Below, piece after piece: positions 1 through 64,000 of a stretch of DNA of 64,000 nucleotides; position 1 is the first letter of the stretch; each line of letters begins with the position of its first letter. The position numbers were made by a program, and so were the translations under genes. The notes under the pieces were generated by a model. It saw nothing but the letters and a program-made list of their open reading frames with translations. It searched no databases and was not told where the DNA came from. Origin of the DNA: Alphaproteobacteria bacterium (lineage in GTDB: Bacteria; Pseudomonadota; Alphaproteobacteria; CAAGCB01; CAG-977); assembly GCA_017616015.1 (NCBI GenBank), contig JAFZYY010000030.1, forward strand, positions 247,706 through 311,705, written 5' to 3'.

Positions 1-757
1 CTTCGTGCCACCCTTTCTGCGATTCCGCGAGCGCGTCATAGTAAAGGTCTTTGTCCTTTGCGATTTTGGCTTCAAGAGAAATGTATCTGCCGATATAAAA
101 CCCGTTCCGATACAGAAGAAGCGTCGTCAACAAACGGCTCATTCTTCCGTTTCCGTCATTGAACGGGTGAATGCACAAAAAGTCATGGATAAAGACGGGT
201 ATCGCGATCAACGGTTCAAGTTCCATATTTCCGATGACGCGGTTGTATTCTTCGCATATCCTGTCGAGAGCCTCCGGCGTTTCATAAGGGGCGAGAGGCG
301 TGAACAAAGTTTCAACATGACCGTCGGGATGGGTTGCGCTGATATAGTTCTGGACATTTTTCGTTTGCCCCGCCATCGGGTTGTTCGCATAACTGTATAA
401 GATTTTGTGAAGCTGAAGGATATAATTCCGTGTCACGGGAATGGCGTCAAAGTTCTCATGGATCAGTTTCAACACATCCCTGTATCCGCTGATTTCCTTT
501 TCACTGCGATTTTTAGGCGTTGTCTTTTCCTCGACAAGCTGACGGACACGAGTGCTGGTCGTAACAATGCCCTCGATTGCGTTAGAAGCCTCGGTGCTTT
601 GAACCTTGGCAATTTCCACCAGTTTGTCGAGTTCTTCCGGACGCTGTTTCAGATACAACTCCTGCTTTCCCACTTCCTTATATATGGCGGAAATCAGCCC
701 GAGAAGTTCCGAATCCCATTTTTGTTCCCTGATCGCGGAATAGTTAAAAGCTCTCAT
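1..757 (-). CDS. Fic/DOC family protein, C-terminus cut by window edge
   Basis: Reverse-complement translation from the ATG at 757 is open to position 1: MRAFNYSAIREQKWDSEL...FLCIHPFNDGNGRMSRLLTTLLLY. It contains the canonical Fic motif HPFxDGNGR. The listed + strand ORFs 5-400 and 407-802 are shadows of this gene. Confidence 0.8.
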   Translation of the reverse strand, partial: MRAFNYSAIREQKWDSELLGLISAIYKEVGKQELYLKQRPEELDKLVEIAKVQSTEASNAIEGIVTTSTRVRQLVEEKTTPKNRSEKEISGYRDVLKLIHENFDAIPVTRNYILQLHKILYSYANNPMAGQTKNVQNYISATHPDGHVETLFTPLAPYETPEALDRICEEYNRVIGNMELEPLIAIPVFIHDFLCIHPFNDGNGRMSRLLTTLLLYRNGFYIGRYISLEAKIAKDKDLYYDALAESQKGWHE

Positions 758-987
758 TCCCTTACTCCTACGTTCTTTCCCTTAAATCATACCATAAAAT
801 AAGGGAATAACAAGAAAGTAAGCGAATTTGCATTTTTTCTGCTATTCATGGCTGTTCCCATCGCTTCGGGAACAGTCTATCTGTTCGAAACTAAATGGGG
901 CGTCAGATAAATCATATAATGCAATTGACTCCTGTCATAAAAAAACTTACTCTAGCAAAGGAACTAAAGGGACATAAGAGTTGTTAG

Positions 988-2099
988 ATGATAAAGTTGG
1001 AAGAAAAAGATTCGGATTATATAGAAGGAGAAGAATCCTTAAATGAAAAGGCCATCCAAAATATTAAAGCTAATTATCCTAATATCTCTATAAAGTTTAG
1101 TAGAGACAATTATAGCCTTTACGAACTAAAAAGAAAATTAAATGAAAATAAATTTATAGTTATTGATCCTGAATTTCAAAGAGAAAATGTATGGAGTCAT
1201 AAGCAAAATGCTGAACTAGTTGAATCTATTATGATGGGGATACCAATTCCTATAATATACCTTTTTGAAGATGAAAAAGGTATACGTCAAGTTGTAGACG
1301 GGCGGCAAAGGCTAGCCTGTATTACAAATTTTATGGATAATAAATTTAAGTTGGTTGATTTAAGCATATTAGGCGAATACAATGGATATTATTTTAAAGA
1401 TTTACCAGCTGTACTCCAATCTAAAATAGAAGATTATCAAGTTATAGTTTATACTGTTCAACATCCTACTCCGGAGAAGGTTAAATTTGATATTTTTGAT
1501 AGAGTAAATAGAGGGGGACACAACTCAATAACCAAGAAATGAGGAATGCATTATATCTTGGAAAATCCACAAAGCTGCTAAAAAAATTAGCAGAATCCGA
1601 ATCTTTTATTTCTGCTACTGGTAATGGCGTATCATCGACGAGAATGAAAGACAGGTATATGATTCTCAGGTATCTAGCATTCTATCTATACAGAACAGAA
1701 AAGGTTGATGGATTAGAATATAAAAGTGATATGGATGATTTTCTTGCGAATGTAATGAAAGCCATTAATAATTTTACTGATGAAAAAATAGAAGAATTAG
1801 AAAATATTTTTGCAAAATCTATGAAGCAGTGTCTTGAAGTTATGGGGCCGGATGGATTTCGATTTAATAAGAAAAGTCAGGGCAGTAATCAGCGTCGTCC
1901 TATAAATATGGGGCTTTTTGAAATGTTAGCCTATTTTTTTAGTTTAAATATAGAAGATATTGATAGGCAACTATTAAAGAACAAAATAGAAAATTTAAAA
2001 CGAGACATGGACGATAGAGGTATATTAAGAATAATAGATTCAAATGTTGCAATTAAATATAGATTTGATGCAATTGAAAAATTGCTGGAGAGTATATGA
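988..2099 (+). pseudogene. DUF262 (ParB-like nuclease superfamily) protein, interrupted by a frameshift in a G5 homopolymer (1513-1517)
   Basis: ORF 988-1542 carries the DUF262 N-terminal motifs (IDPEFQRENVW, DGRQRL). ORF 1539-2099 starts MRNALYLG. One extra G in the run at 1513-1517 would give ...RGGTQLNNQEMRNALY, restoring the conserved DUF262 GG..LN.QE.RNA block. So the two ORFs are one gene split by a 1-nt indel. Confidence 0.65.
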
Positions 2100-3241
2100 T
2101 GTTAAAAGAACTAGATATTAAAAATTTTAAGAATATTAAGGAAGAACATTTTGAATTATCTGGCCTGACAATTTTTACAGGAGTTAATTCTTCTGGAAAG
2201 TCATCTGTATTACAAAGTATTTTGCTTTTATCAAAAAAATATTCTCTGCAACAAAACGCCGATTTAAGTCGTTATACTTCATTTTTTTCTAAATTTTCAG
2301 AAGTAAAAAACAAATATATTAAAGAAGATATTATAACAATTGTAGCCATTTCAGAAGAGGATGAAAAATACAATTATAATATTAGTCCACAAAGAATTGA
2401 AGAAGCAGACTATTCAATATTAAAAAAACTTGCTCCTACTATTAAAGAATCTATTTTGACGAAAAAAAATAAACAAAACGATGCTTTTCTCGAATATATA
2501 GAAAGAATAGCAAATATGACAAGAAATATTTTTTCATATGAAGATAATTTATATTATTTATCAGCCAACAGAAACGGTCCTGAAGATATATCCCAAATAA
2601 ATCATGAGAAAAAAGTTGGCATTAATGGCGAATATTTAATAGGTTACTTAGCTCAAAATAAATTAAAAAATGTTGATGTTGCAATTCAAAAATTCAAAGA
2701 TAACGCAACATTAGCATATCAAGTAGGTGAATGGTTAAAAGATATCTTAGAAATAGACATTTCTGCAAATTTAGATATGATTGATGATATGCATGCTAAA
2801 CTAAGCTTTGATATTGAGGGGGTAACAAAATTAAATCCACTAAATGTAGGATCAGGAAATAGTTATTTGCTCAAGTTATTAATTCTTTGCTTAAGTTGTG
2901 TAAAAGGAAATATCGTAATCATAGAAAATCCAGAAATACATCTTCATCCAAAAGCTCAAGCTAAATTAGGGGAGTTCTTTTCTTTTTTAGCAGAAAATGG
3001 GGTACAAATAATTCTTGAAACACACAGTGAACACTTAATCAACAAAGTCCGTTTTCAAGTTAAGAAAAATAAAATATCAAATAAAAAGATTCACATATAT
3101 TATAAAAAATCAATTAAAGATAGTTTTTCAGCAATAGATATAGATGATACGGGGCACTTCGTAGATAAAGAAAACAAAAGAATCCCATTCCCTACAGGTT
3201 TTTTTGATACAAGCTTAGAAAATTTAATGGAAATAGGCTAA
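2096..3241 (+). CDS. ABC-type AAA ATPase (AAA_15/DUF3696-like family)
   Basis: Walker A FTGVNSSGKSS. C-terminal IIENPEIHLHPKAQ...ILETHSEHL is typical of AAA_15/AAA_21 ABC ATPases. ATGA start-stop overlap with the upstream gene. Confidence 0.75.
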   Translation: MMLKELDIKNFKNIKEEHFELSGLTIFTGVNSSGKSSVLQSILLLSKKYSLQQNADLSRYTSFFSKFSEVKNKYIKEDIITIVAISEEDEKYNYNISPQRIEEADYSILKKLAPTIKESILTKKNKQNDAFLEYIERIANMTRNIFSYEDNLYYLSANRNGPEDISQINHEKKVGINGEYLIGYLAQNKLKNVDVAIQKFKDNATLAYQVGEWLKDILEIDISANLDMIDDMHAKLSFDIEGVTKLNPLNVGSGNSYLLKLLILCLSCVKGNIVIIENPEIHLHPKAQAKLGEFFSFLAENGVQIILETHSEHLINKVRFQVKKNKISNKKIHIYYKKSIKDSFSAIDIDDTGHFVDKENKRIPFPTGFFDTSLENLMEIG

Positions 3242-3242
3242 A

Positions 3243-3965
3243 ATGGCATTTTCTTACCTTTTATCAGACGAATTAGCTGAGTTGTACCTTAATTATAAAG
3301 ATGGAAAAAACGTTAATCAAGCCTTGCTGGAGTTATTTTTTTCCTTCTATGAACCAGTACCTTTTATTTCATTGGATCAATTAAATAAATATGGAAGCGA
3401 TAATGTGGAAGCAAGACAAGCTTTAATGGCTAGTTGTTATAGCGCTAAATCAGAAGAACAAGTCTTAGAGGAAACAAAATACAGAATTAAATTAACTACT
3501 GATTGTAATAGATATCCATGTGTCGATATAAACAAAGGGAAACTTAAAAAGGAAATAGTGGCATCATATAAAGCCGGAGAGGTACGGGATGAAACAATAA
3601 AACACCTAAATAATTTATGCAAAAATGCACAAAGTATTGCGATTTATGACAAGTATATGTTTAAATCTAATGATATACAAAAGTCTTCGATTGCACTGTT
3701 TTTTAAAAATATTTTAGACGATCAAAATGCGATTAATATTTTTTATATAAAGCCTGGCAAAGAAAATATTCAAAAGCATCTTACATATCTTAAAAAAATA
3801 AGACAAAATTGCACTTTAAAAAATTCCCCTGATAATAGGTATAAAAATGCTCATGATAGATATATACTGATAGATAAGAGATTAGAGATAATTTTAAGCA
3901 GTGGATTAGAGTATTTGTTTGACATATCAAAAGAAATATCTTTAATATATAGAGAAATCATATGA
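3243..3965 (+). CDS. hypothetical protein, third gene of the DUF262/ATPase module
   Basis: 240-aa ORF starting 2 nt after the ATPase stop, with the same AT-rich composition. No recognisable motif. Confidence 0.55.
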   Translation: MAFSYLLSDELAELYLNYKDGKNVNQALLELFFSFYEPVPFISLDQLNKYGSDNVEARQALMASCYSAKSEEQVLEETKYRIKLTTDCNRYPCVDINKGKLKKEIVASYKAGEVRDETIKHLNNLCKNAQSIAIYDKYMFKSNDIQKSSIALFFKNILDDQNAINIFYIKPGKENIQKHLTYLKKIRQNCTLKNSPDNRYKNAHDRYILIDKRLEIILSSGLEYLFDISKEISLIYREII

Positions 3966-4238
3966 CATTATATCTACGCAACCGTTTTATTATTTTGTTT
4001 TTATGAAGCATAACAAGAAACATTATTTAATAATCTATCAAGCAAGGATAATTTAAAGTGCGATTGTTTAACTGTTAAAACTCATTTAATTTCGTACAGT
4101 CGGGATTGATGTTCCCCTAAAACTGTGTCAAAAAGAAGTAAAGCCATTTATTAAATTACTCGTAAATTTCTTTGATGGCAAGAGCCGGTTTGCGCAACTG
4201 CAAGAGTCTGGCGCAAACTGTCCATCTGTTTTCTGAAC

Positions 4239-4445
4239 ATCGTTGACGAAGATCACGCGGCATTACAGCCAGACTTGTTCTCCCAAAGGAAAGAAGACGA
4301 GAAAGAGAGGAAAATGCAAGAGGCTGTCTTGGCGATCAAGCAAAAATTCGGGAAAAACGCTTTGCTTCGAGGAATGAGCTATACGGACAAAGCAACGGCG
4401 CGTGTGCGAAACAAGTTGATCGGAGGACACAATGGCGGCGAGTAA
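4239..4445 (+). pseudogene. C-terminal remnant of a Y-family (UmuC/DinB-like) DNA polymerase
   Basis: Frame ending TAA at 4443-4445 reads ...NIVDEDHAALQPDLFSQRKEDEKERKMQEAVLAIKQKFGKNALLRGMSYTDKATARVRNKLIGGHNGGE*. The KyGk..lrg.s...RNK.IGGH pattern is the typical Y-family polymerase C-terminal tail. There is no N-terminal or catalytic portion upstream; the frame hits a stop about 25 codons further up. The stop overlaps the start of the next gene. Confidence 0.5.
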
Positions 4446-4737
4446 AGAGGAACGTGCCCGTCAATTTCTGACGTTTAACGCTTTGACCGGGTATTACCAA
4501 ATGATATTGGAAAAACAGCGCGTTTCCGAACCGAAGAAAGAACTTTCGGAAGACGAAGCGGCGGCTTTGTCCGATAAATTAAAGAGCCTCCGGCGGCATG
4601 ACCTTGTATCCGTGACTTTTTACGACAAGGACGCTTATATCACCAAAACGGGAATGATTATGGATATTGATTTCACATTCCAAACGCTGACGATCGTTAA
4701 AACGAAGATACCGTTTCAGGATATTTTGAGGCTTTAA
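4432..4737 (+). CDS. YolD-like protein (UmuD-analogue accessory of Y-family polymerases)
   Basis: 101 aa. Conserved LSEDE...VxVTFYxxxxxxxxTGxIxxIDxxxQxLxI pattern of the YolD-like family. Start overlaps the polymerase-remnant stop. Confidence 0.6.
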   Translation: MAASKEERARQFLTFNALTGYYQMILEKQRVSEPKKELSEDEAAALSDKLKSLRRHDLVSVTFYDKDAYITKTGMIMDIDFTFQTLTIVKTKIPFQDILRL

Positions 4738-4823
4738 GCGGCGAAAACATAAAAAGACTTTGCGAAAGGACTTAAAACTGGATAGCCTAAGGTTTTGTTG
4801 ATATTTGATTATGGAGTTGCATT

Positions 4824-5096
4824 ATGAACAAAGCAGAAGTAGTAGCTGAAATCGCGAAGATCACCAGCTTGACGAAAGTTGATTCCGAACGGGCGACGGA
4901 AGCCTTATTGAACACGGTTGCCGCGACCTTGAAGAAAGGCGACGAAGTTCGCTTGGTCGGCTTTGGCACGTTCAGCGTGATGAAACGTCCGGCTTCGACC
5001 GGTCACAATCCCCGTACGGGTGTAGAAATTAAGATTCCGGCTTCCAAACAGCCGAAATTCAAAGCGGGCAAAGGTCTGAAAGAAGCGTTGAAATAA
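4824..5096 (+). CDS. hupB: HU family DNA-binding protein
   Basis: 90 aa: MNKAEVVAEIAK...GDEVRLVGFGTFSVMKRPASTGHNPRTGVEIKIPASKQPKFKAGKGLKEALK. GGAG ribosome-binding site upstream. Confidence 0.9.
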   Translation: MNKAEVVAEIAKITSLTKVDSERATEALLNTVAATLKKGDEVRLVGFGTFSVMKRPASTGHNPRTGVEIKIPASKQPKFKAGKGLKEALK

Positions 5097-5118
5097 TACC
5101 GGTTCAAAAACCGACAAA

Positions 5119-5147
5119 GGCGTGTCCAATCGGATGCGCTTTTTTTA
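5119..5147 (+). terminator. probable rho-independent terminator after hupB
   Basis: Imperfect GC hairpin followed by a T7 run at 5140-5147. Confidence 0.35.
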
Positions 5148-5178
5148 TGTCCAAAACGGTAACGTGGAATGGAAAACG

Positions 5179-5427
5179 TCATTTGTTGATGAAGTTTTCA
5201 TAGATGTAAATCTCGTCGTCCGCGCTGAGATCATCGTCGATGTCAAAAGGCTTGTCCTCTTTGTCTTCGTCATCGACATCGTCATAATCGGAAGAAGACG
5301 AGCCGGAACTATTACTGAACCCCCATTCCAGAAAAAGCCACGCAAGTGCCAAAAATGTTCCTAATCCGAACGTCACGAGTCCGCTCAGAAGAAGCCCCCA
5401 CCAGAAACAACTGCGCGTGCATTCCAT
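5179..5427 (-). CDS. small membrane protein with a strongly acidic C-terminal tail
   Basis: 82 aa with one hydrophobic helix (WWGLLLSGLVTFGLGTFLALAWLFL), then a D/E-rich tail. No homology signal; low confidence. Confidence 0.3.
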   Translation of the reverse strand: MECTRSCFWWGLLLSGLVTFGLGTFLALAWLFLEWGFSNSSGSSSSDYDDVDDEDKEDKPFDIDDDLSADDEIYIYENFINK

Positions 5428-5700
5428 TCCTGTCCGATCCTTTCCATATATTTTTCAGATAATCATACCTAATAACAATCGGACGGTCATTATCTTTCAT
5501 TTTTTAAGCTCATAAGTAGATTACTCTATGAATTCTATCAATAAATCTTTCCGAAAAAACGATCGAGGAGTCAAAAAGATCAAAAAGAGTCTTCAAATTT
5601 TGAACGAGTCGTCTATCTATTCAGAGTCTTTTAAATCTGTCATTTTTTGAATTGAAAATACACATTCCTTTGGTTATCCTTTTTAAAAGCGAAGAGTCGG

Positions 5701-5925
5701 ATGCACAGAATTTGTCTGTGTTTAGACGCTTTGAATGGAAAATTGAAAAAAGGGCTTGTCGATATGTTGACAGATAATGAACTAAATGAACTGCTTCACG
5801 ACATCATAAATATTGAGCAACGCTATCAAGACTCCTTGATTAACAAACGGAAAGATGAAGTTAGGAAAAAAATAATAGACGGTTATTTGCGACAAAAAGA
5901 AAAAGAGGATGGAGAAAAATTATGA
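5701..5925 (+). CDS. small hypothetical protein, first gene of the module upstream of dnd
   Basis: 74 aa. Its stop overlaps the next gene's ATG (ATGA), which suggests translational coupling. Confidence 0.4.
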   Translation: MHRICLCLDALNGKLKKGLVDMLTDNELNELLHDIINIEQRYQDSLINKRKDEVRKKIIDGYLRQKEKEDGEKL

Positions 5926-7991
5926 AATTATCAGCCCTTTCATTAAATAATTTCAGACAGTTTTACGGAAAGCAAAAAATTGTATTTTCCACTTCGCCTA
6001 AAAGCAAAATAACGTTCGTCCACGCAGAAAATAGTGCGGGGAAAACGACGATTTTGAACGCTGTTTTATGGTGTATGTTCGGGAAAGACTATTGTTCACA
6101 GAATTTTGCTCATCCTGATCAGCTTGTAAATGATAAGGCCTTGGAGGAAGGAACGACGTCTTGTCAGGTAGATGTCGGTTTCAAAACGGATTTTCCCGAT
6201 GAAAACGGTGTTACAGAATATATCATGTCTCGCAGATATAATCAGAAAACAAAAGTTGAAAAAATCCGCCTTTATTTTAAGGATCCTGAAACCCAAGAAA
6301 TGGATTATTACGATGGAGACAATGACATCCAAAAAGCCAGTATACAATATATGATGCAGCGATTGATTCCGCCTGGAGTATTAAAGCAGTTTTTTACAGC
6401 CGGAGAGGCCGCGGAACAAACGGGCATAAACTATACGGCTTTCAAGAAGTCTTTTGAAACCTTGCTTGGTATGGATTACATAAAAAAAGCGAGAAAAGAT
6501 ATATCGGATAACCGAGACAATTTCTGTAAGCAAATCAATATGGGAGAAAGAGAACAGAGGAAGTTTGATGGGCTTCTTAAAGAAAAAAATTCTGACATAA
6601 CGCGTATGGATGAACTTTCTGAGGAAATTAGTAAAAAAACAACAGAAATAGAGGAATGTGATAGAAAGATCAACGAAGCGGATCGCATAATAAGCAGGAA
6701 TGATGAACCTAAAAGAATTTTAGAAGAGCAGAAGAAAAGGGAAAGAGACTTAACTAAAACAGACGCGGAAATTGATGAAAACGAAAAAAACATCAAAAAT
6801 TGGATTTCAAACAACGCGATGTCATTGTTGTTTTCTGCGGAACAATTGCATTCCGTCAATCAATATGTGAATAACGCGGACTCGGAACGTATTACCGTTG
6901 AATATCCGGTCAACAAAAAACTTCTTGAAGCACTTTTGAACAGGGGAATTTGCATCTGCGGAACAAAGATTACTGAAAAAGAAGAAAAGAAATTAAGAGA
7001 AGCTCTTGAGCAGATTGTTCAAGACCCAAAAGAAACGGAAAAAGAAAATAAGAGCGAGCGTTTAAAAACTTTCGTCGTTAGATTGGCGGACAAAGCGGCA
7101 GATGCACAAAATAAAATAAACGAATTGCAGCGAAAAAGAGTGATTTTAAGAAATGAACACGCCGAGATAAGAACGGATATTGAACGTTTGGGAGACATAT
7201 TGGCTAAAAATCAGCCCGAAAACATAACCGCTGCAGAGAATTCCAGGAGAGAACAGCAACGAAAAAGGGCGGTTTACGAGCAAGATAAAGCCAAAGCCAA
7301 GAATGATTTAGAGAATGCGAAGAGAGATTTGGATAGAGTTGAACGGGAGCTACAGCGCCTCCATGTCCCCAATAACTCTAAAGAAGTTGAATACGCCGAT
7401 ATTTGTAGCCGACTTATGCGAAAGTGTGATGATGTGATAGAAAACGAAATTCCGCAAGCAAGAAGAATTGCTGCGGAAAAAATGAATGTTTTTCTTGCGA
7501 ACGTTGGGAATAAAATGACGGTTACATTCAATGACGAAAACGATATGGAAGTGAGAAACGCTTACGGTCGCCCGCAAGCTCCTGGCGGTGCGGAAGCTTC
7601 TTTTATCGCTTTATCGTTTGTCTTAGCTATGACCGAAATTTCAAAAGAAAGAGCGCATAAGAATCAAAAAACCGGAAATAATTTCTTACCTGGGTTGATT
7701 GCTCCGTTTATTTTCGACTCTGTTATGGGAGTTTTTGATGAAACAAACAGAAGTGTTTTCTGGGATTATATTCCAGAGCGATCGGATCAAATGATTCTGC
7801 TTTTATCTTCAACGCAAGGAGGAGAGGAAATAGCAGAAGATCTCAGAAACAAAGGATTGATTGGCAAAGAGTATTATCTGGAAGCGCATGGAAACAATGT
7901 GGATAAAGAAATCAAAAGCCAGATAAAAGGACAAATTAGAGATTTAAAAGTCCGCGACAACGATGTTTTTACCAAAATTAGAGAAATCTAA
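5922..7991 (+). CDS. SMC-like ABC ATPase (DndD/AAA_23-like N-terminus, long coiled coil)
   Basis: 689 aa. Walker A ENSAGKTTILNAVLW at the N-terminus. K/E-rich coiled-coil middle with a CICG motif. C-terminal D-loop region IFDSVMG. Confidence 0.8.
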   Translation: MKLSALSLNNFRQFYGKQKIVFSTSPKSKITFVHAENSAGKTTILNAVLWCMFGKDYCSQNFAHPDQLVNDKALEEGTTSCQVDVGFKTDFPDENGVTEYIMSRRYNQKTKVEKIRLYFKDPETQEMDYYDGDNDIQKASIQYMMQRLIPPGVLKQFFTAGEAAEQTGINYTAFKKSFETLLGMDYIKKARKDISDNRDNFCKQINMGEREQRKFDGLLKEKNSDITRMDELSEEISKKTTEIEECDRKINEADRIISRNDEPKRILEEQKKRERDLTKTDAEIDENEKNIKNWISNNAMSLLFSAEQLHSVNQYVNNADSERITVEYPVNKKLLEALLNRGICICGTKITEKEEKKLREALEQIVQDPKETEKENKSERLKTFVVRLADKAADAQNKINELQRKRVILRNEHAEIRTDIERLGDILAKNQPENITAAENSRREQQRKRAVYEQDKAKAKNDLENAKRDLDRVERELQRLHVPNNSKEVEYADICSRLMRKCDDVIENEIPQARRIAAEKMNVFLANVGNKMTVTFNDENDMEVRNAYGRPQAPGGAEASFIALSFVLAMTEISKERAHKNQKTGNNFLPGLIAPFIFDSVMGVFDETNRSVFWDYIPERSDQMILLLSSTQGGEEIAEDLRNKGLIGKEYYLEAHGNNVDKEIKSQIKGQIRDLKVRDNDVFTKIREI

Positions 7992-8004
7992 GAAGGGGGG
8001 ATAA

Positions 8005-8502
8005 ATGTCAGCAGATTTGGAAATGAAGCGTTCCGTCGCCATTGATGAGGAACACGAGAATACTTTAAGGGCCATCACACAAAACGACAACCCGAAGGCT
8101 CCTTTCGAACATTTTTACTCCGCTATAACATTTGCTGCTGTATTGGGATTTAGCCAGGGGCATACTCCGAAACCCAATTCAAAACACATAAAAATGGATG
8201 CAATAAAACCGGAGTATTTTTCAAGATGCGATGGTGGATATATAGCCCTTCTCATCGCGTTATTGCATACAAAAAGTTATGACAAAATCCTCAACGAGAT
8301 ACCAGAAGATTCTGACTATGTTTCTATTTTTACCGGTTATGCCAATGCGGGATTGGAGATTATTGAAGACTGGAGAACACAGTATAACGGTGACATAATG
8401 AACACGACGGAAATAATCTTACAGGGGCTTCAGAATGTTCTTGGGAGCAATCGCGCAAACAAAAAGGCCGCTGACGCTGGCGAAGTAACTGTGAGACTGT
8501 GA
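8005..8502 (+). CDS. hypothetical protein
   Basis: 165 aa. Sits between the ATPase and the PLD/helicase gene, overlapping the latter's start by 4 nt. Confidence 0.55.
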   Translation: MSADLEMKRSVAIDEEHENTLRAITQNDNPKAPFEHFYSAITFAAVLGFSQGHTPKPNSKHIKMDAIKPEYFSRCDGGYIALLIALLHTKSYDKILNEIPEDSDYVSIFTGYANAGLEIIEDWRTQYNGDIMNTTEIILQGLQNVLGSNRANKKAADAGEVTVRL

Positions 8503-10844
8503 TGAGCCTTTCAGAAATAGACATTAAACCGTTTTATTCAAGTTCATCATCCAATGTGTTAGAGGATTTCTATATCCCTTGTCTTTCAAATGCAGTTCGA
8601 TATGACAGGGCGGTTGGCTATTTTTCGTCCGCCGTTTTTTCCCTGATGGCGAGAGGAATCGCTCCTTTAGTAAAAAACGGAGGAAAAATACGTCTGATCA
8701 TAGGAACAACGCTAACGAATGACGAATTTGCCGCTATTGAAAATGCATTAAAGGAAAACAACGAAAATATTTTCTTTGATCGTCTTGACGAAGCCTTGTT
8801 AAATGAATTTTGTTACCATCCGGACAATGAAAATCTGAACAAGCTTTTCCAAAGCCATTTAGATATGTTTTCTTGGTTGGTTTCAAGGAAATATCTTGAA
8901 ATTAAAGTGGCATTCAGGGATATAGGTATCTATCATGAGAAAATCGGTGTTATAGAAGATGACGACGGAGAAAAAGTCGTTTTTTCCGGTTCAAACAATG
9001 AGACTCCTGCGGCAATTCTAACAGAGTTTAATTATGAGGCGTTCGCCGTATGGTGTTCCTGGAAAAAAGAACATTTAGAACATTTTGCTGTTGAAAGTCA
9101 GGAATTCGAGAAATTATGGAATAACGAAGTGGAAAACGTCTATGTCCTTCCTCTTTCAAATGAAAATCATTTTTTGAAAACAAAGGAACTTCTGAAAAAA
9201 AACTCTGCCCACATTGACGAAATACAGTCTTTTGAAAAATTTATTTCTGATGAAAAAAATATTATTGAAGAAATAAAAAAGATTAAAACCAGAAGGAATT
9301 TTATTCTTTCAGAAATAAGAAAGAAAATTGTGGAAGAGGATATTTTTGAAAGAAACAAAAAAAGATTTCAACCCAAAATTCCTGATTTATGGGTTCAACA
9401 AATCAGACCCCTGCAACGCGAAGCCGTCATAGCGTGGGATTCTTCCGAGTATTTAGACGGTTTCCAGGATGTCTACTTAGAAGAATATAACCGTTCTCCT
9501 GAAGCAAAAAGACGGCACTGTGGGATTTTGCAACTGGCAACGGGAGCCGGAAAAACGCGAATAGCCATTATGGCGGCAATCAAAACGTTTGAAGCCTTAA
9601 AGGAGCAAAGTGATAACGCTAAACTGGTAACGATTTTTGCCGTTCCATATCAAGGTCTGGCAGATCAGTGGTCTAAGCTGTTAGATGAGTGTAATATGTT
9701 CCCCGTCCGATGCTGGGATTCAAGGGCATCTTGGTCGGAGGACTTAGAGAGAGCTCGTTCAGGGTTTAAGAATGGCTATTTAAATTTTTTATCAATAGTT
9801 GTTGTCAACAAAACATTATCCTCTGAAGGTTTTCAAAAGTTTTTGAGTGATATTTCACCGAATGAATTGTTTTTTGTCGGAGACGAGTGCCATCATCACG
9901 CAAATATGGCGGATAAACTTCCGAATGCGCACTTTAAGATGGGATTATCAGCGACGCCATTTGAAGATTATCCCTCGCTAAAAGACAATGATTTAATTAA
10001 ATATTACGGAGACGTTTGTTATGTCTATGACTTATCACAAGCCATTAAGGATGGTATTTTGGCAAAATATCAATATCACGTTTTGCCTGTTGAACTTTCG
10101 AACGAGAAAGACGGTGATAAATTAAGCGAAGAAGAAGAATTCAAAAAGATTTCCAGCAATATAGCCGCTATCCTTATCAAGAATAACAATAATTTTTCAG
10201 ATCCCGATCTTCTTCCCCTTTTTCTAAAACGTAGCAGACTTTTAGGGAGTGCTAAAAACAAAATAAAGAAGCTCAATGAGGCTTTGGACCGGTGGTGTCC
10301 TGAGCCCAAAAAGTATTCGTTATTTTTCTGCGGAGAAGGAGTTGATCCCTATTTTAATGAAGAGGAGAATCCTGAACGCAACGATAATCTAATTACGACT
10401 ATTACAGCACTCCTGAACGATCGAGGGTGGATTCCCGCTCAATATACAGCAAAAAACAAAGCGGACAGGACCGCTAAACTGAATGGATTTAAGAACGGAG
10501 CCTACAATGCTCTTCTGTCTATGAAATGCTTGGATGAAGGTGTTGATCTTCCGGCCTGCAAACAAGCATTTCTTTTGGCAAGTGCCAATAAATCGCGCCA
10601 ATACATTCAAAGGCGGGGACGCGTTCTGAGAAAACAGGGGAAAAATGATACTTCCGAAGCCCTTATCATAGATTTTTATGTGTATATAAAACCGAAAGAA
10701 GTTCAATCCGAATCGGAAAAGGGCTTAATATCCCGCGAGTTAAAACGAATTGTCGAGTTTGCGCGAGACGCTGAAAATGAAGACGCTTTGGATGATATTC
10801 AAGATGTATTGGAACTTTACGGTATAGATGTAAAAATCAGTTGA
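8499..10844 (+). CDS. PLD-like (HKD) nuclease domain fused to an SF2 DEAH helicase
   Basis: 781 aa. N-terminus YDRAVGYFSSAVFSL...IYHEKIGVIED (HKD-like). Helicase motifs I ATGAGKTRIA, II DECHHH, III SATP, VI QRRGRVLR. Confidence 0.8.
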   Translation: MMSLSEIDIKPFYSSSSSNVLEDFYIPCLSNAVRYDRAVGYFSSAVFSLMARGIAPLVKNGGKIRLIIGTTLTNDEFAAIENALKENNENIFFDRLDEALLNEFCYHPDNENLNKLFQSHLDMFSWLVSRKYLEIKVAFRDIGIYHEKIGVIEDDDGEKVVFSGSNNETPAAILTEFNYEAFAVWCSWKKEHLEHFAVESQEFEKLWNNEVENVYVLPLSNENHFLKTKELLKKNSAHIDEIQSFEKFISDEKNIIEEIKKIKTRRNFILSEIRKKIVEEDIFERNKKRFQPKIPDLWVQQIRPLQREAVIAWDSSEYLDGFQDVYLEEYNRSPEAKRRHCGILQLATGAGKTRIAIMAAIKTFEALKEQSDNAKLVTIFAVPYQGLADQWSKLLDECNMFPVRCWDSRASWSEDLERARSGFKNGYLNFLSIVVVNKTLSSEGFQKFLSDISPNELFFVGDECHHHANMADKLPNAHFKMGLSATPFEDYPSLKDNDLIKYYGDVCYVYDLSQAIKDGILAKYQYHVLPVELSNEKDGDKLSEEEEFKKISSNIAAILIKNNNNFSDPDLLPLFLKRSRLLGSAKNKIKKLNEALDRWCPEPKKYSLFFCGEGVDPYFNEEENPERNDNLITTITALLNDRGWIPAQYTAKNKADRTAKLNGFKNGAYNALLSMKCLDEGVDLPACKQAFLLASANKSRQYIQRRGRVLRKQGKNDTSEALIIDFYVYIKPKEVQSESEKGLISRELKRIVEFARDAENEDALDDIQDVLELYGIDVKIS

Positions 10845-10860
10845 CAGCAGATCGTTTTGG

Positions 10861-10888
10861 ATATACGTAAGTATATACTTGCGTATAT
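10861..10888. promoter_or_regulatory. 28-bp near-perfect palindrome directly upstream of dndB; candidate operator
   Basis: atatacgtaagtatatacttgcgtatat pairs at 13 of 14 positions. A TTGACA hexamer lies at 10841-10846 and GGAG at 10888-10891. Confidence 0.45.
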
Positions 10889-10899
10889 CGGAGTCCGCG

Positions 10900-11976
10900 A
10901 TGTTTTCTTATAGATTTCCTGTTGTTCGAGGGGTTCAAGCCAACAAAGAGTATTATATTGGTATGCTCCCTTTGGAGTATTTATCTAAACTTTTTCCCGA
11001 TGATCCCGATGTCGTCGCCCCGGAGTTCCGCGCCCAAAGACGCGTGAATGAACAAAGAATCCCCACGATCAGAGATTACATCTTAAAAAACAGGACTTCT
11101 TATGTCTTTTCCGCATTATCCGCTTCGATTGACGGTCATTTCAACTTTATCCCCTCCTCAAGTTCCCCGGATTTAGGGATTCTTGAAGTCGAAATGAACG
11201 CCGTGTTTCTTATCAATGACGGTCAACATCGCAAGGCGTCGCTTCAAGCGGCTTTAGAGGAAGACCCGTCCCTTAAAACAGAAACGATTTCCATCGTTTT
11301 CTTTAAGGACGAGGGGCTTCAACGGAGCCAACAGATGTTTACCGACCTGAACAAACACGCCGTCAAGACATCGAACTCCATCGCTGAACTTTATGATAAT
11401 CGGGACAGAATTGCGGTCATAAATCGAACTGTTGTTTCATCAATAGATTTTCTAAACACCTATACGGACAAGGAACGGGATAATCTTGGGAAGTTTTCAT
11501 CAAATTTGTTCACTTTGAACACGTTTTATCTGGCGACAAAACGCATTTTGAAAGAAAGCGGCGGCGATGATGAAAAAGATATAGAGTTTTTATGCCGTTT
11601 TTGGGAAACCGTTATTAAAAACATAGAACCGTGGCAAGAACTTCAAAAGCGGGAAATATCAAAGGTCGATTTACGCGAGAACTACATCATAACGCAAGGC
11701 GTGGTTATACAGGCTTTGGGCGTGATCGGAAAATACTGCTACGATCATAGAAAAGAAGAAAATCCTCAAACGGACTTGACACGGTTAAATCAAATTGATT
11801 GGCACAGAACGGCAAAGGATTGGAAATACCGCGTCGTTCGCGCTGACGGCAAAATCCTCACAAGCGAAAAAGCCATTCAACTTGCCGCGATCCAGATCAA
11901 AAAGATAATTAGGATTTCTCTTTCCCCGGAAGAAAAAAATCTTGAAGCACGTTTCAATTCAGAAAAGAGAAAGTAA
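10900..11976 (+). CDS. dndB: DNA sulfur modification protein DndB (DGQHR-domain)
   Basis: FLINDGQHRKASL motif. ATG at 10900 preceded by GGAG. The track ORF begins at a TTG at 10879. Confidence 0.8.
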   Translation: MFSYRFPVVRGVQANKEYYIGMLPLEYLSKLFPDDPDVVAPEFRAQRRVNEQRIPTIRDYILKNRTSYVFSALSASIDGHFNFIPSSSSPDLGILEVEMNAVFLINDGQHRKASLQAALEEDPSLKTETISIVFFKDEGLQRSQQMFTDLNKHAVKTSNSIAELYDNRDRIAVINRTVVSSIDFLNTYTDKERDNLGKFSSNLFTLNTFYLATKRILKESGGDDEKDIEFLCRFWETVIKNIEPWQELQKREISKVDLRENYIITQGVVIQALGVIGKYCYDHRKEENPQTDLTRLNQIDWHRTAKDWKYRVVRADGKILTSEKAIQLAAIQIKKIIRISLSPEEKNLEARFNSEKRK

Positions 11977-11985
11977 GGAGATACA

Positions 11986-13524
11986 ATGTCCGAAAAATGT
12001 GAAGTATGCGAAGCCGCAAAAAAAGAAATCTCCATTACAAAGGAATCTGTCGAAGGACTTATGGAAACCGTCCGACGGCTGTATTTAGCTGATGATATTC
12101 CGTGGGTAATCGGGTATTCGGGAGGAAAAGACAGCACGGCGACGCTTCAACTGGTTTGGCTCGCTCTTAAAGATTTGCCGAAATACAAATTCAGAAAGCA
12201 GATTCACGTTATCAATACGGACACTCTTGTTGAATCTCCGGTCGTATCCCAATGGGTTAAACGGTCGCTTCAAATTTTAGATGAAGCCGCACAGGAACAA
12301 GGATTGCCTTTTGTTACTCATCGCCTGACTCCTGAAATGGACAACACTTATTGGGTAAATTTCATCGGGCGCGGCTATCCGTTCCCGAGGAAACAACTCC
12401 GGTGGTGCACGGATCGACTGAAAATTCAGCCCGTAAACAACTTTGTGAAGAACAAAATCGCCGAACACGGCGAGATCATTCTGGTGATCGGAACCCGAAA
12501 AGCCGAAAGCGCAAACCGCGCTAAAACAATGGCGTATTATGAAAAATTGCGTGTTCGGGAATTATTGAGTCCGAGCCAAACAATGGCAAACGAGCTTGTC
12601 TTTACACCCCTTGAAGATTGGAATGACAACGATGTTTGGGTGTTTTTAATGCAATATGCAAATCCGTGGGGATACTCAAACAAGGAATTGCTGACCCTGT
12701 ATCGTGGAGCGACCGCAGACGGAGAATGCCCGATGATGGTTGAAAAGGGATTGCCAAGCTGCGGTAAAAGCCGTTTCGGGTGTTGGGTTTGCACAATGGT
12801 CGAAAAAGACAAATCAATGGAAGCTATGATCGCAAACGATGAAGAAAAAGCGTGGTTAGCCCCGTTGCTTGAATTTAGAAACAAATTCGGAGATGAAGCA
12901 AAAGATCGCGAACGCCGGTCTTTCAGAAAAATGACCGGAGCATTGTTCGGTTCTTATAAACAACTCCATCACGGCCCTTATAAAAAAGAAATCCGTGAGG
13001 AATGGTTAAGAAATTTGCTTTCCATTCAAAAAGAAATCAATGAAAACGCGCCGGAGGAGTTTAAGAACTTGGAATTGATTTCTTTGCCTGAATTAAGAAA
13101 TATCCGACGGATTTGGGTTTTTGAAAAACACGAATTTGACGATGCGCTTCCGAGAATCTATGAAGAAGTGATCGGAAAGCCCTTTGACGATCCTGAATGG
13201 ACTGCTCCCGAAGATTTCCGCAAGAATGAGTGGGATATTTTGAAAGACGTAGTGAACGAACTCTATCCCGATGAGGAATTGGCGTTTGAAATGGCATATA
13301 GCTTGATTGATACTGAAAATCAGTCCAAAAGTCTGAACAAAAGACGCGGTGTTCTTCAAGGTTTGGAAGACTGTATAAAAAAGAACTTTTATAAAAACGA
13401 AGAAGACGCGACAAATTACTATATGAACAAAATGGTTCGCAAGAAAGAGCTTGGTGGAAAGTATAACGAAAAAGCTCTTGACGACACTTATGATGAAGCG
13501 GACGCAGAGGAAGAAGAACAATGA
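11986..13524 (+). CDS. dndC: DndC (PAPS-reductase-like PP-loop ATP pyrophosphatase)
   Basis: PP-loop GYSGGKDST. C-terminal cysteine cluster CPMMVEKGLPSCGKSRFGCWVC. 512 aa. Confidence 0.9.
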   Translation: MSEKCEVCEAAKKEISITKESVEGLMETVRRLYLADDIPWVIGYSGGKDSTATLQLVWLALKDLPKYKFRKQIHVINTDTLVESPVVSQWVKRSLQILDEAAQEQGLPFVTHRLTPEMDNTYWVNFIGRGYPFPRKQLRWCTDRLKIQPVNNFVKNKIAEHGEIILVIGTRKAESANRAKTMAYYEKLRVRELLSPSQTMANELVFTPLEDWNDNDVWVFLMQYANPWGYSNKELLTLYRGATADGECPMMVEKGLPSCGKSRFGCWVCTMVEKDKSMEAMIANDEEKAWLAPLLEFRNKFGDEAKDRERRSFRKMTGALFGSYKQLHHGPYKKEIREEWLRNLLSIQKEINENAPEEFKNLELISLPELRNIRRIWVFEKHEFDDALPRIYEEVIGKPFDDPEWTAPEDFRKNEWDILKDVVNELYPDEELAFEMAYSLIDTENQSKSLNKRRGVLQGLEDCIKKNFYKNEEDATNYYMNKMVRKKELGGKYNEKALDDTYDEADAEEEEQ

Positions 13525-15455
13525 TCATCAAAAAACTTAAACTTTATAATTTTGGTATCTATGCTTACCTTAATATGTTCGTTTTCAAAGGCGCAGCACC
13601 GGTTGTTTTGATCGGCGGTATGAACGGACGGGGAAAAACAACGTTCTTGGAAGCTGTCCTGCTCGGCCTTTACGGTTCAAACTCGTTCGCGTTTCAGGAA
13701 ACTAATTTCAAATACAAAGATTATTTGGCGTCATATACCAACAAGACCGACGCCTCGCAGATGGCGTATATCGAAATAGAGTTTTCTATGGAGAAATATG
13801 ATTCGGAAACTTATACAATCCATAGGGAATGGAGCAAAAAGACAAAGTTTCAAGAGCATATTTGGGTAAAGAAAAACGGGGAAGACAACGCTTTTCTAAC
13901 CGAAAATTGGGCGATGTTTATTGAAAACATTTTACCAAGCGCATTGTCTAAATTTTTCTTCTTTGACGGTGAAAAAATAGCGGCGTTAGCAGAGAACAAC
14001 ACCTCGGAACAGATCAAAGAATCAATAAAAGCGATGTTGGGGGTTTCCATTCTTGATACATTGGGTAACGATCTAAACAAGATTATCTCTAAAATATCGA
14101 AATCCAAAAAAGGCAACAGCGAATTAGACCGACTTGAAACATTAAAGAATGAGAAAGAGAAAGCAATCGCTGATTTGCAGGAAGCCGATACAAAAATAGC
14201 GGATAAAAACGCGGCAATCATCAAACTGAAAGCTAAACTTGAGAACAAGAAGAAAGATTATACGTTAAAAGGCGGCGACATCGTTTCACAAAAGCACGAT
14301 CTTATTGCTAAAAGGGCAGAAAGCATTTCCGCTTTGAATTTGTGCAATGAAAGTCTTGCTGAATTGGCTTCAAGCGAAATGCCTTTGAAAATGGTGTCAT
14401 TCCTTTTGAACGATATAGAAGTTCAAAGCGAACAAGAGTTTGAACAAAAGAAATATGAAATAACACTTGAGAAAATAAAGGAATTACAGAGTTCTTTTTC
14501 CGACAAGGAACATACGGACATCAGTTCTTTTATTTCGTTCGTTCAGGATAAAGTGGCAAAGGAAAAGAAAGACACCCTTTACAATTTATCGAACGAAAAT
14601 CTATTCAAACTTCACGATTTAATAAAAAACAGAATAGACGCTTCTATTGATAAAGCGAAAAAAATAACGAAAGAAAGAGAAAAACACAAAAACTCTATCA
14701 ACGAAATTGATAACTATCTTTCCGTAGATATAGATGATGAAGTTTTGAATAAACTCTTTAAGGAAATAAAAACACTTGAAAATACAATTTCAGAGGAAGA
14801 AATATCTCTTAAGTTTTTGGAAGAACAACGTAAAACATTAAACGGAATTGCTACAAAAGCCGAATCTGAATTTAGCAAAGCGGCGGAGGAGATTTTGTCG
14901 TCAATAGAAACGGACGAAGAAGAAGGACGAAGCCTGAAATACTTATATATGGCTCAAAAAATATTTGTGGAATATCAGAAAAAGCTCCAAGCACGAAAGA
15001 CTGAAATTCTGGCAAAGGAAATGACGAATTGTTTTACACAGCTCGCGAACAAAAAAAGTCTTGTTTCAAAGATAACAATGGATCCTGTTTCTCTTGATCT
15101 CCACTATTTTGACAGTTCAGAAAACGAAATTATAAAAAAACGGCTATCTTCCGGGGAAAAACAGTTGATGATTATATCTTTGTTATGGGCTTTAGCGTTA
15201 TGCTCAAAAAAGAAACTTCCGGTTATTATTGATACTCCGCTGTCCCGACTTGATTCCGCCCATCGCGGTTCTCTCATCAAAACCTATTTCCCAAACGCGA
15301 GCGATCAAACAATCATTCTTTCGACCGATACGGAAGTTGATAAACGGTATTACAAAATGATGCGTCCGTTCGTTGGCGATGAATACACTCTGGAATATAA
15401 CGATACAAGCAAACGGACGGTAGTGCGCCGCGGCTATTTTGGTTGGGGAGAATGA
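13521..15455 (+). CDS. dndD: DndD (SMC-like ATPase)
   Basis: 644 aa. Walker A IGGMNGRGKTT, long coiled coil, C-terminal LSSGEKQ signature and Walker B VIIDTP. ATGA overlap with dndC. Confidence 0.9.
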   Translation: MIIKKLKLYNFGIYAYLNMFVFKGAAPVVLIGGMNGRGKTTFLEAVLLGLYGSNSFAFQETNFKYKDYLASYTNKTDASQMAYIEIEFSMEKYDSETYTIHREWSKKTKFQEHIWVKKNGEDNAFLTENWAMFIENILPSALSKFFFFDGEKIAALAENNTSEQIKESIKAMLGVSILDTLGNDLNKIISKISKSKKGNSELDRLETLKNEKEKAIADLQEADTKIADKNAAIIKLKAKLENKKKDYTLKGGDIVSQKHDLIAKRAESISALNLCNESLAELASSEMPLKMVSFLLNDIEVQSEQEFEQKKYEITLEKIKELQSSFSDKEHTDISSFISFVQDKVAKEKKDTLYNLSNENLFKLHDLIKNRIDASIDKAKKITKEREKHKNSINEIDNYLSVDIDDEVLNKLFKEIKTLENTISEEEISLKFLEEQRKTLNGIATKAESEFSKAAEEILSSIETDEEEGRSLKYLYMAQKIFVEYQKKLQARKTEILAKEMTNCFTQLANKKSLVSKITMDPVSLDLHYFDSSENEIIKKRLSSGEKQLMIISLLWALALCSKKKLPVIIDTPLSRLDSAHRGSLIKTYFPNASDQTIILSTDTEVDKRYYKMMRPFVGDEYTLEYNDTSKRTVVRRGYFGWGE

Positions 15456-15844
15456 CAATGTTTATCAAACAAATTAGGCTTTCCGAAACTTCCAAAGAGC
15501 GTTTGAGCAGATTAAAAGGAAAAACGGGAATCAAGAATTGGAATATCCTTTGCCGTTGGGCTTTATGCTACTCTTTAAGCGAACAAACCCTTCCGACCGA
15601 TGTCCCGGTAAATACGGATAGCAATGTAGAGATGTCCTGGTTTACATTCGGCGGTGAATACAGCGATATTTACTCGGCCTTATTGGTTGCCTGGTGTCAA
15701 AGAATGAAATTATCAACAGATGAAGAAACGCTTGAAAAGTATTTCAAACTTCATTTAGAGCGCGGGATCGCATATCTTTCGGGCACGAACCTGATTAAAA
15801 GCATTGACGATTTGTTGAAATTGGCGATCGAGGTCAAAAAATGA
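15452..15844 (+). CDS. dndE: DndE
   Basis: MTMFIKQIRLSETSKERLSRLKGKTGIKNWNILCRWAL matches the DndE N-terminal pattern. ATG at 15452 overlaps the dndD stop (ATGA), with GGGGAG upstream. The track start at 15443 is a TTG. Confidence 0.75.
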   Translation: MTMFIKQIRLSETSKERLSRLKGKTGIKNWNILCRWALCYSLSEQTLPTDVPVNTDSNVEMSWFTFGGEYSDIYSALLVAWCQRMKLSTDEETLEKYFKLHLERGIAYLSGTNLIKSIDDLLKLAIEVKK

Positions 15845-16992
15845 GCGTTTATCTGGATTATAACGCCTCTGCTCCCATAGATGAGCGCGTGTTGGCGGTT
15901 ATGATTGACGTGTATAAAAACGCGATTGGAAACGCCGACAGTCGAACACATAATTTCGGCGAAAATGCCCGAAAAATCGTTGAAAACGCACGGGAACAGG
16001 TCGCTTCTTTGTTAGGCGTTGACAAAGGAGAAGTCTTTTTTACAAGCGGGTCAACAGAGAGCAACAATATTGCAATTCAAGGATTAAAGGAATATGCGCT
16101 TCAGACTGGGAAAAAACATATCATCACAACGGCGATAGAGCATAAATCCGTATTGGAAACCGCCAAATATATGCAACGGAACGGCTTTACTGTTGATTTT
16201 ATTTCTCCCGAACCAAGCGGACGGATAAACGAACAAGCTGTTTTGGATAAAATCGGAGAAAAAACTCTACTCGTTTCCGTTATGCACGCGAACAATGAAA
16301 CCGGAATCATTCAACCAGTCAAGGAAATAGGCGATTTTTTAACGGATAAGGACATTTTATTCCATATCGACGCCACGCAAACTTGCGGAAAATTAGTGCC
16401 CGAAATCAAGGGATTGAAATATAATATGCTTTCTTTAAGCGCGCATAAATTGAGCGGGCCTCAAGGTGTTGGTACTTTAATTCTGCGAAAGAAAAAATAC
16501 AAGCTGCCTCCGGTGAAGCAGATTATCTTCGGAGGACAACAAGAACGGGGTATCAGACCGGGAACGATACCGGTCGCGTTGGTAGCCGGATTAGGAAGAG
16601 CTTGCCAATTAGCTGAAATTGAATATCAAGAGAACATTCAAAACTGCCGCGAAATCAAAAAAGACATCCTTGAATTGCTGAACAATTCAAAATTAAAAAT
16701 TGAAGTAAACGGTGAACCGGATTGTTGTATGCCAAACACATTGAATATCAGCATTAAAGGCGTTGAATCCGAGGCTCTTATGCTTTCAACAAAAGATTTT
16801 TGTGGTATATCAAACGGATCGGCCTGCACTTCGTCCGACTACAAACCGAGTTATGTTCTTTCCAGTATGAATTTGGATAATGAACGAATATCCCAAGCCG
16901 TTCGTTTAAGTTGGGGTGGAAAATCCGTCAAAGAAAAGATATTGACGGACTTATCCCTTTTGATAAAACGTGCGGAAGAACTCGTTTTTTAA
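15841..16992 (+). CDS. dndA: DndA/IscS-type cysteine desulfurase
   Basis: 383 aa class-V aminotransferase. PLP-lysine motif SAHKLSGPQGVG. C-terminal active-site Cys region SNGSACTS. ATGA overlap with dndE. Confidence 0.85.
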   Translation: MSVYLDYNASAPIDERVLAVMIDVYKNAIGNADSRTHNFGENARKIVENAREQVASLLGVDKGEVFFTSGSTESNNIAIQGLKEYALQTGKKHIITTAIEHKSVLETAKYMQRNGFTVDFISPEPSGRINEQAVLDKIGEKTLLVSVMHANNETGIIQPVKEIGDFLTDKDILFHIDATQTCGKLVPEIKGLKYNMLSLSAHKLSGPQGVGTLILRKKKYKLPPVKQIIFGGQQERGIRPGTIPVALVAGLGRACQLAEIEYQENIQNCREIKKDILELLNNSKLKIEVNGEPDCCMPNTLNISIKGVESEALMLSTKDFCGISNGSACTSSDYKPSYVLSSMNLDNERISQAVRLSWGGKSVKEKILTDLSLLIKRAEELVF

Positions 16993-17069
16993 TTTGTTCA
17001 TTTTATCATAAATAAATATATCTGTTCACAAAAATAGTTCTAATTCTGTCATTTTATATATTCTTTTTT

Positions 17070-17267
17070 TCATTTCATCAGCAGCTTTATTTGTAAAGGT
17101 AACGCAAAGGATATTATTTTCTGAAACCCCATTTCTTTTACGAGATAGATATATCTGGACGTAAGCGTTTTCGTTTTTCCTGTTCCAGCTCCAGCTATAA
17201 CACGAACATATCCTTCCGTCGTTGTTATTGCTTTTTGTTGATCACGGTTAAAACCTGTAAGATCCAT
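17070..17267 (-). pseudogene. N-terminal fragment of a UvrD/Rep-family helicase
   Basis: 65 aa: MDLTGFNRDQQKAITTTEGYVRVIAGAGTGKTKTLTSRYIYLV. This is the UvrD N-terminus plus Walker A, then the ORF ends. No continuation in any frame. Confidence 0.5.
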
Positions 17268-17654
17268 AATTATTCCTCTCAGAGATGCGTCTAACGACCT
17301 TTATTTTATTCTAGTACATTATATCCTTCAATGTTTTTCGCTTTGTAACAAGTGTTTCTTCGCGCACGAAACACTGTCTTTAAAAAGCTGACTTTTAATT
17401 GAAAGTCCTAACTTTTCTGCCTCAGTTTTTCCCAGAACAAAAGATTTCTAACGAACCGGATATGTTTCCTATATCCGTTTGATTCGCGGAAGAAAGCACT
17501 TCCAACGCCCAGTATTTTGCCTTTATATCATTCGCATTTGTCATACGGATAATTATATCGATTTTTAGGGGAAAGAAAATAGTGTAACAGTATCCATAAA
17601 CGTCTTTTTACCCCACAAATCAAACAAAACACCCAAACGGGTAACATAATAATT

Positions 17655-18071
17655 TTGTATATGAAAACCACCCGACAGTCGGGTGGTTCCTTTTGCAAAA
17701 GGACTTATACAATGTTTGAAAAGAAGTTTAATAACTACACTTATGTCAGGTGCGGAGAATGCGGTATTACAGGGAAAAAGAAATCCACTAAACCACTTTA
17801 CCGTAATCAGGAATTGAAAACGTATTTGACAAAGTATCAATGGGCTTACCGACAGGGGTGTTTCTTTCCCCGTCTACCCGACAACTTACAAGAAATCTTT
17901 TACGACCTCAAAGGTATGTTCAATGTCGCAATAGCCTCTATTGATGAAATGCTTGAAACAGCTTGGTGGTTAAGACGGGCTGAACGTGAAGACAAAAAAG
18001 AACGCAGACGAGAACGTAGACAAGAACGCAAAAACAGACGCAACAAAAGAAATCAAAGAAGAAGGAGATAA
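17655..18071 (+). CDS. hypothetical protein with CGECG zinc-ribbon-like motif and R/K-rich tail
   Basis: Likely true start at the ATG at 17712 (MFEKKF...). C-terminus is ERRRERRQERKNRRNKRNQRRRR. Confidence 0.45.
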   Translation: MYMKTTRQSGGSFCKRTYTMFEKKFNNYTYVRCGECGITGKKKSTKPLYRNQELKTYLTKYQWAYRQGCFFPRLPDNLQEIFYDLKGMFNVAIASIDEMLETAWWLRRAEREDKKERRRERRQERKNRRNKRNQRRRR

Positions 18072-18076
18072 TCGTC

Positions 18077-18637
18077 ATGACAAAATCAGATAACAAATCA
18101 AAACCTTATAAATTCAGCCAACTGGAAGACTTGTTGTCTTCTCCGTCGTTGAACGAAAAGAATACGGATATGGTGTTTCAATATACCGACAAGGATATGT
18201 TACTGGAAGTCGTCAGGGGGTATAAATTCTATTTGAAGGGAGAGGTTGATAAAATCAAACTCACTCCGGATTCCTATATCAACGGGATTGGAATTGAAAG
18301 CAATGACGAAAAAATCATGTTTGCAACCAGCAACCTGTATCGTCTGTGGAAAAAGTCACCGTATTGGCTACAGAAAAAGAACGGGAAGACGCTTTATGTC
18401 TTCGGTATCAGTTATTCCGAAAAACTGAAATCCTTTATTGTCGGCGGATACCTTGAAAACAAAAAAGGAGAAGGACGATTTGTTGTCTACCGATGGAAGC
18501 AACCTGTCAATACAATCGCGCTTCTTGCGGACGCGACAATATCGGATCACGTCCCCGACGGAGTTCGTTTAAAGAAGAATACAGCCCTCTATAGACTGTT
18601 CAACATTGCGTGCGTCAAAAAGGGTATAAGTTATTGA
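18077..18637 (+). CDS. hypothetical protein
   Basis: 186-aa ORF, 5 nt after the previous stop. Confidence 0.5.
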   Translation: MTKSDNKSKPYKFSQLEDLLSSPSLNEKNTDMVFQYTDKDMLLEVVRGYKFYLKGEVDKIKLTPDSYINGIGIESNDEKIMFATSNLYRLWKKSPYWLQKKNGKTLYVFGISYSEKLKSFIVGGYLENKKGEGRFVVYRWKQPVNTIALLADATISDHVPDGVRLKKNTALYRLFNIACVKKGISY

Positions 18638-18724
18638 AAACAAGCGATAATTTGACTTTTTGACCCATTTTTGATATAATGCACCTATCATCGAAAAATC
18701 GGTGATAGGTATTTTTTTTGGTAT

Positions 18725-19159
18725 TTGCACAATTTGGGACTGAAACAACCGCATTTTGCGGAAAGGGTACTTTTGTGCGTTTTTCAGGGGGTGGGGGTTA
18801 AAAAAATGAAGTGTCAAAACGAACGTCATTTTGACGAAAAAACGATGAAAATCAGGGGAATGAACGACCGGTTCAGGAGAACTTTCCACGGGGGAATGGT
18901 CTTGATGACATCAGGTGTATCCGCTCTTCCTTTACCGCAACAAATAACACTGATGAACCTTGTTCGAACCCTTGATACGTTTAACGACGATAACGATCCA
19001 TACGGAGAACACGATTTTGGAAAAATAGATTTCGACGAGGAGACGTATTTCTGGAAAATCGACTACTACGACGTTGATTTTGAATGTTTGTCTCCCGATC
19101 CGACGGACGAGACCGTTACCAACCGCGTTTTAACGGTGATGAGGGCTGATGAATATTAA
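18725..19159 (+). CDS. hypothetical protein, DUF3768-like
   Basis: DPYGEHDFGKIDFDEETYFWKIDYYD resembles the conserved core of DUF3768. Family assignment is from memory. True start probably downstream (MKCQNE... around 18807). Confidence 0.45.
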   Translation: MHNLGLKQPHFAERVLLCVFQGVGVKKMKCQNERHFDEKTMKIRGMNDRFRRTFHGGMVLMTSGVSALPLPQQITLMNLVRTLDTFNDDNDPYGEHDFGKIDFDEETYFWKIDYYDVDFECLSPDPTDETVTNRVLTVMRADEY

Positions 19160-19679
19160 ACCCTATAAACAAGGAAGTTTGGACAATTTCTGTTCTTTAT
19201 ACTCGTTGATTAATGCCATTCGCGCAACGGGGTTTGAGATGAATCAGGAAGACAGTCAGTTTTTATTAAATGACGCGATTGAAAGTCTTAAACCTTCCGA
19301 TTTCGTAAAGGTGATGTTGCACGGAGCCGGTCACAAACTCCTGATCAAAATATCCAAAAAGTTAAACGAGTCACTTGATCGGATATACGACCACCGGTTC
19401 ACATTGACGCAACCGTATAAACGGGAAGAACCGGAACTATCCGCGGTATTGAAAAGAATGACAGAGGCACGGTCGAAGAACACCGGAATTATCGTTCGGG
19501 TATCTTCCGATACCTTTGACCACTATTCCGTCTTTGAATGTGTGGAAAACGGTAAGGTGCGTTTTATCGACAGTGACCACATGCCGAGTTTACCCGTAAA
19601 GGAACTATCGACCGACGGAGAAAAGAAATATGAATTGCATCTTAAAAACGTTTATTTCCTGCAAATACGAAAATCTTAA
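19149..19679 (+). CDS. hypothetical protein
   Basis: 176-aa ORF overlapping the previous stop. Confidence 0.5.
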   Translation: MNIKPYKQGSLDNFCSLYSLINAIRATGFEMNQEDSQFLLNDAIESLKPSDFVKVMLHGAGHKLLIKISKKLNESLDRIYDHRFTLTQPYKREEPELSAVLKRMTEARSKNTGIIVRVSSDTFDHYSVFECVENGKVRFIDSDHMPSLPVKELSTDGEKKYELHLKNVYFLQIRKS

Positions 19680-19821
19680 TAAACATACATTAATTCATAT
19701 TCTTTTATTTTTTCGCAGAATACTGCGATTTTTTGAAATGTCAAAAATAGGGGTAAAAAGCAACATATTCATCAACGCAAACGATTTTTACGTTAATGAA
19801 GATTTTTTATGGAGGTAGATA

Positions 19822-20412
19822 ATGAAACGAGGTAAAGCCAAATTATTGACCGAAACCGACATCAAAAACTGTCTGCGGTACATCGACGATATGGAAAACG
19901 GTGAACGCAATCGCGCAATGTTTGAAATGATGTTAAACACGGCTCTGCGAATACATTCAATTCAAAAATTGACAATCGCTCAGGTCTATGACGACGACTT
20001 CAAACCGCGAGATAGTTTTCTTTTGCAGCCTGAACAGAATAAGGGACATAAGAAGTCGTTACAGGTTTACATCAACGCGACCTTGAAAAAAGAATTGATC
20101 CGATACGCAAAATATCTGATAAACGTTCTCCCTCCGAACCCGACCGATTACTTGTTCCGGTCGAATAAAGGAGGGTATCTGTCAAAACAACAAATCATCT
20201 ACACATTCCGACAGATATTCGACGGAGTGGGATTGGATAAACAATATCGGTGTCATAGCTTGCGCGCGACCACTCTGACCAAGTTGATGGACGCGGGATA
20301 CCCGTTACCCCTGATTAAAGAAATCTCCGGTCATTCGTCTATTTCAACCCTATCGATTTATTACCGTTCCAACCCGAGGAATATCATAGAAGCATTAAAG
20401 GTTATCGGGTGA
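19822..20412 (+). CDS. short tyrosine recombinase, catalytic domain only
   Basis: 196 aa. Box I TALRIHSIQKL, HSLRAT (HxxR), GHSSISTLSIYY (H...Y). No N-terminal core-binding domain. Confidence 0.65.
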   Translation: MKRGKAKLLTETDIKNCLRYIDDMENGERNRAMFEMMLNTALRIHSIQKLTIAQVYDDDFKPRDSFLLQPEQNKGHKKSLQVYINATLKKELIRYAKYLINVLPPNPTDYLFRSNKGGYLSKQQIIYTFRQIFDGVGLDKQYRCHSLRATTLTKLMDAGYPLPLIKEISGHSSISTLSIYYRSNPRNIIEALKVIG

Positions 20413-21034
20413 AAAGAATAATTGGTTTTTATCAAAAAAAACTGATAGCGTAAAGAAAAACAAGAGGTAGTTAAAATGACCGTTTCAGAGAAATCAAATG
20501 TCTGAAGAAATGCGAGAGATGTTGATTAAACTGACAAAGATATGCAATCGAGCCGCCCGCAATGCGCAGGAAGAAAACCGTCGTTTGGGAATCCCGAATG
20601 TTTACAGCATAAACGGTATTATGGTCTATGAATACAAGGGAACGATTTCTATGACCCCGCCCCCCGAATGGGAAGCTTTCAACCCTGCAGAACATGCCGG
20701 AGCTTAAAACGAAACGTTTTTCGAGTTTTTAACGGAGCATCGCAATCCGGTAAAATTCTTTACGTTTTCGGTAATTTTCCGGTAAATAGTTGCGGTGAAG
20801 ATATTGAACGATGCTGAATATGTTAGATGTCATGATTACGCCCGATATACTGAAAAAATTACAAAGCCTTGAAATCGGATACAACGAGAATCAACAAATG
20901 AAGTAAATAAGATTCGGAAACGGTCTGTTTGCCCAAAATTAAATGGGGTGTCACATCGTAGAAGTGTGACGTTGACATCTTCGTGTTTTTCGACTATTTT
21001 ATCATTGAATTAAAAATCAGTCGGATTATGAACT

Positions 21035-22252
21035 ATGTATATTCAAAGAACCATCGAAACTGCCATTAAAAGAATGAACACCTCTTTTCCCGTTGTGATG
21101 ATTACGGGGGCACGGCAGGTCGGTAAAACAACGGTTTTTAAATGCTGTGAAACTGAACGTCACTATGTTTCTTTGGATACACTGGAAAATAGAAAACTGG
21201 CTAAAGAAAATCCTCTCTTGTTTCTTCAACGGTTTGAAGCCCCCTTATTGATTGATGAGATTCAATATGCCCCCGAACTATTGCCATATATCAAGGCGAT
21301 TGTTGATGAAAAACAGGAAAAAGGGCTGTTTTGGCTTACCGGTTCGCAACAGTTTCACTTAATGAAAGGTGTTTCCGAAAGTCTGGCCGGTCGTGTCGGT
21401 GTTTTAAACTTGGAAGGTTTATCTTTACCGGAAATAGAAAAACAACCTTTCTATGATAAATTTCTGCCCACACAGGAATGGATTCTCAAACGGTCGAAAA
21501 CGGCGAGAACTCTGGATTTAAAGGAGTTGTATCAAATCATATGGAAAGGTTCATACCCCGCTTTAAATAAAGGGGATGACGTCGATTGGGAAGATTTTTA
21601 CGGTTCCTATGTGCGCACCTACATAGAACGGGATATCCGCGACTTAACCAACAGCGGAGACGAAATCCAGTTTTTAGGACTTTTAACGGCTTTGGCTGCA
21701 AGAAGCGGACAACTGCTGAATTTTTCTGATATCGCACGAGATATTGGTAAACCGGTTGCGACAGTTCAGCGTTGGGTTTCGATATTGCAAACATCCGGCT
21801 TAATTTATTTACTTTATCCGTTTTCAAAAAACATCAGCAACAGAATGACAAAGATGCCGAAAATCTATTTTATGGACACGGGGCTTGTCTGTTATTTGAC
21901 AAAGTGGAATACCCCTGAAACATTGGAAGCCGGGGCTAAAAGCGGTGAAATTCTGGAAACTTTTGTCGTTTCGGAAATTCTGAAAAGCTATCTGCATAAC
22001 GGCAGACAGCCGAACATTTCCTTTTACCGCGATAAAGATAAAAAAGAAATCGATGTCATTTTAGAAGAAAACGGCTTGGTTTATCCGATAGAAATCAAAA
22101 AGAAAACCAATCCCGACAATGGCGATATCAAAAACTTCAACGTGTTGGAAAAAGCCGGGATAAAAGTAGGTAACGGAGCTGTTGTCTGTTTGGCTTCGAC
22201 ATATTTGCCTATAACGCAAGATGTATCCATAATACCGGTATCGTATTTATAA
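21035..22252 (+). CDS. AAA ATPase with DUF4143-type C-terminal domain
   Basis: Walker A ITGARQVGKTT, Walker B LLIDEIQ. 405 aa. Confidence 0.8.
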   Translation: MYIQRTIETAIKRMNTSFPVVMITGARQVGKTTVFKCCETERHYVSLDTLENRKLAKENPLLFLQRFEAPLLIDEIQYAPELLPYIKAIVDEKQEKGLFWLTGSQQFHLMKGVSESLAGRVGVLNLEGLSLPEIEKQPFYDKFLPTQEWILKRSKTARTLDLKELYQIIWKGSYPALNKGDDVDWEDFYGSYVRTYIERDIRDLTNSGDEIQFLGLLTALAARSGQLLNFSDIARDIGKPVATVQRWVSILQTSGLIYLLYPFSKNISNRMTKMPKIYFMDTGLVCYLTKWNTPETLEAGAKSGEILETFVVSEILKSYLHNGRQPNISFYRDKDKKEIDVILEENGLVYPIEIKKKTNPDNGDIKNFNVLEKAGIKVGNGAVVCLASTYLPITQDVSIIPVSYL

Positions 22253-22378
22253 CGACAAGGGTTCAACTACGCTCTCCGCAATGCCCAGAAAAAAACATCG
22301 CTCGGTTGATTGATAAAAGGTCTTTCTATAAATCAAAAAATAAAGTATTATGATTTATAGAAAAAAGAGGAATAACGC

Positions 22379-23461
22379 ATGTGGATTTGGGAACATAAAG
22401 ACTGGCCTCATTTTATTTACGATAAAGAAGTCCTGCGCGATGCGGAACGCCTTTATTTGAAACGCGCGGGAGAATGTATCGGTTCCGTGAAGTGCTTTTC
22501 CGACACGGAACAAGAAAACTTTAAAATCGAATTGTTGACCGATGAAGCCACTCAGACTGCCAAAATAGAGGGGGAACTCCTTAATCGTGACAGTGTTCAG
22601 GTTTCGATGCGCAGACAAATGGGGTTATCTTCCGACAACAGAAAAATTCCACCGGCAGAACACGGTGTTTCTTCAATGATGATTGATTTATACAGCCATT
22701 TTGCCGAACCGTTGTCAGATCAAATGCTCTTTCATTGGCATCGCCAACTGATGAACGGACGAACGGATGCCATTCAAATCGGAGCTTATCGGACAGGAGC
22801 GGAGCCTATGCAAATTATCGCCGGTAACGTTTATGATCCGCGCGTTTATTATGAAGCTCCTCCTTCAAATCAAGTTCCCGATGAAATGCATCAATTTATA
22901 GACCTGTTTAATGATACGCTAAAAATGAATGCTTTGGAACGTGCCGGTCTAGTCCATCTGTACTTTGTTTTAATTCATCCGTTCGATGACGGGAACGGAC
23001 GTATTGCGCGTGCCTTGGCAGAAAAAGCCTTGGCTCAGGAGATCGGTCAACCGAGTTTAACAGCGTTAGCCTATACGATTGAAGCGGAAAAGAAGTCATA
23101 TTATGCCGCATTGGAACAGGTTCACGGGTTGGACATTACAAAATGGCTTGTCTATTTTGCCGAAACAGTTTTAAAAGCGCAGGAAAACACGTTAAACCGG
23201 ATACAATTCATTCTGCAAAAGACAAGATTGTATGATCGTTTGCGGGGACAACTTAATTCCAGACAGGAAAAAGTTCTTGCGCGAATGTTCCGGGAAGGAA
23301 TCAATGGTTTCAAGGGTGGTCTGAGTGCGGCTAATTATATGAAAATATCGGGAGCAAGTTCTGCAACGGCCACCCGCGATTTGAAAGATATGGTCGAAAA
23401 TGGAGCCTTGATAAAAACAGGCGAATTGCGGCATACTCGATACCATCTGAATATCAAATAA
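22379..23461 (+). CDS. Fic family protein
   Basis: 360 aa with LIHPFDDGNGRIARAL (HPFxDGNGR) and a C-terminal winged-HTH-like region. Confidence 0.85.
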   Translation: MWIWEHKDWPHFIYDKEVLRDAERLYLKRAGECIGSVKCFSDTEQENFKIELLTDEATQTAKIEGELLNRDSVQVSMRRQMGLSSDNRKIPPAEHGVSSMMIDLYSHFAEPLSDQMLFHWHRQLMNGRTDAIQIGAYRTGAEPMQIIAGNVYDPRVYYEAPPSNQVPDEMHQFIDLFNDTLKMNALERAGLVHLYFVLIHPFDDGNGRIARALAEKALAQEIGQPSLTALAYTIEAEKKSYYAALEQVHGLDITKWLVYFAETVLKAQENTLNRIQFILQKTRLYDRLRGQLNSRQEKVLARMFREGINGFKGGLSAANYMKISGASSATATRDLKDMVENGALIKTGELRHTRYHLNIK

Positions 23462-23529
23462 GTGATGACTTGGAAATAAATATCTAAAAATTCCTGAACA
23501 GGAGGTTTTAATGAAAAATACAGAGAATA

Positions 23530-24477
23530 ATGATAATACTGATATGTATTTTTCAATTCCGGATTACAGTGAAAAAATTCTTAAAAAAAAAGACTGGAAA
23601 AAAATGTTTATTTTATAGTGTACTTCCGTATTTATTTAAATATAAAACAAACAAATTGACGTTTAGAGAAATACAATTATTTTGTTACTTTCAAAAAAAA
23701 TTCTTTATAGAAAACAAAATTCAAAAAAAGTATAATTTTGATGAAACGTCTCTAAAATTAGAAAAAATACTCATAGATTTGAATGAAAAATATAGAGAGC
23801 GGTTGTATCTTAGAAAAGATCTTTATATTGAAAAACAGCATATAAAAACAACATATAAAAACAAAAAGCGCATATGCGCTTGTGGGGAAAGTAAAATAAA
23901 ATCATTAATGATTAAGAATGGTATATATTTTTATCATTTATATCTTATTGCAAGTAGTTATTTAGAACAAATTAAAGACGTTGGACATTACTCTCAAGAA
24001 AAAACTAAATGTGAAAAAAATACTACAGATAAAAAATATAGTATAGAAACAAAAACAACGAGATTCGCTGGCTCTAGCCTGAAAAAAATTTTTGATCGAA
24101 AAAACATTACAAAATTAATTCCTCTTCTATATGGAATTTTTAAAGTTTTAGAACAAAAAAAAGATAATCTTAAAATCTTTATAGAGGATAAAGAAAGAGA
24201 AGGAAATCAAACAGACACAATAATACGATCTAAAAAAACCGATAAAAGTTTAAGGGATCTATTTGCCGTTAAAAGTTGCGATGATTGCGATGCTATATAT
24301 GCGAACAAAGAATTTTTGATAGATCATATATATGAGATCATAGCTGAAACAAATAAAATAGCAGATGAATTAGAAACAAAACATTCTAATAGAACTCCCT
24401 GTAAAATTTCTTACTGGAAATTCCGTAATGAACTTCTAAAAATCTCTCCCTCAAAAAAAGAGGATAAACCCACTTAA
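23530..24477 (+). CDS. hypothetical K/I/N-rich protein in a very AT-rich segment
   Basis: 315-aa low-complexity ORF. Composition visibly lower in GC than its neighbours. Confidence 0.4.
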   Translation: MIILICIFQFRITVKKFLKKKTGKKCLFYSVLPYLFKYKTNKLTFREIQLFCYFQKKFFIENKIQKKYNFDETSLKLEKILIDLNEKYRERLYLRKDLYIEKQHIKTTYKNKKRICACGESKIKSLMIKNGIYFYHLYLIASSYLEQIKDVGHYSQEKTKCEKNTTDKKYSIETKTTRFAGSSLKKIFDRKNITKLIPLLYGIFKVLEQKKDNLKIFIEDKEREGNQTDTIIRSKKTDKSLRDLFAVKSCDDCDAIYANKEFLIDHIYEIIAETNKIADELETKHSNRTPCKISYWKFRNELLKISPSKKEDKPT

Positions 24478-24648
24478 TTTGACCTGAAATTCAGCTTATA
24501 TTCTCCTGCTTCTAGCGATTTTAAACGTTTTTTTTTAAAGAATCCCTAGCTTGAAACTATCACTGAAAATATGTCTGGCAGATCTGTTCCTGCCTTAGCC
24601 ATACAATAAACCTGTATTCGAAAAATTCTAAGTGGAAGGAGGTTTATT

Positions 24649-25368
24649 ATGGAAAGTTTCGAAACGGCGAAGGATAGAAGAACGCAGATCATCAGACAGT
24701 TGCGAAATCAATCGCGTTTTGATGAAGCGGAAGAAATTGATAACTGCTTATTGCGACATCCATGCCAACAAGCTCTTTGTCCTGTTTGTAAGTTATCTCT
24801 ACGAAAAGAATTTGGGGAAAAATTAACCTCATTTCTCCGAAATAGAGCGCGGGACTCTAATCTTTACGCCATAACTTTGATCGAAAGTGCGAATGCCGAA
24901 TTTAATGGTGATATACGCCAAGCTAAAAACACTCTGACTCAACGGTTAAGGCGATTATTCGGTAATCGCGTTATTGCCATCGGTTGCTTTGACCTGTGTC
25001 TGAATCAAGACAGCCTCAAAGAGTGGAAGCCGTTCTGGCACAAGCACTTCCATCTAATCATTATAACCAATTTAACAAAGGAGAATATTAAAATGCCTTT
25101 AAAACGGTTTTATCCGACGACGCGTCAAGTAAAGCGTCCCCTACGAATAGTCAAGGTCAGAACATTCAAACGGACTCTGACTTATGTATTGCCAGCTCCG
25201 TACTTCCCGAGAAGGGTACGTTTTCTAAACACGAAAACCACTCAAAGAAAGCCATTTCTGGCGGCAAAGGAATATCCTTTAAAAGCAAGAGAATTGGCTG
25301 AGTTGTCCGACAAAATCAAGGGCAACAAAGTGCGGGATTTTTTGTTTCAGTATGGAGTGCGCTTATGA
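24649..25368 (+). CDS. hypothetical protein, possible replication-module partner of the DUF927 gene
   Basis: 239 aa, GGAGG ribosome-binding site. Its position upstream of the DUF927-type gene is the only basis for the call. Confidence 0.45.
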   Translation: MESFETAKDRRTQIIRQLRNQSRFDEAEEIDNCLLRHPCQQALCPVCKLSLRKEFGEKLTSFLRNRARDSNLYAITLIESANAEFNGDIRQAKNTLTQRLRRLFGNRVIAIGCFDLCLNQDSLKEWKPFWHKHFHLIIITNLTKENIKMPLKRFYPTTRQVKRPLRIVKVRTFKRTLTYVLPAPYFPRRVRFLNTKTTQRKPFLAAKEYPLKARELAELSDKIKGNKVRDFLFQYGVRL

Positions 25369-25578
25369 GACGTGTCATTGACGAAAAGCAACTAAAACGT
25401 GAGTTGTTCGGTGTAACAACCCTGTTTAGAAAGAAGCTCCCCTTTAATACTGTGTTTGAAATGCAACACAGCAACCGATCCTGTGCGCACGCGCACGAGG
25501 AAAAGAAAAAGGCAAAAGGTGGGTTAAAGCAGACGGAAAGATTGAAATTTCGTCGTGCGCGTGCAGATATAACTTATT

Positions 25579-27225
25579 TTGAAAAGGAGAACGAAAATGG
25601 ATTGTAGTGTTAGTAAAAATTGGGATCTTTCATCCGAAGAAAGAAAAGTTGGCGTTATATTTACAAACGCCACAGGCATCACTATCGAAGATGAAATCTC
25701 ATCAACAGTTTTTTTGGATAACGCAAAGTTGCGAAAATATCTGTTGAAAAAAGGGGTGGATGTCGGTGATTTAGAAGACACCATTCAAGAAATGTACGAT
25801 CAATATGAAATGGCGGATCTTATATGGACTGTGGCGCAAACCGGATGGGTCTCCAAGGCTTCAACGCCTACTTTTGTGATGCAAACGGAAACGTTCGGGG
25901 ATCAAGCCTACCGATTGAAAAAAGATCCAATTTCCAAAGGGACTTTTTCCCATTGCGGAAAATTCGATATTTGGAAAACGGTGTTCGATTTGATAAAAGG
26001 CAGTCCGATTCTTGTGTATGCTATCGGAATCGCTTTGGCGGCTCTTGTAAAAAGTCTTTTAAAAATAGAAACTTCTTTCGGCTTCTATATTTACGGCAGG
26101 AGTTCAATCGGCAAAACGACATGCCTTCGGTTAGCCCAGTCGGTTCAGGATAATCCATCAAACCATAACACGTGGGACATCACAAAAGGTGGCATAGAGG
26201 AATGCTGTTTTGAGCACAATTCGTCGCTGATGATTTTGGACGAATTGCGTCAAGTATCCAACAACGACCGCAGATTATGCGAAGCAGTCCGGGATGCTAG
26301 CTACGCGATTTCGCAAGGGAAAGCCCGAAAACGTTGCCATGGATATGCCGCTCAGATGGGGTGCCCAGAAGGATCATGGAACCTTATTTGGTTGGGGTCA
26401 GGGGAGTTTTCCCTACATGAGATGGCTCGCAAACAAAACGTGGAACTATATAAAGGGCAAGAAGTCAGAATGATTGAGCTTTCAGCGTTTTATTCGAAAG
26501 AATACGGAATTTTCAAATCTCTGCCGGAAGGAGAGACAGATTCCGGAGCAGTAATAGCAAAGATTGAAACAATCATCAAAGACAACTATGGATTGTTGGC
26601 GCGGAAATGGATTAATAAAGTAACGAAATGTGCTGATTTTCAGGAAAAATTTCACGAGAAATATGACGAAACATTCAAACACATTTCAGGGCATTTCCAA
26701 TGTCAGGGAGGCTTTCTGGAAAGAACGGTCAGAAACATCTGTCTCCCACTCACAGCTCTCATTATGGCTTCTGAAATGAAGTTGGTGACGTGGACGGAAG
26801 GGGAGATTATGAAAATGGGGCGGAGTATAGCGAAAAGAGCACTTAAGAACATTGATCCGACGATCATAGAGCTAAAGGATATGAAGACATTGAAAAGCAA
26901 ACTGCGTCATTCCCCTTCCGTAGAGCTTAGTCCACGCTTATATGACAGCAAAGGCGAATTGGAGCAAAGCATTAATGACGGCGTAATTTATAAATATAAC
27001 GGCAATTTCCTGATTCCTTTCCGCGTTTTCAGTCAATGGTACGAAACAGAGGCGTATGCGAATAGCGTTGAGACTATGCTGAAACAGCAAAAGCTTGTCT
27101 TAAAAGGAAAGGAGGGGTACGAGCAATATACGCTTGGGAAGCAAAATTGCCGGATCAGGATGATGTCCATTAATCTTTCAAGTCTGAAGAAGCAGATTAA
27201 AGAGCTGGAAAAGAATCGTTTATAA
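25579..27225 (+). CDS. DUF927-type putative SF3-like helicase/replication protein
   Basis: 548 aa. Walker A GRSSIGKTT, Walker B LMILDEL. Confidence 0.6.
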   Translation: MKRRTKMDCSVSKNWDLSSEERKVGVIFTNATGITIEDEISSTVFLDNAKLRKYLLKKGVDVGDLEDTIQEMYDQYEMADLIWTVAQTGWVSKASTPTFVMQTETFGDQAYRLKKDPISKGTFSHCGKFDIWKTVFDLIKGSPILVYAIGIALAALVKSLLKIETSFGFYIYGRSSIGKTTCLRLAQSVQDNPSNHNTWDITKGGIEECCFEHNSSLMILDELRQVSNNDRRLCEAVRDASYAISQGKARKRCHGYAAQMGCPEGSWNLIWLGSGEFSLHEMARKQNVELYKGQEVRMIELSAFYSKEYGIFKSLPEGETDSGAVIAKIETIIKDNYGLLARKWINKVTKCADFQEKFHEKYDETFKHISGHFQCQGGFLERTVRNICLPLTALIMASEMKLVTWTEGEIMKMGRSIAKRALKNIDPTIIELKDMKTLKSKLRHSPSVELSPRLYDSKGELEQSINDGVIYKYNGNFLIPFRVFSQWYETEAYANSVETMLKQQKLVLKGKEGYEQYTLGKQNCRIRMMSINLSSLKKQIKELEKNRL

Positions 27226-27258
27226 TATCATTTCAGAGGAACGCTTCCTGTGGAATAC

Positions 27259-27291
27259 GGGACGGATGAGAGATTATCCGTCCCGTTTTTT
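27259..27291 (+). terminator. rho-independent terminator
   Basis: gggacggat-gagagatt-atccgtccc followed by GTTTTTT. Confidence 0.7.
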
Positions 27292-27295
27292 ATAA

Positions 27296-27321
27296 AGCGA
27301 AAACCACGCGCTAAGCGCGTG
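27296..27321 (-). terminator. probable terminator for hipA
   Basis: ccacgcgc-taa-gcgcgtgg hairpin immediately 3' of the hipA stop on the minus strand, followed by T-rich sequence. Confidence 0.4.
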
Positions 27322-27344
27322 GGTATCTATTATCCATAGCCGGT

Positions 27345-28442
27345 TTATCCTTTCTTAATCCCGAACCGTATTGCAACGGCTTTAAAATCGGCTTCCGTGA
27401 TGTTTGCGCCTTTTCCGTTGACCAGTGACGTGTGTTCGCCGTTGATACCCTCCGACGGCGTTAAATCATAGGCGGGGGACAGTTTCCATTCGCCATCTTC
27501 ATTCATAATGAAAGAAAAGTTCTTGCTGTGGTCGTCTTTGTTGCCGATCAGAACGTTGAACCGCATCAACCGGAACATCTTTTCGACTTCGCGAATGTCG
27601 CGAGTCAGAGCCTGCGTCAGTCGCAAAAGTCCGTCATAACTGATCGTACTCATCCGATGCGACGCGTGAAGCAATCCGCACGCCGTATGCGTGTGGACTT
27701 TCCCTTTTGCGCAACGGTCGAACCTTTTTACTCCGAAGTGTCCGCCACAGACTTCTGACGGGAATAAAAACGTTTCCGGCATACTGATTCCATACTCCCG
27801 TGCCTTTACGGAACAGTCGTATTCAATCCTTCCGAAGTCGGAGGGTTCCGATGACGTTGTGAACTTAATCAACCACGGAGAAAATCCTTGTCGTTCCTCT
27901 CCGTCGGGAAGGATCGTTTTTTTATCGTCGGAAACCAGAGCCAACATTTTCGGTCTTGCTCCGCAGGAAGAACCGTTCAACGTCAACAACCGGTCCAAAG
28001 CGTTACTGTCGTATCCCAGACGGATTTGTTCGGCTTCTTTGGCAAGCATATCCAAAACCAGTCCGTCCTCTTCGTTCAGAGGTTCGTCCGTTTCCGGTTC
28101 GTATTCCAACGCCCCCATACCGCGTTTTCCGACCGCACTCAACCGTTGCAAAGGCGTGATCCGCTCGACGGACATTCCCGCTTTTTGCAGTTTCCGATCC
28201 AGAAGCAACAATCCCCACCCGTCGGGCAAGCTGTCGTTAAATAAACCGAACAGTCCTTCAAAAGTACGCTTCTCATCTTCAAACACGCCGGATTTCAACG
28301 GAAGTTTAAACGGTGACAGCTCTATCCCCGTTTTGATGAATTCGGGAGCGTATTCAAAAAAAATTCGACGGTCTGTCGTGTCTTCCAACAAACCGACAAA
28401 ATACCGTTTTCCATACATATTCAGATAAACGCGCAGTTTCAT
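27345..28442 (-). CDS. hipA: HipA family serine/threonine kinase toxin
   Basis: 365 aa. VLIGNKDDHSKNFSFI catalytic motif and YDLTPSEG. Confidence 0.85.
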   Translation of the reverse strand: MKLRVYLNMYGKRYFVGLLEDTTDRRIFFEYAPEFIKTGIELSPFKLPLKSGVFEDEKRTFEGLFGLFNDSLPDGWGLLLLDRKLQKAGMSVERITPLQRLSAVGKRGMGALEYEPETDEPLNEEDGLVLDMLAKEAEQIRLGYDSNALDRLLTLNGSSCGARPKMLALVSDDKKTILPDGEERQGFSPWLIKFTTSSEPSDFGRIEYDCSVKAREYGISMPETFLFPSEVCGGHFGVKRFDRCAKGKVHTHTACGLLHASHRMSTISYDGLLRLTQALTRDIREVEKMFRLMRFNVLIGNKDDHSKNFSFIMNEDGEWKLSPAYDLTPSEGINGEHTSLVNGKGANITEADFKAVAIRFGIKKG

Positions 28443-28741
28443 TTCCGGGTTCCCCTTTTACGAACTTTGGGCGTGACCTCTTCCCTGAAAAGAGTGTCCG
28501 GTTTCTGATCAGAGATAAACAGGTTTTCAAAATCGTCGAGCCGACCCAACGCATTTGCCAAACGCAACAACGAATCAAAGGCGATCAGTCCCGTCCTTTC
28601 AAACCGGCGCAAAGACGCGAGCGTAACATCGGAACGGTCGCAAAGCCCCTGCTGTGACAGGTTTTGCTCTAACCGCAACGCCTTGATTCTTTGTGCGGTT
28701 TCCATCTGTATTTCATGCGGTGTTTTTAGAATAAATGTCAT
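28439..28741 (-). CDS. hipB: HipB-like XRE-family HTH antitoxin
   Basis: HTH QRIKALRLEQNLSQQGLCDRSDVTLASLRRFERTG. Overlaps the hipA start by 4 nt. Start chosen at MTFILK; the track ORF extends to 28804. Confidence 0.65.
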   Translation of the reverse strand: MTFILKTPHEIQMETAQRIKALRLEQNLSQQGLCDRSDVTLASLRRFERTGLIAFDSLLRLANALGRLDDFENLFISDQKPDTLFREEVTPKVRKRGTRK

Positions 28742-28847
28742 TATATTATCTTTTATAAGAATTAAAATTATTTTTATGATAATATATAAACGATTATTTT
28801 TCAATAGACGGTTTTCTCGAACGCCACGGACATTCTTGCAACCGAAC

Positions 28848-30572
28848 TTATTCCCGATACAGGTGACTTAAATCCAACCCATCATACTTCAACTTGGTAT
28901 TCACCGTTTCGCGCAGGACTTTAAGACTGACTTCCCCATAATGTTCGGACAGGCTTGATCCACCCTCCCATCCTTGAATACGCGTTACAAACTCCGGATT
29001 GGCTTCATTATTCCGGAACTCGGTACGCACTGTATGACGGAAACTGTGGAAGACATGACCTTCTTCAAACTTATCCGCCTTGGCTTTGATCCCTTTGTTC
29101 ACGCTGTCCAAAAACCGACCGAACCACTTGGAAATGTCATCGGAATAATGTCCCCGCGCATTGACGCGCAGTTCGGGAAACAGCCTCTTTTCCTTGCGCT
29201 TTTCTTTCACATAGTCCAGAAAACCGATTTTTATCAACTCATCATGCAGAGGAACAAGGCGAATCCCCGCCTTTGTTTTGACGTGCTTTTCTCCTTCATC
29301 GTTAATGCTGATTACCCAAACACCGTCAATTTGTCGGACATCTTTCGGGGTCAGTTGACACAATTCGTTGCACCTCGCACCTGTGAAAATTCCCAGCAAC
29401 GGAACCCAAAAACGCGCGTGTCTAGGGTGTGCGTCACCTTTGATCGCATATCCCCGTTTGTCGTCCCGACACCCTGTATAAATCGGAGCGTTGAAGATAT
29501 AGTTCAGTTGCCTTGCCGAAAAAGGCAAACGTTTTATTTCGTCTTCTTCATTGGCGGCACACGGAACATCGACCGTATCATACGGATTCTCGGTCAGATA
29601 TTTATACTTAACCGCCCAACCGAAAAAGCGTTTGATGACAACGAAATAATCCCCCAATGTCTTTGATCCGATGCATTCCGTCGGGTGTTTCTTTCCCCAT
29701 TCTATGTCTTTCAATACGTTGTATGTATCAGGTTTGCTCCGCGCGCTGTTCTTTGTGATGAACGGTAACAGTTCGACGGCGCGTTGCAGGTCTTCCGTCG
29801 TTACGGAACGTACCGTTTTATCTTTGCCCAAGATTTCTTGCAAAATATGGATTTTCTTGCTGACGCGGTTTTTGGAATCGGCGGATTTGTTCTTACGGGA
29901 ATTCTGGTTGTTATACACCTCCACCAAAGCGTCCAGTGTCATATCAGGTTTTAACGGCGTTCTTACCAACATCGGAGAGGAAACATTCTCCGCAGTCAGT
30001 CCCGAAGGGACTCCCACCGTCAGACGTTGAGGAGGAACATCCGTCACTCCGAGAGCGCAATGATGCATAAAATCGCAAAACTGCATTTCAGCGCGCATAA
30101 ATGCTTCTTCTAAGACTCGTTTGGAAGATTCCGTAGGGAACGGGTAATTGTTCCGCAGTAAAAAGGACAGACACTTCCGTTCAATAATCCCATAATCCGC
30201 CACGGCATACTTCGAATGCATCTGCGCAAACCGTTCCATATACGGTTCCGGTAACAACGGTTTTCCCGCGCAGCTTTCCCGTTCCTCCGCAATTCGGGAC
30301 AGCAAATACTCGTACGCGAACGTTTCCGCCTGACTGCGGTCATAATCCAGAGTGTGTTCGTCCTTGTCGTATCCCATTCTTTTTGCCATTTTTCCTTTGA
30401 AGTTCAACCGTTCGTACAAGTCTGACATTACCACGATATAGCGTCGTTGCGCAATTTGCTTATTCTTGGTTCTGAGGGACACCCACAGCTGTCTTTTACC
30501 GACCAGACTGCGGAAAGCGGTCGGTACATTCAGTACCGCATAATACGATGATCCGCGATTATAAAGACTCAT
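28848..30572 (-). CDS. tyrosine-type site-specific integrase (long form, 574 aa)
   Basis: Box I GARCNELCQL, HSFRHTVRTEF (HxxR), SSLSEHYGEV (Y). Its start faces the att repeat at 30686. Confidence 0.85.
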   Translation of the reverse strand: MSLYNRGSSYYAVLNVPTAFRSLVGKRQLWVSLRTKNKQIAQRRYIVVMSDLYERLNFKGKMAKRMGYDKDEHTLDYDRSQAETFAYEYLLSRIAEERESCAGKPLLPEPYMERFAQMHSKYAVADYGIIERKCLSFLLRNNYPFPTESSKRVLEEAFMRAEMQFCDFMHHCALGVTDVPPQRLTVGVPSGLTAENVSSPMLVRTPLKPDMTLDALVEVYNNQNSRKNKSADSKNRVSKKIHILQEILGKDKTVRSVTTEDLQRAVELLPFITKNSARSKPDTYNVLKDIEWGKKHPTECIGSKTLGDYFVVIKRFFGWAVKYKYLTENPYDTVDVPCAANEEDEIKRLPFSARQLNYIFNAPIYTGCRDDKRGYAIKGDAHPRHARFWVPLLGIFTGARCNELCQLTPKDVRQIDGVWVISINDEGEKHVKTKAGIRLVPLHDELIKIGFLDYVKEKRKEKRLFPELRVNARGHYSDDISKWFGRFLDSVNKGIKAKADKFEEGHVFHSFRHTVRTEFRNNEANPEFVTRIQGWEGGSSLSEHYGEVSLKVLRETVNTKLKYDGLDLSHLYRE

Positions 30573-30599
30573 CGTTACCTGCGGGATTCAAAGGGTGTT

Positions 30600-30620
30600 T
30601 ATTAACAGGTCTATTAACAG
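30600..30620. promoter_or_regulatory. tandem direct repeat TATTAACAG-gtc-TATTAACAG upstream of the 28848-30572 integrase
   Basis: Two perfect 9-bp copies with a 3-bp spacer, 28 bp upstream of the integrase start. Confidence 0.4.
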
Positions 30621-30685
30621 TGCTAATAGATTCCACAATACAAAAAAGCCAAGTTCGTTTGTTTTCAACGACTTGGCTTGTTGAG

Positions 30686-30729
30686 TGGCTGGGGAACCTG
30701 GACTCGAACCAAGACTAACGGAGTCAGAG
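30686..30729. repeat. 44-bp direct repeat identical to the 3' part of tRNA-Gln (att site)
   Basis: tggctggggaacctggactcgaaccaagactaacggagtcagag is identical to 44050-44093. Flanking bases differ on both sides. Confidence 0.85.
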
Positions 30730-30856
30730 GGCATAATCTCTTGGTTGCACGATGATTGACCTGAATGGTTTGTTATTCGTTTTCTTATTTGAAATCAATA
30801 ACTTACTTCAAAGCTCCGTTCATTTTTCTTAATCTTCTTTTATGGCGATTTGTTTT

Positions 30857-30880
30857 GTCGGTTGACCGCGGGTTGACCGG
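30857..30880. promoter_or_regulatory. GGTTGACCG x2 direct repeats upstream of the P4-type integrase (candidate arm-type sites)
   Basis: gtcggttgaccgcgggttgaccgg. The same motif pair recurs at 43951-43976 at the other island end. Confidence 0.5.
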
Positions 30881-30893
30881 AAGGAGAAGAAAA

Positions 30894-32063
30894 ATGAAAG
30901 TGTTGTTTACTGAAAAATTCATCAGGGAACTGCGTCCGGAAGCCGGAAAAGAGCGTTTGGAAATAGCGGACGAAAGGTGCCCGTATCTGTATTGTCGGGT
31001 TTCGCCCCTCGGGGGAAAAACGTATGCCGTTATAAAAAAGGTTCAAGGAAAGACTGTTCGTGTCACTTTGGGAAAGACGAATGAAATCAGTTTGGATTTT
31101 GCGCGAAGACAGGCGTTCGACTGTTTGCAGAAAATCCGGCAGGGAATCAATCCGAATGAGGAAAAGCGCGCTTTGTCTTCTGAAATGACTTTGGGCGAAC
31201 TTTTTCAGGAATATGTTGAACGGTATGCCAAAGAGCAAACGTCATTAAAAACGCTTCGGGACAACATCAGTCTTTTCAAGCGGCGTTTTTCCCATTGGTC
31301 GGGGAAACGGATTTCGGAATTGCAAACGAAGCACATTGAAACGCTGATAATAAACTTGCGCGACAAGGACGGCATTTCCGCTTCCAACAAGGCTTTGACG
31401 CTGTTGCGTCATATGTATAACAAAGCCATTCAATGGGGATGGAACGGACGCAATCCGACAACCGGAATCGCCAAATATAAACTGGCTTCCAGAGAACGGT
31501 TCGTTTTGCCGGAGGAATTTAAAAAGCTTTTCGACGCCATTGACGGCGATCCCGATCCGGTTCACCGCACGTTCTTTTATGCTTTGCTCTATACGGGGCA
31601 AAGGTGCGGCAATGTTCTGGAAATGAGGTGGGAACATATCAATTTCACGAATGCGATTTGGTATATTCCCAGAACGAAAAACGGAACGTCGATGAGCGTT
31701 CCTCTGGTAAAACAACTCGTTTTTCTGTTGAAAAACCTGAAACGGGAAAGCGTGAAAAGCGATTGGGTGTTTCCGATGGGAGATGACGCAACCCGACATA
31801 TGGGCTATCCGCAAAAGGCGTGGAAGAGGTTGAAACAAACAGCGGGTATTGACAATTTACGGATGCACGATTTGCGCCGGACGGTTGCGAGTTATGAGTG
31901 TATGAACGGCGAAAATCTGTCCGTCGTTTCCAGAACGTTGAACCATAAAACGCTTCAGGCGACGCAAGTTTATGCGCGGGTGGACACGTCGGCGGTCGGT
32001 CGCGCATTGCAAAAAACGGTCAATCTGTTCGAACAAATCGCGAGTCAAAAAGAGGCTTTTTAA
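30894..32063 (+). CDS. int: P4-type tyrosine integrase
   Basis: ATG at 30894 preceded by AAGGAGAAG. N-terminal arm-binding-like region, then RCGNVLEMRWEHI (R), HDLRRT (HxxR), LNHKTLQATQVYARV (H...Y). The track ORF is extended upstream to a non-ATG start at 30765. Confidence 0.85.
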   Translation: MKVLFTEKFIRELRPEAGKERLEIADERCPYLYCRVSPLGGKTYAVIKKVQGKTVRVTLGKTNEISLDFARRQAFDCLQKIRQGINPNEEKRALSSEMTLGELFQEYVERYAKEQTSLKTLRDNISLFKRRFSHWSGKRISELQTKHIETLIINLRDKDGISASNKALTLLRHMYNKAIQWGWNGRNPTTGIAKYKLASRERFVLPEEFKKLFDAIDGDPDPVHRTFFYALLYTGQRCGNVLEMRWEHINFTNAIWYIPRTKNGTSMSVPLVKQLVFLLKNLKRESVKSDWVFPMGDDATRHMGYPQKAWKRLKQTAGIDNLRMHDLRRTVASYECMNGENLSVVSRTLNHKTLQATQVYARVDTSAVGRALQKTVNLFEQIASQKEAF

Positions 32064-32266
32064 GGCTCGATTCAAAGGGGATTTTTCTTTTGTGTCGTCG
32101 GACGAAAAGGCTATCCTGCAAAAAAATCCCCTCTGAAAAACTCTTGATAATTCAATACCCCGTTTTTTTTTGCAGGATAGCCTTTTAGTGCCACAAAAAC
32201 GGCAAAAAAATTTCTTGTTTGAGAATGTCGGCGTTATCTTTTATAAATAGGAAAAGAGGTGTTTTT

Positions 32267-33571
32267 ATGGTTGAAAACGAACGCACGGAATACAAAGAAA
32301 AACTGACCGCCGCTTTGGAAAAGGAAGCGGTGGCGTTCCTGAACGCGCACGGCGGAACGATCTATATCGGCATTGACAAGAACGGAAATACCGTCGGCGT
32401 CGAGAAGTGCGACAAGCTTCAACTGGAAATCAAAGACCGTCTGATAACGGGGATTCGTCCGTCCGTTATGGGCTTGTTCGACATCGCTTGCGAAAGTCTG
32501 GACGGGCGTGATGTAATCCGGATCACGCTTGCCGCGGGCAAAGAACAACCCTACTATATTCGCGCCAACGGTATGAGCGAACGGGGCTGTTTTATCCGCA
32601 TCGGCAGCTCCGCCCAACCGATGACGCAAGAGCAGATCGACTCAATTTACTACCGCAGAACGCATACGTCGTTGAGGAATATGCCGTCGCCGAATCAGCA
32701 CTTGGATTTCACGCAACTGCATATTTACTATGCGGGCAGAAAGCTGACTTTGAACGATTCTTTCGCGGACAATCTGCAACTGAAAACCGACGACGGGCGA
32801 TATAATATGACAGCGTATTTGTGCGCGGACGAAAACGGAATGCCGATTTTATTCGCCAAGTATGCCGGAACGGATCGGGACGTTTTAACGGAAAACAAGA
32901 ACTTCGGATATTGCTCTTTAATCAAAGCGACCGAACAAGTCTTGGACAAGTTTTCCGTTGAAAACAGGATTTACGCGCGCGTAACGGCGACCAAACGCGA
33001 AGAACGCCCGATGGTCGATCCGCAGGCGTTGAGGGAAGCGGTCATCAACGCGATTTTGCATAACGATTATTCATACAGCAACCCGCCGAAGTTCGAAATG
33101 TTTTCGGACAGGATAGAGATCACGTCAACGGGCGGCTTGCCGTGGGGTATGACAAAAGAAGACTTTTTCAACGGCAAATCGTGTCCGCGCAATCCCGAAT
33201 TGATGAGAATCTTTCAGGATATGGAACTGGTCGAGCGTCTGGGTTCGGGCGTGCGGCGTATTTTGAACGCTTATGCGCCGGACGTGTTCGAGATTTCGGA
33301 CACTTTCTTCCGGGTGACATTCCGGTATAAGCAGGCGTTTGATGAACCCGCCTCGAAAACTGCCCAAAAAACTAGGGAAAAAACTAGGGAAAAAACTAGG
33401 GAAAAAATCTTATCTCTGATTCAGGAAAACCCGTCTGTAACAGCGGTTGAACTGGCGGAAAAACTTGGATTGACAGCGAAAGGGATAGAATGGCAGCTGA
33501 AAAAGATGAAAGACGAGGGCGTCATTGAACGTGTCGGTTCGCTCAAAGGCGGCAAGTGGGTGGTAAAGTAA
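32267..33571 (+). CDS. AlbA_2 (Schlafen-like) + HATPase_c_4 + winged-HTH protein, often annotated as putative transcriptional regulator
   Basis: AVAFLNAHGGTIYIGID (AlbA_2); AVINAILHNDYSYSNPPKFEMFSDRIEITSTGG (HATPase_c_4); C-terminal wHTH. Likely start MVENERTEYKE. Confidence 0.7.
   Translation: MVENERTEYKEKLTAALEKEAVAFLNAHGGTIYIGIDKNGNTVGVEKCDKLQLEIKDRLITGIRPSVMGLFDIACESLDGRDVIRITLAAGKEQPYYIRANGMSERGCFIRIGSSAQPMTQEQIDSIYYRRTHTSLRNMPSPNQHLDFTQLHIYYAGRKLTLNDSFADNLQLKTDDGRYNMTAYLCADENGMPILFAKYAGTDRDVLTENKNFGYCSLIKATEQVLDKFSVENRIYARVTATKREERPMVDPQALREAVINAILHNDYSYSNPPKFEMFSDRIEITSTGGLPWGMTKEDFFNGKSCPRNPELMRIFQDMELVERLGSGVRRILNAYAPDVFEISDTFFRVTFRYKQAFDEPASKTAQKTREKTREKTREKILSLIQENPSVTAVELAEKLGLTAKGIEWQLKKMKDEGVIERVGSLKGGKWVVK
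33366..33401. repeat. 3 perfect copies of a 12-bp tandem repeat encoding (KTRE)n inside the 32267-33571 gene
   Basis: aaaaaactaggg x3, translating to KTREKTREKTRE in the linker before the wHTH. Confidence 0.9.
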
Positions 33572-33588
33572 AAAGTTTCTTTGTTCTT

Positions 33589-33915
33589 CTATAAAGCTTT
33601 TAAGACACGGACGGCGCGGGAAAGGCTTTCGCCGTTCATTGTGGCGATCAGAGTTGCCGCTTCATTTTTTAAGGCGGATTGTTCCGTGCGCAGATGAGCG
33701 TCAGTATCCATCAAATCGCCGTAGGTGCAACCTAAAACGGCAACGATTTTTTCCAAAACTTCCAACGAAACGCCGACACCGCATTCGATATTACTGATTG
33801 TTCTTGTGCCAACATCGCACAACTCCGCCAAGCGTTCCTGCGACATTTTGGGACGCTTTGCTTTTCTGAACGCTTTAACGCGATTTCCAATCGTTTTTTT
33901 TAGGTTTTCACTCAT
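33589..33915 (-). CDS. XRE-family HTH transcriptional regulator
   Basis: MSQERLAELCDVGTRTISNIECG helix-turn-helix. 108 aa. Confidence 0.75.
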   Translation of the reverse strand: MSENLKKTIGNRVKAFRKAKRPKMSQERLAELCDVGTRTISNIECGVGVSLEVLEKIVAVLGCTYGDLMDTDAHLRTEQSALKNEAATLIATMNGESLSRAVRVLKAL

Positions 33916-34029
33916 ATACGCAGTCTAATTTCTATAAAACATAAATTTAATGTAGATTTTCTGTTTGTTTAGAGTCAAAATCCGCAAAAAGTTGCGTATT
34001 TTTACCGATAAACAGGAAGTTTCGTTTCT

Positions 34030-34674
34030 ATGTCCGAATCAAAGCAAGTCATCAGCGCGGAGCGTGTCGCGGAATACGGCGAGGTTTTGACCGCCGAGCG
34101 CGAAGTCGAAGCGATGTTGGATCTGGTTTCGGCGGAGGCGGCGCGAATCGACAGTCGTTTTTTAGAACCCGCGTGCGGAAACGGGAATTTTCTGACCGCT
34201 ATTTTGCGGCGCAAGTTGGAAACGGTCGCACGGCTTTACAAAGTAAAGCCGTCTGAATATCAGGAACAATCGTTGTTTGCGTTGGCTTGTGTTTATGGAA
34301 TCGACATTCTGCCCGACAACGCGCAGGCGGCGCGCGACCGTTTGACGGAACAAATGCGCGACAAATACAAAACGCTGTATAAAACCGAACCGGCGGAAGC
34401 CTATTTGAAAGCGGCGCGTTATATTTTAAGCAAAAACATCGTTTGCGGCGACGCGTTGAACGGCGTTGAAAAAATCAGCTTTATTCAATGGTCGTTGATT
34501 GACGGGAATTTCAAGCGGGAAGAATACAAGTTCGGGCATTTAACGGCGTCCTGTGCGGATTTGCCGTTGTTCGGATTTGCGGATGGCGATCCCGAAAAGC
34601 CCGTTTATCAAGCAAAATCCGTCAAAACATATCCATTAATATCTGTTTTAAAAATAGGGGAATGCGATGATTGA
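34030..34674 (+). CDS. methyltransferase-like protein (SAM motif I present, no clear catalytic (D/N)PP(Y/F))
   Basis: FLEPACGNGNFL (motif I-like), preceded by LTAEREVEAML (motif X-like). No NPPY; a CGDALNG stretch sits in its place. Overlaps the next gene by 8 nt. Confidence 0.5.
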   Translation: MSESKQVISAERVAEYGEVLTAEREVEAMLDLVSAEAARIDSRFLEPACGNGNFLTAILRRKLETVARLYKVKPSEYQEQSLFALACVYGIDILPDNAQAARDRLTEQMRDKYKTLYKTEPAEAYLKAARYILSKNIVCGDALNGVEKISFIQWSLIDGNFKREEYKFGHLTASCADLPLFGFADGDPEKPVYQAKSVKTYPLISVLKIGECDD

Positions 34675-36157
34675 ACAACACGCGCCCGATATTTTGTCCT
34701 GTATCGCCAACCTGTCCAGCGATGAAGTCTTCACGCCGCCGAAAGTCGCAAACGACGTTCTTGACCTGTTGCCGCAGGAATTGTTTTCCGATTCGAAAAC
34801 AAAATTCCTTGACCCGTGTTGCAAAAGCGGCGTTTTCTTGCGTGAAATCGCTAAGCGTTTGTTGGTCGGATTGGAAAAGGAAATACCCGATTTACAAAAA
34901 CGGATAGACCATATTTTCCACAATCAGCTGTTCGGATTGGCGTTGACGGAATTGACGGGATTGATGAGCCGGCGTTCCGTTTATTGTTCCAAAGACGCAA
35001 GCGGGAAATACAGCGTTTCGTTGTTCAAAAACGGACAGGGACATATCCGTTACAAACGGTGCGAACACGATTTTTATAACGGAAAATGCCGTCAATGCGG
35101 CGCGTCGCAAAGTCAATACGACCGCGGCGAAGCGTTGGAAACGCACGCCTATTCTTTCATTCACACAGACAAGGTTTTTAACGATATGCAGTTTGATGTC
35201 ATTATCGGCAATCCGCCGTATCAGTTAAATGATGGTGGAAATGCCGCAAGTGCGAGTCCAATTTATCATTTGTTTGTTGAACAAGCTAAACGCTTAAATC
35301 CCCGTTATTTAACGATGATCATTCCGTCCCGTTGGTTTGCAGGTGGCAAAGGTTTAGATGATTTCAGAGATGAAATGTTGCACGATGAACGGATCAGAGT
35401 GATTTGTGATTTTCCGACGCCTTCAGATTGTTTCCCAGGTATAAGATTAGAAGGCGGCGTTTGTTATTTCCTGTGGAATAGGGATAATAAAGGATTATGT
35501 GAAGTATCAACATTTAAAGACGGGATAAAAATATCGTCTTTAGCTCGTCCTTTGCTAGAGAAAGGTTGCTCTACTTTTGTCAGATATAATGAAAGCATTT
35601 CTATTTTAAGAAAAATCCAAAATTTCAATGAAATAACGATGGATAAAATGGTTTCTTCAAGAAAACCCTTTGGACTTCCCACCAATTTCCCGAATATTTT
35701 TAAAGAACCCAAAAAAGGATATATAAAAATATATGGATATTTGAAGGAAGGATATGTTAATCCTGCTCATATAAAACAAAACAGAGAATGGGTAGATAAG
35801 ATAAAAGTTTATATTTCAAAGGCGTATGGCGAAGTTAATACAAAGAATTCTCTTTTTGTTTTAGGAAAACCATTTATTGGAGAAAAAGGAACTTGCTGCT
35901 TAGAAACGTATCTGGTTGCAGGACTGTTCGATAAAATATCCTCTGCGGAAAATTTATGTTCTTACATTAAAACGAAATTTTTCAGATTTTTGGTTTCTCT
36001 TAAAAAAAATACACAAGATGCTACAGCAAAGGTCTATTCCTTTGTTCCGGTGCAGGATTTTTCAAAGCCGTGGACGGACGAGGAACTGTATGAAAAATAC
36101 GGGTTGAGCGAGGAGGAAATCGCTTTCATCGACTCTATGATTCGTCCGATGGAGTAA
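34667..36157 (+). CDS. Eco57I/gamma-class N6-adenine DNA methyltransferase
   Basis: Motif X FTPPKVANDVLDLL, motif I DPCCKSGVFL, motif IV IIGNPPYQ. Has a CxxC...CxxC insertion (YKRCEHDFYNGKCRQCG). About 250 aa follow NPPY, presumably the target-recognition domain. Confidence 0.8.
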   Translation: MIEQHAPDILSCIANLSSDEVFTPPKVANDVLDLLPQELFSDSKTKFLDPCCKSGVFLREIAKRLLVGLEKEIPDLQKRIDHIFHNQLFGLALTELTGLMSRRSVYCSKDASGKYSVSLFKNGQGHIRYKRCEHDFYNGKCRQCGASQSQYDRGEALETHAYSFIHTDKVFNDMQFDVIIGNPPYQLNDGGNAASASPIYHLFVEQAKRLNPRYLTMIIPSRWFAGGKGLDDFRDEMLHDERIRVICDFPTPSDCFPGIRLEGGVCYFLWNRDNKGLCEVSTFKDGIKISSLARPLLEKGCSTFVRYNESISILRKIQNFNEITMDKMVSSRKPFGLPTNFPNIFKEPKKGYIKIYGYLKEGYVNPAHIKQNREWVDKIKVYISKAYGEVNTKNSLFVLGKPFIGEKGTCCLETYLVAGLFDKISSAENLCSYIKTKFFRFLVSLKKNTQDATAKVYSFVPVQDFSKPWTDEELYEKYGLSEEEIAFIDSMIRPME

Positions 36158-36161
36158 ATCT

Positions 36162-38627
36162 ATGACCGAATTACTCGATTTTCCCGCCCGTCCGAAAATT
36201 TACGCTTACACTTTACCGGAATACAAAGACAAAAACTGGCTGAAAATCGGCTATACGACACGCGATGTCCGCGAACGCGTCAATGAACAGCACGGTGTGT
36301 TAAAACCGATTGAAACTGCCGCCGAAATCGTTTTTGAAACGGACGCCGTGCGTGATGACGGCACTTTGTTTCTTGATCACGATTTTCATCGCTATATCAA
36401 ACAAAACTGTATCAAACATTTGCGCGGCGAATGGTATGAAATCACTCTGCCCGAATTGAAAGCGGCGATGACCGCTTTTAAAAAACGTCGTCCAAACGTC
36501 GATCTGAAACGAACGGAAACTTTTTCTATGCGTCCCGAACAGCGCGACGCCGTTGATATGACCGCCGCTTATTTCAAGGTTTTTTCCGTTGAAAAGACGG
36601 GTAAAACGCCTCATTTCCTTTGGAACGCGAAAATGCGTTTCGGCAAAACGTTTGCCGCCTATCAACTTGCCAAAAAAATGGGGTGGAAAAAAATCCTTGT
36701 CCTGACGTTTAAGCCTGCTGTTCAAAGCGCGTGGGAATCCGACCTGAAAACACACACAGATTTTTCGGAGTGGCAGTTTGTCGTCAATGACGGGGAAGGT
36801 TATCAAAGAATCAATAAATCAAAGCCTTTTGTTTGGTTCGCGTCGTTTCAGGATTTGCTCGGCAAAAACGAGTTGGGCGGTATTAAAACCAAAAATGAAA
36901 TCGTCCACGCGATCAACTGGGATTGTATCATTCTTGACGAATACCATTTCGGCGCATGGCGCGACAGAGCCAAAGACCTCTACGATGCGGAAGAAAAAGA
37001 GGAAAATCCGCAAATAGACGATTATGACGAAGAATTGATGCCTTTGACGACAAACGCCTATCTGTATTTATCGGGAACGCCTTTTCGCGCCCTGAACAAC
37101 GGCGAGTTTCTGGAAGATCAGATTTTCAACTGGACTTATACGGATGAACAACGCGCCAAACGGGAATGGAACGAGGAAACGGAAAATCCGTATCTTGAAT
37201 TGCCTCAAATGGTGATGATGACTTACCGCCTGCCGCGTGAAATCCGTGAAATCGCTTTGCAGGGCGAGTTTGACGAATTCGATCTGAACGAATTTTTCAA
37301 AACTGAAAATAAAGACGGAGAGCCTGTCTTTAAACACGAAAACGAAGTGAAAAACTGGCTTGATTTGATACACGGTCAATACCTGCCGACCGAAATCGAC
37401 AGCCTGAAAACAGGCAAGCGTCCGCCGATGCCTTTTTCCGATGTCCGTCTGACCGCTTGTTTGCGTCATACATTGTGGTTTCTGCCGAATGTCGGCGCGT
37501 GCAAAGCGATGGAAAAGCTTTTAAAAAATCATTCTTTTTACGGTAAATATAAAGTCGTCTGCTGTGCCGGACAAGAAGCGGGCATCGGCGTTGACGCTTT
37601 ACCGCCCGTTACGGACGCAATCGGGAATAATCCGCTGAACACGTTATCCATTACGCTCTCTTGCGGCAAACTGATGACGGGTGTTTCCGTCAAGGCGTGG
37701 GGCGGTATTTTGATGTTGCGTAATACGTCCAGTCCCGAAACATATTTTCAGGCGGCGTTCCGCGTGCAAACGCCGTTCAAGCTTGTCAATCCGACCGGTG
37801 TTTATCCGAACGAAACGCAAATCGTCAAACCCGTTTGCTATGTCTTTGATTTCGCGCCCGACCGCGCGTTAAAACAAATCGCCGAATACAGCGGGCGGCT
37901 TGATTTGAACAGTCCCGACAGTCCGGAACAAAAAGTTTCGGAATTCGTCAAATTTCTGCCCGTCCTGTGCTATGACGGCGAAACGATGAACCTCTTGGAC
38001 GCGGGACAGTTGCTTGATATGGTCGTGTCGGGGACGGCTTCGACGATGCTTGCCCGTCGTTGGGAAAGCGCGCTGTTAGTCAATGTCGATAACGAAACGT
38101 TGAAGAAACTTCTGAACAATCCCAAAGCGATGGAAGCTTTGGAACGCATTGAGGGATTCCGCGGACTGAACAAAGAACTGTCCACAATCGTCAACCGCTC
38201 CGAAGCCTTGAAAAAAACTAAAAAAGAGGCGAGCGGTGGCGAAAGCGCGGCGGAAAAACGCGAACTGACTAAAGAAGAAAAAGAAATCAAATCCAAACGG
38301 AAAATCATTCAGGAAAAATTGCTGAAATTCGCGACCAGAATCCCCGTGTTTATGTATCTGACGGACGCGCGGGAACAAACTTTGAAAGACGTGATAACGC
38401 AACTTGAACCGGCTTTGTTCCGCAAAGTTACGGGCTTGACGATCCCTGATTTTGAATTGCTTGTCAGTATCGGGATTTTCAATGCGCAAGTGATGAACTC
38501 CGCGATTTTGGCGTTTAAACGATATGAAGAAGCGTCCTTAATCTATACGGGTTTGAACAGACACGAAAACGAACTGATCGGCGGGTGGGATACAACCTTT
38601 ACTGTCGAAGAAATGAGGCAGATGTAA
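36162..38627 (+). CDS. GIY-YIG nuclease domain fused to SF2 helicase (putative restriction subunit)
   Basis: N-terminus KIYAYTLPEYKDKNWLKIGYTTRDVRERVNEQ (GIY-YIG pattern). Helicase motifs MRFGKT, ILDEYHF, LSGTPF. 821 aa, starts 5 nt after the methyltransferase stop. Confidence 0.7.
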   Translation: MTELLDFPARPKIYAYTLPEYKDKNWLKIGYTTRDVRERVNEQHGVLKPIETAAEIVFETDAVRDDGTLFLDHDFHRYIKQNCIKHLRGEWYEITLPELKAAMTAFKKRRPNVDLKRTETFSMRPEQRDAVDMTAAYFKVFSVEKTGKTPHFLWNAKMRFGKTFAAYQLAKKMGWKKILVLTFKPAVQSAWESDLKTHTDFSEWQFVVNDGEGYQRINKSKPFVWFASFQDLLGKNELGGIKTKNEIVHAINWDCIILDEYHFGAWRDRAKDLYDAEEKEENPQIDDYDEELMPLTTNAYLYLSGTPFRALNNGEFLEDQIFNWTYTDEQRAKREWNEETENPYLELPQMVMMTYRLPREIREIALQGEFDEFDLNEFFKTENKDGEPVFKHENEVKNWLDLIHGQYLPTEIDSLKTGKRPPMPFSDVRLTACLRHTLWFLPNVGACKAMEKLLKNHSFYGKYKVVCCAGQEAGIGVDALPPVTDAIGNNPLNTLSITLSCGKLMTGVSVKAWGGILMLRNTSSPETYFQAAFRVQTPFKLVNPTGVYPNETQIVKPVCYVFDFAPDRALKQIAEYSGRLDLNSPDSPEQKVSEFVKFLPVLCYDGETMNLLDAGQLLDMVVSGTASTMLARRWESALLVNVDNETLKKLLNNPKAMEALERIEGFRGLNKELSTIVNRSEALKKTKKEASGGESAAEKRELTKEEKEIKSKRKIIQEKLLKFATRIPVFMYLTDAREQTLKDVITQLEPALFRKVTGLTIPDFELLVSIGIFNAQVMNSAILAFKRYEEASLIYTGLNRHENELIGGWDTTFTVEEMRQM

Positions 38628-38800
38628 AACATCTATTATATGGAAAAATTATACCCGTTTTTATTAGCGGTTCACAAAAGGATAAAATCAGACAATTATC
38701 GTTGCTATTCGATATTAATATCGTTGACGTTTTCAATCTGATATAGAACTCGTATAAAAAAGAACTGGAGAAGGGCAACATTAAGGTAGATTTTAAACAC

Positions 38801-39613
38801 TTATGTGTTCGACGTATTCAAAATTTTAGAGATACCATTATGTTTTTCTAACCAATCATAATAGCCGTCTATTTCAGGATATGTAAGATTTATTACAAAT
38901 TCAATTCCCCTTATGACAAGAATAAAATATACGGTAGCACATATGGCATTACCTATTTTCCCTTCTTTTATAATGAGAAAATCGCATTCAAATTTTTTCT
39001 GAATAGCACATCCTGATGAATCAATATCATATTCATACATACCGTAGATTCTTCGAATACTACATGGCCAATCATAAGGCGTTCCTAGTCTCGCATAATT
39101 ACGTATTAAGTCATATTGTACATCGTCAATAATTTCATTTAAACTATTCTCGATGTCTTTTAGACAATAAGCCCAATATTCAAGGGCGATTTTTGCAAGT
39201 AATCGAGATGTGTAAATATTACTTTCAAACTTTGTATTATCTGTAAAAACTGGAATATATAGATGTCCGCCTTTTGTGTTTTTTATAGCATTAAAAACAC
39301 TATCATTCATTATATGAAAAGTTAAGGTTAAAGGGGAATCTTCTATACAAATTTGTGTTTTTTTATCATTAAAGGTACATTCAACAGCAGGCATTCTACC
39401 TATTTTATTTGGAATTTTTTCATACAAACGCCATAATTTAACAACGTCTAAGTCCATAAATTTTTTTTCGACTTTACGTGCAAAATAGTTATTACATTTA
39501 TCACAGACATATCCACGGGGAAGTATTAAAGTCGTGTTGCCCAGTGATTCTGGTATTATATGTTCTATACTTTTTGTGCTTGAAGAATCTTGCTTACAAA
39601 ACAAACAACGCAT
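38801..39613 (-). CDS. HNH endonuclease family protein
   Basis: N-terminal CLFCKQ...HIIPESLGN...CDKCN (Cys4/His HNH core). 270 aa, AT-rich. Confidence 0.7.
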   Translation of the reverse strand: MRCLFCKQDSSSTKSIEHIIPESLGNTTLILPRGYVCDKCNNYFARKVEKKFMDLDVVKLWRLYEKIPNKIGRMPAVECTFNDKKTQICIEDSPLTLTFHIMNDSVFNAIKNTKGGHLYIPVFTDNTKFESNIYTSRLLAKIALEYWAYCLKDIENSLNEIIDDVQYDLIRNYARLGTPYDWPCSIRRIYGMYEYDIDSSGCAIQKKFECDFLIIKEGKIGNAICATVYFILVIRGIEFVINLTYPEIDGYYDWLEKHNGISKILNTSNT

Positions 39614-39873
39614 TTTATTCCTTTACTCAGAGTCAAACTTTAGTCGTTGAGTAAATATTATAAAAAAAGTCAAGTCTTTTTGTGACAAGAAAAAAATGTA
39701 CCCTGAGTGTTATTAATGAGAAAAACTTTCGTGGTAATTCTCTGAAGAGTGTCGAAAAAATTTTGTTCTATAATCATCAGTCGATGGATAATTCAGAAGT
39801 GAAGCAAAAAAATGAACAAATCAGTTTGCGGAACACAAAAATCAAAGTTGAAGAAGGGCGATAAATGTGAAAA

Positions 39874-40245
39874 TTAATCTATATATATAAAAGATTGAGG
39901 GGGTTTTGCTATTCCATAATCCGCAAGAGTTTTTTCTTTTTTAAAGCGTGTCACCTTTCCCAATTGATAAGCATAAGCACATTCTTTTTGAGAAAAATAC
40001 TCCATAAATTTTTTTCTGCTAATGCCGGCTCTCGGAGATGTTTGATTCCATAAATCGCTGGGCGTAGATTTTAAGATATCTGTAACTTCAACTTCGCCAA
40101 CAACCTTCATTTTTGGGGCCGAGGTATAAATTAGAATTTTGTTGACCGAGCGAGAGGCGCATTTGCGGCGAAATTCAAATTTCTTTTCACCGGATAAAAT
40201 CCGTTCTGAATATTCCGGTTTGATAGATAGCAAAATCGTACACAT
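39874..40245 (-). CDS. ASCH domain protein
   Basis: 123 aa. ILLSIKPEYSERILSGEKKFEFRR matches the ASCH/PUA-like N-terminal beta-barrel pattern. Confidence 0.65.
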   Translation of the reverse strand: MCTILLSIKPEYSERILSGEKKFEFRRKCASRSVNKILIYTSAPKMKVVGEVEVTDILKSTPSDLWNQTSPRAGISRKKFMEYFSQKECAYAYQLGKVTRFKKEKTLADYGIAKPPQSFIYID

Positions 40246-40256
40246 GAGAACCTCTC

Positions 40257-41777
40257 TTAAACATACTTTATGGAAGTTTGAGCCAGTTGTAAAATTTTTT
40301 CATATTGTGCATCGGTAATTCGAGTAAACGATTGAGGACCACTTGGAAAAGAAAGAATTTTTTCATCCCATAGTTCTTTTAAAATAGGTCTTTTTACCAA
40401 AGGCGAAACCTGTATAAATTTTACGGCTATTAAATTGCCATTAAAATGATTCCATATGGCACGTAATTCTTTTTCTGGAAAGACACTTCTGTTTTGGCAG
40501 TATTTTATTAAATCGATTTCAGAATGCAAATCCGTTTTTATCTCATCAACGATACAAAGAGTCGATAAAACAGATTTATGGGCTTTTTTTTCATACGGCT
40601 CTGCCATTCTGTAAAAAAATACTAAATCCCCCGGATGAGCCCCATTCGTTTCTGTGGACCACGGTATATAAACTTTTTGTAAAGCATATTTACAAGCATC
40701 TTTTCCCAAAAAATTTATTTGGTTTTCTGTTTTTAACTGAGAATCGGGGAGAAGATGAGTGTGCCAACATGCTTTAATTGGCATAATGAATTTATTAACA
40801 TTATGAAGTATATTTGGGAAATTCTTTTTAGGAGAAAGAGTTGAATCATATGTGTTTAATTTTTTTACAAAAACCGCCTCTTCCTTACCCGTAGAAGTGT
40901 TTTTTCCATATCTAAAAAATCCCCATCTTTCGAATAATTCTTGGAGAGCTCCAAGTTCGGGGCGGTCTTCAAACAGGGTAACATAAATTTCATCTACCTT
41001 GCGTTTTAAAGCATTATCAAAGATGATTTTTATAAATCTTTCTCCTAGACGAAAGCCAGTAGATTCGACTTTAAATGTTCCTACTTTTAATCGACGTTTG
41101 GGTAAGAAGGTCGGTTGCATATATGGATAAGGTTCCGTTTCTTCTTCTGTTTTTAAATATAAAAAACCTAAAATATTATTTTGATCGTCATTACAAATAT
41201 ATGCTTCTTCATCGCATTTTTTTGCGAACCAATCTTCAAAACCGGGATAATCTTTTTTAAATGTATTAAAGAAATTATCCTTTACATTTAGATCCCCAAA
41301 AAGAGTTTTTCGGACAGACAACGCTTTATATTCAATTAACTGGGGATAACGTTCTGAAGCAGATTTAATGAAGTGATCTATGGAATAGACTCTATCTCCT
41401 AAACCTATTTCTGCCGCTTTTTTTTGTAATCCCTTATCTTCAGTTATTAAAATATTGGCGTGATTTAAAAATAAAGAATTTAACAAAATAGTATCGTTAA
41501 AATCATTCTCAGTTTTATCAATGCTTTTAAATTTTTCATAGATTGTCTTATCGATACTCTCGTTAACCTTTAAAACATTATAAGAGGACAATTTTATTTT
41601 AAAGGCTTCTCTAACGGTAGGGCTATTATATTTTTCTATTTCCTTTATAGAAACAGGATGGACAATCTTCTCAAAATGCAAGCGATCTAGCCAACGGAAA
41701 AGATGTCCAATGCTGTAATTCATTGGAAAAATACTTTCACGATAGATCAGTATGTTTGTATCAAGAAGAACCCTCAT
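40257..41777 (-). CDS. PIN domain + GNAT acetyltransferase-like + PUA-like (EVE/ASCH-type) fusion protein
   Basis: 506 aa. MRVLLDTNILIY and ILITEDKG (PIN). TGFRLGERFIKIIFDNALKRKVDEIYVTLFE then LQELFERWGFFRYG (GNAT motifs A/B). C-terminal GDLVFFYRM...KSVLSTLCIVDEI (EVE-like). Confidence 0.6.
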   Translation of the reverse strand: MRVLLDTNILIYRESIFPMNYSIGHLFRWLDRLHFEKIVHPVSIKEIEKYNSPTVREAFKIKLSSYNVLKVNESIDKTIYEKFKSIDKTENDFNDTILLNSLFLNHANILITEDKGLQKKAAEIGLGDRVYSIDHFIKSASERYPQLIEYKALSVRKTLFGDLNVKDNFFNTFKKDYPGFEDWFAKKCDEEAYICNDDQNNILGFLYLKTEEETEPYPYMQPTFLPKRRLKVGTFKVESTGFRLGERFIKIIFDNALKRKVDEIYVTLFEDRPELGALQELFERWGFFRYGKNTSTGKEEAVFVKKLNTYDSTLSPKKNFPNILHNVNKFIMPIKACWHTHLLPDSQLKTENQINFLGKDACKYALQKVYIPWSTETNGAHPGDLVFFYRMAEPYEKKAHKSVLSTLCIVDEIKTDLHSEIDLIKYCQNRSVFPEKELRAIWNHFNGNLIAVKFIQVSPLVKRPILKELWDEKILSFPSGPQSFTRITDAQYEKILQLAQTSIKYV

Positions 41778-41780
41778 GTG

Positions 41781-42809
41781 TTACACTCTTTTCCTTTTGT
41801 TGAAGATATTAACGAGCCCTTTTATTAAAAATATCCCTATTAATATAACGATTAGAAACAATAGTATTTTATATTCAATAGGAATCTTTCCAAACGCAAA
41901 AGGTTTGTTTTCAAAAATCTTTCTGATATTGCTGATTGCTATTAACGAACTGCATAAAATATTTACAAATATTGCAATTATTATCTGTTTTGCTCCAATT
42001 TTTTCTTCGGAAAAAATTGAAAAAAACGAATAACTCGGCTTGCCTTCATCTTTATAAAAAGTTGTTATATACGAATCATTATTTATGCCTTCTATGTTTG
42101 GAAGGTACTTTTTAAAAAAGTTTGTTTCAAGATTACGTATATTAGACAGTTTTTTATCATCAACAAAAATAACTTCATATGTATTTGGAATGACATGTAG
42201 CATTAATGCCTTTTGAATATCACTGCACTCGAGGTTCTTTTTATCTATCGTTTCAATGATTTTTTGTGGCATATTCCTTTTTTCATTAATTTTAAAATCG
42301 AATATAAAGATGTTTTTTGAAATACTTCCTTTGAAAAGAGCAAAAGTTTTTTCATACGTTTGGATAAGAAATCTTATGTAAGGATGAGCATCATTAGCTG
42401 ATTTATTTGTAAAGGTTATATTCAAAACTCCATCTTTTTCTACATGGCATAATACGTTTAAAGCCGCAATTTTTCGGTCGCTGTTTTTAAAAGAGATTAT
42501 TGATCCGTTGTGTTTATTTCCATTGATTGGAGATATAGATTCTACAACTTCATTAAAAATGAATTGAGCATTATCAGAATCGCTAAACTTTTCGTGAAGA
42601 CTTTCTATTTTGCATTTTTCACTTATCCAAGGAGCAAAAAAGAACATATTATAATTCTCATCAATTTTTAAAGAATCCTTACAAAATTCTACTCCTATTT
42701 CGATGCAAGTTTTTTTATCGCGGATATCCCATGAGCATATTTGCATACGTTCAATTCTTTTCGTTTCTATATTGTTTTTTTCGTGCAAAAGAAATAATGA
42801 GTTATCCAT
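41781..42809 (-). CDS. membrane protein with two C-terminal TM helices and an ~270-aa N-terminal soluble domain
   Basis: Hydrophobic helices IIIAIFVNILCSSLIAISNI and ILLFLIVILIGIFLIKGLVNIF at the C-terminus. 4-nt gap to the next gene. Confidence 0.55.
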   Translation of the reverse strand: MDNSLFLLHEKNNIETKRIERMQICSWDIRDKKTCIEIGVEFCKDSLKIDENYNMFFFAPWISEKCKIESLHEKFSDSDNAQFIFNEVVESISPINGNKHNGSIISFKNSDRKIAALNVLCHVEKDGVLNITFTNKSANDAHPYIRFLIQTYEKTFALFKGSISKNIFIFDFKINEKRNMPQKIIETIDKKNLECSDIQKALMLHVIPNTYEVIFVDDKKLSNIRNLETNFFKKYLPNIEGINNDSYITTFYKDEGKPSYSFFSIFSEEKIGAKQIIIAIFVNILCSSLIAISNIRKIFENKPFAFGKIPIEYKILLFLIVILIGIFLIKGLVNIFNKRKRV

Positions 42810-43341
42810 TTAACACTCCTGCTAGAAATTCGATAACCTCTTTCTCATCATATCCATTATACTGCATATGATGAATATATAAAGGAGTTCCGGTGTGGTT
42901 TGAAAAGATTTCGGCTTGATGATGTTCCGCTGTCATAAGAGTTGTTATCTCGAGTAAAGAATAATCTTTTTTATCTCTATGCAACAAGTTTTGTTGAAGT
43001 CTTACGGGATCTGCTTCTAATAACAATATTTTTTCAAAATGCATTTTTGCTAAATCATCTAACGATAATAAGTCCGGAATATTTCCTTTTTTTAAAATAC
43101 AGAAATGACCGTCTAAGAAAAATAGAGGATATGTTTTTAATTTTTTTTCAATCTGCTCAATTAGAAGGGCTTGGTTGTTTTTTTTATTCGTCACATATTT
43201 ATTGCGACCATATGTTTCATCATTGACTTCAGATATTAACATACCGGCAGAAAAATGCGGGATTTTCGTTTTTTCAAAGATACTTTCCAAAAGTGTACTT
43301 TTCCCGACACCATAACAGCCCGCGACAAAAATTACTCCCAT
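42802..43341 (-). CDS. P-loop NTPase, nucleotide-kinase-like
   Basis: Walker A AGCYGVGKST and Walker B-like LFFLDGHF. 179 aa. Overlaps the next gene by 8 nt. Confidence 0.65.
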   Translation of the reverse strand: MGVIFVAGCYGVGKSTLLESIFEKTKIPHFSAGMLISEVNDETYGRNKYVTNKKNNQALLIEQIEKKLKTYPLFFLDGHFCILKKGNIPDLLSLDDLAKMHFEKILLLEADPVRLQQNLLHRDKKDYSLLEITTLMTAEHHQAEIFSNHTGTPLYIHHMQYNGYDEKEVIEFLAGVLNG

Positions 43342-43436
43342 TAATCTCTCCTTTTAAAGATATAGCTTTTTTATCACAATTATGTGAACATTTCAAGAAC
43401 ATTTATAGGCTAATTGCATTGATAAAACAGGGCGGA

Positions 43437-43661
43437 TTACTCCGCCCTGTCTGTTGATACGTTTTTGTTGATCCACTCGTCCAAATCGGTTTTTCGGTAT
43501 CGGATGACTTTCCCCAATTTGACAAACGGCAAGCCGTATTTGTTCGTCATACGCCAGACGGCAAGCGTGTTGATCTTGACGCCGATGTAAACAGCGGCGT
43601 CTCGCGGTGTCATCAATCCGGCGGGGGATATGTTGCAGGCTTCTTTACAGGTTCGTTCCAT
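43437..43661 (-). CDS. xis: AlpA-family excisionase/HTH regulator
   Basis: MTPRDAAVYIGVKINTLAVWRMTNKYGLPFVKLGKVIRYRKTDLDEWI matches the AlpA/Xis pattern. The track ORF is longer (to 43727); start chosen at MERT. Confidence 0.6.
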   Translation of the reverse strand: MERTCKEACNISPAGLMTPRDAAVYIGVKINTLAVWRMTNKYGLPFVKLGKVIRYRKTDLDEWINKNVSTDRAE

Positions 43662-43950
43662 ATGTTCCTCCTTTCTTTGACGAAGGCTTGAACACACAGA
43701 AACACCAGCGCACACGTCCTTCATCAAATAAATGATGTTGATTTCGTTTGAATTGTGTGCAGGCTCGGTAAATACCGGTCTGTGCTAAAAAGCTGTTATC
43801 AATCTAAGCATATCAACGCCTTGTTTGCAATATCCCCCGTGTATGATTGTGATTGATTATCGTTACCGGACGGAAAAAAGAAAATACGGATTGCGTTTTT
43901 TACGCTTTTGACTGATGATGAATGAGGAAGATTGATGACATTTGAACGGT

Positions 43951-43976
43951 GTCGGGGTTGACCGTCGGTTGACCGG
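43951..43976. promoter_or_regulatory. GGTTGACCG x2 direct repeats near the tRNA-proximal island end (candidate arm-type sites)
   Basis: gtcggggttgaccgtcggttgaccgg, 74 bp inside the att repeat, in the xis upstream region. Matches 30857-30880. Confidence 0.5.
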
Positions 43977-44049
43977 AGTTCCTTTGACAAGGGTGTTGAA
44001 AGCTTGTCCGGGAATCAAAAAAGCCGTTGAAAATCAACGGCTTATCTGT

Positions 44050-44123
44050 TGGCTGGGGAACCTGGACTCGAACCAAGACTAACGGAGTCAGAGTCCGCTG
44101 TTCTACCTTTAAACTATTCCCCA
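44050..44123 (-). tRNA. tRNA-Gln (anticodon CUG)
   Basis: 74 nt including CCA. Acceptor stem tggggaa/ttcccca, T-loop TTCGAGT, anticodon loop cuCUGac. Its 3' 44 nt (44050-44093) are duplicated at 30686-30729. Confidence 0.9.
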
Positions 44124-44206
44124 ACGAATAAAGTATGCTTTATATAATCCTTTGCGGCCGCTTTGACAAGTTTTTTTTGCGAAGTTTAGGAATTTTCTTT
44201 CGGATT

Positions 44207-44839
44207 TTAAGGAATCAGGCTACGAACGCCGTCTATAACGAATTGCGCCGCCATTGCGCCTAAGATGATGCCGAGCAGTTTTGAAATAACGGTATTAACG
44301 GTTTGTCCTAAAACGCGGGCGAAATAATTTGACAGTCTGAACAATACGTATGTTATCAGGGAAACCAAGATTAAAGCTGAAATGACATACAGCTGCTGTC
44401 CCCATTGTCCGTGGCGTTCCGACATCAACAATATGATGGAAGCGATAGAACCGGGGCCGGCAATTAGAGGAACAGCCAAAGGAAAGACGGCAACGTCGTT
44501 TGCGTAAGGGTTTTCGGTGACTTCGCCGGCGGCTTTTTCTTTTTGTTCTTCAACAAAAATCATTCGCAAAGCGACGATCAACAACATAATGCCCCCCGCG
44601 ATGCGAAATGCCGGCATGGAAATGCCTAACAGGTTTAAGAAGGCTTCGCCGGCATACGCGAAAAACAGCATGACAAAAAAGCCGATGAAAACAGATCTCT
44701 TAGCCATCAACAGACGATAACCGGGACGCGGGCTTTCCGTCAGACTCATAAAAATAGGCATGTTTCCAATCGGATCCATAACAACGAAAAGCATTGTAAA
44801 CGGAGGCAGGAACATATCCAAAAACGAAAACATACGCAA
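44207..44839 (-). CDS. MarC family integral membrane protein
   Basis: 210-aa multi-TM protein with the typical MarC/UPF0056 layout. Confidence 0.75.
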   Translation of the reverse strand: MRMFSFLDMFLPPFTMLFVVMDPIGNMPIFMSLTESPRPGYRLLMAKRSVFIGFFVMLFFAYAGEAFLNLLGISMPAFRIAGGIMLLIVALRMIFVEEQKEKAAGEVTENPYANDVAVFPLAVPLIAGPGSIASIILLMSERHGQWGQQLYVISALILVSLITYVLFRLSNYFARVLGQTVNTVISKLLGIILGAMAAQFVIDGVRSLIP

Positions 44840-44968
44840 AGTCCTTTTTAAAAATACATCTTTCGGCTAGGATAGCAAAATCAAACGTAAAATAAAAGGG
44901 GACGAAAAGAATTTGTTTTATTCTTCCGTTACTTCGGATATGTTAGGGCGTATATTTGCTGAAAAGGA

Positions 44969-46777
44969 TTGTTCATGACGGACTTGTCTCATATTCGTAA
45001 TTTTTCGATTGTGGCTCATATCGATCACGGTAAATCGACTTTGGCGGACAGATTGATTCAGAAATGCGGCGGATTAACCGAGCGCGAAATGAAGGATCAA
45101 ATTCTGGATTCCATGGATTTGGAACGGGAGCGCGGCATTACGATTAAAGCGCAGACGGTGCGCCTGAACTATACGGCGAAAGACGGACAGGAATATCAGT
45201 TGAATTTGATCGACACGCCGGGGCATGTCGACTTTACTTACGAAGTCAGCCGCTCTTTGGCCGCCTGCGAAGGCTCTTTATTGGTTGTAGACGCGTCGCA
45301 AGGCGTGGAAGCGCAGACTTTGGCAAATGTTTATAAAGCGTTGGACGCCAATCACGAATTGGTGACCGTGATCAATAAAATCGACTTGCCGGCGGCTCAG
45401 CCCGAAAAGGTAAAAGAACAGATTGAAGATGTAATCGGCATAGATACATCTAATGCGGTGGAAGCTTCCGCCAAAACGGGACAGGGAATTGACGAGGTGT
45501 TGGAACGTATCGTCACCGATTTGCCCGCGCCGCAGGGGGACAGCGAAGCTCCTTTGAAAGCGATGTTGGTCGATTCCTGGTACGATCCGTATCTGGGCGT
45601 GATTATTTTAGTGCGCATCAAGGACGGCGTTCTGAAAAAAGGAATGAAAATTCGCATGATGGCGAACGGCACAACGCACGAAGTCGAAAAAGTCGGCATT
45701 TTCACGCCGAAAATGAAGGATATTTCCGAACTGACCGCGGGTGAGCTCGGCTTTATCACGGCAGGCATCAAAACGGTCGGAGACACAAAAGTCGGAGATA
45801 CGATCACGGACGACAGACGGCCGGCGGCGGAACCTCTTCCGGGATTTAAACCGAGTGTGCCGGTGGTATTCTGCTCAATGTTTCCGTTGGATACGAGCTA
45901 TTACGGAAATCTGAAAGACGCTTTGGGAAAATTGCAGCTGAACGACGCCAGCTTCGAGTTTATTCCTGAGAAATCGGCGGCTTTAGGTCAGGGATTCCGC
46001 TGCGGATTCCTCGGGTTGCTGCATATGGAAATCATAGAAGAACGTCTGGAACGCGAATTTGATTTGGATCTGATTACGACGGCGCCCAGCGTGGTTTACA
46101 AAATGCACATGACGGACGGGACTTTGCTTGAGCTGCATAATCCGGCCGATTTTCCTGAGGTCACAAAGATTGATTTCATTGAAGAACCGTGGGTGAAGGC
46201 TTCTGTTTTAGTCCCGGACGAATATTTGGGCTCTGTTTTGCAACTGTGCACGGAACGTCGCGGCGTGCAAAAGGATCTGACGTACGTCGGTTCCCGGGCG
46301 ATGTTGGTTTATGAATTGCCATTGAACGAGATTGTTTTTGATTTTTATGACAGATTGAAATCCATTACGCGCGGTTACGCCAGCTTTGATTACGAAGTTG
46401 CAGGCTATCAGCAGGGCGATTTGGTCAAAGTAACGATTTTGGTGAACGGAGAAACGGTGGACGCTTTATCGTTTTTGGCGCACCGGTCGGACGCGGAACG
46501 TCGCGGCCGCCAGATTTGCGAACGGCTGAAAGTTTTAATTCCCCGTCATCAATTTAAAATTCCCATTCAGGCGGCAATCGGCGGCAAGATTATCGCACGC
46601 GAAGACATAGCGGCTTTTCGCAAGGACGTAACGTCGAAATGCTACGGCGGTGACATTACGCGTAAGCGCAAACTGCTGGAAAAGCAAAAAGAAGGCAAAA
46701 AAAGAATGCGGCAGTTCGGCAAAGTCGAAATTCCGCAGTCGGCCTTTATTTCAGCCCTGAAAATAGGGGACGATTAA
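44969..46777 (+). CDS. lepA: elongation factor 4 (LepA)
   Basis: [21 protein letters not shown]...DTPGHVDF...NKIDL GTPase motifs. 602 aa. Confidence 0.95.
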
Positions 46778-47343
46778 GCCTGATAAACGTAAAGTTTCTG
46801 ATCCAGAAAGAAATGATTTTTCTTTCCGGTTTCCGATTCCTGTATACAGGTAAAGTCCGGCAGTTTGAAACTTTCCGAAATAATAATGGCGCCCTTAGGC
46901 AGATCCTGACGAAGCTTTGCGGATAACTCCTGCGCGATTTCGTTACCGGTAAACAAAACAACCAGATTGATGGTCGTGTAGTCTTCCAGCATAAAATTCC
47001 GGCGTTTAATCGTGATGTTTTTGTATTTTCTGGTTTTAAATCTGGCCAAAAAATAGGGAACATAGTCCCATTCATACCCGATATAGGAATGTTGCGGATA
47101 CTTATCGGCCAAAGTCTTTAAGATACGGGCGTCTCCGCAACCCGGTTCGACGACGTTTTTATGTTCCTGCGATGACAGGACGAAATCAGCGGCATTGCTG
47201 ATTTCTTCCAACATGGCTTTTTTGGTCGGCACAAAAGGCGGGTATTTTCCCATTTTTGATCTGATAAACGAATAAATAACGTAGTATTCGAAAACAACCG
47301 CAATAACAAGTAAGACAAAAGAAAAAATACTTAAAACGGACAT
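46774..47343 (-). CDS. class I SAM-dependent methyltransferase
   Basis: [12 protein letters not shown] motif I. 189 aa. Confidence 0.7.
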
Positions 47344-47358
47344 AAGGCCTCATTACTT

Positions 47359-47634
47359 TTAAGATTTAAGAGAGAAAGAGGATTTGATTTTTTTCCGACG
47401 ACACAGAAAAATCAAAGAAATACCGACGATGCCGATGCTTAACCACGCCGGCCACAGCAAAATTTGTCCGGCGACAGTATTTGTTGATGGGGATAAGCCG
47501 GTTATGATCGTCAGAATATCCGATGTCGCAATGCTGGAATATTCTCCGGTACTCAGGGCGGCAACGGCTTCTGCCGAAGCGGTAAAAACGGCGATCAATA
47601 AAAGGCTCCAGCCGAGAAGACGTCCGAAAAACAT
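47359..47634 (-). CDS. small membrane protein
   Basis: 91 aa with 2-3 hydrophobic helices. Same strand as, and just upstream of, the methyltransferase. Confidence 0.4.
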   Translation of the reverse strand: MFFGRLLGWSLLLIAVFTASAEAVAALSTGEYSSIATSDILTIITGLSPSTNTVAGQILLWPAWLSIGIVGISLIFLCRRKKIKSSFSLKS

Positions 47635-47793
47635 GTTTAACCTACTGTTCAGTTATGTTCTCTTCGCTTAAAGGTTAGAATACATTTTTAAAAAAAAGAT
47701 TAAAGTAAAAAAGGAAAACGGCTTTTTATCGGGAAAGATAAAAAAAAGGTTGTCTTTTAATGCCGAATGGAGTATTCCTAGCCCATTGATAAA

Positions 47794-47885
47794 GGAGAGA
47801 TGTCCGAGAGGCCGAAGGAGCTTGATTGGAAATCAAGTATAGGTGTCAAAGCCTATCAAGGGTTCGAATCCCTTTCTCTCCGCCA
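47794..47885 (+). tRNA. tRNA-Ser (anticodon GGA)
   Basis: 92 nt with CCA. Acceptor ggagaga/tctctcc, long variable arm, anticodon loop uuGGAaa. Confidence 0.9.
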
Positions 47886-47894
47886 TAAAAATCA

Positions 47895-47920
47895 AACAGC
47901 CGGAAACGGCTGTTTTTTTT
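47895..47920 (+). terminator. rho-independent terminator after tRNA-Ser
   Basis: cagccg-gaaa-cggctg followed by T8. Confidence 0.8.
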
Positions 47921-47997
47921 ATTTACAGATTTCTGTTTTAATCTGATAGCTCATTAAAGAGCTTATTTCTGATTTCCGGCCGGTTTTTCAAAATTCT

Positions 47998-49359
47998 TTA
48001 AATCATTCCTTTCCGGGCCAGCTTCTTCCCGATTTTTTTCCATATCTTGTAAAGAAGTTTGTATTTGAATTTTCGCAACCCGTGCATATCGTCTATGGTT
48101 TCTTCTTTTTCTTTCGGCTTTGTCTCTTTTTTTATTTCTTTGAAAGCCGGCTGCAAAATCGTGTACGAACCTTTGGTGTCCGAAAACAGAGAAACACCAG
48201 TAATCTGTTCGATTTCCCTGAAGCGATATTCCCACCGCCAGTCCTTGTCGATAATTTCGTTGCCGGCGGCGACGATGTCCAGACGCATGTTTTCATTGTC
48301 CAGCAATTTTTTACAAACGACGCGCGCGTCGGCAGGGTGTTCGAAGAACGGTATATTGACGCCTTTAAAGTATTTCTCGATCGCCGGAGAATAACAAGAT
48401 ACGAGACACGCCGACGTCGCCATGACTTCGGGAACGCGGAAAGGAAAGGAATTCACCGTTTGCGGGTGAATGATGTTCAGGCAAATCTTTGAGCCGTTAT
48501 AAATATCTTCGTTCTCTTTTGCGGAAAAGACGCATTTCTTTTTTTTGCAGGAGGTCAGCGACGGTAAAAAATTAGACAATTCGTACCAACCGTCGTCGCC
48601 GTACAGATCCAATCCCAAATCGGCGACGGCGGACAGCGCCAGCAAACGGTCCTCTTTCGCAAAAGTTGAATAGAATTCCGGAATTTCCTTCAGACAGTCC
48701 TGAAACTCTTCGGACGGATTTATTTTTTTGATCAGGTCGGCGGAAGAAATGTCGGGTTCTTCGCGAACCGCTTTCAGAAAGTTTTTAACGTCCTTCGTTC
48801 CCGAAAATTGTTTAATCACGTTGCATATGTTTACGGGACTGCCGAAATTCGTTCCGATGAAGGAAATATTCGCTTTCTTTTCAATATCCGACGCTTTGAA
48901 AGAGGTCGCCAACCTGATATTGAATATGCGGTCGTCGGAACAGCCGAAGCGTTTTTTCGGATATTTCATTTTCGCTTCGGAAAAGCAGAAAAAGAAATAT
49001 CTGTCCAGATTTTGTTCGATATATCCCTTTTGATTCCAGAATACTTCCAAATCAGCGTCCCAGACGGCAATGTTGCAGTTCACGACTTCCAGCAGTTTGT
49101 TGTATATGGCGTTGTTGAACGTGATGACCAGATCGGGGTTGAAAGCGGAAATGTCGTTTCTCAGCTTTTCTTCGTCAAGATCCTCTTTCAACGGGTTTTC
49201 CGACTGAAACCAATAGCGCTGAAACAAGTTGGGAATATACACCAGAACTTCGTTTCCGCAGCGCGCCAATTCCGTAACGATCTGATCGTACAGATCCACC
49301 AGCTGATAAGTGTTGTTATGATATATGGCGTTTGAAACGCAAAGAAGAATTTTCGACAT
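47998..49359 (-). CDS. CgeB-like/DUF3880 glycosyltransferase family protein
   Basis: 453 aa. Family assignment is tentative, from overall resemblance. Confidence 0.5.
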   Translation of the reverse strand: MSKILLCVSNAIYHNNTYQLVDLYDQIVTELARCGNEVLVYIPNLFQRYWFQSENPLKEDLDEEKLRNDISAFNPDLVITFNNAIYNKLLEVVNCNIAVWDADLEVFWNQKGYIEQNLDRYFFFCFSEAKMKYPKKRFGCSDDRIFNIRLATSFKASDIEKKANISFIGTNFGSPVNICNVIKQFSGTKDVKNFLKAVREEPDISSADLIKKINPSEEFQDCLKEIPEFYSTFAKEDRLLALSAVADLGLDLYGDDGWYELSNFLPSLTSCKKKKCVFSAKENEDIYNGSKICLNIIHPQTVNSFPFRVPEVMATSACLVSCYSPAIEKYFKGVNIPFFEHPADARVVCKKLLDNENMRLDIVAAGNEIIDKDWRWEYRFREIEQITGVSLFSDTKGSYTILQPAFKEIKKETKPKEKEETIDDMHGLRKFKYKLLYKIWKKIGKKLARKGMI

Positions 49360-49441
49360 GATATATATTTTTCTGATTTTCTGGAAAACGATGACAAAAA
49401 AGAATATTCTTTTTATACGTGTTTTAAAAGAAAAAAAACTG

Positions 49442-49894
49442 ATGAAAAAACTTTTATTTTTATTGTTGCTGGCGCCCGTTTCCGCAGGGGCGCTTTGTCT
49501 GGAATTCTATTTTGATAAAGACGGACAAAGTCAGAGTGTGCGGTGCGGTTCGAAAATACCGGAATTGAAGTGCGGCGATCATTCTTATTGGAACGGGCAG
49601 GCATGCGAAAAAATCAAAATTATAGAAATCTGCGAAGCTCAGGACGGAAAATGGAAGCAGGCTCAGTTGCGCGTGGCTCAAATGCCGGACGCTTTTAAAT
49701 CGGGCGCATTAGCTCAAAAAAGAACGATTATTCATATGTGCGCTTGTCCGGACAAAAAAGTTTGGGACGGCAGAAAATGCCGTTCGGATATTCCGCAATT
49801 CAAGCAATGCACAACGTACATGGGGGACGGATCCGTTCGCATGACGGAAGAGTTCTTCGGTTCTGAAGATTGTCCGCGTATCTCAAGGAAATAG
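49442..49894 (+). CDS. secreted cysteine-rich hypothetical protein
   Basis: Signal peptide MKKLLFLLLLAPVSAGA, then 12 Cys. The track ORF starts upstream at 49325. Confidence 0.5.
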   Translation: MKKLLFLLLLAPVSAGALCLEFYFDKDGQSQSVRCGSKIPELKCGDHSYWNGQACEKIKIIEICEAQDGKWKQAQLRVAQMPDAFKSGALAQKRTIIHMCACPDKKVWDGRKCRSDIPQFKQCTTYMGDGSVRMTEEFFGSEDCPRISRK

Positions 49895-49921
49895 CGGATT
49901 CTTTTTTGTGGCTGATAAAAA

Positions 49922-51094
49922 ATGAAAATAGAGCGCAATATTTTACTGTTTAAACTTAACAGCTTTTTTGGGAATTTATGGCCGTTGCTGGCTTTGGCCG
50001 TTGTTTATTTTCAACAGATAACCGGTTCGTATGCCGCGGCTTTAGGGATTTTTTCCGTAACGACTGTTTCTCAAAGTCTGTCGGAAGTCCCGACCGGCGT
50101 TATTTCTGATAAAGTCGGGCGAAGATATACGCTTATTTTGTATGCCGTTTTTTCTTTGTTCGGTTTGTTTCTTTTTTCTATTGCGGGAAATTTGACGATG
50201 CCGACATTGCTTTTTGTCGGAGCGGTCAGCCGGGGCGTTGCCGATGCGTTTGAATCCGGTACCGGCGAAGCTTTGCTTTACGAAACAATGCAGGAGTTGG
50301 GTAAAGAAAACGAATACGATCTTGTTTTTTCGAGAAGCAAAATGTTCGGACAGATCGGTTTGGCGGCGAGCGCTTTAATCGCGACCGGCGTGACGTATTT
50401 TTATTCATTGAATGTTTTAGCGTGGGTTTCTTTCGGCATTTCTTTTTTTCAGTTGTTTATCGTTTTAAGTTTTGTGGAGCCCGGGATAACCGGAAAAGGG
50501 CGTCGGGTGTCGTCTCTGGAACACTTTAAAAATTCATGGAACGCTTTGATTAAGAACAAAAAATTAAGATATTTCGCGTGCATAAAAATGTTTCAGAAAG
50601 CGTGCGGCTGGACGACGTATTCTTTTGAGGGCGCTTATTTCAACGCGCTGATACCGACCTGGGCGGTAAGTGTTGTTCGCATTATTAAGCAAATAACGGG
50701 AATTATCAGCTATGCGATAGCGCCGTGTTTCAGAAAGCTCGGTTTTCTGAAAACATTAATGACTTCGAGCGCTTTGATGTTTTTAATCGACTTGACGGCT
50801 CTTGTTCTGAATACATTTGTCACGCCGTTTATCATGTCGTTTGTCAATTTGTTTCACGGTGTTTCCGAAACGGCGGGATCTGCGTTGTTTCAAAAGGAAT
50901 TCACACAGGAACAGCGCGCGACCATGGGGTCTATCGTTTCTTTAATCGGCGCTTTATTCTTAGCGGTAATGTATTGTTTTATCGGCTTTGTCGCGGATTT
51001 GTATTCGCTGTATTTTGCAATGCTTTTGCTGCTGTTGCTTAAATTTTTGACCGTGTTCGGATATTACGATTTGCTGAGAAGATTTAAAGAGTAA
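49922..51094 (+). CDS. MFS transporter
   Basis: 390 aa, about 12 predicted TM segments. Confidence 0.75.
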   Translation: MKIERNILLFKLNSFFGNLWPLLALAVVYFQQITGSYAAALGIFSVTTVSQSLSEVPTGVISDKVGRRYTLILYAVFSLFGLFLFSIAGNLTMPTLLFVGAVSRGVADAFESGTGEALLYETMQELGKENEYDLVFSRSKMFGQIGLAASALIATGVTYFYSLNVLAWVSFGISFFQLFIVLSFVEPGITGKGRRVSSLEHFKNSWNALIKNKKLRYFACIKMFQKACGWTTYSFEGAYFNALIPTWAVSVVRIIKQITGIISYAIAPCFRKLGFLKTLMTSSALMFLIDLTALVLNTFVTPFIMSFVNLFHGVSETAGSALFQKEFTQEQRATMGSIVSLIGALFLAVMYCFIGFVADLYSLYFAMLLLLLLKFLTVFGYYDLLRRFKE

Positions 51095-51156
51095 CGGCAG
51101 AAAAAATTTCCTTCCTTCCGCGCGGGGAAGGAAGGAAATAATGTTAAGAAATAAAG

Positions 51157-53835
51157 TTACTCCGCGTTCCGGCTGCTTTTATGAAGAGCCATCAATATCT
51201 TTAAGAATTCGGAAACAAAGATGACTGATGCGGACAGAGCCAGTATTTTGATCCAGATTTCTTTCGGCAGAGGTACCGTGCCGAAGATATAACCGCCATA
51301 CTGGCTGATCGCGAATTGCAACATAAAGGTAACGGCAAAAGCGACCAACATCGATTTGTTGTTAAAGAAGTTCTTAAAGATGCTTTCATGCGCCAGTTCG
51401 CGGCAGCAGAAGGCGTTCATCAGCTGGAACGAAACGAACAGAGTGAACAAAATCGTTCCTTGTTGTTCCGGAGTGCCGCCTAAAATATTGCTGGTCGTTT
51501 GCCACATGAATATGCCGGAAATGAAGATGCCGCTGAAGATAATGCGTAACAGCATTTCTTTTGTGACAATATGCGCATTGCGCGGCGTCGGTTTGTTGTT
51601 CATCAGCGAATTGCGGATAGGTTCCAAACTGAGCGTTAAAGCGGGAGGACCGTCCATAATCAGGTTCACCCACAACAACTGCAAAGCCGTAAACGGTGTC
51701 GGATAACCGGCCAGCAAAGAAATCAGAACGACGACGACCGAAGACAGGTTGACCGTCAGCTGGAATAAAATGAAGCGCTGGAAGTTTTCGTAAATGCCGC
51801 GACCCCAGTGAATAGCTTTGACAATCGTTGAAAATGAATCGTCCAGCAGAACAATATCGCTGGCTTCTTTAGAGACTTCCGTTCCGGAGATGCCCATAGC
51901 CAATCCGATGTCGGCGTTTTTGATCGCCGGAGCGTCATTAATGCCGTCGCCCGTAACGGCGACAACGCAATTCATCGCTTTCAATAATTTCACGATACGC
52001 ATTTTGATTAAAGGCGTACTGCGCGCGATAACTCTGATTTTAGGCAGAAGCTCCGTCAGTTCCTGATCGTTTAAAGCGTCTATGTCTTTCGCTTCCAAAG
52101 CGATGTGATCTTTATCCAGCAAAGACAGATCGTTAGCGATTGCTGTGGCCGTTACGATATTGTCTCCTGTCAGCATTTTAACGTCAATGCCGGCCTGACG
52201 GCAACGGCGAACGGCTTCATAAACCTCTTTGCGCAAGGGATCGGCGATGGCGGTGAATCCGTCAAAAATCAATCCGCTTTCAATTTCGGCGCGCCCTTTT
52301 TCGAAATCATCAGGGCATTTTTCTATGTTTTTATGAGCAAAACCGATAACGCGGCAGGCTTTTTCCTGGAAAGAAACGATTTGACGGGCGTACATTTCCT
52401 TTTCTTTGTCGGAAATGGAGCACATTGCCAGAATTTTTTCGGGGCTGCCTTTGGTATAGACGATATAACCGTCCGTTCCATGCACGACCGTCGTCATGTT
52501 TTTCGTGTCCGAAGAAAACGGATAAACATGTGTGTATCCGTAGCTTTTACGGGTGTTTATATAGTCCTGTCCCGCTTTGTTCGCGGCGACCAGCAAAGCG
52601 CATTCCGTCGGATTTCCGATAAAAGTGTAAGAATTGTTGTCAAACCCTATATCCGATGTGGAGTTCAGGCAGAAGTTGGTCAGCAAACTGGTATCCGTCA
52701 CGTCCTGCGGATTTTTCAAAACGCCGTGTTCGCTGACTTGCATTACGGTCATTTTGTTTTCGGTTAGGGTTCCCGTTTTATCCGAACAAATGACGTTGAT
52801 GCAGCCAATCGTTTCGCAGGCGACCATTTTTTTGACCAAAGCGTTTTCTTTGGACATTTTTATGATGTTAAGAGCCAGACAAATCGCGACGGTGGTCGGC
52901 AAACCTTCGGGGACGGCGGCGACAATCAACACAATGCTGGTAATAAAGGCTTCCGAAATATTGCTCAGATTGGCCGTTCCGTTTGATAAGAACATACCCA
53001 GCTGAATGAAAAAGGCCAAAGCGGCCATGGAAATGCCCCAAATGGCGATAATGCTTCCCAATCGCGCTAATTTTTCCTGTAACGGAGTCATGCCCGTTTC
53101 GGCGTAGGAAAGTTCTTTTGCGATTTGTCCGAATTCCGTTTCGTTGCCGACGGCGGTGACGACCATTCGTCCCGATCCGGCCGTAACAAAGGTTCCCGAA
53201 TATACCATATTCGTTCTTTCGGCCAACGGTGTTTTCGGATCGGAAAAGACGGCTTCGGCGTCTTTTTTCACGGCGTCGCTTTCACCGGTCAGAGACGCTT
53301 CTTCCACGCGCAAATCGACGCTGTCCAGCAATCGTCCGTCCGCCGGAATTTTAGCGCCGGTTCCCAGAAAAACTATATCGCCGACCACGATGTCTTTTTG
53401 ATTAATCAGGCGGACTATGCCGTTGCGCAATACTTTCGCGGGAATATCGTTTTTGATTTTATTCAGGGCTTCAAAAGCTTTCGCGCTTTTTCCTTCCATT
53501 GTCAGAGAAATGAAAACGGACAAGCCGATGGCAATGATAATGCCGACGCATTCGATATATTCCGTTTCCTCGCCGCTTATTCCGCGCGCATAGTTAACAC
53601 CGAAAGCGATAAAGGCTGCGATAACCAACATCAGAACCATGGGTTCCGTCAGATTGTCCCATATTTTTTTCAGCAGGGATTCCTGAGGCGGACGGGATAA
53701 TTGGTTTATGCCGAAGCGTACGGCGTTATCGACGGCCTGTTCTTCGGATAATCCTTTTTGTTCTGAAACGCCTAATTGATCTAAGAGTTGTTTGCGGGTC
53801 TGTAAAAAAGCGTTTGTCAAAGTGAAACCTTTCAA
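51157..53835 (-). CDS. P-type cation-transporting ATPase (P2-type, Ca2+/Mg2+ family)
   Basis: CSDKTGTLT phosphorylation motif, MLTGDN, GDGINDAPA. 892 aa. Confidence 0.9.
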   Translation of the reverse strand: MKGFTLTNAFLQTRKQLLDQLGVSEQKGLSEEQAVDNAVRFGINQLSRPPQESLLKKIWDNLTEPMVLMLVIAAFIAFGVNYARGISGEETEYIECVGIIIAIGLSVFISLTMEGKSAKAFEALNKIKNDIPAKVLRNGIVRLINQKDIVVGDIVFLGTGAKIPADGRLLDSVDLRVEEASLTGESDAVKKDAEAVFSDPKTPLAERTNMVYSGTFVTAGSGRMVVTAVGNETEFGQIAKELSYAETGMTPLQEKLARLGSIIAIWGISMAALAFFIQLGMFLSNGTANLSNISEAFITSIVLIVAAVPEGLPTTVAICLALNIIKMSKENALVKKMVACETIGCINVICSDKTGTLTENKMTVMQVSEHGVLKNPQDVTDTSLLTNFCLNSTSDIGFDNNSYTFIGNPTECALLVAANKAGQDYINTRKSYGYTHVYPFSSDTKNMTTVVHGTDGYIVYTKGSPEKILAMCSISDKEKEMYARQIVSFQEKACRVIGFAHKNIEKCPDDFEKGRAEIESGLIFDGFTAIADPLRKEVYEAVRRCRQAGIDVKMLTGDNIVTATAIANDLSLLDKDHIALEAKDIDALNDQELTELLPKIRVIARSTPLIKMRIVKLLKAMNCVVAVTGDGINDAPAIKNADIGLAMGISGTEVSKEASDIVLLDDSFSTIVKAIHWGRGIYENFQRFILFQLTVNLSSVVVVLISLLAGYPTPFTALQLLWVNLIMDGPPALTLSLEPIRNSLMNNKPTPRNAHIVTKEMLLRIIFSGIFISGIFMWQTTSNILGGTPEQQGTILFTLFVSFQLMNAFCCRELAHESIFKNFFNNKSMLVAFAVTFMLQFAISQYGGYIFGTVPLPKEIWIKILALSASVIFVSEFLKILMALHKSSRNAE

Positions 53836-54068
53836 AAATAAACACCAAATAGCGCGGTATCTCGGTTATGCACGGAGTATTCGAAAACCAGAAGCGCTCT
53901 TTTCCTAACATTTTAGCGTGAATTTATGCCTTTTCTAAACTTTTATAAATTAAAGGGCATGAGTCGGGGTGTCAAGGGAAAAAGGCTGAAGAATCGTAAT
54001 TGTTTCAATGAAAAGGAGAGGTGTTTCGGGCAAAAGTTTTTCATGAAGCCGGAGACGGAAAAAATTTT

Positions 54069-54833
54069 TTAAGCGTTTAATTTTTCTCTGACGGCTAAAA
54101 AGTCCCGCCAGGCCAACTTCTTTTGTGCCGGCGTTCTGAGCAGAAAAGCAGGGTGGAAGGACGCCATGGCCTGAACGGAAATATCGGCGTCCGTATAGGT
54201 CAGCCAACGTCCGCGCATTTTGGTTATGCCCGCGTTTGTATTCATTAACGCGGCGACGGCACTGCCGCCCAACAAAAGCAATACGCGCGGTTTGATTAAG
54301 GCGATATGGCGGCGCACGAAAGGCGTCAGCAAAGCTGTTTCGTTTTCTGAAGGCTTTCTGTTGCCGGGCGGCCGCCAGGGCAGAATGTTGGTAATATAAA
54401 CGTCGGAACGCTTTAATCCGATGGAGCCGAGCATTAAATCCAACAGATGTCCGCTCGCGCCGACAAAAGGTAGACCCTGCCTGTCTTCTTCCGCGCCGGG
54501 CGCTTCCCCGATAATCATCAGTTTCGCTTCGGGATTTCCCGCGCCGAAAACCAGATTTGCCGCAGTCGTTTTCAGCGGACAATTCAGTCCGGCGATCATG
54601 TTCCGCAATTCTTCCAGAGAAGACGCGTTTTGCGCTAAAGAAATACTTTCGTGATTTTCAATCGGGGAAGAAGGCTGTATGTCGGCAGTCCGTTCTCCGG
54701 AAAAGGCTTTTTCCGGTTGTTTCGTCTGCGCAGGCAAGGCAAATCGGTTTACGGGCGTTTCGCCGATCGTTTCGTCCGCGCCGGCCGTTACAAGCCATTG
54801 CAGTATTTTTTCATTGGACTGTTCGTTATTCAT
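54069..54833 (-). CDS. uracil-DNA glycosylase, family 4
   Basis: IIGEAPGAEEDRQGLPFVGASGHLLD motif. Confidence 0.85.
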   Translation of the reverse strand: MNNEQSNEKILQWLVTAGADETIGETPVNRFALPAQTKQPEKAFSGERTADIQPSSPIENHESISLAQNASSLEELRNMIAGLNCPLKTTAANLVFGAGNPEAKLMIIGEAPGAEEDRQGLPFVGASGHLLDLMLGSIGLKRSDVYITNILPWRPPGNRKPSENETALLTPFVRRHIALIKPRVLLLLGGSAVAALMNTNAGITKMRGRWLTYTDADISVQAMASFHPAFLLRTPAQKKLAWRDFLAVREKLNA

Positions 54834-54944
54834 AAAATTAACGTAGCATATTTTCCGACGCAGATTGAAATATTTTTAAAGAATTTTTAGAAACATAAGG
54901 ATAAACTTGATTTTTAAAAGAAAACAGAACACAATAAAAGGTCT

Positions 54945-56741
54945 TTGTTCGGGAAAAACTCTGAGATGCGTTTATATTCGAAATTTTTTGCTTTATTTGT
55001 TTTGATTTTGGCGTCGTGCGTTCCTTATCATACGGAAGCCGAGGCTCCGGTTTCCAAGGGAACGAAGGAAGACGCCCGTCCTGTTTCGGTCGGCAGCTAT
55101 CTGTTATATCTTCAGGCAAAGCAGGATAAAGATTTTTCCGCCGCCGTGCGCTATTTGCGTCAGGCGCTGAAGGAAGATCCGGATAATTCGGCATTGCAAA
55201 CGGAAATGTTTGCTCTTTTGTCCCTTGAAGGGCGGATTGACGACGCTTATCCCTATGCCGTCAAAGAATTGCAAACAAGCCCTGATTCTTTGCTGGCGTC
55301 TTTGGTCGTCGTGACGTATCACGCGTCGAAAGACGATTTCGCCGCCGCGCAAAAGCAAATAGATGCCTATCCTCTGAAAGAAGAAAACGCGTTTTTGCAT
55401 CCGTTGCTGGAAGTTTGGATTCAGGCCGGCATGAATGATCGGAAAAAAGCTCTGTTCTCTTTGGAACAAATAAATCAAAAAGGGTTGGAGACACTGTATC
55501 ATTTTCATGCGGCTCTGCTTTATGATTTATGGGACGATGAAGATCAGGCAAAAGAGCATTATGAAGCGCTGTTAGCCGAACCCGGCGGTCTGTCTTTAAG
55601 GGCGGCGCAGGCTTACGGGAATTTCTTATTGCGTCAGGGGGAAAAGAAAAAGTTTGATTCTCTGGTTCAGGCTTATCGGAAAGGCGCAAAATCTTATCCG
55701 TTGTTGGACGAGCTCTTTTTTACGGCGGGGGCTTCTTTGCCAAGCAAAAAAGTGCCTAAGAGCGTAGCAACGCCGAAAGCCGGATTGGCCGAAGCGTTTT
55801 TTGATATTTCAGGCAGTCTGGCGGATAAAGGAAATCCGGAAATTTCGTTGTATTTTACACGTTTCAGTCTGGTGTTGGATCCTTCTTTGTCGTTGGCGCG
55901 CGTTCTTTTGGGTGAAATTTATGAAAAACAGGAACGCTATGACGAAGCTTTGAAACTGTACGGCGAAGAAAAAGAAAATTCCGAGACATATTTCGCCAGT
56001 CAGGTGCGCATGGGAATTATTTTTTCCAAACAGGGGAATCTGAAAGGCGCGGAAAAGAAATTGCGCTCTTTGGCGGAAAAACGCCCGGAATTGGCTTTTC
56101 CGTGGATAGAGCTCGGCGATATTTTTATCACGAATAAAAAATACGAACAGGCCATAGACGCTTATTCCGAAGCGATTAACCGCGTTTCCGTTCCGAACAG
56201 GTCTCATTGGAGCTTGTTTTACAGCCGCGGCGCCGCTTATGAGCGCAACAAACAATGGGATCTGGCCGAACAGGATTTGCTGCAGGCATTGGTTCTGTCA
56301 CCCGATCAGCCGCTGACCTTAAACTATTTGGGGTATTCCTGGATAGAGCGCGGCAAAAATATATCCAAAGCCAAAGAAATGCTGGAAAGAGCCATTTTCC
56401 TTTCTCCGCGGGAAGGCTTTATTGCCGACAGTCTGGGGTGGGCGTATTATTTGCTGAAAGATTACGCGCGCGCCGCCGCCGTTTTGGAAAACGCTGTCAC
56501 TTTTGATCCGGGAAGCGGCGTGATCAACGATCATCTGGGCGATGCGTATTGGCGGATCGGCCGCAAGCGGGAAGCGCGCTATCAATGGACAAAGGCATTA
56601 AGCGTCAAAGACGATTTTTCTGAAGGGGATCGTCAGCGCGTCGAAGCTAAGTTGGAAAAAGGATTGGACGCGGTGGGGGATAAAATCCGCCAATTTCCGA
56701 CGTCCGCCGAAAAGAAGCAACAAACCAAAAAATCAAAATGA
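54945..56741 (+). CDS. TPR-repeat protein with signal peptide
   Basis: 598 aa, multiple TPR-like A/Y/L periodicities, N-terminal hydrophobic leader. Confidence 0.8.
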   Translation: MFGKNSEMRLYSKFFALFVLILASCVPYHTEAEAPVSKGTKEDARPVSVGSYLLYLQAKQDKDFSAAVRYLRQALKEDPDNSALQTEMFALLSLEGRIDDAYPYAVKELQTSPDSLLASLVVVTYHASKDDFAAAQKQIDAYPLKEENAFLHPLLEVWIQAGMNDRKKALFSLEQINQKGLETLYHFHAALLYDLWDDEDQAKEHYEALLAEPGGLSLRAAQAYGNFLLRQGEKKKFDSLVQAYRKGAKSYPLLDELFFTAGASLPSKKVPKSVATPKAGLAEAFFDISGSLADKGNPEISLYFTRFSLVLDPSLSLARVLLGEIYEKQERYDEALKLYGEEKENSETYFASQVRMGIIFSKQGNLKGAEKKLRSLAEKRPELAFPWIELGDIFITNKKYEQAIDAYSEAINRVSVPNRSHWSLFYSRGAAYERNKQWDLAEQDLLQALVLSPDQPLTLNYLGYSWIERGKNISKAKEMLERAIFLSPREGFIADSLGWAYYLLKDYARAAAVLENAVTFDPGSGVINDHLGDAYWRIGRKREARYQWTKALSVKDDFSEGDRQRVEAKLEKGLDAVGDKIRQFPTSAEKKQQTKKSK

Positions 56742-57595
56742 GCGGCATATCCTTTCAGGCTCCGGCTAAAGTCAATCTTTATCTGCACGTGACGGGACGA
56801 CGGGCGGACGGGTATCATTTGTTGGACAGTCTGTTTGTTTTTGCAAAGGACGGCGATGTGATTACGGTTTGGGACGCCGAAGATCTTTCGCTGGAAATTA
56901 CGGGGCCGTACGCCCGTTTTTTACCGGACGGACAGGATAATATCGTTTTAAAAGCTGCCCGTTCTTTGGCAAAAGCATGCGATATTCGTCCTCAAGCCAA
57001 AATCCTTCTTGAAAAAAATCTGCCGGTTGCTTCCGGCATCGGCGGCGGATCGGCGGACGCGGCGGCCGCTTTGAAGGCTTTGATTCAGCTTTGGAATTTA
57101 AAGATTCCTTCGGATAAATTGCATCAAATCGCTTTGGATTTGGGAGCCGATGTGCCGTCCTGTCTGGCGTCCGAAGCCGTTCAGGTGGCGGGAATCGGAG
57201 ATATTTTAACGCCGGCGCCCGCGTTGCCGAAACTTTTTGTTTTGCTGGTCAATCCGAATAAGCCGGTTTCCACGCCGTTGGTTTTTAAAACGCGCTCTCC
57301 CGTTTTTTCAAAAGCGGAGCCTTTTACGCGGCCGATAACTGATTTTAATCAGTTTATTAACGCCTTGTCCGAACGGCATAACGACTTATGCGATGCAGCC
57401 TGTCAGATAGAGCCGGCCGTTGCTCAGGTGCTTCGTACGTTGAAAGAATATCCGTCCTGCCGATTGGCCAGAATGTCGGGCAGCGGCGGAACCTGTTTCG
57501 GTCTTTTCCCTTCTGCGGCGGAAGCGAATACTGTTTGTGATGCAATGCGCCGTTCTCACCCGGATTGGTGGTTTCTAAATACAATAATAGAGTAA
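56738..57595 (+). CDS. ispE: 4-(cytidine 5'-diphospho)-2-C-methyl-D-erythritol kinase
   Basis: PAKVNLYLHVTGRRADGYHLL and PVASGIGGGSADAAAAL GHMP-kinase motifs. ATGA overlap with the TPR gene. Confidence 0.9.
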   Translation: MSGISFQAPAKVNLYLHVTGRRADGYHLLDSLFVFAKDGDVITVWDAEDLSLEITGPYARFLPDGQDNIVLKAARSLAKACDIRPQAKILLEKNLPVASGIGGGSADAAAALKALIQLWNLKIPSDKLHQIALDLGADVPSCLASEAVQVAGIGDILTPAPALPKLFVLLVNPNKPVSTPLVFKTRSPVFSKAEPFTRPITDFNQFINALSERHNDLCDAACQIEPAVAQVLRTLKEYPSCRLARMSGSGGTCFGLFPSAAEANTVCDAMRRSHPDWWFLNTIIE

Positions 57596-57687
57596 AAAGC
57601 GCTTGTCGGAAGATGTTTACTTATGTATAAAAAAGACTAAGTGTCTGCTGACAACGCTTCAGTAACTCTTATCAGGAGAAAATCTGT

Positions 57688-58896
57688 ATGTTAAAAAACC
57701 GTTCTTTATCATTATTCGCGATGGCTTTGAGCTCCGTTTTGCTGTTAAACGGCTGTTGGAAGAAAAAAGAAACGACGGCAATGCAAATGGTGCAAAAACC
57801 ACATGTGACGGTTGAAAGAGCTTCTTACAAGTCGTATATGGAAAAATTCAATTTTCCCGGCCGCGTGGAAGCTGTCAGTACCGTAACGCTTAAAGCTCGC
57901 GTCGCCGGTTTTTTGAAAGACAGACTTTTTGAAGAAGGCGATATCGTCAAAAAAGGGCAGTTGTTGTTTACGTTGGAACGCGAACCGTTCGAAGCAAAAG
58001 TCGCCGAAGCTTCCGCCAATCTGACAAAGGCTGAAGCTGATGCCAAAAACGCCAGACTGAAATTGGATCGCGCTCTGGAATTGCGCAAAACGGGCAACGT
58101 TTCACAGGCCACGCTTGATGCGCGCGAAGCGGAAAACAGCATTGCCAAAGGCCAGGTGCTGCAAGCGCAGGCCGCTTTGAATTTGGCGAAGTTGGATTTA
58201 AGCTATACCAGCATTAAAGCTCCGTTTACCGGAAAAATCGGTTTGGCGGATTATTCTTTGGGCGAATATCTGCCGGTTAACACAACGCTGGCCACGATCG
58301 TCAGTTTTGATCCGATTTATGTTTTGTTCTCCGTTTCCGAACGCGAATTGCTGTCCATGCAAAATACGGGCGTTTTAAAACCGGGCAATGATGATTTGGC
58401 AATTTCTTTGCTTATGGCGGATTCTTCGGTTTACCGCTATGACGGCCGGATTAATTTTACAGATGTCGTCGTTGACGATTCAACGGATACGGTAAAAATG
58501 CGCGCCGTTTTCCCGAACCCTTCCAAACAGCTGGTATCGGGACAATTTGTTTCCGTTTTGCTGGAATATAACGCGCCCGTTGAAAAAATCGTTATTCCTC
58601 AGACGGCGATTATGTCTTCCGTCGCGTCAAAGTATGTTTATGTCGTTGACGCGCAAAACAAGATCATCAACAAACCGATCCGGGTCGGTGTGGAACAAGG
58701 CAAAGACATTGTTGTTCTGGAAGGGCTGGAAGCCGGCGAACGCGTTGTTGTCGACGGATTGCAGAAAGTGCGCCCGGGACAGGAAGTTGTAATCGATTCT
58801 CCCGCTACGGTAAGAACTCAGCCCGTTAAAACGGCCGTTCAGCCGACTGAAAAAACGGCGACGGATAAAAAAGTTCCGGAAAAGACTAAAAAATAA
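57688..58896 (+). CDS. RND efflux periplasmic adaptor (MexA/AcrA family)
   Basis: Lipoprotein signal (LLNGC), coiled-coil hairpin, barrel domains. 402 aa. Confidence 0.9.
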   Translation: MLKNRSLSLFAMALSSVLLLNGCWKKKETTAMQMVQKPHVTVERASYKSYMEKFNFPGRVEAVSTVTLKARVAGFLKDRLFEEGDIVKKGQLLFTLEREPFEAKVAEASANLTKAEADAKNARLKLDRALELRKTGNVSQATLDAREAENSIAKGQVLQAQAALNLAKLDLSYTSIKAPFTGKIGLADYSLGEYLPVNTTLATIVSFDPIYVLFSVSERELLSMQNTGVLKPGNDDLAISLLMADSSVYRYDGRINFTDVVVDDSTDTVKMRAVFPNPSKQLVSGQFVSVLLEYNAPVEKIVIPQTAIMSSVASKYVYVVDAQNKIINKPIRVGVEQGKDIVVLEGLEAGERVVVDGLQKVRPGQEVVIDSPATVRTQPVKTAVQPTEKTATDKKVPEKTKK

Positions 58897-58907
58897 GGAT
58901 AACGCTG

Positions 58908-61900
58908 ATGTTTTCCCGTATTTTTATTAAAAGACCCCGTTTGGCGATCGTTGTTTCTTTGGTGATCACGATTGCCGGTTTGATTTCGTTAAAAAACATT
59001 CCGGTGGCGCAGCTGCCGGATGTCGTTCCGCCTTCCGTGATGGTGTCCGCCAGGTATCCGGGCGCTTCCGCAGAAGTGATTGAACAGACTGTCGCGCAGA
59101 TTATCGAATCTCAGGTCAACGGCGTTGACGACATGCTGTATATGGAATCAAGCAGTTCGAATGACGGCAGTTATTCTTTGACGGTAACGTTTGCTCCCGG
59201 AACTAATCCGGATATGGATACGGTGAACGTGCAAAACCGTATCAATCAAATATCGACAAAGTTGCCCGCCGAAGTGCAGCAGCAGGGCGTGACGGTTAAG
59301 AAAAGAACGTCAAACATGCTGTTGGGCTTTGTGCTGTATTCGCCGGATAATTCGCGTGACGACAGCTTTTTGGCCAACTATATGAATATCCGCGTTAAAG
59401 ACGTTCTGTCCCGTGTGCGCGGCGTCGGGGAAGTCAATACCTTCGGCGACAAGGACTTTTCCATGCGTGTCTGGCTGGATCCGCAAAAGTTGGCCAATCT
59501 GGGCGTCAGCAATGCGGAAGTCATGGCCGCGATTTCCTCTCAGAATATTCAGCCGGCGGTCGGATCGGTCGGGGCTTCTCCGGCGCCCGCGGATCAGCAG
59601 ATGCAATTTACAATAAAAACCGCAGGACGTTTAAGCACGCCCGAACAGTTCGGCGAAATTATCATTCGCGCGAATAAAGACGGCGGTTTGCTGAAGTTAA
59701 AAGATATCGCCAGAATCGAACTGGGAACGACTTCATATGCTTCCGGCGCGCAATATAACGGCAGAATCGCTTCCGGCGCGGTGATTAACCTAGCTCCCGG
59801 CGCAAACGCGATGGAAGTTGCCGCCGGTGTGAAAAACGAATTGCAGCGCATGAGAGAATTCTTTCCGGACGGCGTTGATTACGTTATCGTTTTCGATACG
59901 ACTCTGTTTATCGAATCAACCGTCAGCGAGGTCGTCCATACGATTTTTGAAGCGTTCGTTCTGGTTCTGCTGACGGTGTTCCTGTCTTTGGGAACATGGC
60001 GCGCGACACTGATTCCGGCGATTGCCGTGCCCGTGTCTTTAATAGGTACGTTTATTTTTATGGGTATGTTTGGCGTTTCGGCGAACACGGTTTCTTTGCT
60101 CTCCATCGTGCTGGTCATCGGTATCGTCGTTGATGACGCGATTATGGTTGTTGAAAATACCGAACGCGTGATCAGCGAAGAGCCCAATCTGTCCATTCCG
60201 GACGCGGTGGCAAAAGCTATGGGACAAATTACCGCGCCGATCATCGCGATTACGCTGGTGATTCTGTCGGTGTTTGTGCCCGTTATTTTCATTCCGGGCA
60301 TTACGGGACAGTTGTTCAAGCAGTTTGCCGTGACGGTGTCGTGCTCGATGATGATTTCGGCGATCAACGCTTTGACATTATCTCCGGCGTTGTGCGCGAT
60401 TTTGTTGCATCGCGAAGAAAAGAAGAAAAGAGGGCTGGTGCCTTGGGTCATGCGTCAGATCGACAGAGGAAGAGACGGTTACACTTCCGTTGTTAAACGG
60501 TTGGTGCGTCATTCGTCTTTGTCGATTTTGATTATCGCCGCGGTTGTCGCGGGCGCGTGGCAGTTAAATCGTATAACGCCGGCGGGGTTCCTGCCCGACG
60601 AAGATCAGGGCATGTTTATGATCGACGTTCAGTTGCCGGAAGGGGCTTCGCTGGATCGGACAAGGGAAGTTTTAAAACAGATTTATAATATTGTTAAAAA
60701 CAATCCTGCCGTTGACAATACGATGCAGGTCGCCGGTTTCAGTCTGATCGGCGGTAACGGCCCGAATATGGCGATGACAGTGGTGGGCTTGAAGCCGTAT
60801 GAATACAGACGCTCTCCGTCTATGCAGGTCAAAGCTATTTTGGCCGATGTGCAGCCTAAGTTCAATCAGGTGATGGGTGCGAATATCCGGGCGTTCAACC
60901 TGCCTGCCATTCCCGGCGTCGGCGTTGCCAACGGTTTTGACTACCGTTTGCAAAACGCGAACGGCGATCCCGTTGACCACATGGAAAAAGTGATGTATCA
61001 ACTGCTGATAGCGGCCAATCAGGACAGTATGTTGCGCATGGTGTACAGCACGTTCAACACGTCCACGCCGCAGCTGTTTTTGGAACTTGACCGCGTCAAA
61101 GCGCAAATGCTGGGCGTCAACATCAAAGACGTGTTCTATCAGCTGCAAACGACGCTGGGTTATGTTTACGTCAACGACTTTACGTTAAACGGCCGCGTGT
61201 ATCAGGTGAACGTGCAGGGGCGTGCCGATTCCCGCGCGACGCAGGAATCCGTTTCCCGCCTGTACGTCCAAAACAACAAAGGCGATATGGTTCCGTTGCG
61301 TTCTTTGATAACGATTAAGCCTGTCTTAGGGCCTTTGTCTTTGACGCGTTACAACAATACGATGACGGTTAAAATCAACGGTTCCGCGGCGCCGGGCTTC
61401 AGCTCGACTCAGGCGATGGACGAGATGGAAAAACTGTCCAAACAGCTTCTGCCGAAAGGCTACGAATACGAATGGACGGGTATGTCGCTGCAGGAAAAAA
61501 CGGCGGCGGGACAAATGCCGGTCATTTTGTTCCTTGCTTTCTTGTTCGCATATTTGTTCCTGGTCGCTTTGTATGAAAGCTGGATGATTCCGTTCCCCGT
61601 TTTGCTGTCTGTTTCCGTGGCGTTGTTGGGGGCTTTATGCTTCCTGTATACGTTGGGATTGGACAACAACGTGTATGCGCAAATCGGTATGGTTCTGCTG
61701 ATCGCTCAGGCTTCGAAAAACGCGATTTTGATCGTCGAGTTCGCAAAAGAGCTTCGGGAGCAGGGCGTAGAACCGGAAGAAGCGGCGATACAAGCGGCTT
61801 ACTTGCGTTTCCGTGCGGTGATGATGACGGCGGTTTCCTTTATTTTGGGCTTGTGGCCGCTGGTCATTGCGTCGGGGGCGGGCGCCATTGCCAGACGGTG

Positions 61901-62054
61901 CGTCGGCACGACGGTGTTCGGCGGCATGATTTTCGCGACGGCGTTTGGTATTTACGTTATTCCGATGCTGTTTGTCGTTTTTGTCAGACGGCGTGAAAAA
62001 TTCCATGCGAAGCGCAAAAAACGCCTGAAACAGCAACAGCCGGCAGAAGGCTAA
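58908..62054 (+). CDS. RND efflux permease (AcrB/MexB family)
   Basis: 1048 aa, 12 TM with two large periplasmic loops. Conserved VVDDAIMVVEN. Confidence 0.95.
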   Translation: MFSRIFIKRPRLAIVVSLVITIAGLISLKNIPVAQLPDVVPPSVMVSARYPGASAEVIEQTVAQIIESQVNGVDDMLYMESSSSNDGSYSLTVTFAPGTNPDMDTVNVQNRINQISTKLPAEVQQQGVTVKKRTSNMLLGFVLYSPDNSRDDSFLANYMNIRVKDVLSRVRGVGEVNTFGDKDFSMRVWLDPQKLANLGVSNAEVMAAISSQNIQPAVGSVGASPAPADQQMQFTIKTAGRLSTPEQFGEIIIRANKDGGLLKLKDIARIELGTTSYASGAQYNGRIASGAVINLAPGANAMEVAAGVKNELQRMREFFPDGVDYVIVFDTTLFIESTVSEVVHTIFEAFVLVLLTVFLSLGTWRATLIPAIAVPVSLIGTFIFMGMFGVSANTVSLLSIVLVIGIVVDDAIMVVENTERVISEEPNLSIPDAVAKAMGQITAPIIAITLVILSVFVPVIFIPGITGQLFKQFAVTVSCSMMISAINALTLSPALCAILLHREEKKKRGLVPWVMRQIDRGRDGYTSVVKRLVRHSSLSILIIAAVVAGAWQLNRITPAGFLPDEDQGMFMIDVQLPEGASLDRTREVLKQIYNIVKNNPAVDNTMQVAGFSLIGGNGPNMAMTVVGLKPYEYRRSPSMQVKAILADVQPKFNQVMGANIRAFNLPAIPGVGVANGFDYRLQNANGDPVDHMEKVMYQLLIAANQDSMLRMVYSTFNTSTPQLFLELDRVKAQMLGVNIKDVFYQLQTTLGYVYVNDFTLNGRVYQVNVQGRADSRATQESVSRLYVQNNKGDMVPLRSLITIKPVLGPLSLTRYNNTMTVKINGSAAPGFSSTQAMDEMEKLSKQLLPKGYEYEWTGMSLQEKTAAGQMPVILFLAFLFAYLFLVALYESWMIPFPVLLSVSVALLGALCFLYTLGLDNNVYAQIGMVLLIAQASKNAILIVEFAKELREQGVEPEEAAIQAAYLRFRAVMMTAVSFILGLWPLVIASGAGAIARRCVGTTVFGGMIFATAFGIYVIPMLFVVFVRRREKFHAKRKKRLKQQQPAEG

Positions 62055-62056
62055 AT

Positions 62057-62090
62057 AAAAAGCGGTTGAATTTTTTCAGCCGCTTTTTTT
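62057..62090. terminator. bidirectional rho-independent terminator
   Basis: aaaagcggttgaa-ttttt-tcagccgcttttttt between convergent genes. Confidence 0.6.
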
Positions 62091-62131
62091 GCCGGAAAGC
62101 CTATTCGTAATACGAAAAAGGCGGAAAAAAG

Positions 62132-62965
62132 CTATGTTTGTTTCAGCAATTTTTTCAGATTGGCGATGATGTTTTCGTAAGAAATCGCTTTGGCGTAAGG
62201 AAATTTTGCCTGATATTTTTTCCACGCTTCTTTCAAATCGGGGCTGTTTTCAATCTGATTCAAAATCGTTTTCGTGTCTGAAATCTTTTCAAAACTGTTG
62301 CGGTGTTTTGCCGTCGCCGTCAGAGCTTTTTCAAACACGGATTGATCGAAAGGTTGCGTCGAACTGAGAATATAAGAGTCGTAAAAATCTCTCGGTCGGG
62401 TATTGAATATGCTCCGGCGCAAGATCGTTTCTACCTTTTCAGCCAAGACGCTTTCGATGTTATATCCCATCAGAGAAACGATTTCTTCATCATCAAACAG
62501 ACACGGAAATTCATACGGGACGGCTTCGGGAGTAATGGCGTCTCCGGTTGAAACGTCGATGGATAACGGCGTTATGATCGTTTCAAAAACGGCGTCCATT
62601 TTAACGCAAAAGCCGCCGTAAAGATCTTCTTTCATAATCGCTTCGACGCTTTTGACCGTGAAAGTTATGCCGTCTTTCATATCAATCGCCGCGATCTTTT
62701 TTACATACTCGCGAATGGACGCTTCCGTCAGTATCAAATGAATCAATGTTGTGTCCAAGTCCGTTGTCGAACGGATATCCAACCCGACAAGTTTGGCTAC
62801 CAACATTCCGCCTTTGATGACGAACTTGTCTTTATATTCGGACTTTGCCAAACGCACAAGGAAGCGTTCAAACATATAGTTTTGCAAAACGACCTGCGCC
62901 GCGTTCCCGTTTTGCTTGGCATAAGCGTTGATTTTGCTTTTCAGGCTCATCGCTTTGGCGGTCAT
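62132..62965 (-). CDS. AbiEii/AbiGii-type nucleotidyltransferase toxin (DUF1814)
   Basis: 277 aa with VIKGGMLVAKLVGLDIRSTTDLD nucleotidyltransferase core. Start overlaps the upstream gene's stop. Confidence 0.75.
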   Translation of the reverse strand: MTAKAMSLKSKINAYAKQNGNAAQVVLQNYMFERFLVRLAKSEYKDKFVIKGGMLVAKLVGLDIRSTTDLDTTLIHLILTEASIREYVKKIAAIDMKDGITFTVKSVEAIMKEDLYGGFCVKMDAVFETIITPLSIDVSTGDAITPEAVPYEFPCLFDDEEIVSLMGYNIESVLAEKVETILRRSIFNTRPRDFYDSYILSSTQPFDQSVFEKALTATAKHRNSFEKISDTKTILNQIENSPDLKEAWKKYQAKFPYAKAISYENIIANLKKLLKQT

Positions 62966-63555
62966 AACAGCACCTCCAGATATTTTTTGATTTTTGAGCG
63001 AACATTTAATTTTTCCGCGTAGTCTGCCAATAAAGACAAATTTTTTCCGGCATATCCGGCGTAGCTTTTCACGGCGGTTAAAAAAGTTTCCTCATCAACA
63101 CGCCGACGGTCTTTCACCATATCACACAGCGTCCGCTCGACGTTATAGCAAGCGACCATGTTCCCGAACGTCGTTTTCCGTTCGATCCGCCCCAACGCGT
63201 GCAGTTCAGGTTTGACATAATAGCAAATACATTGAGAGCGCACCGCCACTGACAAACTGGCGTTTTTCGGAATGGAAACGGAATGAATAAAAGGCGTTCT
63301 GTTCGCCAGACCGTTTAAAAACAAAGCCGTGTCATGTGAAAAGACGATTTTCGGATTGTTCAGAGCCAACAAAAACATATCGTCCCGCGCCTGATCGGGC
63401 AAAGCGTAAACGCCGCGCCCGACACGCTCCAACACGCCCGACTTGACATACAAGGAAAGCGTCATTCGGGAAAAGCCCATAGCTTCAACCTGCGCGGTCG
63501 TAATAACGCCGTTTTCTTTCCTGATTGCGTTTAAAATTTCAGCGTTCAGCTCCAT
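62962..63555 (-). CDS. AbiEi-type antitoxin/transcriptional regulator
   Basis: N-terminal wHTH ITTAQVEAMGFSRMTLSLYVKSGVLERVGRGVY. 197 aa. 4-nt overlap with the toxin gene. Confidence 0.7.
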   Translation of the reverse strand: MELNAEILNAIRKENGVITTAQVEAMGFSRMTLSLYVKSGVLERVGRGVYALPDQARDDMFLLALNNPKIVFSHDTALFLNGLANRTPFIHSVSIPKNASLSVAVRSQCICYYVKPELHALGRIERKTTFGNMVACYNVERTLCDMVKDRRRVDEETFLTAVKSYAGYAGKNLSLLADYAEKLNVRSKIKKYLEVLL

Positions 63556-64000
63556 AGGGCACCTTTACATTCATATTGATATTTTATGTTCTATCGATAT
63601 GTTTGTAAAGTATTTTGTTTGCGGCGTCATCGAGCCCGTCGGTTCGTTCAAAGGTAGCAAGTAGGTGGTAAAATAGAAGTTTTTCTCCTGTTTTACCATC
63701 AGTAAAGTTTTCCGCTACCTCTTGTTTTTTTCTGTATACTCTTATTGATAAATTTAATTTGCTTTATGAAAAAAGTTGGTTAAAAATCAGATATGCTTTG
63801 TTGAAAAGCATAGGGCTTCAAACACCCTTTTATCTATGTCGCATTGTGTATGGCGACTAAAAAATTATACGCCGCAGACCGGAAGCGTCAACAGACGCGA
63901 CCGGACGGACGGCGCGCTATGGCAGATTTTTCTGCCGTGGCAAAGAACCGTAAACAAGGGAATACCGACGAAACAAGACACTACGAATGAATACGGCCGA

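Follow-up and report, generated by a model that had tools for sequence, protein, structure and literature searches.

The region is probably best read as an expanded candidate defence or toxin-antitoxin (TA) module, in which the PDC-M11A/B pair and an AAA_17 kinase are joined by two add-ons, a predicted membrane protein (gene 2) and an HNH_5 nuclease, drawn from a shared accessory pool. M11A, M11B and the AAA_17 kinase represent the known part of this assembly, while the gene 2 family and the HNH gene, as recurring optional add-ons, represent the new part. The preliminary description had proposed an undescribed four-gene system, to be abandoned if profile searches placed it in one already described; because PADLOC and the literature do so for genes 1, 3 and 4, these three can no longer count as new.

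Layout of the five-gene block and its island

The window (the whole 64,000-nt stretch of DNA analysed) was shown to contain four intact, tightly packed minus-strand genes, as first described: gene 1 (43341-42802, 179 aa), gene 2 (42809-41781, 342 aa), gene 3 (41777-40257, 506 aa) and gene 4 (40245-39874, 123 aa). Their junctions consist of an 8-nt overlap (genes 1/2), a 3-nt gap (genes 2/3) and an 11-nt gap (genes 3/4). A fifth gene, encoding the 270-aa HNH_5 nuclease (38801-39613, minus strand), follows after a 260-nt gap which holds a -35/-10-like site at 39686-39657, and this gene probably has its own promoter. The AT-rich character of the block was also confirmed, with a GC content of 0.28-0.36 over 38500-43500 versus ~0.43-0.50 on either side, and the block therefore takes in the HNH gene (39613-38801) too. 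The HNH gene, treated earlier as a neighbour, shares this block and recurs with M11-like operons (see below). The five genes together make up a single AT-rich cargo unit of a tRNA-Gln island, with a restriction-modification (RM) module alongside.

The proposed 13.4-kb tRNA-integrated island is evident from a 55-nt direct repeat (44039-44093, partner copy 30675-30729; spacing 13,364 nt), an integrase gene (30765-32063) near the partner copy and an HTH_17 gene. Over their full length the two copies share 91% identity, with no differences across the 43 nt that correspond to the 3' part of the tRNA, and the copy at 44039-44093 overlaps the 3' part of tRNA-Gln(CTG) (44050-44123, minus strand). The HTH_17 (AlpA/Xis-like) gene at the tRNA end (43437-43727, minus strand; Pfam HTH_17 E 6.6e-10) is kept upstream of the kinase gene in related islands (L003, L010, L017, L018 and L102-L104), and represents an island function rather than a part of the cassette. 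The RM-like module (34030-38627, plus strand), as identified by Pfam and PADLOC, comprises a 214-aa protein, an Eco57I-type methylase and a T5orf172 + ResIII helicase-nuclease; the same module comes after the cassette in L003, L010 and L102-L104. A COG2865-like gene is located at 32219-33571. Furthermore, the flanks of M11 loci were found to hold ResIII, YgjP, T5orf172, DpnII, LlaJI, AbiH-like, KwaB, GmrSD and AAA_15 genes, which, together with the RM-like module alongside, bears out the defence-island setting.

For comparison, 80 metagenome loci were dereplicated to 49 M11 clusters; this set comprises the highest-scoring loci (48-82% identical, mostly from gut samples), and the frequencies given here describe it rather than a global census. 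The expected co-occurrence of the genes elsewhere was observed, the same order being present in independent metagenome contigs (L003/4, L017 and L102-L104) at 72-93% protein identity. Comparison of the window with relatives sharing the five-gene block (for L003, the first four genes only) yielded dN/dS values of about 0.08-0.19. Gene order is therefore more than chance, since it recurs in independent contigs at such dN/dS values, and all five genes are under purifying selection.

The M11 core and its AAA_17 partner

Gene 3 matched the PADLOC model PDLC04422 (PDC-M11A) with an E-value of 3.8e-180 (residues 1-505 of 506, aligned with 1-498 of the 501 profile positions), while gene 4 matched PDLC04425 (PDC-M11B; E 4.1e-46, residues 3-123). 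PDC-M11 is a two-gene phage defence candidate (Payne et al. 2024, bioRxiv 10.1101/2024.01.29.577857), PDC systems being explicitly unvalidated. In accordance with this candidate, genes 3 and 4 match both models full length and adjoin each other, in or beside RM systems. The window differs in adding three linked genes (encoding the AAA_17 kinase, the 2-TM protein and HNH_5) without a significant PADLOC match.

The M11A protein consists of a PIN domain (aa 1-145, nt 41343-41777), a GNAT-like domain (aa 146-320, nt 40818-41342) and a PUA/ASCH-like domain (aa 321-506, nt 40260-40817), all encoded on the minus strand, and fold matches were found for PIN, GNAT and ASCH. The fusion as such thus agrees with the PIN-GNAT-EVE-like PUA reading made initially, except that the barrel is nearer to ASCH than to EVE (Pfam EVE below threshold, E 0.03). 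The acidic quartet D6, E46, D95 and D114, assigned as catalytic by location within the PIN fold, is invariant in both A1 and A3, including their archaeal and Bacilli members, and the PIN domain is predicted to be VapC-like with an intact acidic active site. The GNAT-like domain exhibits the GNAT fold; no Pfam GNAT model matched gene 3 at E <= 0.1, and profile comparison with canonical GNAT was not significant (E 0.11). Its motif A, G241-F-R243-L-G245-E-R247, is non-canonical compared with R/Q-x-x-G-x-G/A, while G241, R243, G245 and R247 are invariant. Matelska et al. 2017 (PMC5499597) regard the domain as degenerate and, from its motif A, conclude that it is probably inactive. Certain members of the M11A family (L008 and L009) lack the PIN domain, and PIN and PUA domains have been swapped independently between close relatives. 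Parts are gained and lost modularly between such relatives.

M11B (39874-40245, minus strand) is a stand-alone ASCH protein, as had been proposed, with a Pfam ASCH match (E 5e-7) of 30.8 bits, above the curated cut-off of 21.2 bits. Among the 49 dereplicated M11 loci, its gene lies downstream of that for M11A wherever the available sequence extends far enough. The nearest solved relative, based on phmmer searches against the PDB, is the Zymomonas ASCH protein 5gus/5guq (E 3e-9), for which ribonuclease activity has been reported. Sequence similarity to the N4-acylcytosine amidohydrolase YqfB was not detected, YqfB (1TE7) being missing from the phmmer PDB matches at E <= 1.

Gene 1 (42802-43341, minus strand) encodes a P-loop NMP-kinase-like NTPase, its Pfam AAA_17 match (E 1.4e-13) being consistent with the original kinase-like assignment. 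The protein is weakly similar to adenylate, UMP-CMP and thymidylate kinases, and its best PADLOC match is a weak one to VakA (E 2e-4). The Walker A residues (G8..G11.G13-K14-S15-T16) and R122-D123 are at least 95% conserved among 59 distinct homologues, and dN/dS for this gene is 0.15-0.24. The kinase gene is located directly upstream of M11A in 28 of the 49 clusters, and is a frequent but optional partner of the M11 core.

An operon combining AAA_17, (PIN)-GNAT-EVE and ASCH near RM genes has been described computationally by Iyer et al. 2013, Matelska et al. 2017 (PMC5499597) and Bell, Wolf & Koonin 2020 (PMC7641849). The pertinent passages of the latter two class such operons as putative TA systems, place the AAA_17-containing form next to type I RM genes, and credit Iyer et al. 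2013 with first proposing nucleic-acid acetylation; Matelska et al. use the names PIN_15/PIN_17. The window contains the three-domain fusion, a second ASCH protein and an AAA_17 ATPase, and shares with these operons, as portrayed there, the fusion architecture, the second PUA-like protein, the optional AAA_17 and the association with RM and COG2865-like genes. In contrast, HNH domains occur in those passages only as EVE-HNH fusions, and in the published α-proteobacterial form ASCH is fused to an HTH domain, but it is a stand-alone protein in the window; HTH-ASCH fusions were also found here in α-proteobacterial M11-like operons. The retrieved passages of the Iyer, Matelska and Bell papers make no mention of a transmembrane partner. 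A single search returned more than 3,700 PIN-GNAT-PUA/ASCH homologues from bacteria, archaea, plasmids and phages; no experimental test of such an operon was found in the literature.

Gene 2 and HNH_5 as recurring add-ons

Gene 2 (41781-42809, minus strand) encodes a predicted cytoplasmic, β-sandwich-rich body (aa 1-270) followed by a hairpin of two membrane helices at the C-terminus (aa 273-299, nt 41913-41993; aa 311-337, nt 41799-41879). The AlphaFold model (pLDDT 91.5) displays a β-rich body and two C-terminal helices, and in 45 of 50 family members the hydrophobic segments number exactly two, both within the final 95 residues, corroborating the initial reading of a soluble domain with two C-terminal TM helices. 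The family is small (118 representatives), without a relative in Pfam, PADLOC, PHROG or the PDB, and gene 2 gave no informative fold match. Assignment as a SLATT 2-TM effector was rejected: the PADLOC RTasSLATT match in one of 50 members (E 0.033) represents chance, and none of the 50 matches Pfam SLATT. Gene 2 belongs to a previously undescribed family of predicted membrane proteins which recurs as an optional M11 add-on.

In three of three readable gene-2-centred contexts (the window type, L005 at 38% identity and L016 at 30%), gene 2 is adjoined by M11A. In L016, gene 2, HNH, M11A and M11B overlap or abut between hsdM and hsdS. Gene 2 is nevertheless present in only eight of the 49 M11 clusters, and three locations were observed for it: between the kinase and M11A genes, before HNH, and after M11B. 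It is present in L017 and missing from L010 and L018, at M11A identities of at least 90%. Its inclusion in a four-gene cassette, as initially proposed, is thus supported in that it adjoins M11A elsewhere, but it is an optional insertion that is missing from most M11 operons.

The HNH_5 protein (Pfam HNH_5 E 1.1e-12) has a conserved C-terminal domain of ~200 aa. Residues C3, C6, E17-H18, N26, C37, C40 and N41 are invariant among eight homologues, and the catalytic His and Asn and the CxxC...CxxC zinc site are all present. The HNH gene was found in three of the 49 clusters in addition to the window; homologues abut M11A in L016, L049 and L052, and M11-like operons in Rhizobium, Azospirillum and Prevotella records. 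Among the five HNH-centred plasmid matches, three abut M11-like operons, in which M11A is ~25% identical or rearranged. The HNH gene is kept in L102-L104 and missing from L003 and L010, and homologues without M11 occur beside unrelated ATPases in Agrobacterium. This HNH subfamily is tied to M11-like operons in three phyla, and the gene represents a recurrent optional partner of these operons, not a mere neighbour.

Possible function and alternative explanations

The likely function is that of a modular defence or TA system which reads modified nucleic acid and has PIN, HNH and membrane outputs. The PIN acidic quartet, the HNH motif and the Walker A motif are all intact in the window. The PUA-like barrels of M11A and M11B would serve to detect a base modification, carried either by invading DNA or RNA or by tRNA; PIN would be the primary nuclease output, checked or directed by the ASCH partner, with the kinase-like NTPase as a regulator. 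HNH may contribute DNA cleavage, and the gene 2 protein may provide a membrane-damaging abortive-infection output, an anchor or a membrane sensor.

Certain established systems offer precedents for parts of this scheme. PUA-family readers are the sensors of type IV restriction enzymes such as the EVE-HNH protein VcaM4I, which likewise combine PUA-like readers with nuclease domains in defence-island contexts. In the window, by contrast, HNH and the reader belong to different proteins, the reader-fused nuclease is a predicted VapC-like PIN domain (typically an RNase), and there is in addition a GNAT-like domain, along with a kinase and a membrane protein. A further defence precedent is BapA (PMC13160076), an ASCH-like eraser protein acting on hypermodified phage DNA: in Brig3/BapA, a small ASCH-fold protein is similarly encoded beside an effector attacking modified phage DNA, a likeness by description, although that effector is a DNA glycosylase rather than a PIN protein. 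The differences from VapBC TA systems are that no VapB-like antitoxin is present, that PIN shares its polypeptide with two more domains, and that PIN is missing altogether from certain family members.

Among the alternatives, gene 2 and HNH could be self-sufficient single-gene defence or selfish cassettes lodged in or beside M11 and not cooperating with it, a possible though doubtful explanation. M11 itself lodges within RM operons, and such 'guilt by embedding' is a documented pattern; the variable position of gene 2 and its absence from 41 of the 49 clusters are as compatible with an embedded, independent cassette as with a partner, and its gain and loss between relatives with nearly unchanged M11A, the HNH spacer with its promoter-like site and the Agrobacterium HNH homologues point the same way. 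However, in every readable context (three of them gene-2-centred) gene 2 was accompanied by M11A/B, also in the 30-38% identical relatives; its start and stop overlap or abut neighbouring genes in both the window and L016; and no homologues were found among 72,556 plasmid records, 50,697 phage records or viral contigs. The three-phylum tie of the HNH subfamily to M11-like operons likewise argues for partnership.

A TA or addiction module that stabilises the island and has no antiviral role, with PIN and/or the GNAT-like domain as toxin and ASCH as antitoxin or regulator, is rather unlikely. The predicted intact VapC-like active site, the published TA classification, the α-proteobacterial HTH-ASCH fusions, which suggest autoregulation, and carriage of M11 modules on islands, ICEs and plasmids are consistent with it; the repeated embedding in or beside RM, Abi, Kiwa and GmrSD genes and the independent PIN and PUA swaps, typical of specificity arms races, are not, and simple addiction needs no extra nuclease or membrane effectors. 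TA and defence roles are, moreover, not mutually exclusive.

Least probable is the acyl-mark model (Iyer et al. 2013), as adopted in the preliminary description, in which GNAT writes an N-acyl nucleobase mark, PUA reads it, ASCH erases it in a YqfB-like manner, and PIN and the membrane protein execute: the invariant motif A residues, an additional second, canonical GNAT in a Prevotella M11-like variant and the N4-acyl-cytosine amidohydrolase activity possible for ASCH proteins speak for it, but it is weakened by the degenerate motif A, the non-significant GNAT profile comparisons and the similarity of M11B to the Zymomonas protein rather than YqfB.

Within the favoured explanation of an expanded M11 module with add-ons, a more specific version can be offered tentatively: M11 would be a sensing core with exchangeable executioners, gene 2 a dedicated M11-only effector or sensor family and HNH_5 a second dedicated output. 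The cytoplasmic domain of the gene 2 protein might then be triggered by the M11 core or its product, upon which the hairpin would breach, or signal at, the membrane.

PIN-GNAT-PUA/ASCH operons are widespread, and since 2013 attention has been drawn to them on four occasions. This locus and its relatives comprise forms with three, four or five of the genes, at protein identities of 65-93% according to the gene and relative compared, and this natural dissection series offers a handy start for testing the core function and whether the add-ons alter the output. The findings suggest that the two-gene PADLOC definition of PDC-M11 is too narrow, and the gene 2 family, previously unannotated, now has a genomic context from which a testable role follows. 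If M11 does serve as a core with exchangeable executioners, gene 2 would represent a new membrane-effector family, and a two-gene candidate would become a five-component system.

The cassette and its tRNA-Gln island

The cassette is encoded on the minus strand and consists of gene 1 (43341-42802; 179 aa), gene 2 (42809-41781; 342 aa), gene 3 (41777-40257; 506 aa) and gene 4 (40245-39874; 123 aa), which specify an AAA_17 kinase-like NTPase, a β-rich protein with two transmembrane segments, a PIN-GNAT-like-PUA fusion (M11A) and an ASCH protein (M11B), respectively, followed by a gene encoding an HNH_5 protein (gene 5; 39613-38801, minus strand). These genes are annotated as 'hypothetical protein' in the source Alphaproteobacteria metagenome-assembled genome (MAG). 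The first four genes were located exactly where the preliminary description had placed them, with an 8-nt overlap between genes 1 and 2 and gaps of 3 and 11 nt at the two following junctions. Promoter and terminator scans showed no enrichment compared with shuffled sequences, and the operon structure therefore rests on spacing and synteny. A structured RNA scan of the region returned the tRNA alone above threshold. The GC content across 38500-43500 was 0.28-0.36, compared with ~0.43-0.50 on both sides, in agreement with the AT-richness noted earlier, and the AT-rich block takes in the HNH gene, one gene beyond the span originally delimited.

The tRNA-Gln island is a genuine element, in line with the preliminary description: a 55-nt direct repeat (30675-30729 and 44039-44093; spacing 13,364 nt) overlaps the 3' part of tRNA-Gln(CTG) (44050-44123), and genes for a tyrosine integrase (30765-32063) and an HTH_17 (AlpA/Xis-like) protein (43727-43437) were found. 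The remaining island genes are likewise defence-like cargo, encoding a COG2865-like Schlafen/AlbA_2 protein with HATPase_c_4 and winged-HTH domains (32219-33571), an HTH_3 regulator, an Eco57I-type methylase and a T5orf172 plus ResIII helicase-nuclease. COG2865 is marked in a figure of (PIN)-GNAT-EVE neighbourhoods by Bell et al. 2020 (PMC7641849). A second mobile element (25579-30572) lies in tandem just beyond the distal repeat of the island and carries a DUF6538 plus Phage_integrase gene (28848-30572), a hipBA-like pair (HipA, 27345-28442; HTH_3, 28439-28804) and a DUF927 primase-like gene (25579-27225).

A conserved M11A-M11B core

Profile comparisons showed the domain readings originally made for all four genes to be correct. 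The PADLOC model PDC-M11A covers gene 3 end to end (E 3.8e-180), and PDC-M11B is matched by gene 4 (E 4e-46). Gene 1 encodes a P-loop protein of the AAA_17 family (Pfam, E 1.4e-13) with no more than weak similarity to NMP kinases; across 59 distinct homologues, its Walker A motif is conserved, as is an R122-D123 pair. M11A has more than 3,764 homologues and no PDB sequence relatives; its PIN acidic residues (D6, E46, D95 and D114) are invariant, archaeal and Bacilli members included. Its GNAT-like domain did not match Pfam GNAT models, and motif A reads R243-L-G245-E-R247, compared with the standard R/Q-x-x-G-x-G/A. Gene 4 scored above the Pfam cut-off as an ASCH protein and has Zymomonas ASCH as its closest solved relative (E 3e-9); YqfB was absent among its PDB sequence matches, leaving a YqfB-like role unsupported.

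The locus is a variant of an already known, uncharacterised module type. PDC-M11 is among 145 unvalidated 'guilt-by-embedding' candidates added to PADLOC (Payne et al. 2024, bioRxiv 10.1101/2024.01.29.577857), and PDC systems were explicitly left out of DefensePredictor as unvalidated. According to Matelska et al. 2017 (PMC5499597), PIN_15 and PIN_17 proteins share the PIN-GNAT-PUA architecture, their operons always contain a second PUA/ASCH protein and sometimes an extra ATPase, and the GNAT-like domain lacks motif A and was argued to be probably inactive. [quoted passage not shown] A full-text literature search found no experimental test of PDC-M11-type operons. The earlier proposal of an undescribed system thus fails for three of the four genes, gene 2 being the exception, given the PDC-M11A and PDC-M11B matches and the published AAA_17 operons.

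A survey to establish whether the cassette is a unit covered 94 M11A loci, namely 80 metagenome and 4 genome loci together with those obtained by contig look-up, which were dereplicated at 90% identity into 49 clusters; these are the best-scoring, mostly gut-derived loci, and their frequencies do not represent a global census. A scan of genome contigs with M11A alone yielded only the four genome loci. M11B was found downstream of M11A in every locus with sufficient downstream sequence, the kinase gene directly upstream of M11A in 28 of the 49 clusters, a gene 2 homologue in eight and a homologue of the window HNH protein in three, indicating that M11A and M11B form the conserved core, the kinase a common third gene and gene 2 a rare addition. 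In an archaeal locus (L006, Methanobacteriota MAG; 7490-9750), a 414-aa ORF containing an ASCH-like segment comes after the M11A-M11B pair, and a second M11B-like ORF lies beyond it.

The gene order recurs elsewhere, as had been predicted. The five-gene block (kinase, gene 2, M11A, M11B, HNH), followed by the same RM module, is kept in three related loci (L102-L104), while a fourth, L003, carries the first four genes and lacks HNH. For all five genes, dN/dS values were 0.08-0.19 (window versus L102-L104 and the four genes of L003). Furthermore, gene 2 is present in L017 and absent from L010 and L018, which occupy the same island type and encode M11A proteins at least 90% identical to that of L017.

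M11A is itself a domain mosaic. Among L010, L017, L103 and L003, identity to the window protein was 87-94% for the GNAT-like domain, 59-90% for PIN and 65-67% for PUA, with PIN and PUA varying independently; for example, the PIN, GNAT-like and PUA domains were 90, 93-94 and 65% identical in L010 and L017, and 59, 87 and 67% identical in L103. Conservation in M11A thus centres on the GNAT-like domain, with PIN and PUA being swapped independently, a pattern expected for specificity modules in an arms race and suggestive of domain-level recombination of nuclease and reader modules. Viruses also carry copies, as PHROGs families match M11A (phrog_6345, PIN-less, E 2e-85; phrog_10674, full length) and M11B (phrog_3136, E 2e-41); viral GNAT-EVE proteins are remarked on by Bell et al. 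(PMC7641849).

Gene 2 and HNH_5 as accessory genes

Gene 2 defines an unannotated membrane-protein family tied to the M11 module, reported here for the first time. When 1.84 billion representatives were searched exhaustively with phmmer, 118 members were retrieved (50 at E <= 1e-30), compared with six homologues in a word-indexed search, to which the 50-sequence alignment added two further proteins. No Pfam family was common to the 50 aligned members, no match was obtained to PHROG and no relative among PDB sequences; tblastn of plasmid and phage records and searches of viral contigs with sub-alignments were likewise negative. A SLATT identity for the hairpin was rejected, as the one weak PADLOC match was not common to the family. 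In the AlphaFold model, which is confident (pLDDT 91.5, pTM 0.85), residues 1-270 form a β-rich body, and residues 273-299 and 311-337 form two long helices at the C-terminus. Exactly two hydrophobic segments within the last 95 residues, and none elsewhere, were observed in 45 of the 50 members, and the family shares nine invariant residues (W27, G39, F85, N86, Y144, R146, R178, R225 and E228). The body is probably cytoplasmic, judging from the absence of a signal peptide and the basic C-terminal tail.

M11A adjoins gene 2 in every gene-2-centred locus of sufficient extent (window type, L005 and L016), these being the only three unbiased readable contexts. In L005 (gene 2 38% identical), the gene 2 stop overlaps the M11A start. 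In L016 (293-9400; 30% identical), gene 2, HNH_5, M11A and M11B overlap or abut between type I RM hsdM and hsdS, with GmrSD (GmrSD_N) and AAA_15 genes after the RM operon, an arrangement that is defence nested within defence. A further locus (L001; 51% identical) carries kinase and gene 2 up to the contig end. When loci were identified through M11A, gene 2 was positioned upstream of M11A (L094 and L048) or downstream of M11B (L079 and L053); these loci adjoin a C5 methylase and NUDIX pair, or DpnII or LlaJI restriction genes. In L094 (1047-3618), the genes preceding gene 2 encode a C-5 cytosine DNA methylase and a NUDIX_4 protein, and this context hints at a connection with cytosine-modification metabolism.

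The HNH gene is drawn from that accessory pool as well, and the present data provide new evidence for its HNH_5 subfamily as another recurrent M11 partner. The window protein retains its HNH and zinc-site residues; for its C-terminal domain, which is also conserved, no relative could be detected, and the HNH family is without PDB sequence relatives. It is encoded 260 nt from gene 4 behind its own -35/-10-like site and may consequently be transcribed separately. In L016, L049 and L052, a homologue immediately precedes M11A. An HNH-centred tblastn of plasmid records returned five full-length matches. In Rhizobium and Azospirillum, HNH is convergent with an operon of the order HTH-ASCH → PIN-GNAT-EVE → AAA-ATPase at a distance of 28-30 nt, and the M11A encoded there is only ~25% identical to that of the window. 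In Prevotella, the genes after HNH encode a 685-aa GNAT + PIN + GNAT-like + PUA fusion and an ASCH protein, and the set adjoins a type IIG methylase and an AAA_15/23 ATPase. On two Agrobacterium plasmids, HNH is located beside other ATPases with M11 absent nearby. The Prevotella locus (L099; Prevotella sp. oral taxon 299, NC_022111.1, 6001-9366) is a rearranged relative, whose fusion carries the extra canonical GNAT domain (Acetyltransf_1, E 1.5e-13; motif A FRGKGVS) before PIN-GNAT-like-PUA.

Proposed action of the module

Modular gain and loss of parts under purifying selection is evident across these loci, which persistently neighbour RM, Abi, Kiwa and GmrSD genes, and the PIN, HNH and Walker A motifs of the window cassette are intact. 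We propose that the two PUA-like barrels of M11A and M11B may recognise a modified base, either on the nucleic acid of an invader or on tRNA, with PIN as the putative main nuclease output under the control or direction of the ASCH partner, and the NMP-kinase-like protein as a candidate regulator. HNH and the membrane protein would be optional extra outputs, acting through DNA cleavage and through membrane damage or anchoring, respectively. Precedents exist in type IV restriction enzymes, whose sensors are PUA-family domains, and in BapA, which is ASCH-like and acts on phage DNA with hypermodified bases (PMC13160076).

Alternatively, gene 2 and HNH could represent independent nested cassettes, or the M11 module could be a plain toxin-antitoxin addiction system. 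The preliminary model of an acyl mark with writer, reader and eraser, akin to the nucleic-acid acetylation idea credited to Iyer et al. 2013 in both PMC5499597 and PMC7641849, is weakened by the degenerate motif A of M11A and by the resemblance of gene 4 to Zymomonas ASCH and not to YqfB. The natural series of three-, four- and five-gene forms is new and suited to experiments.
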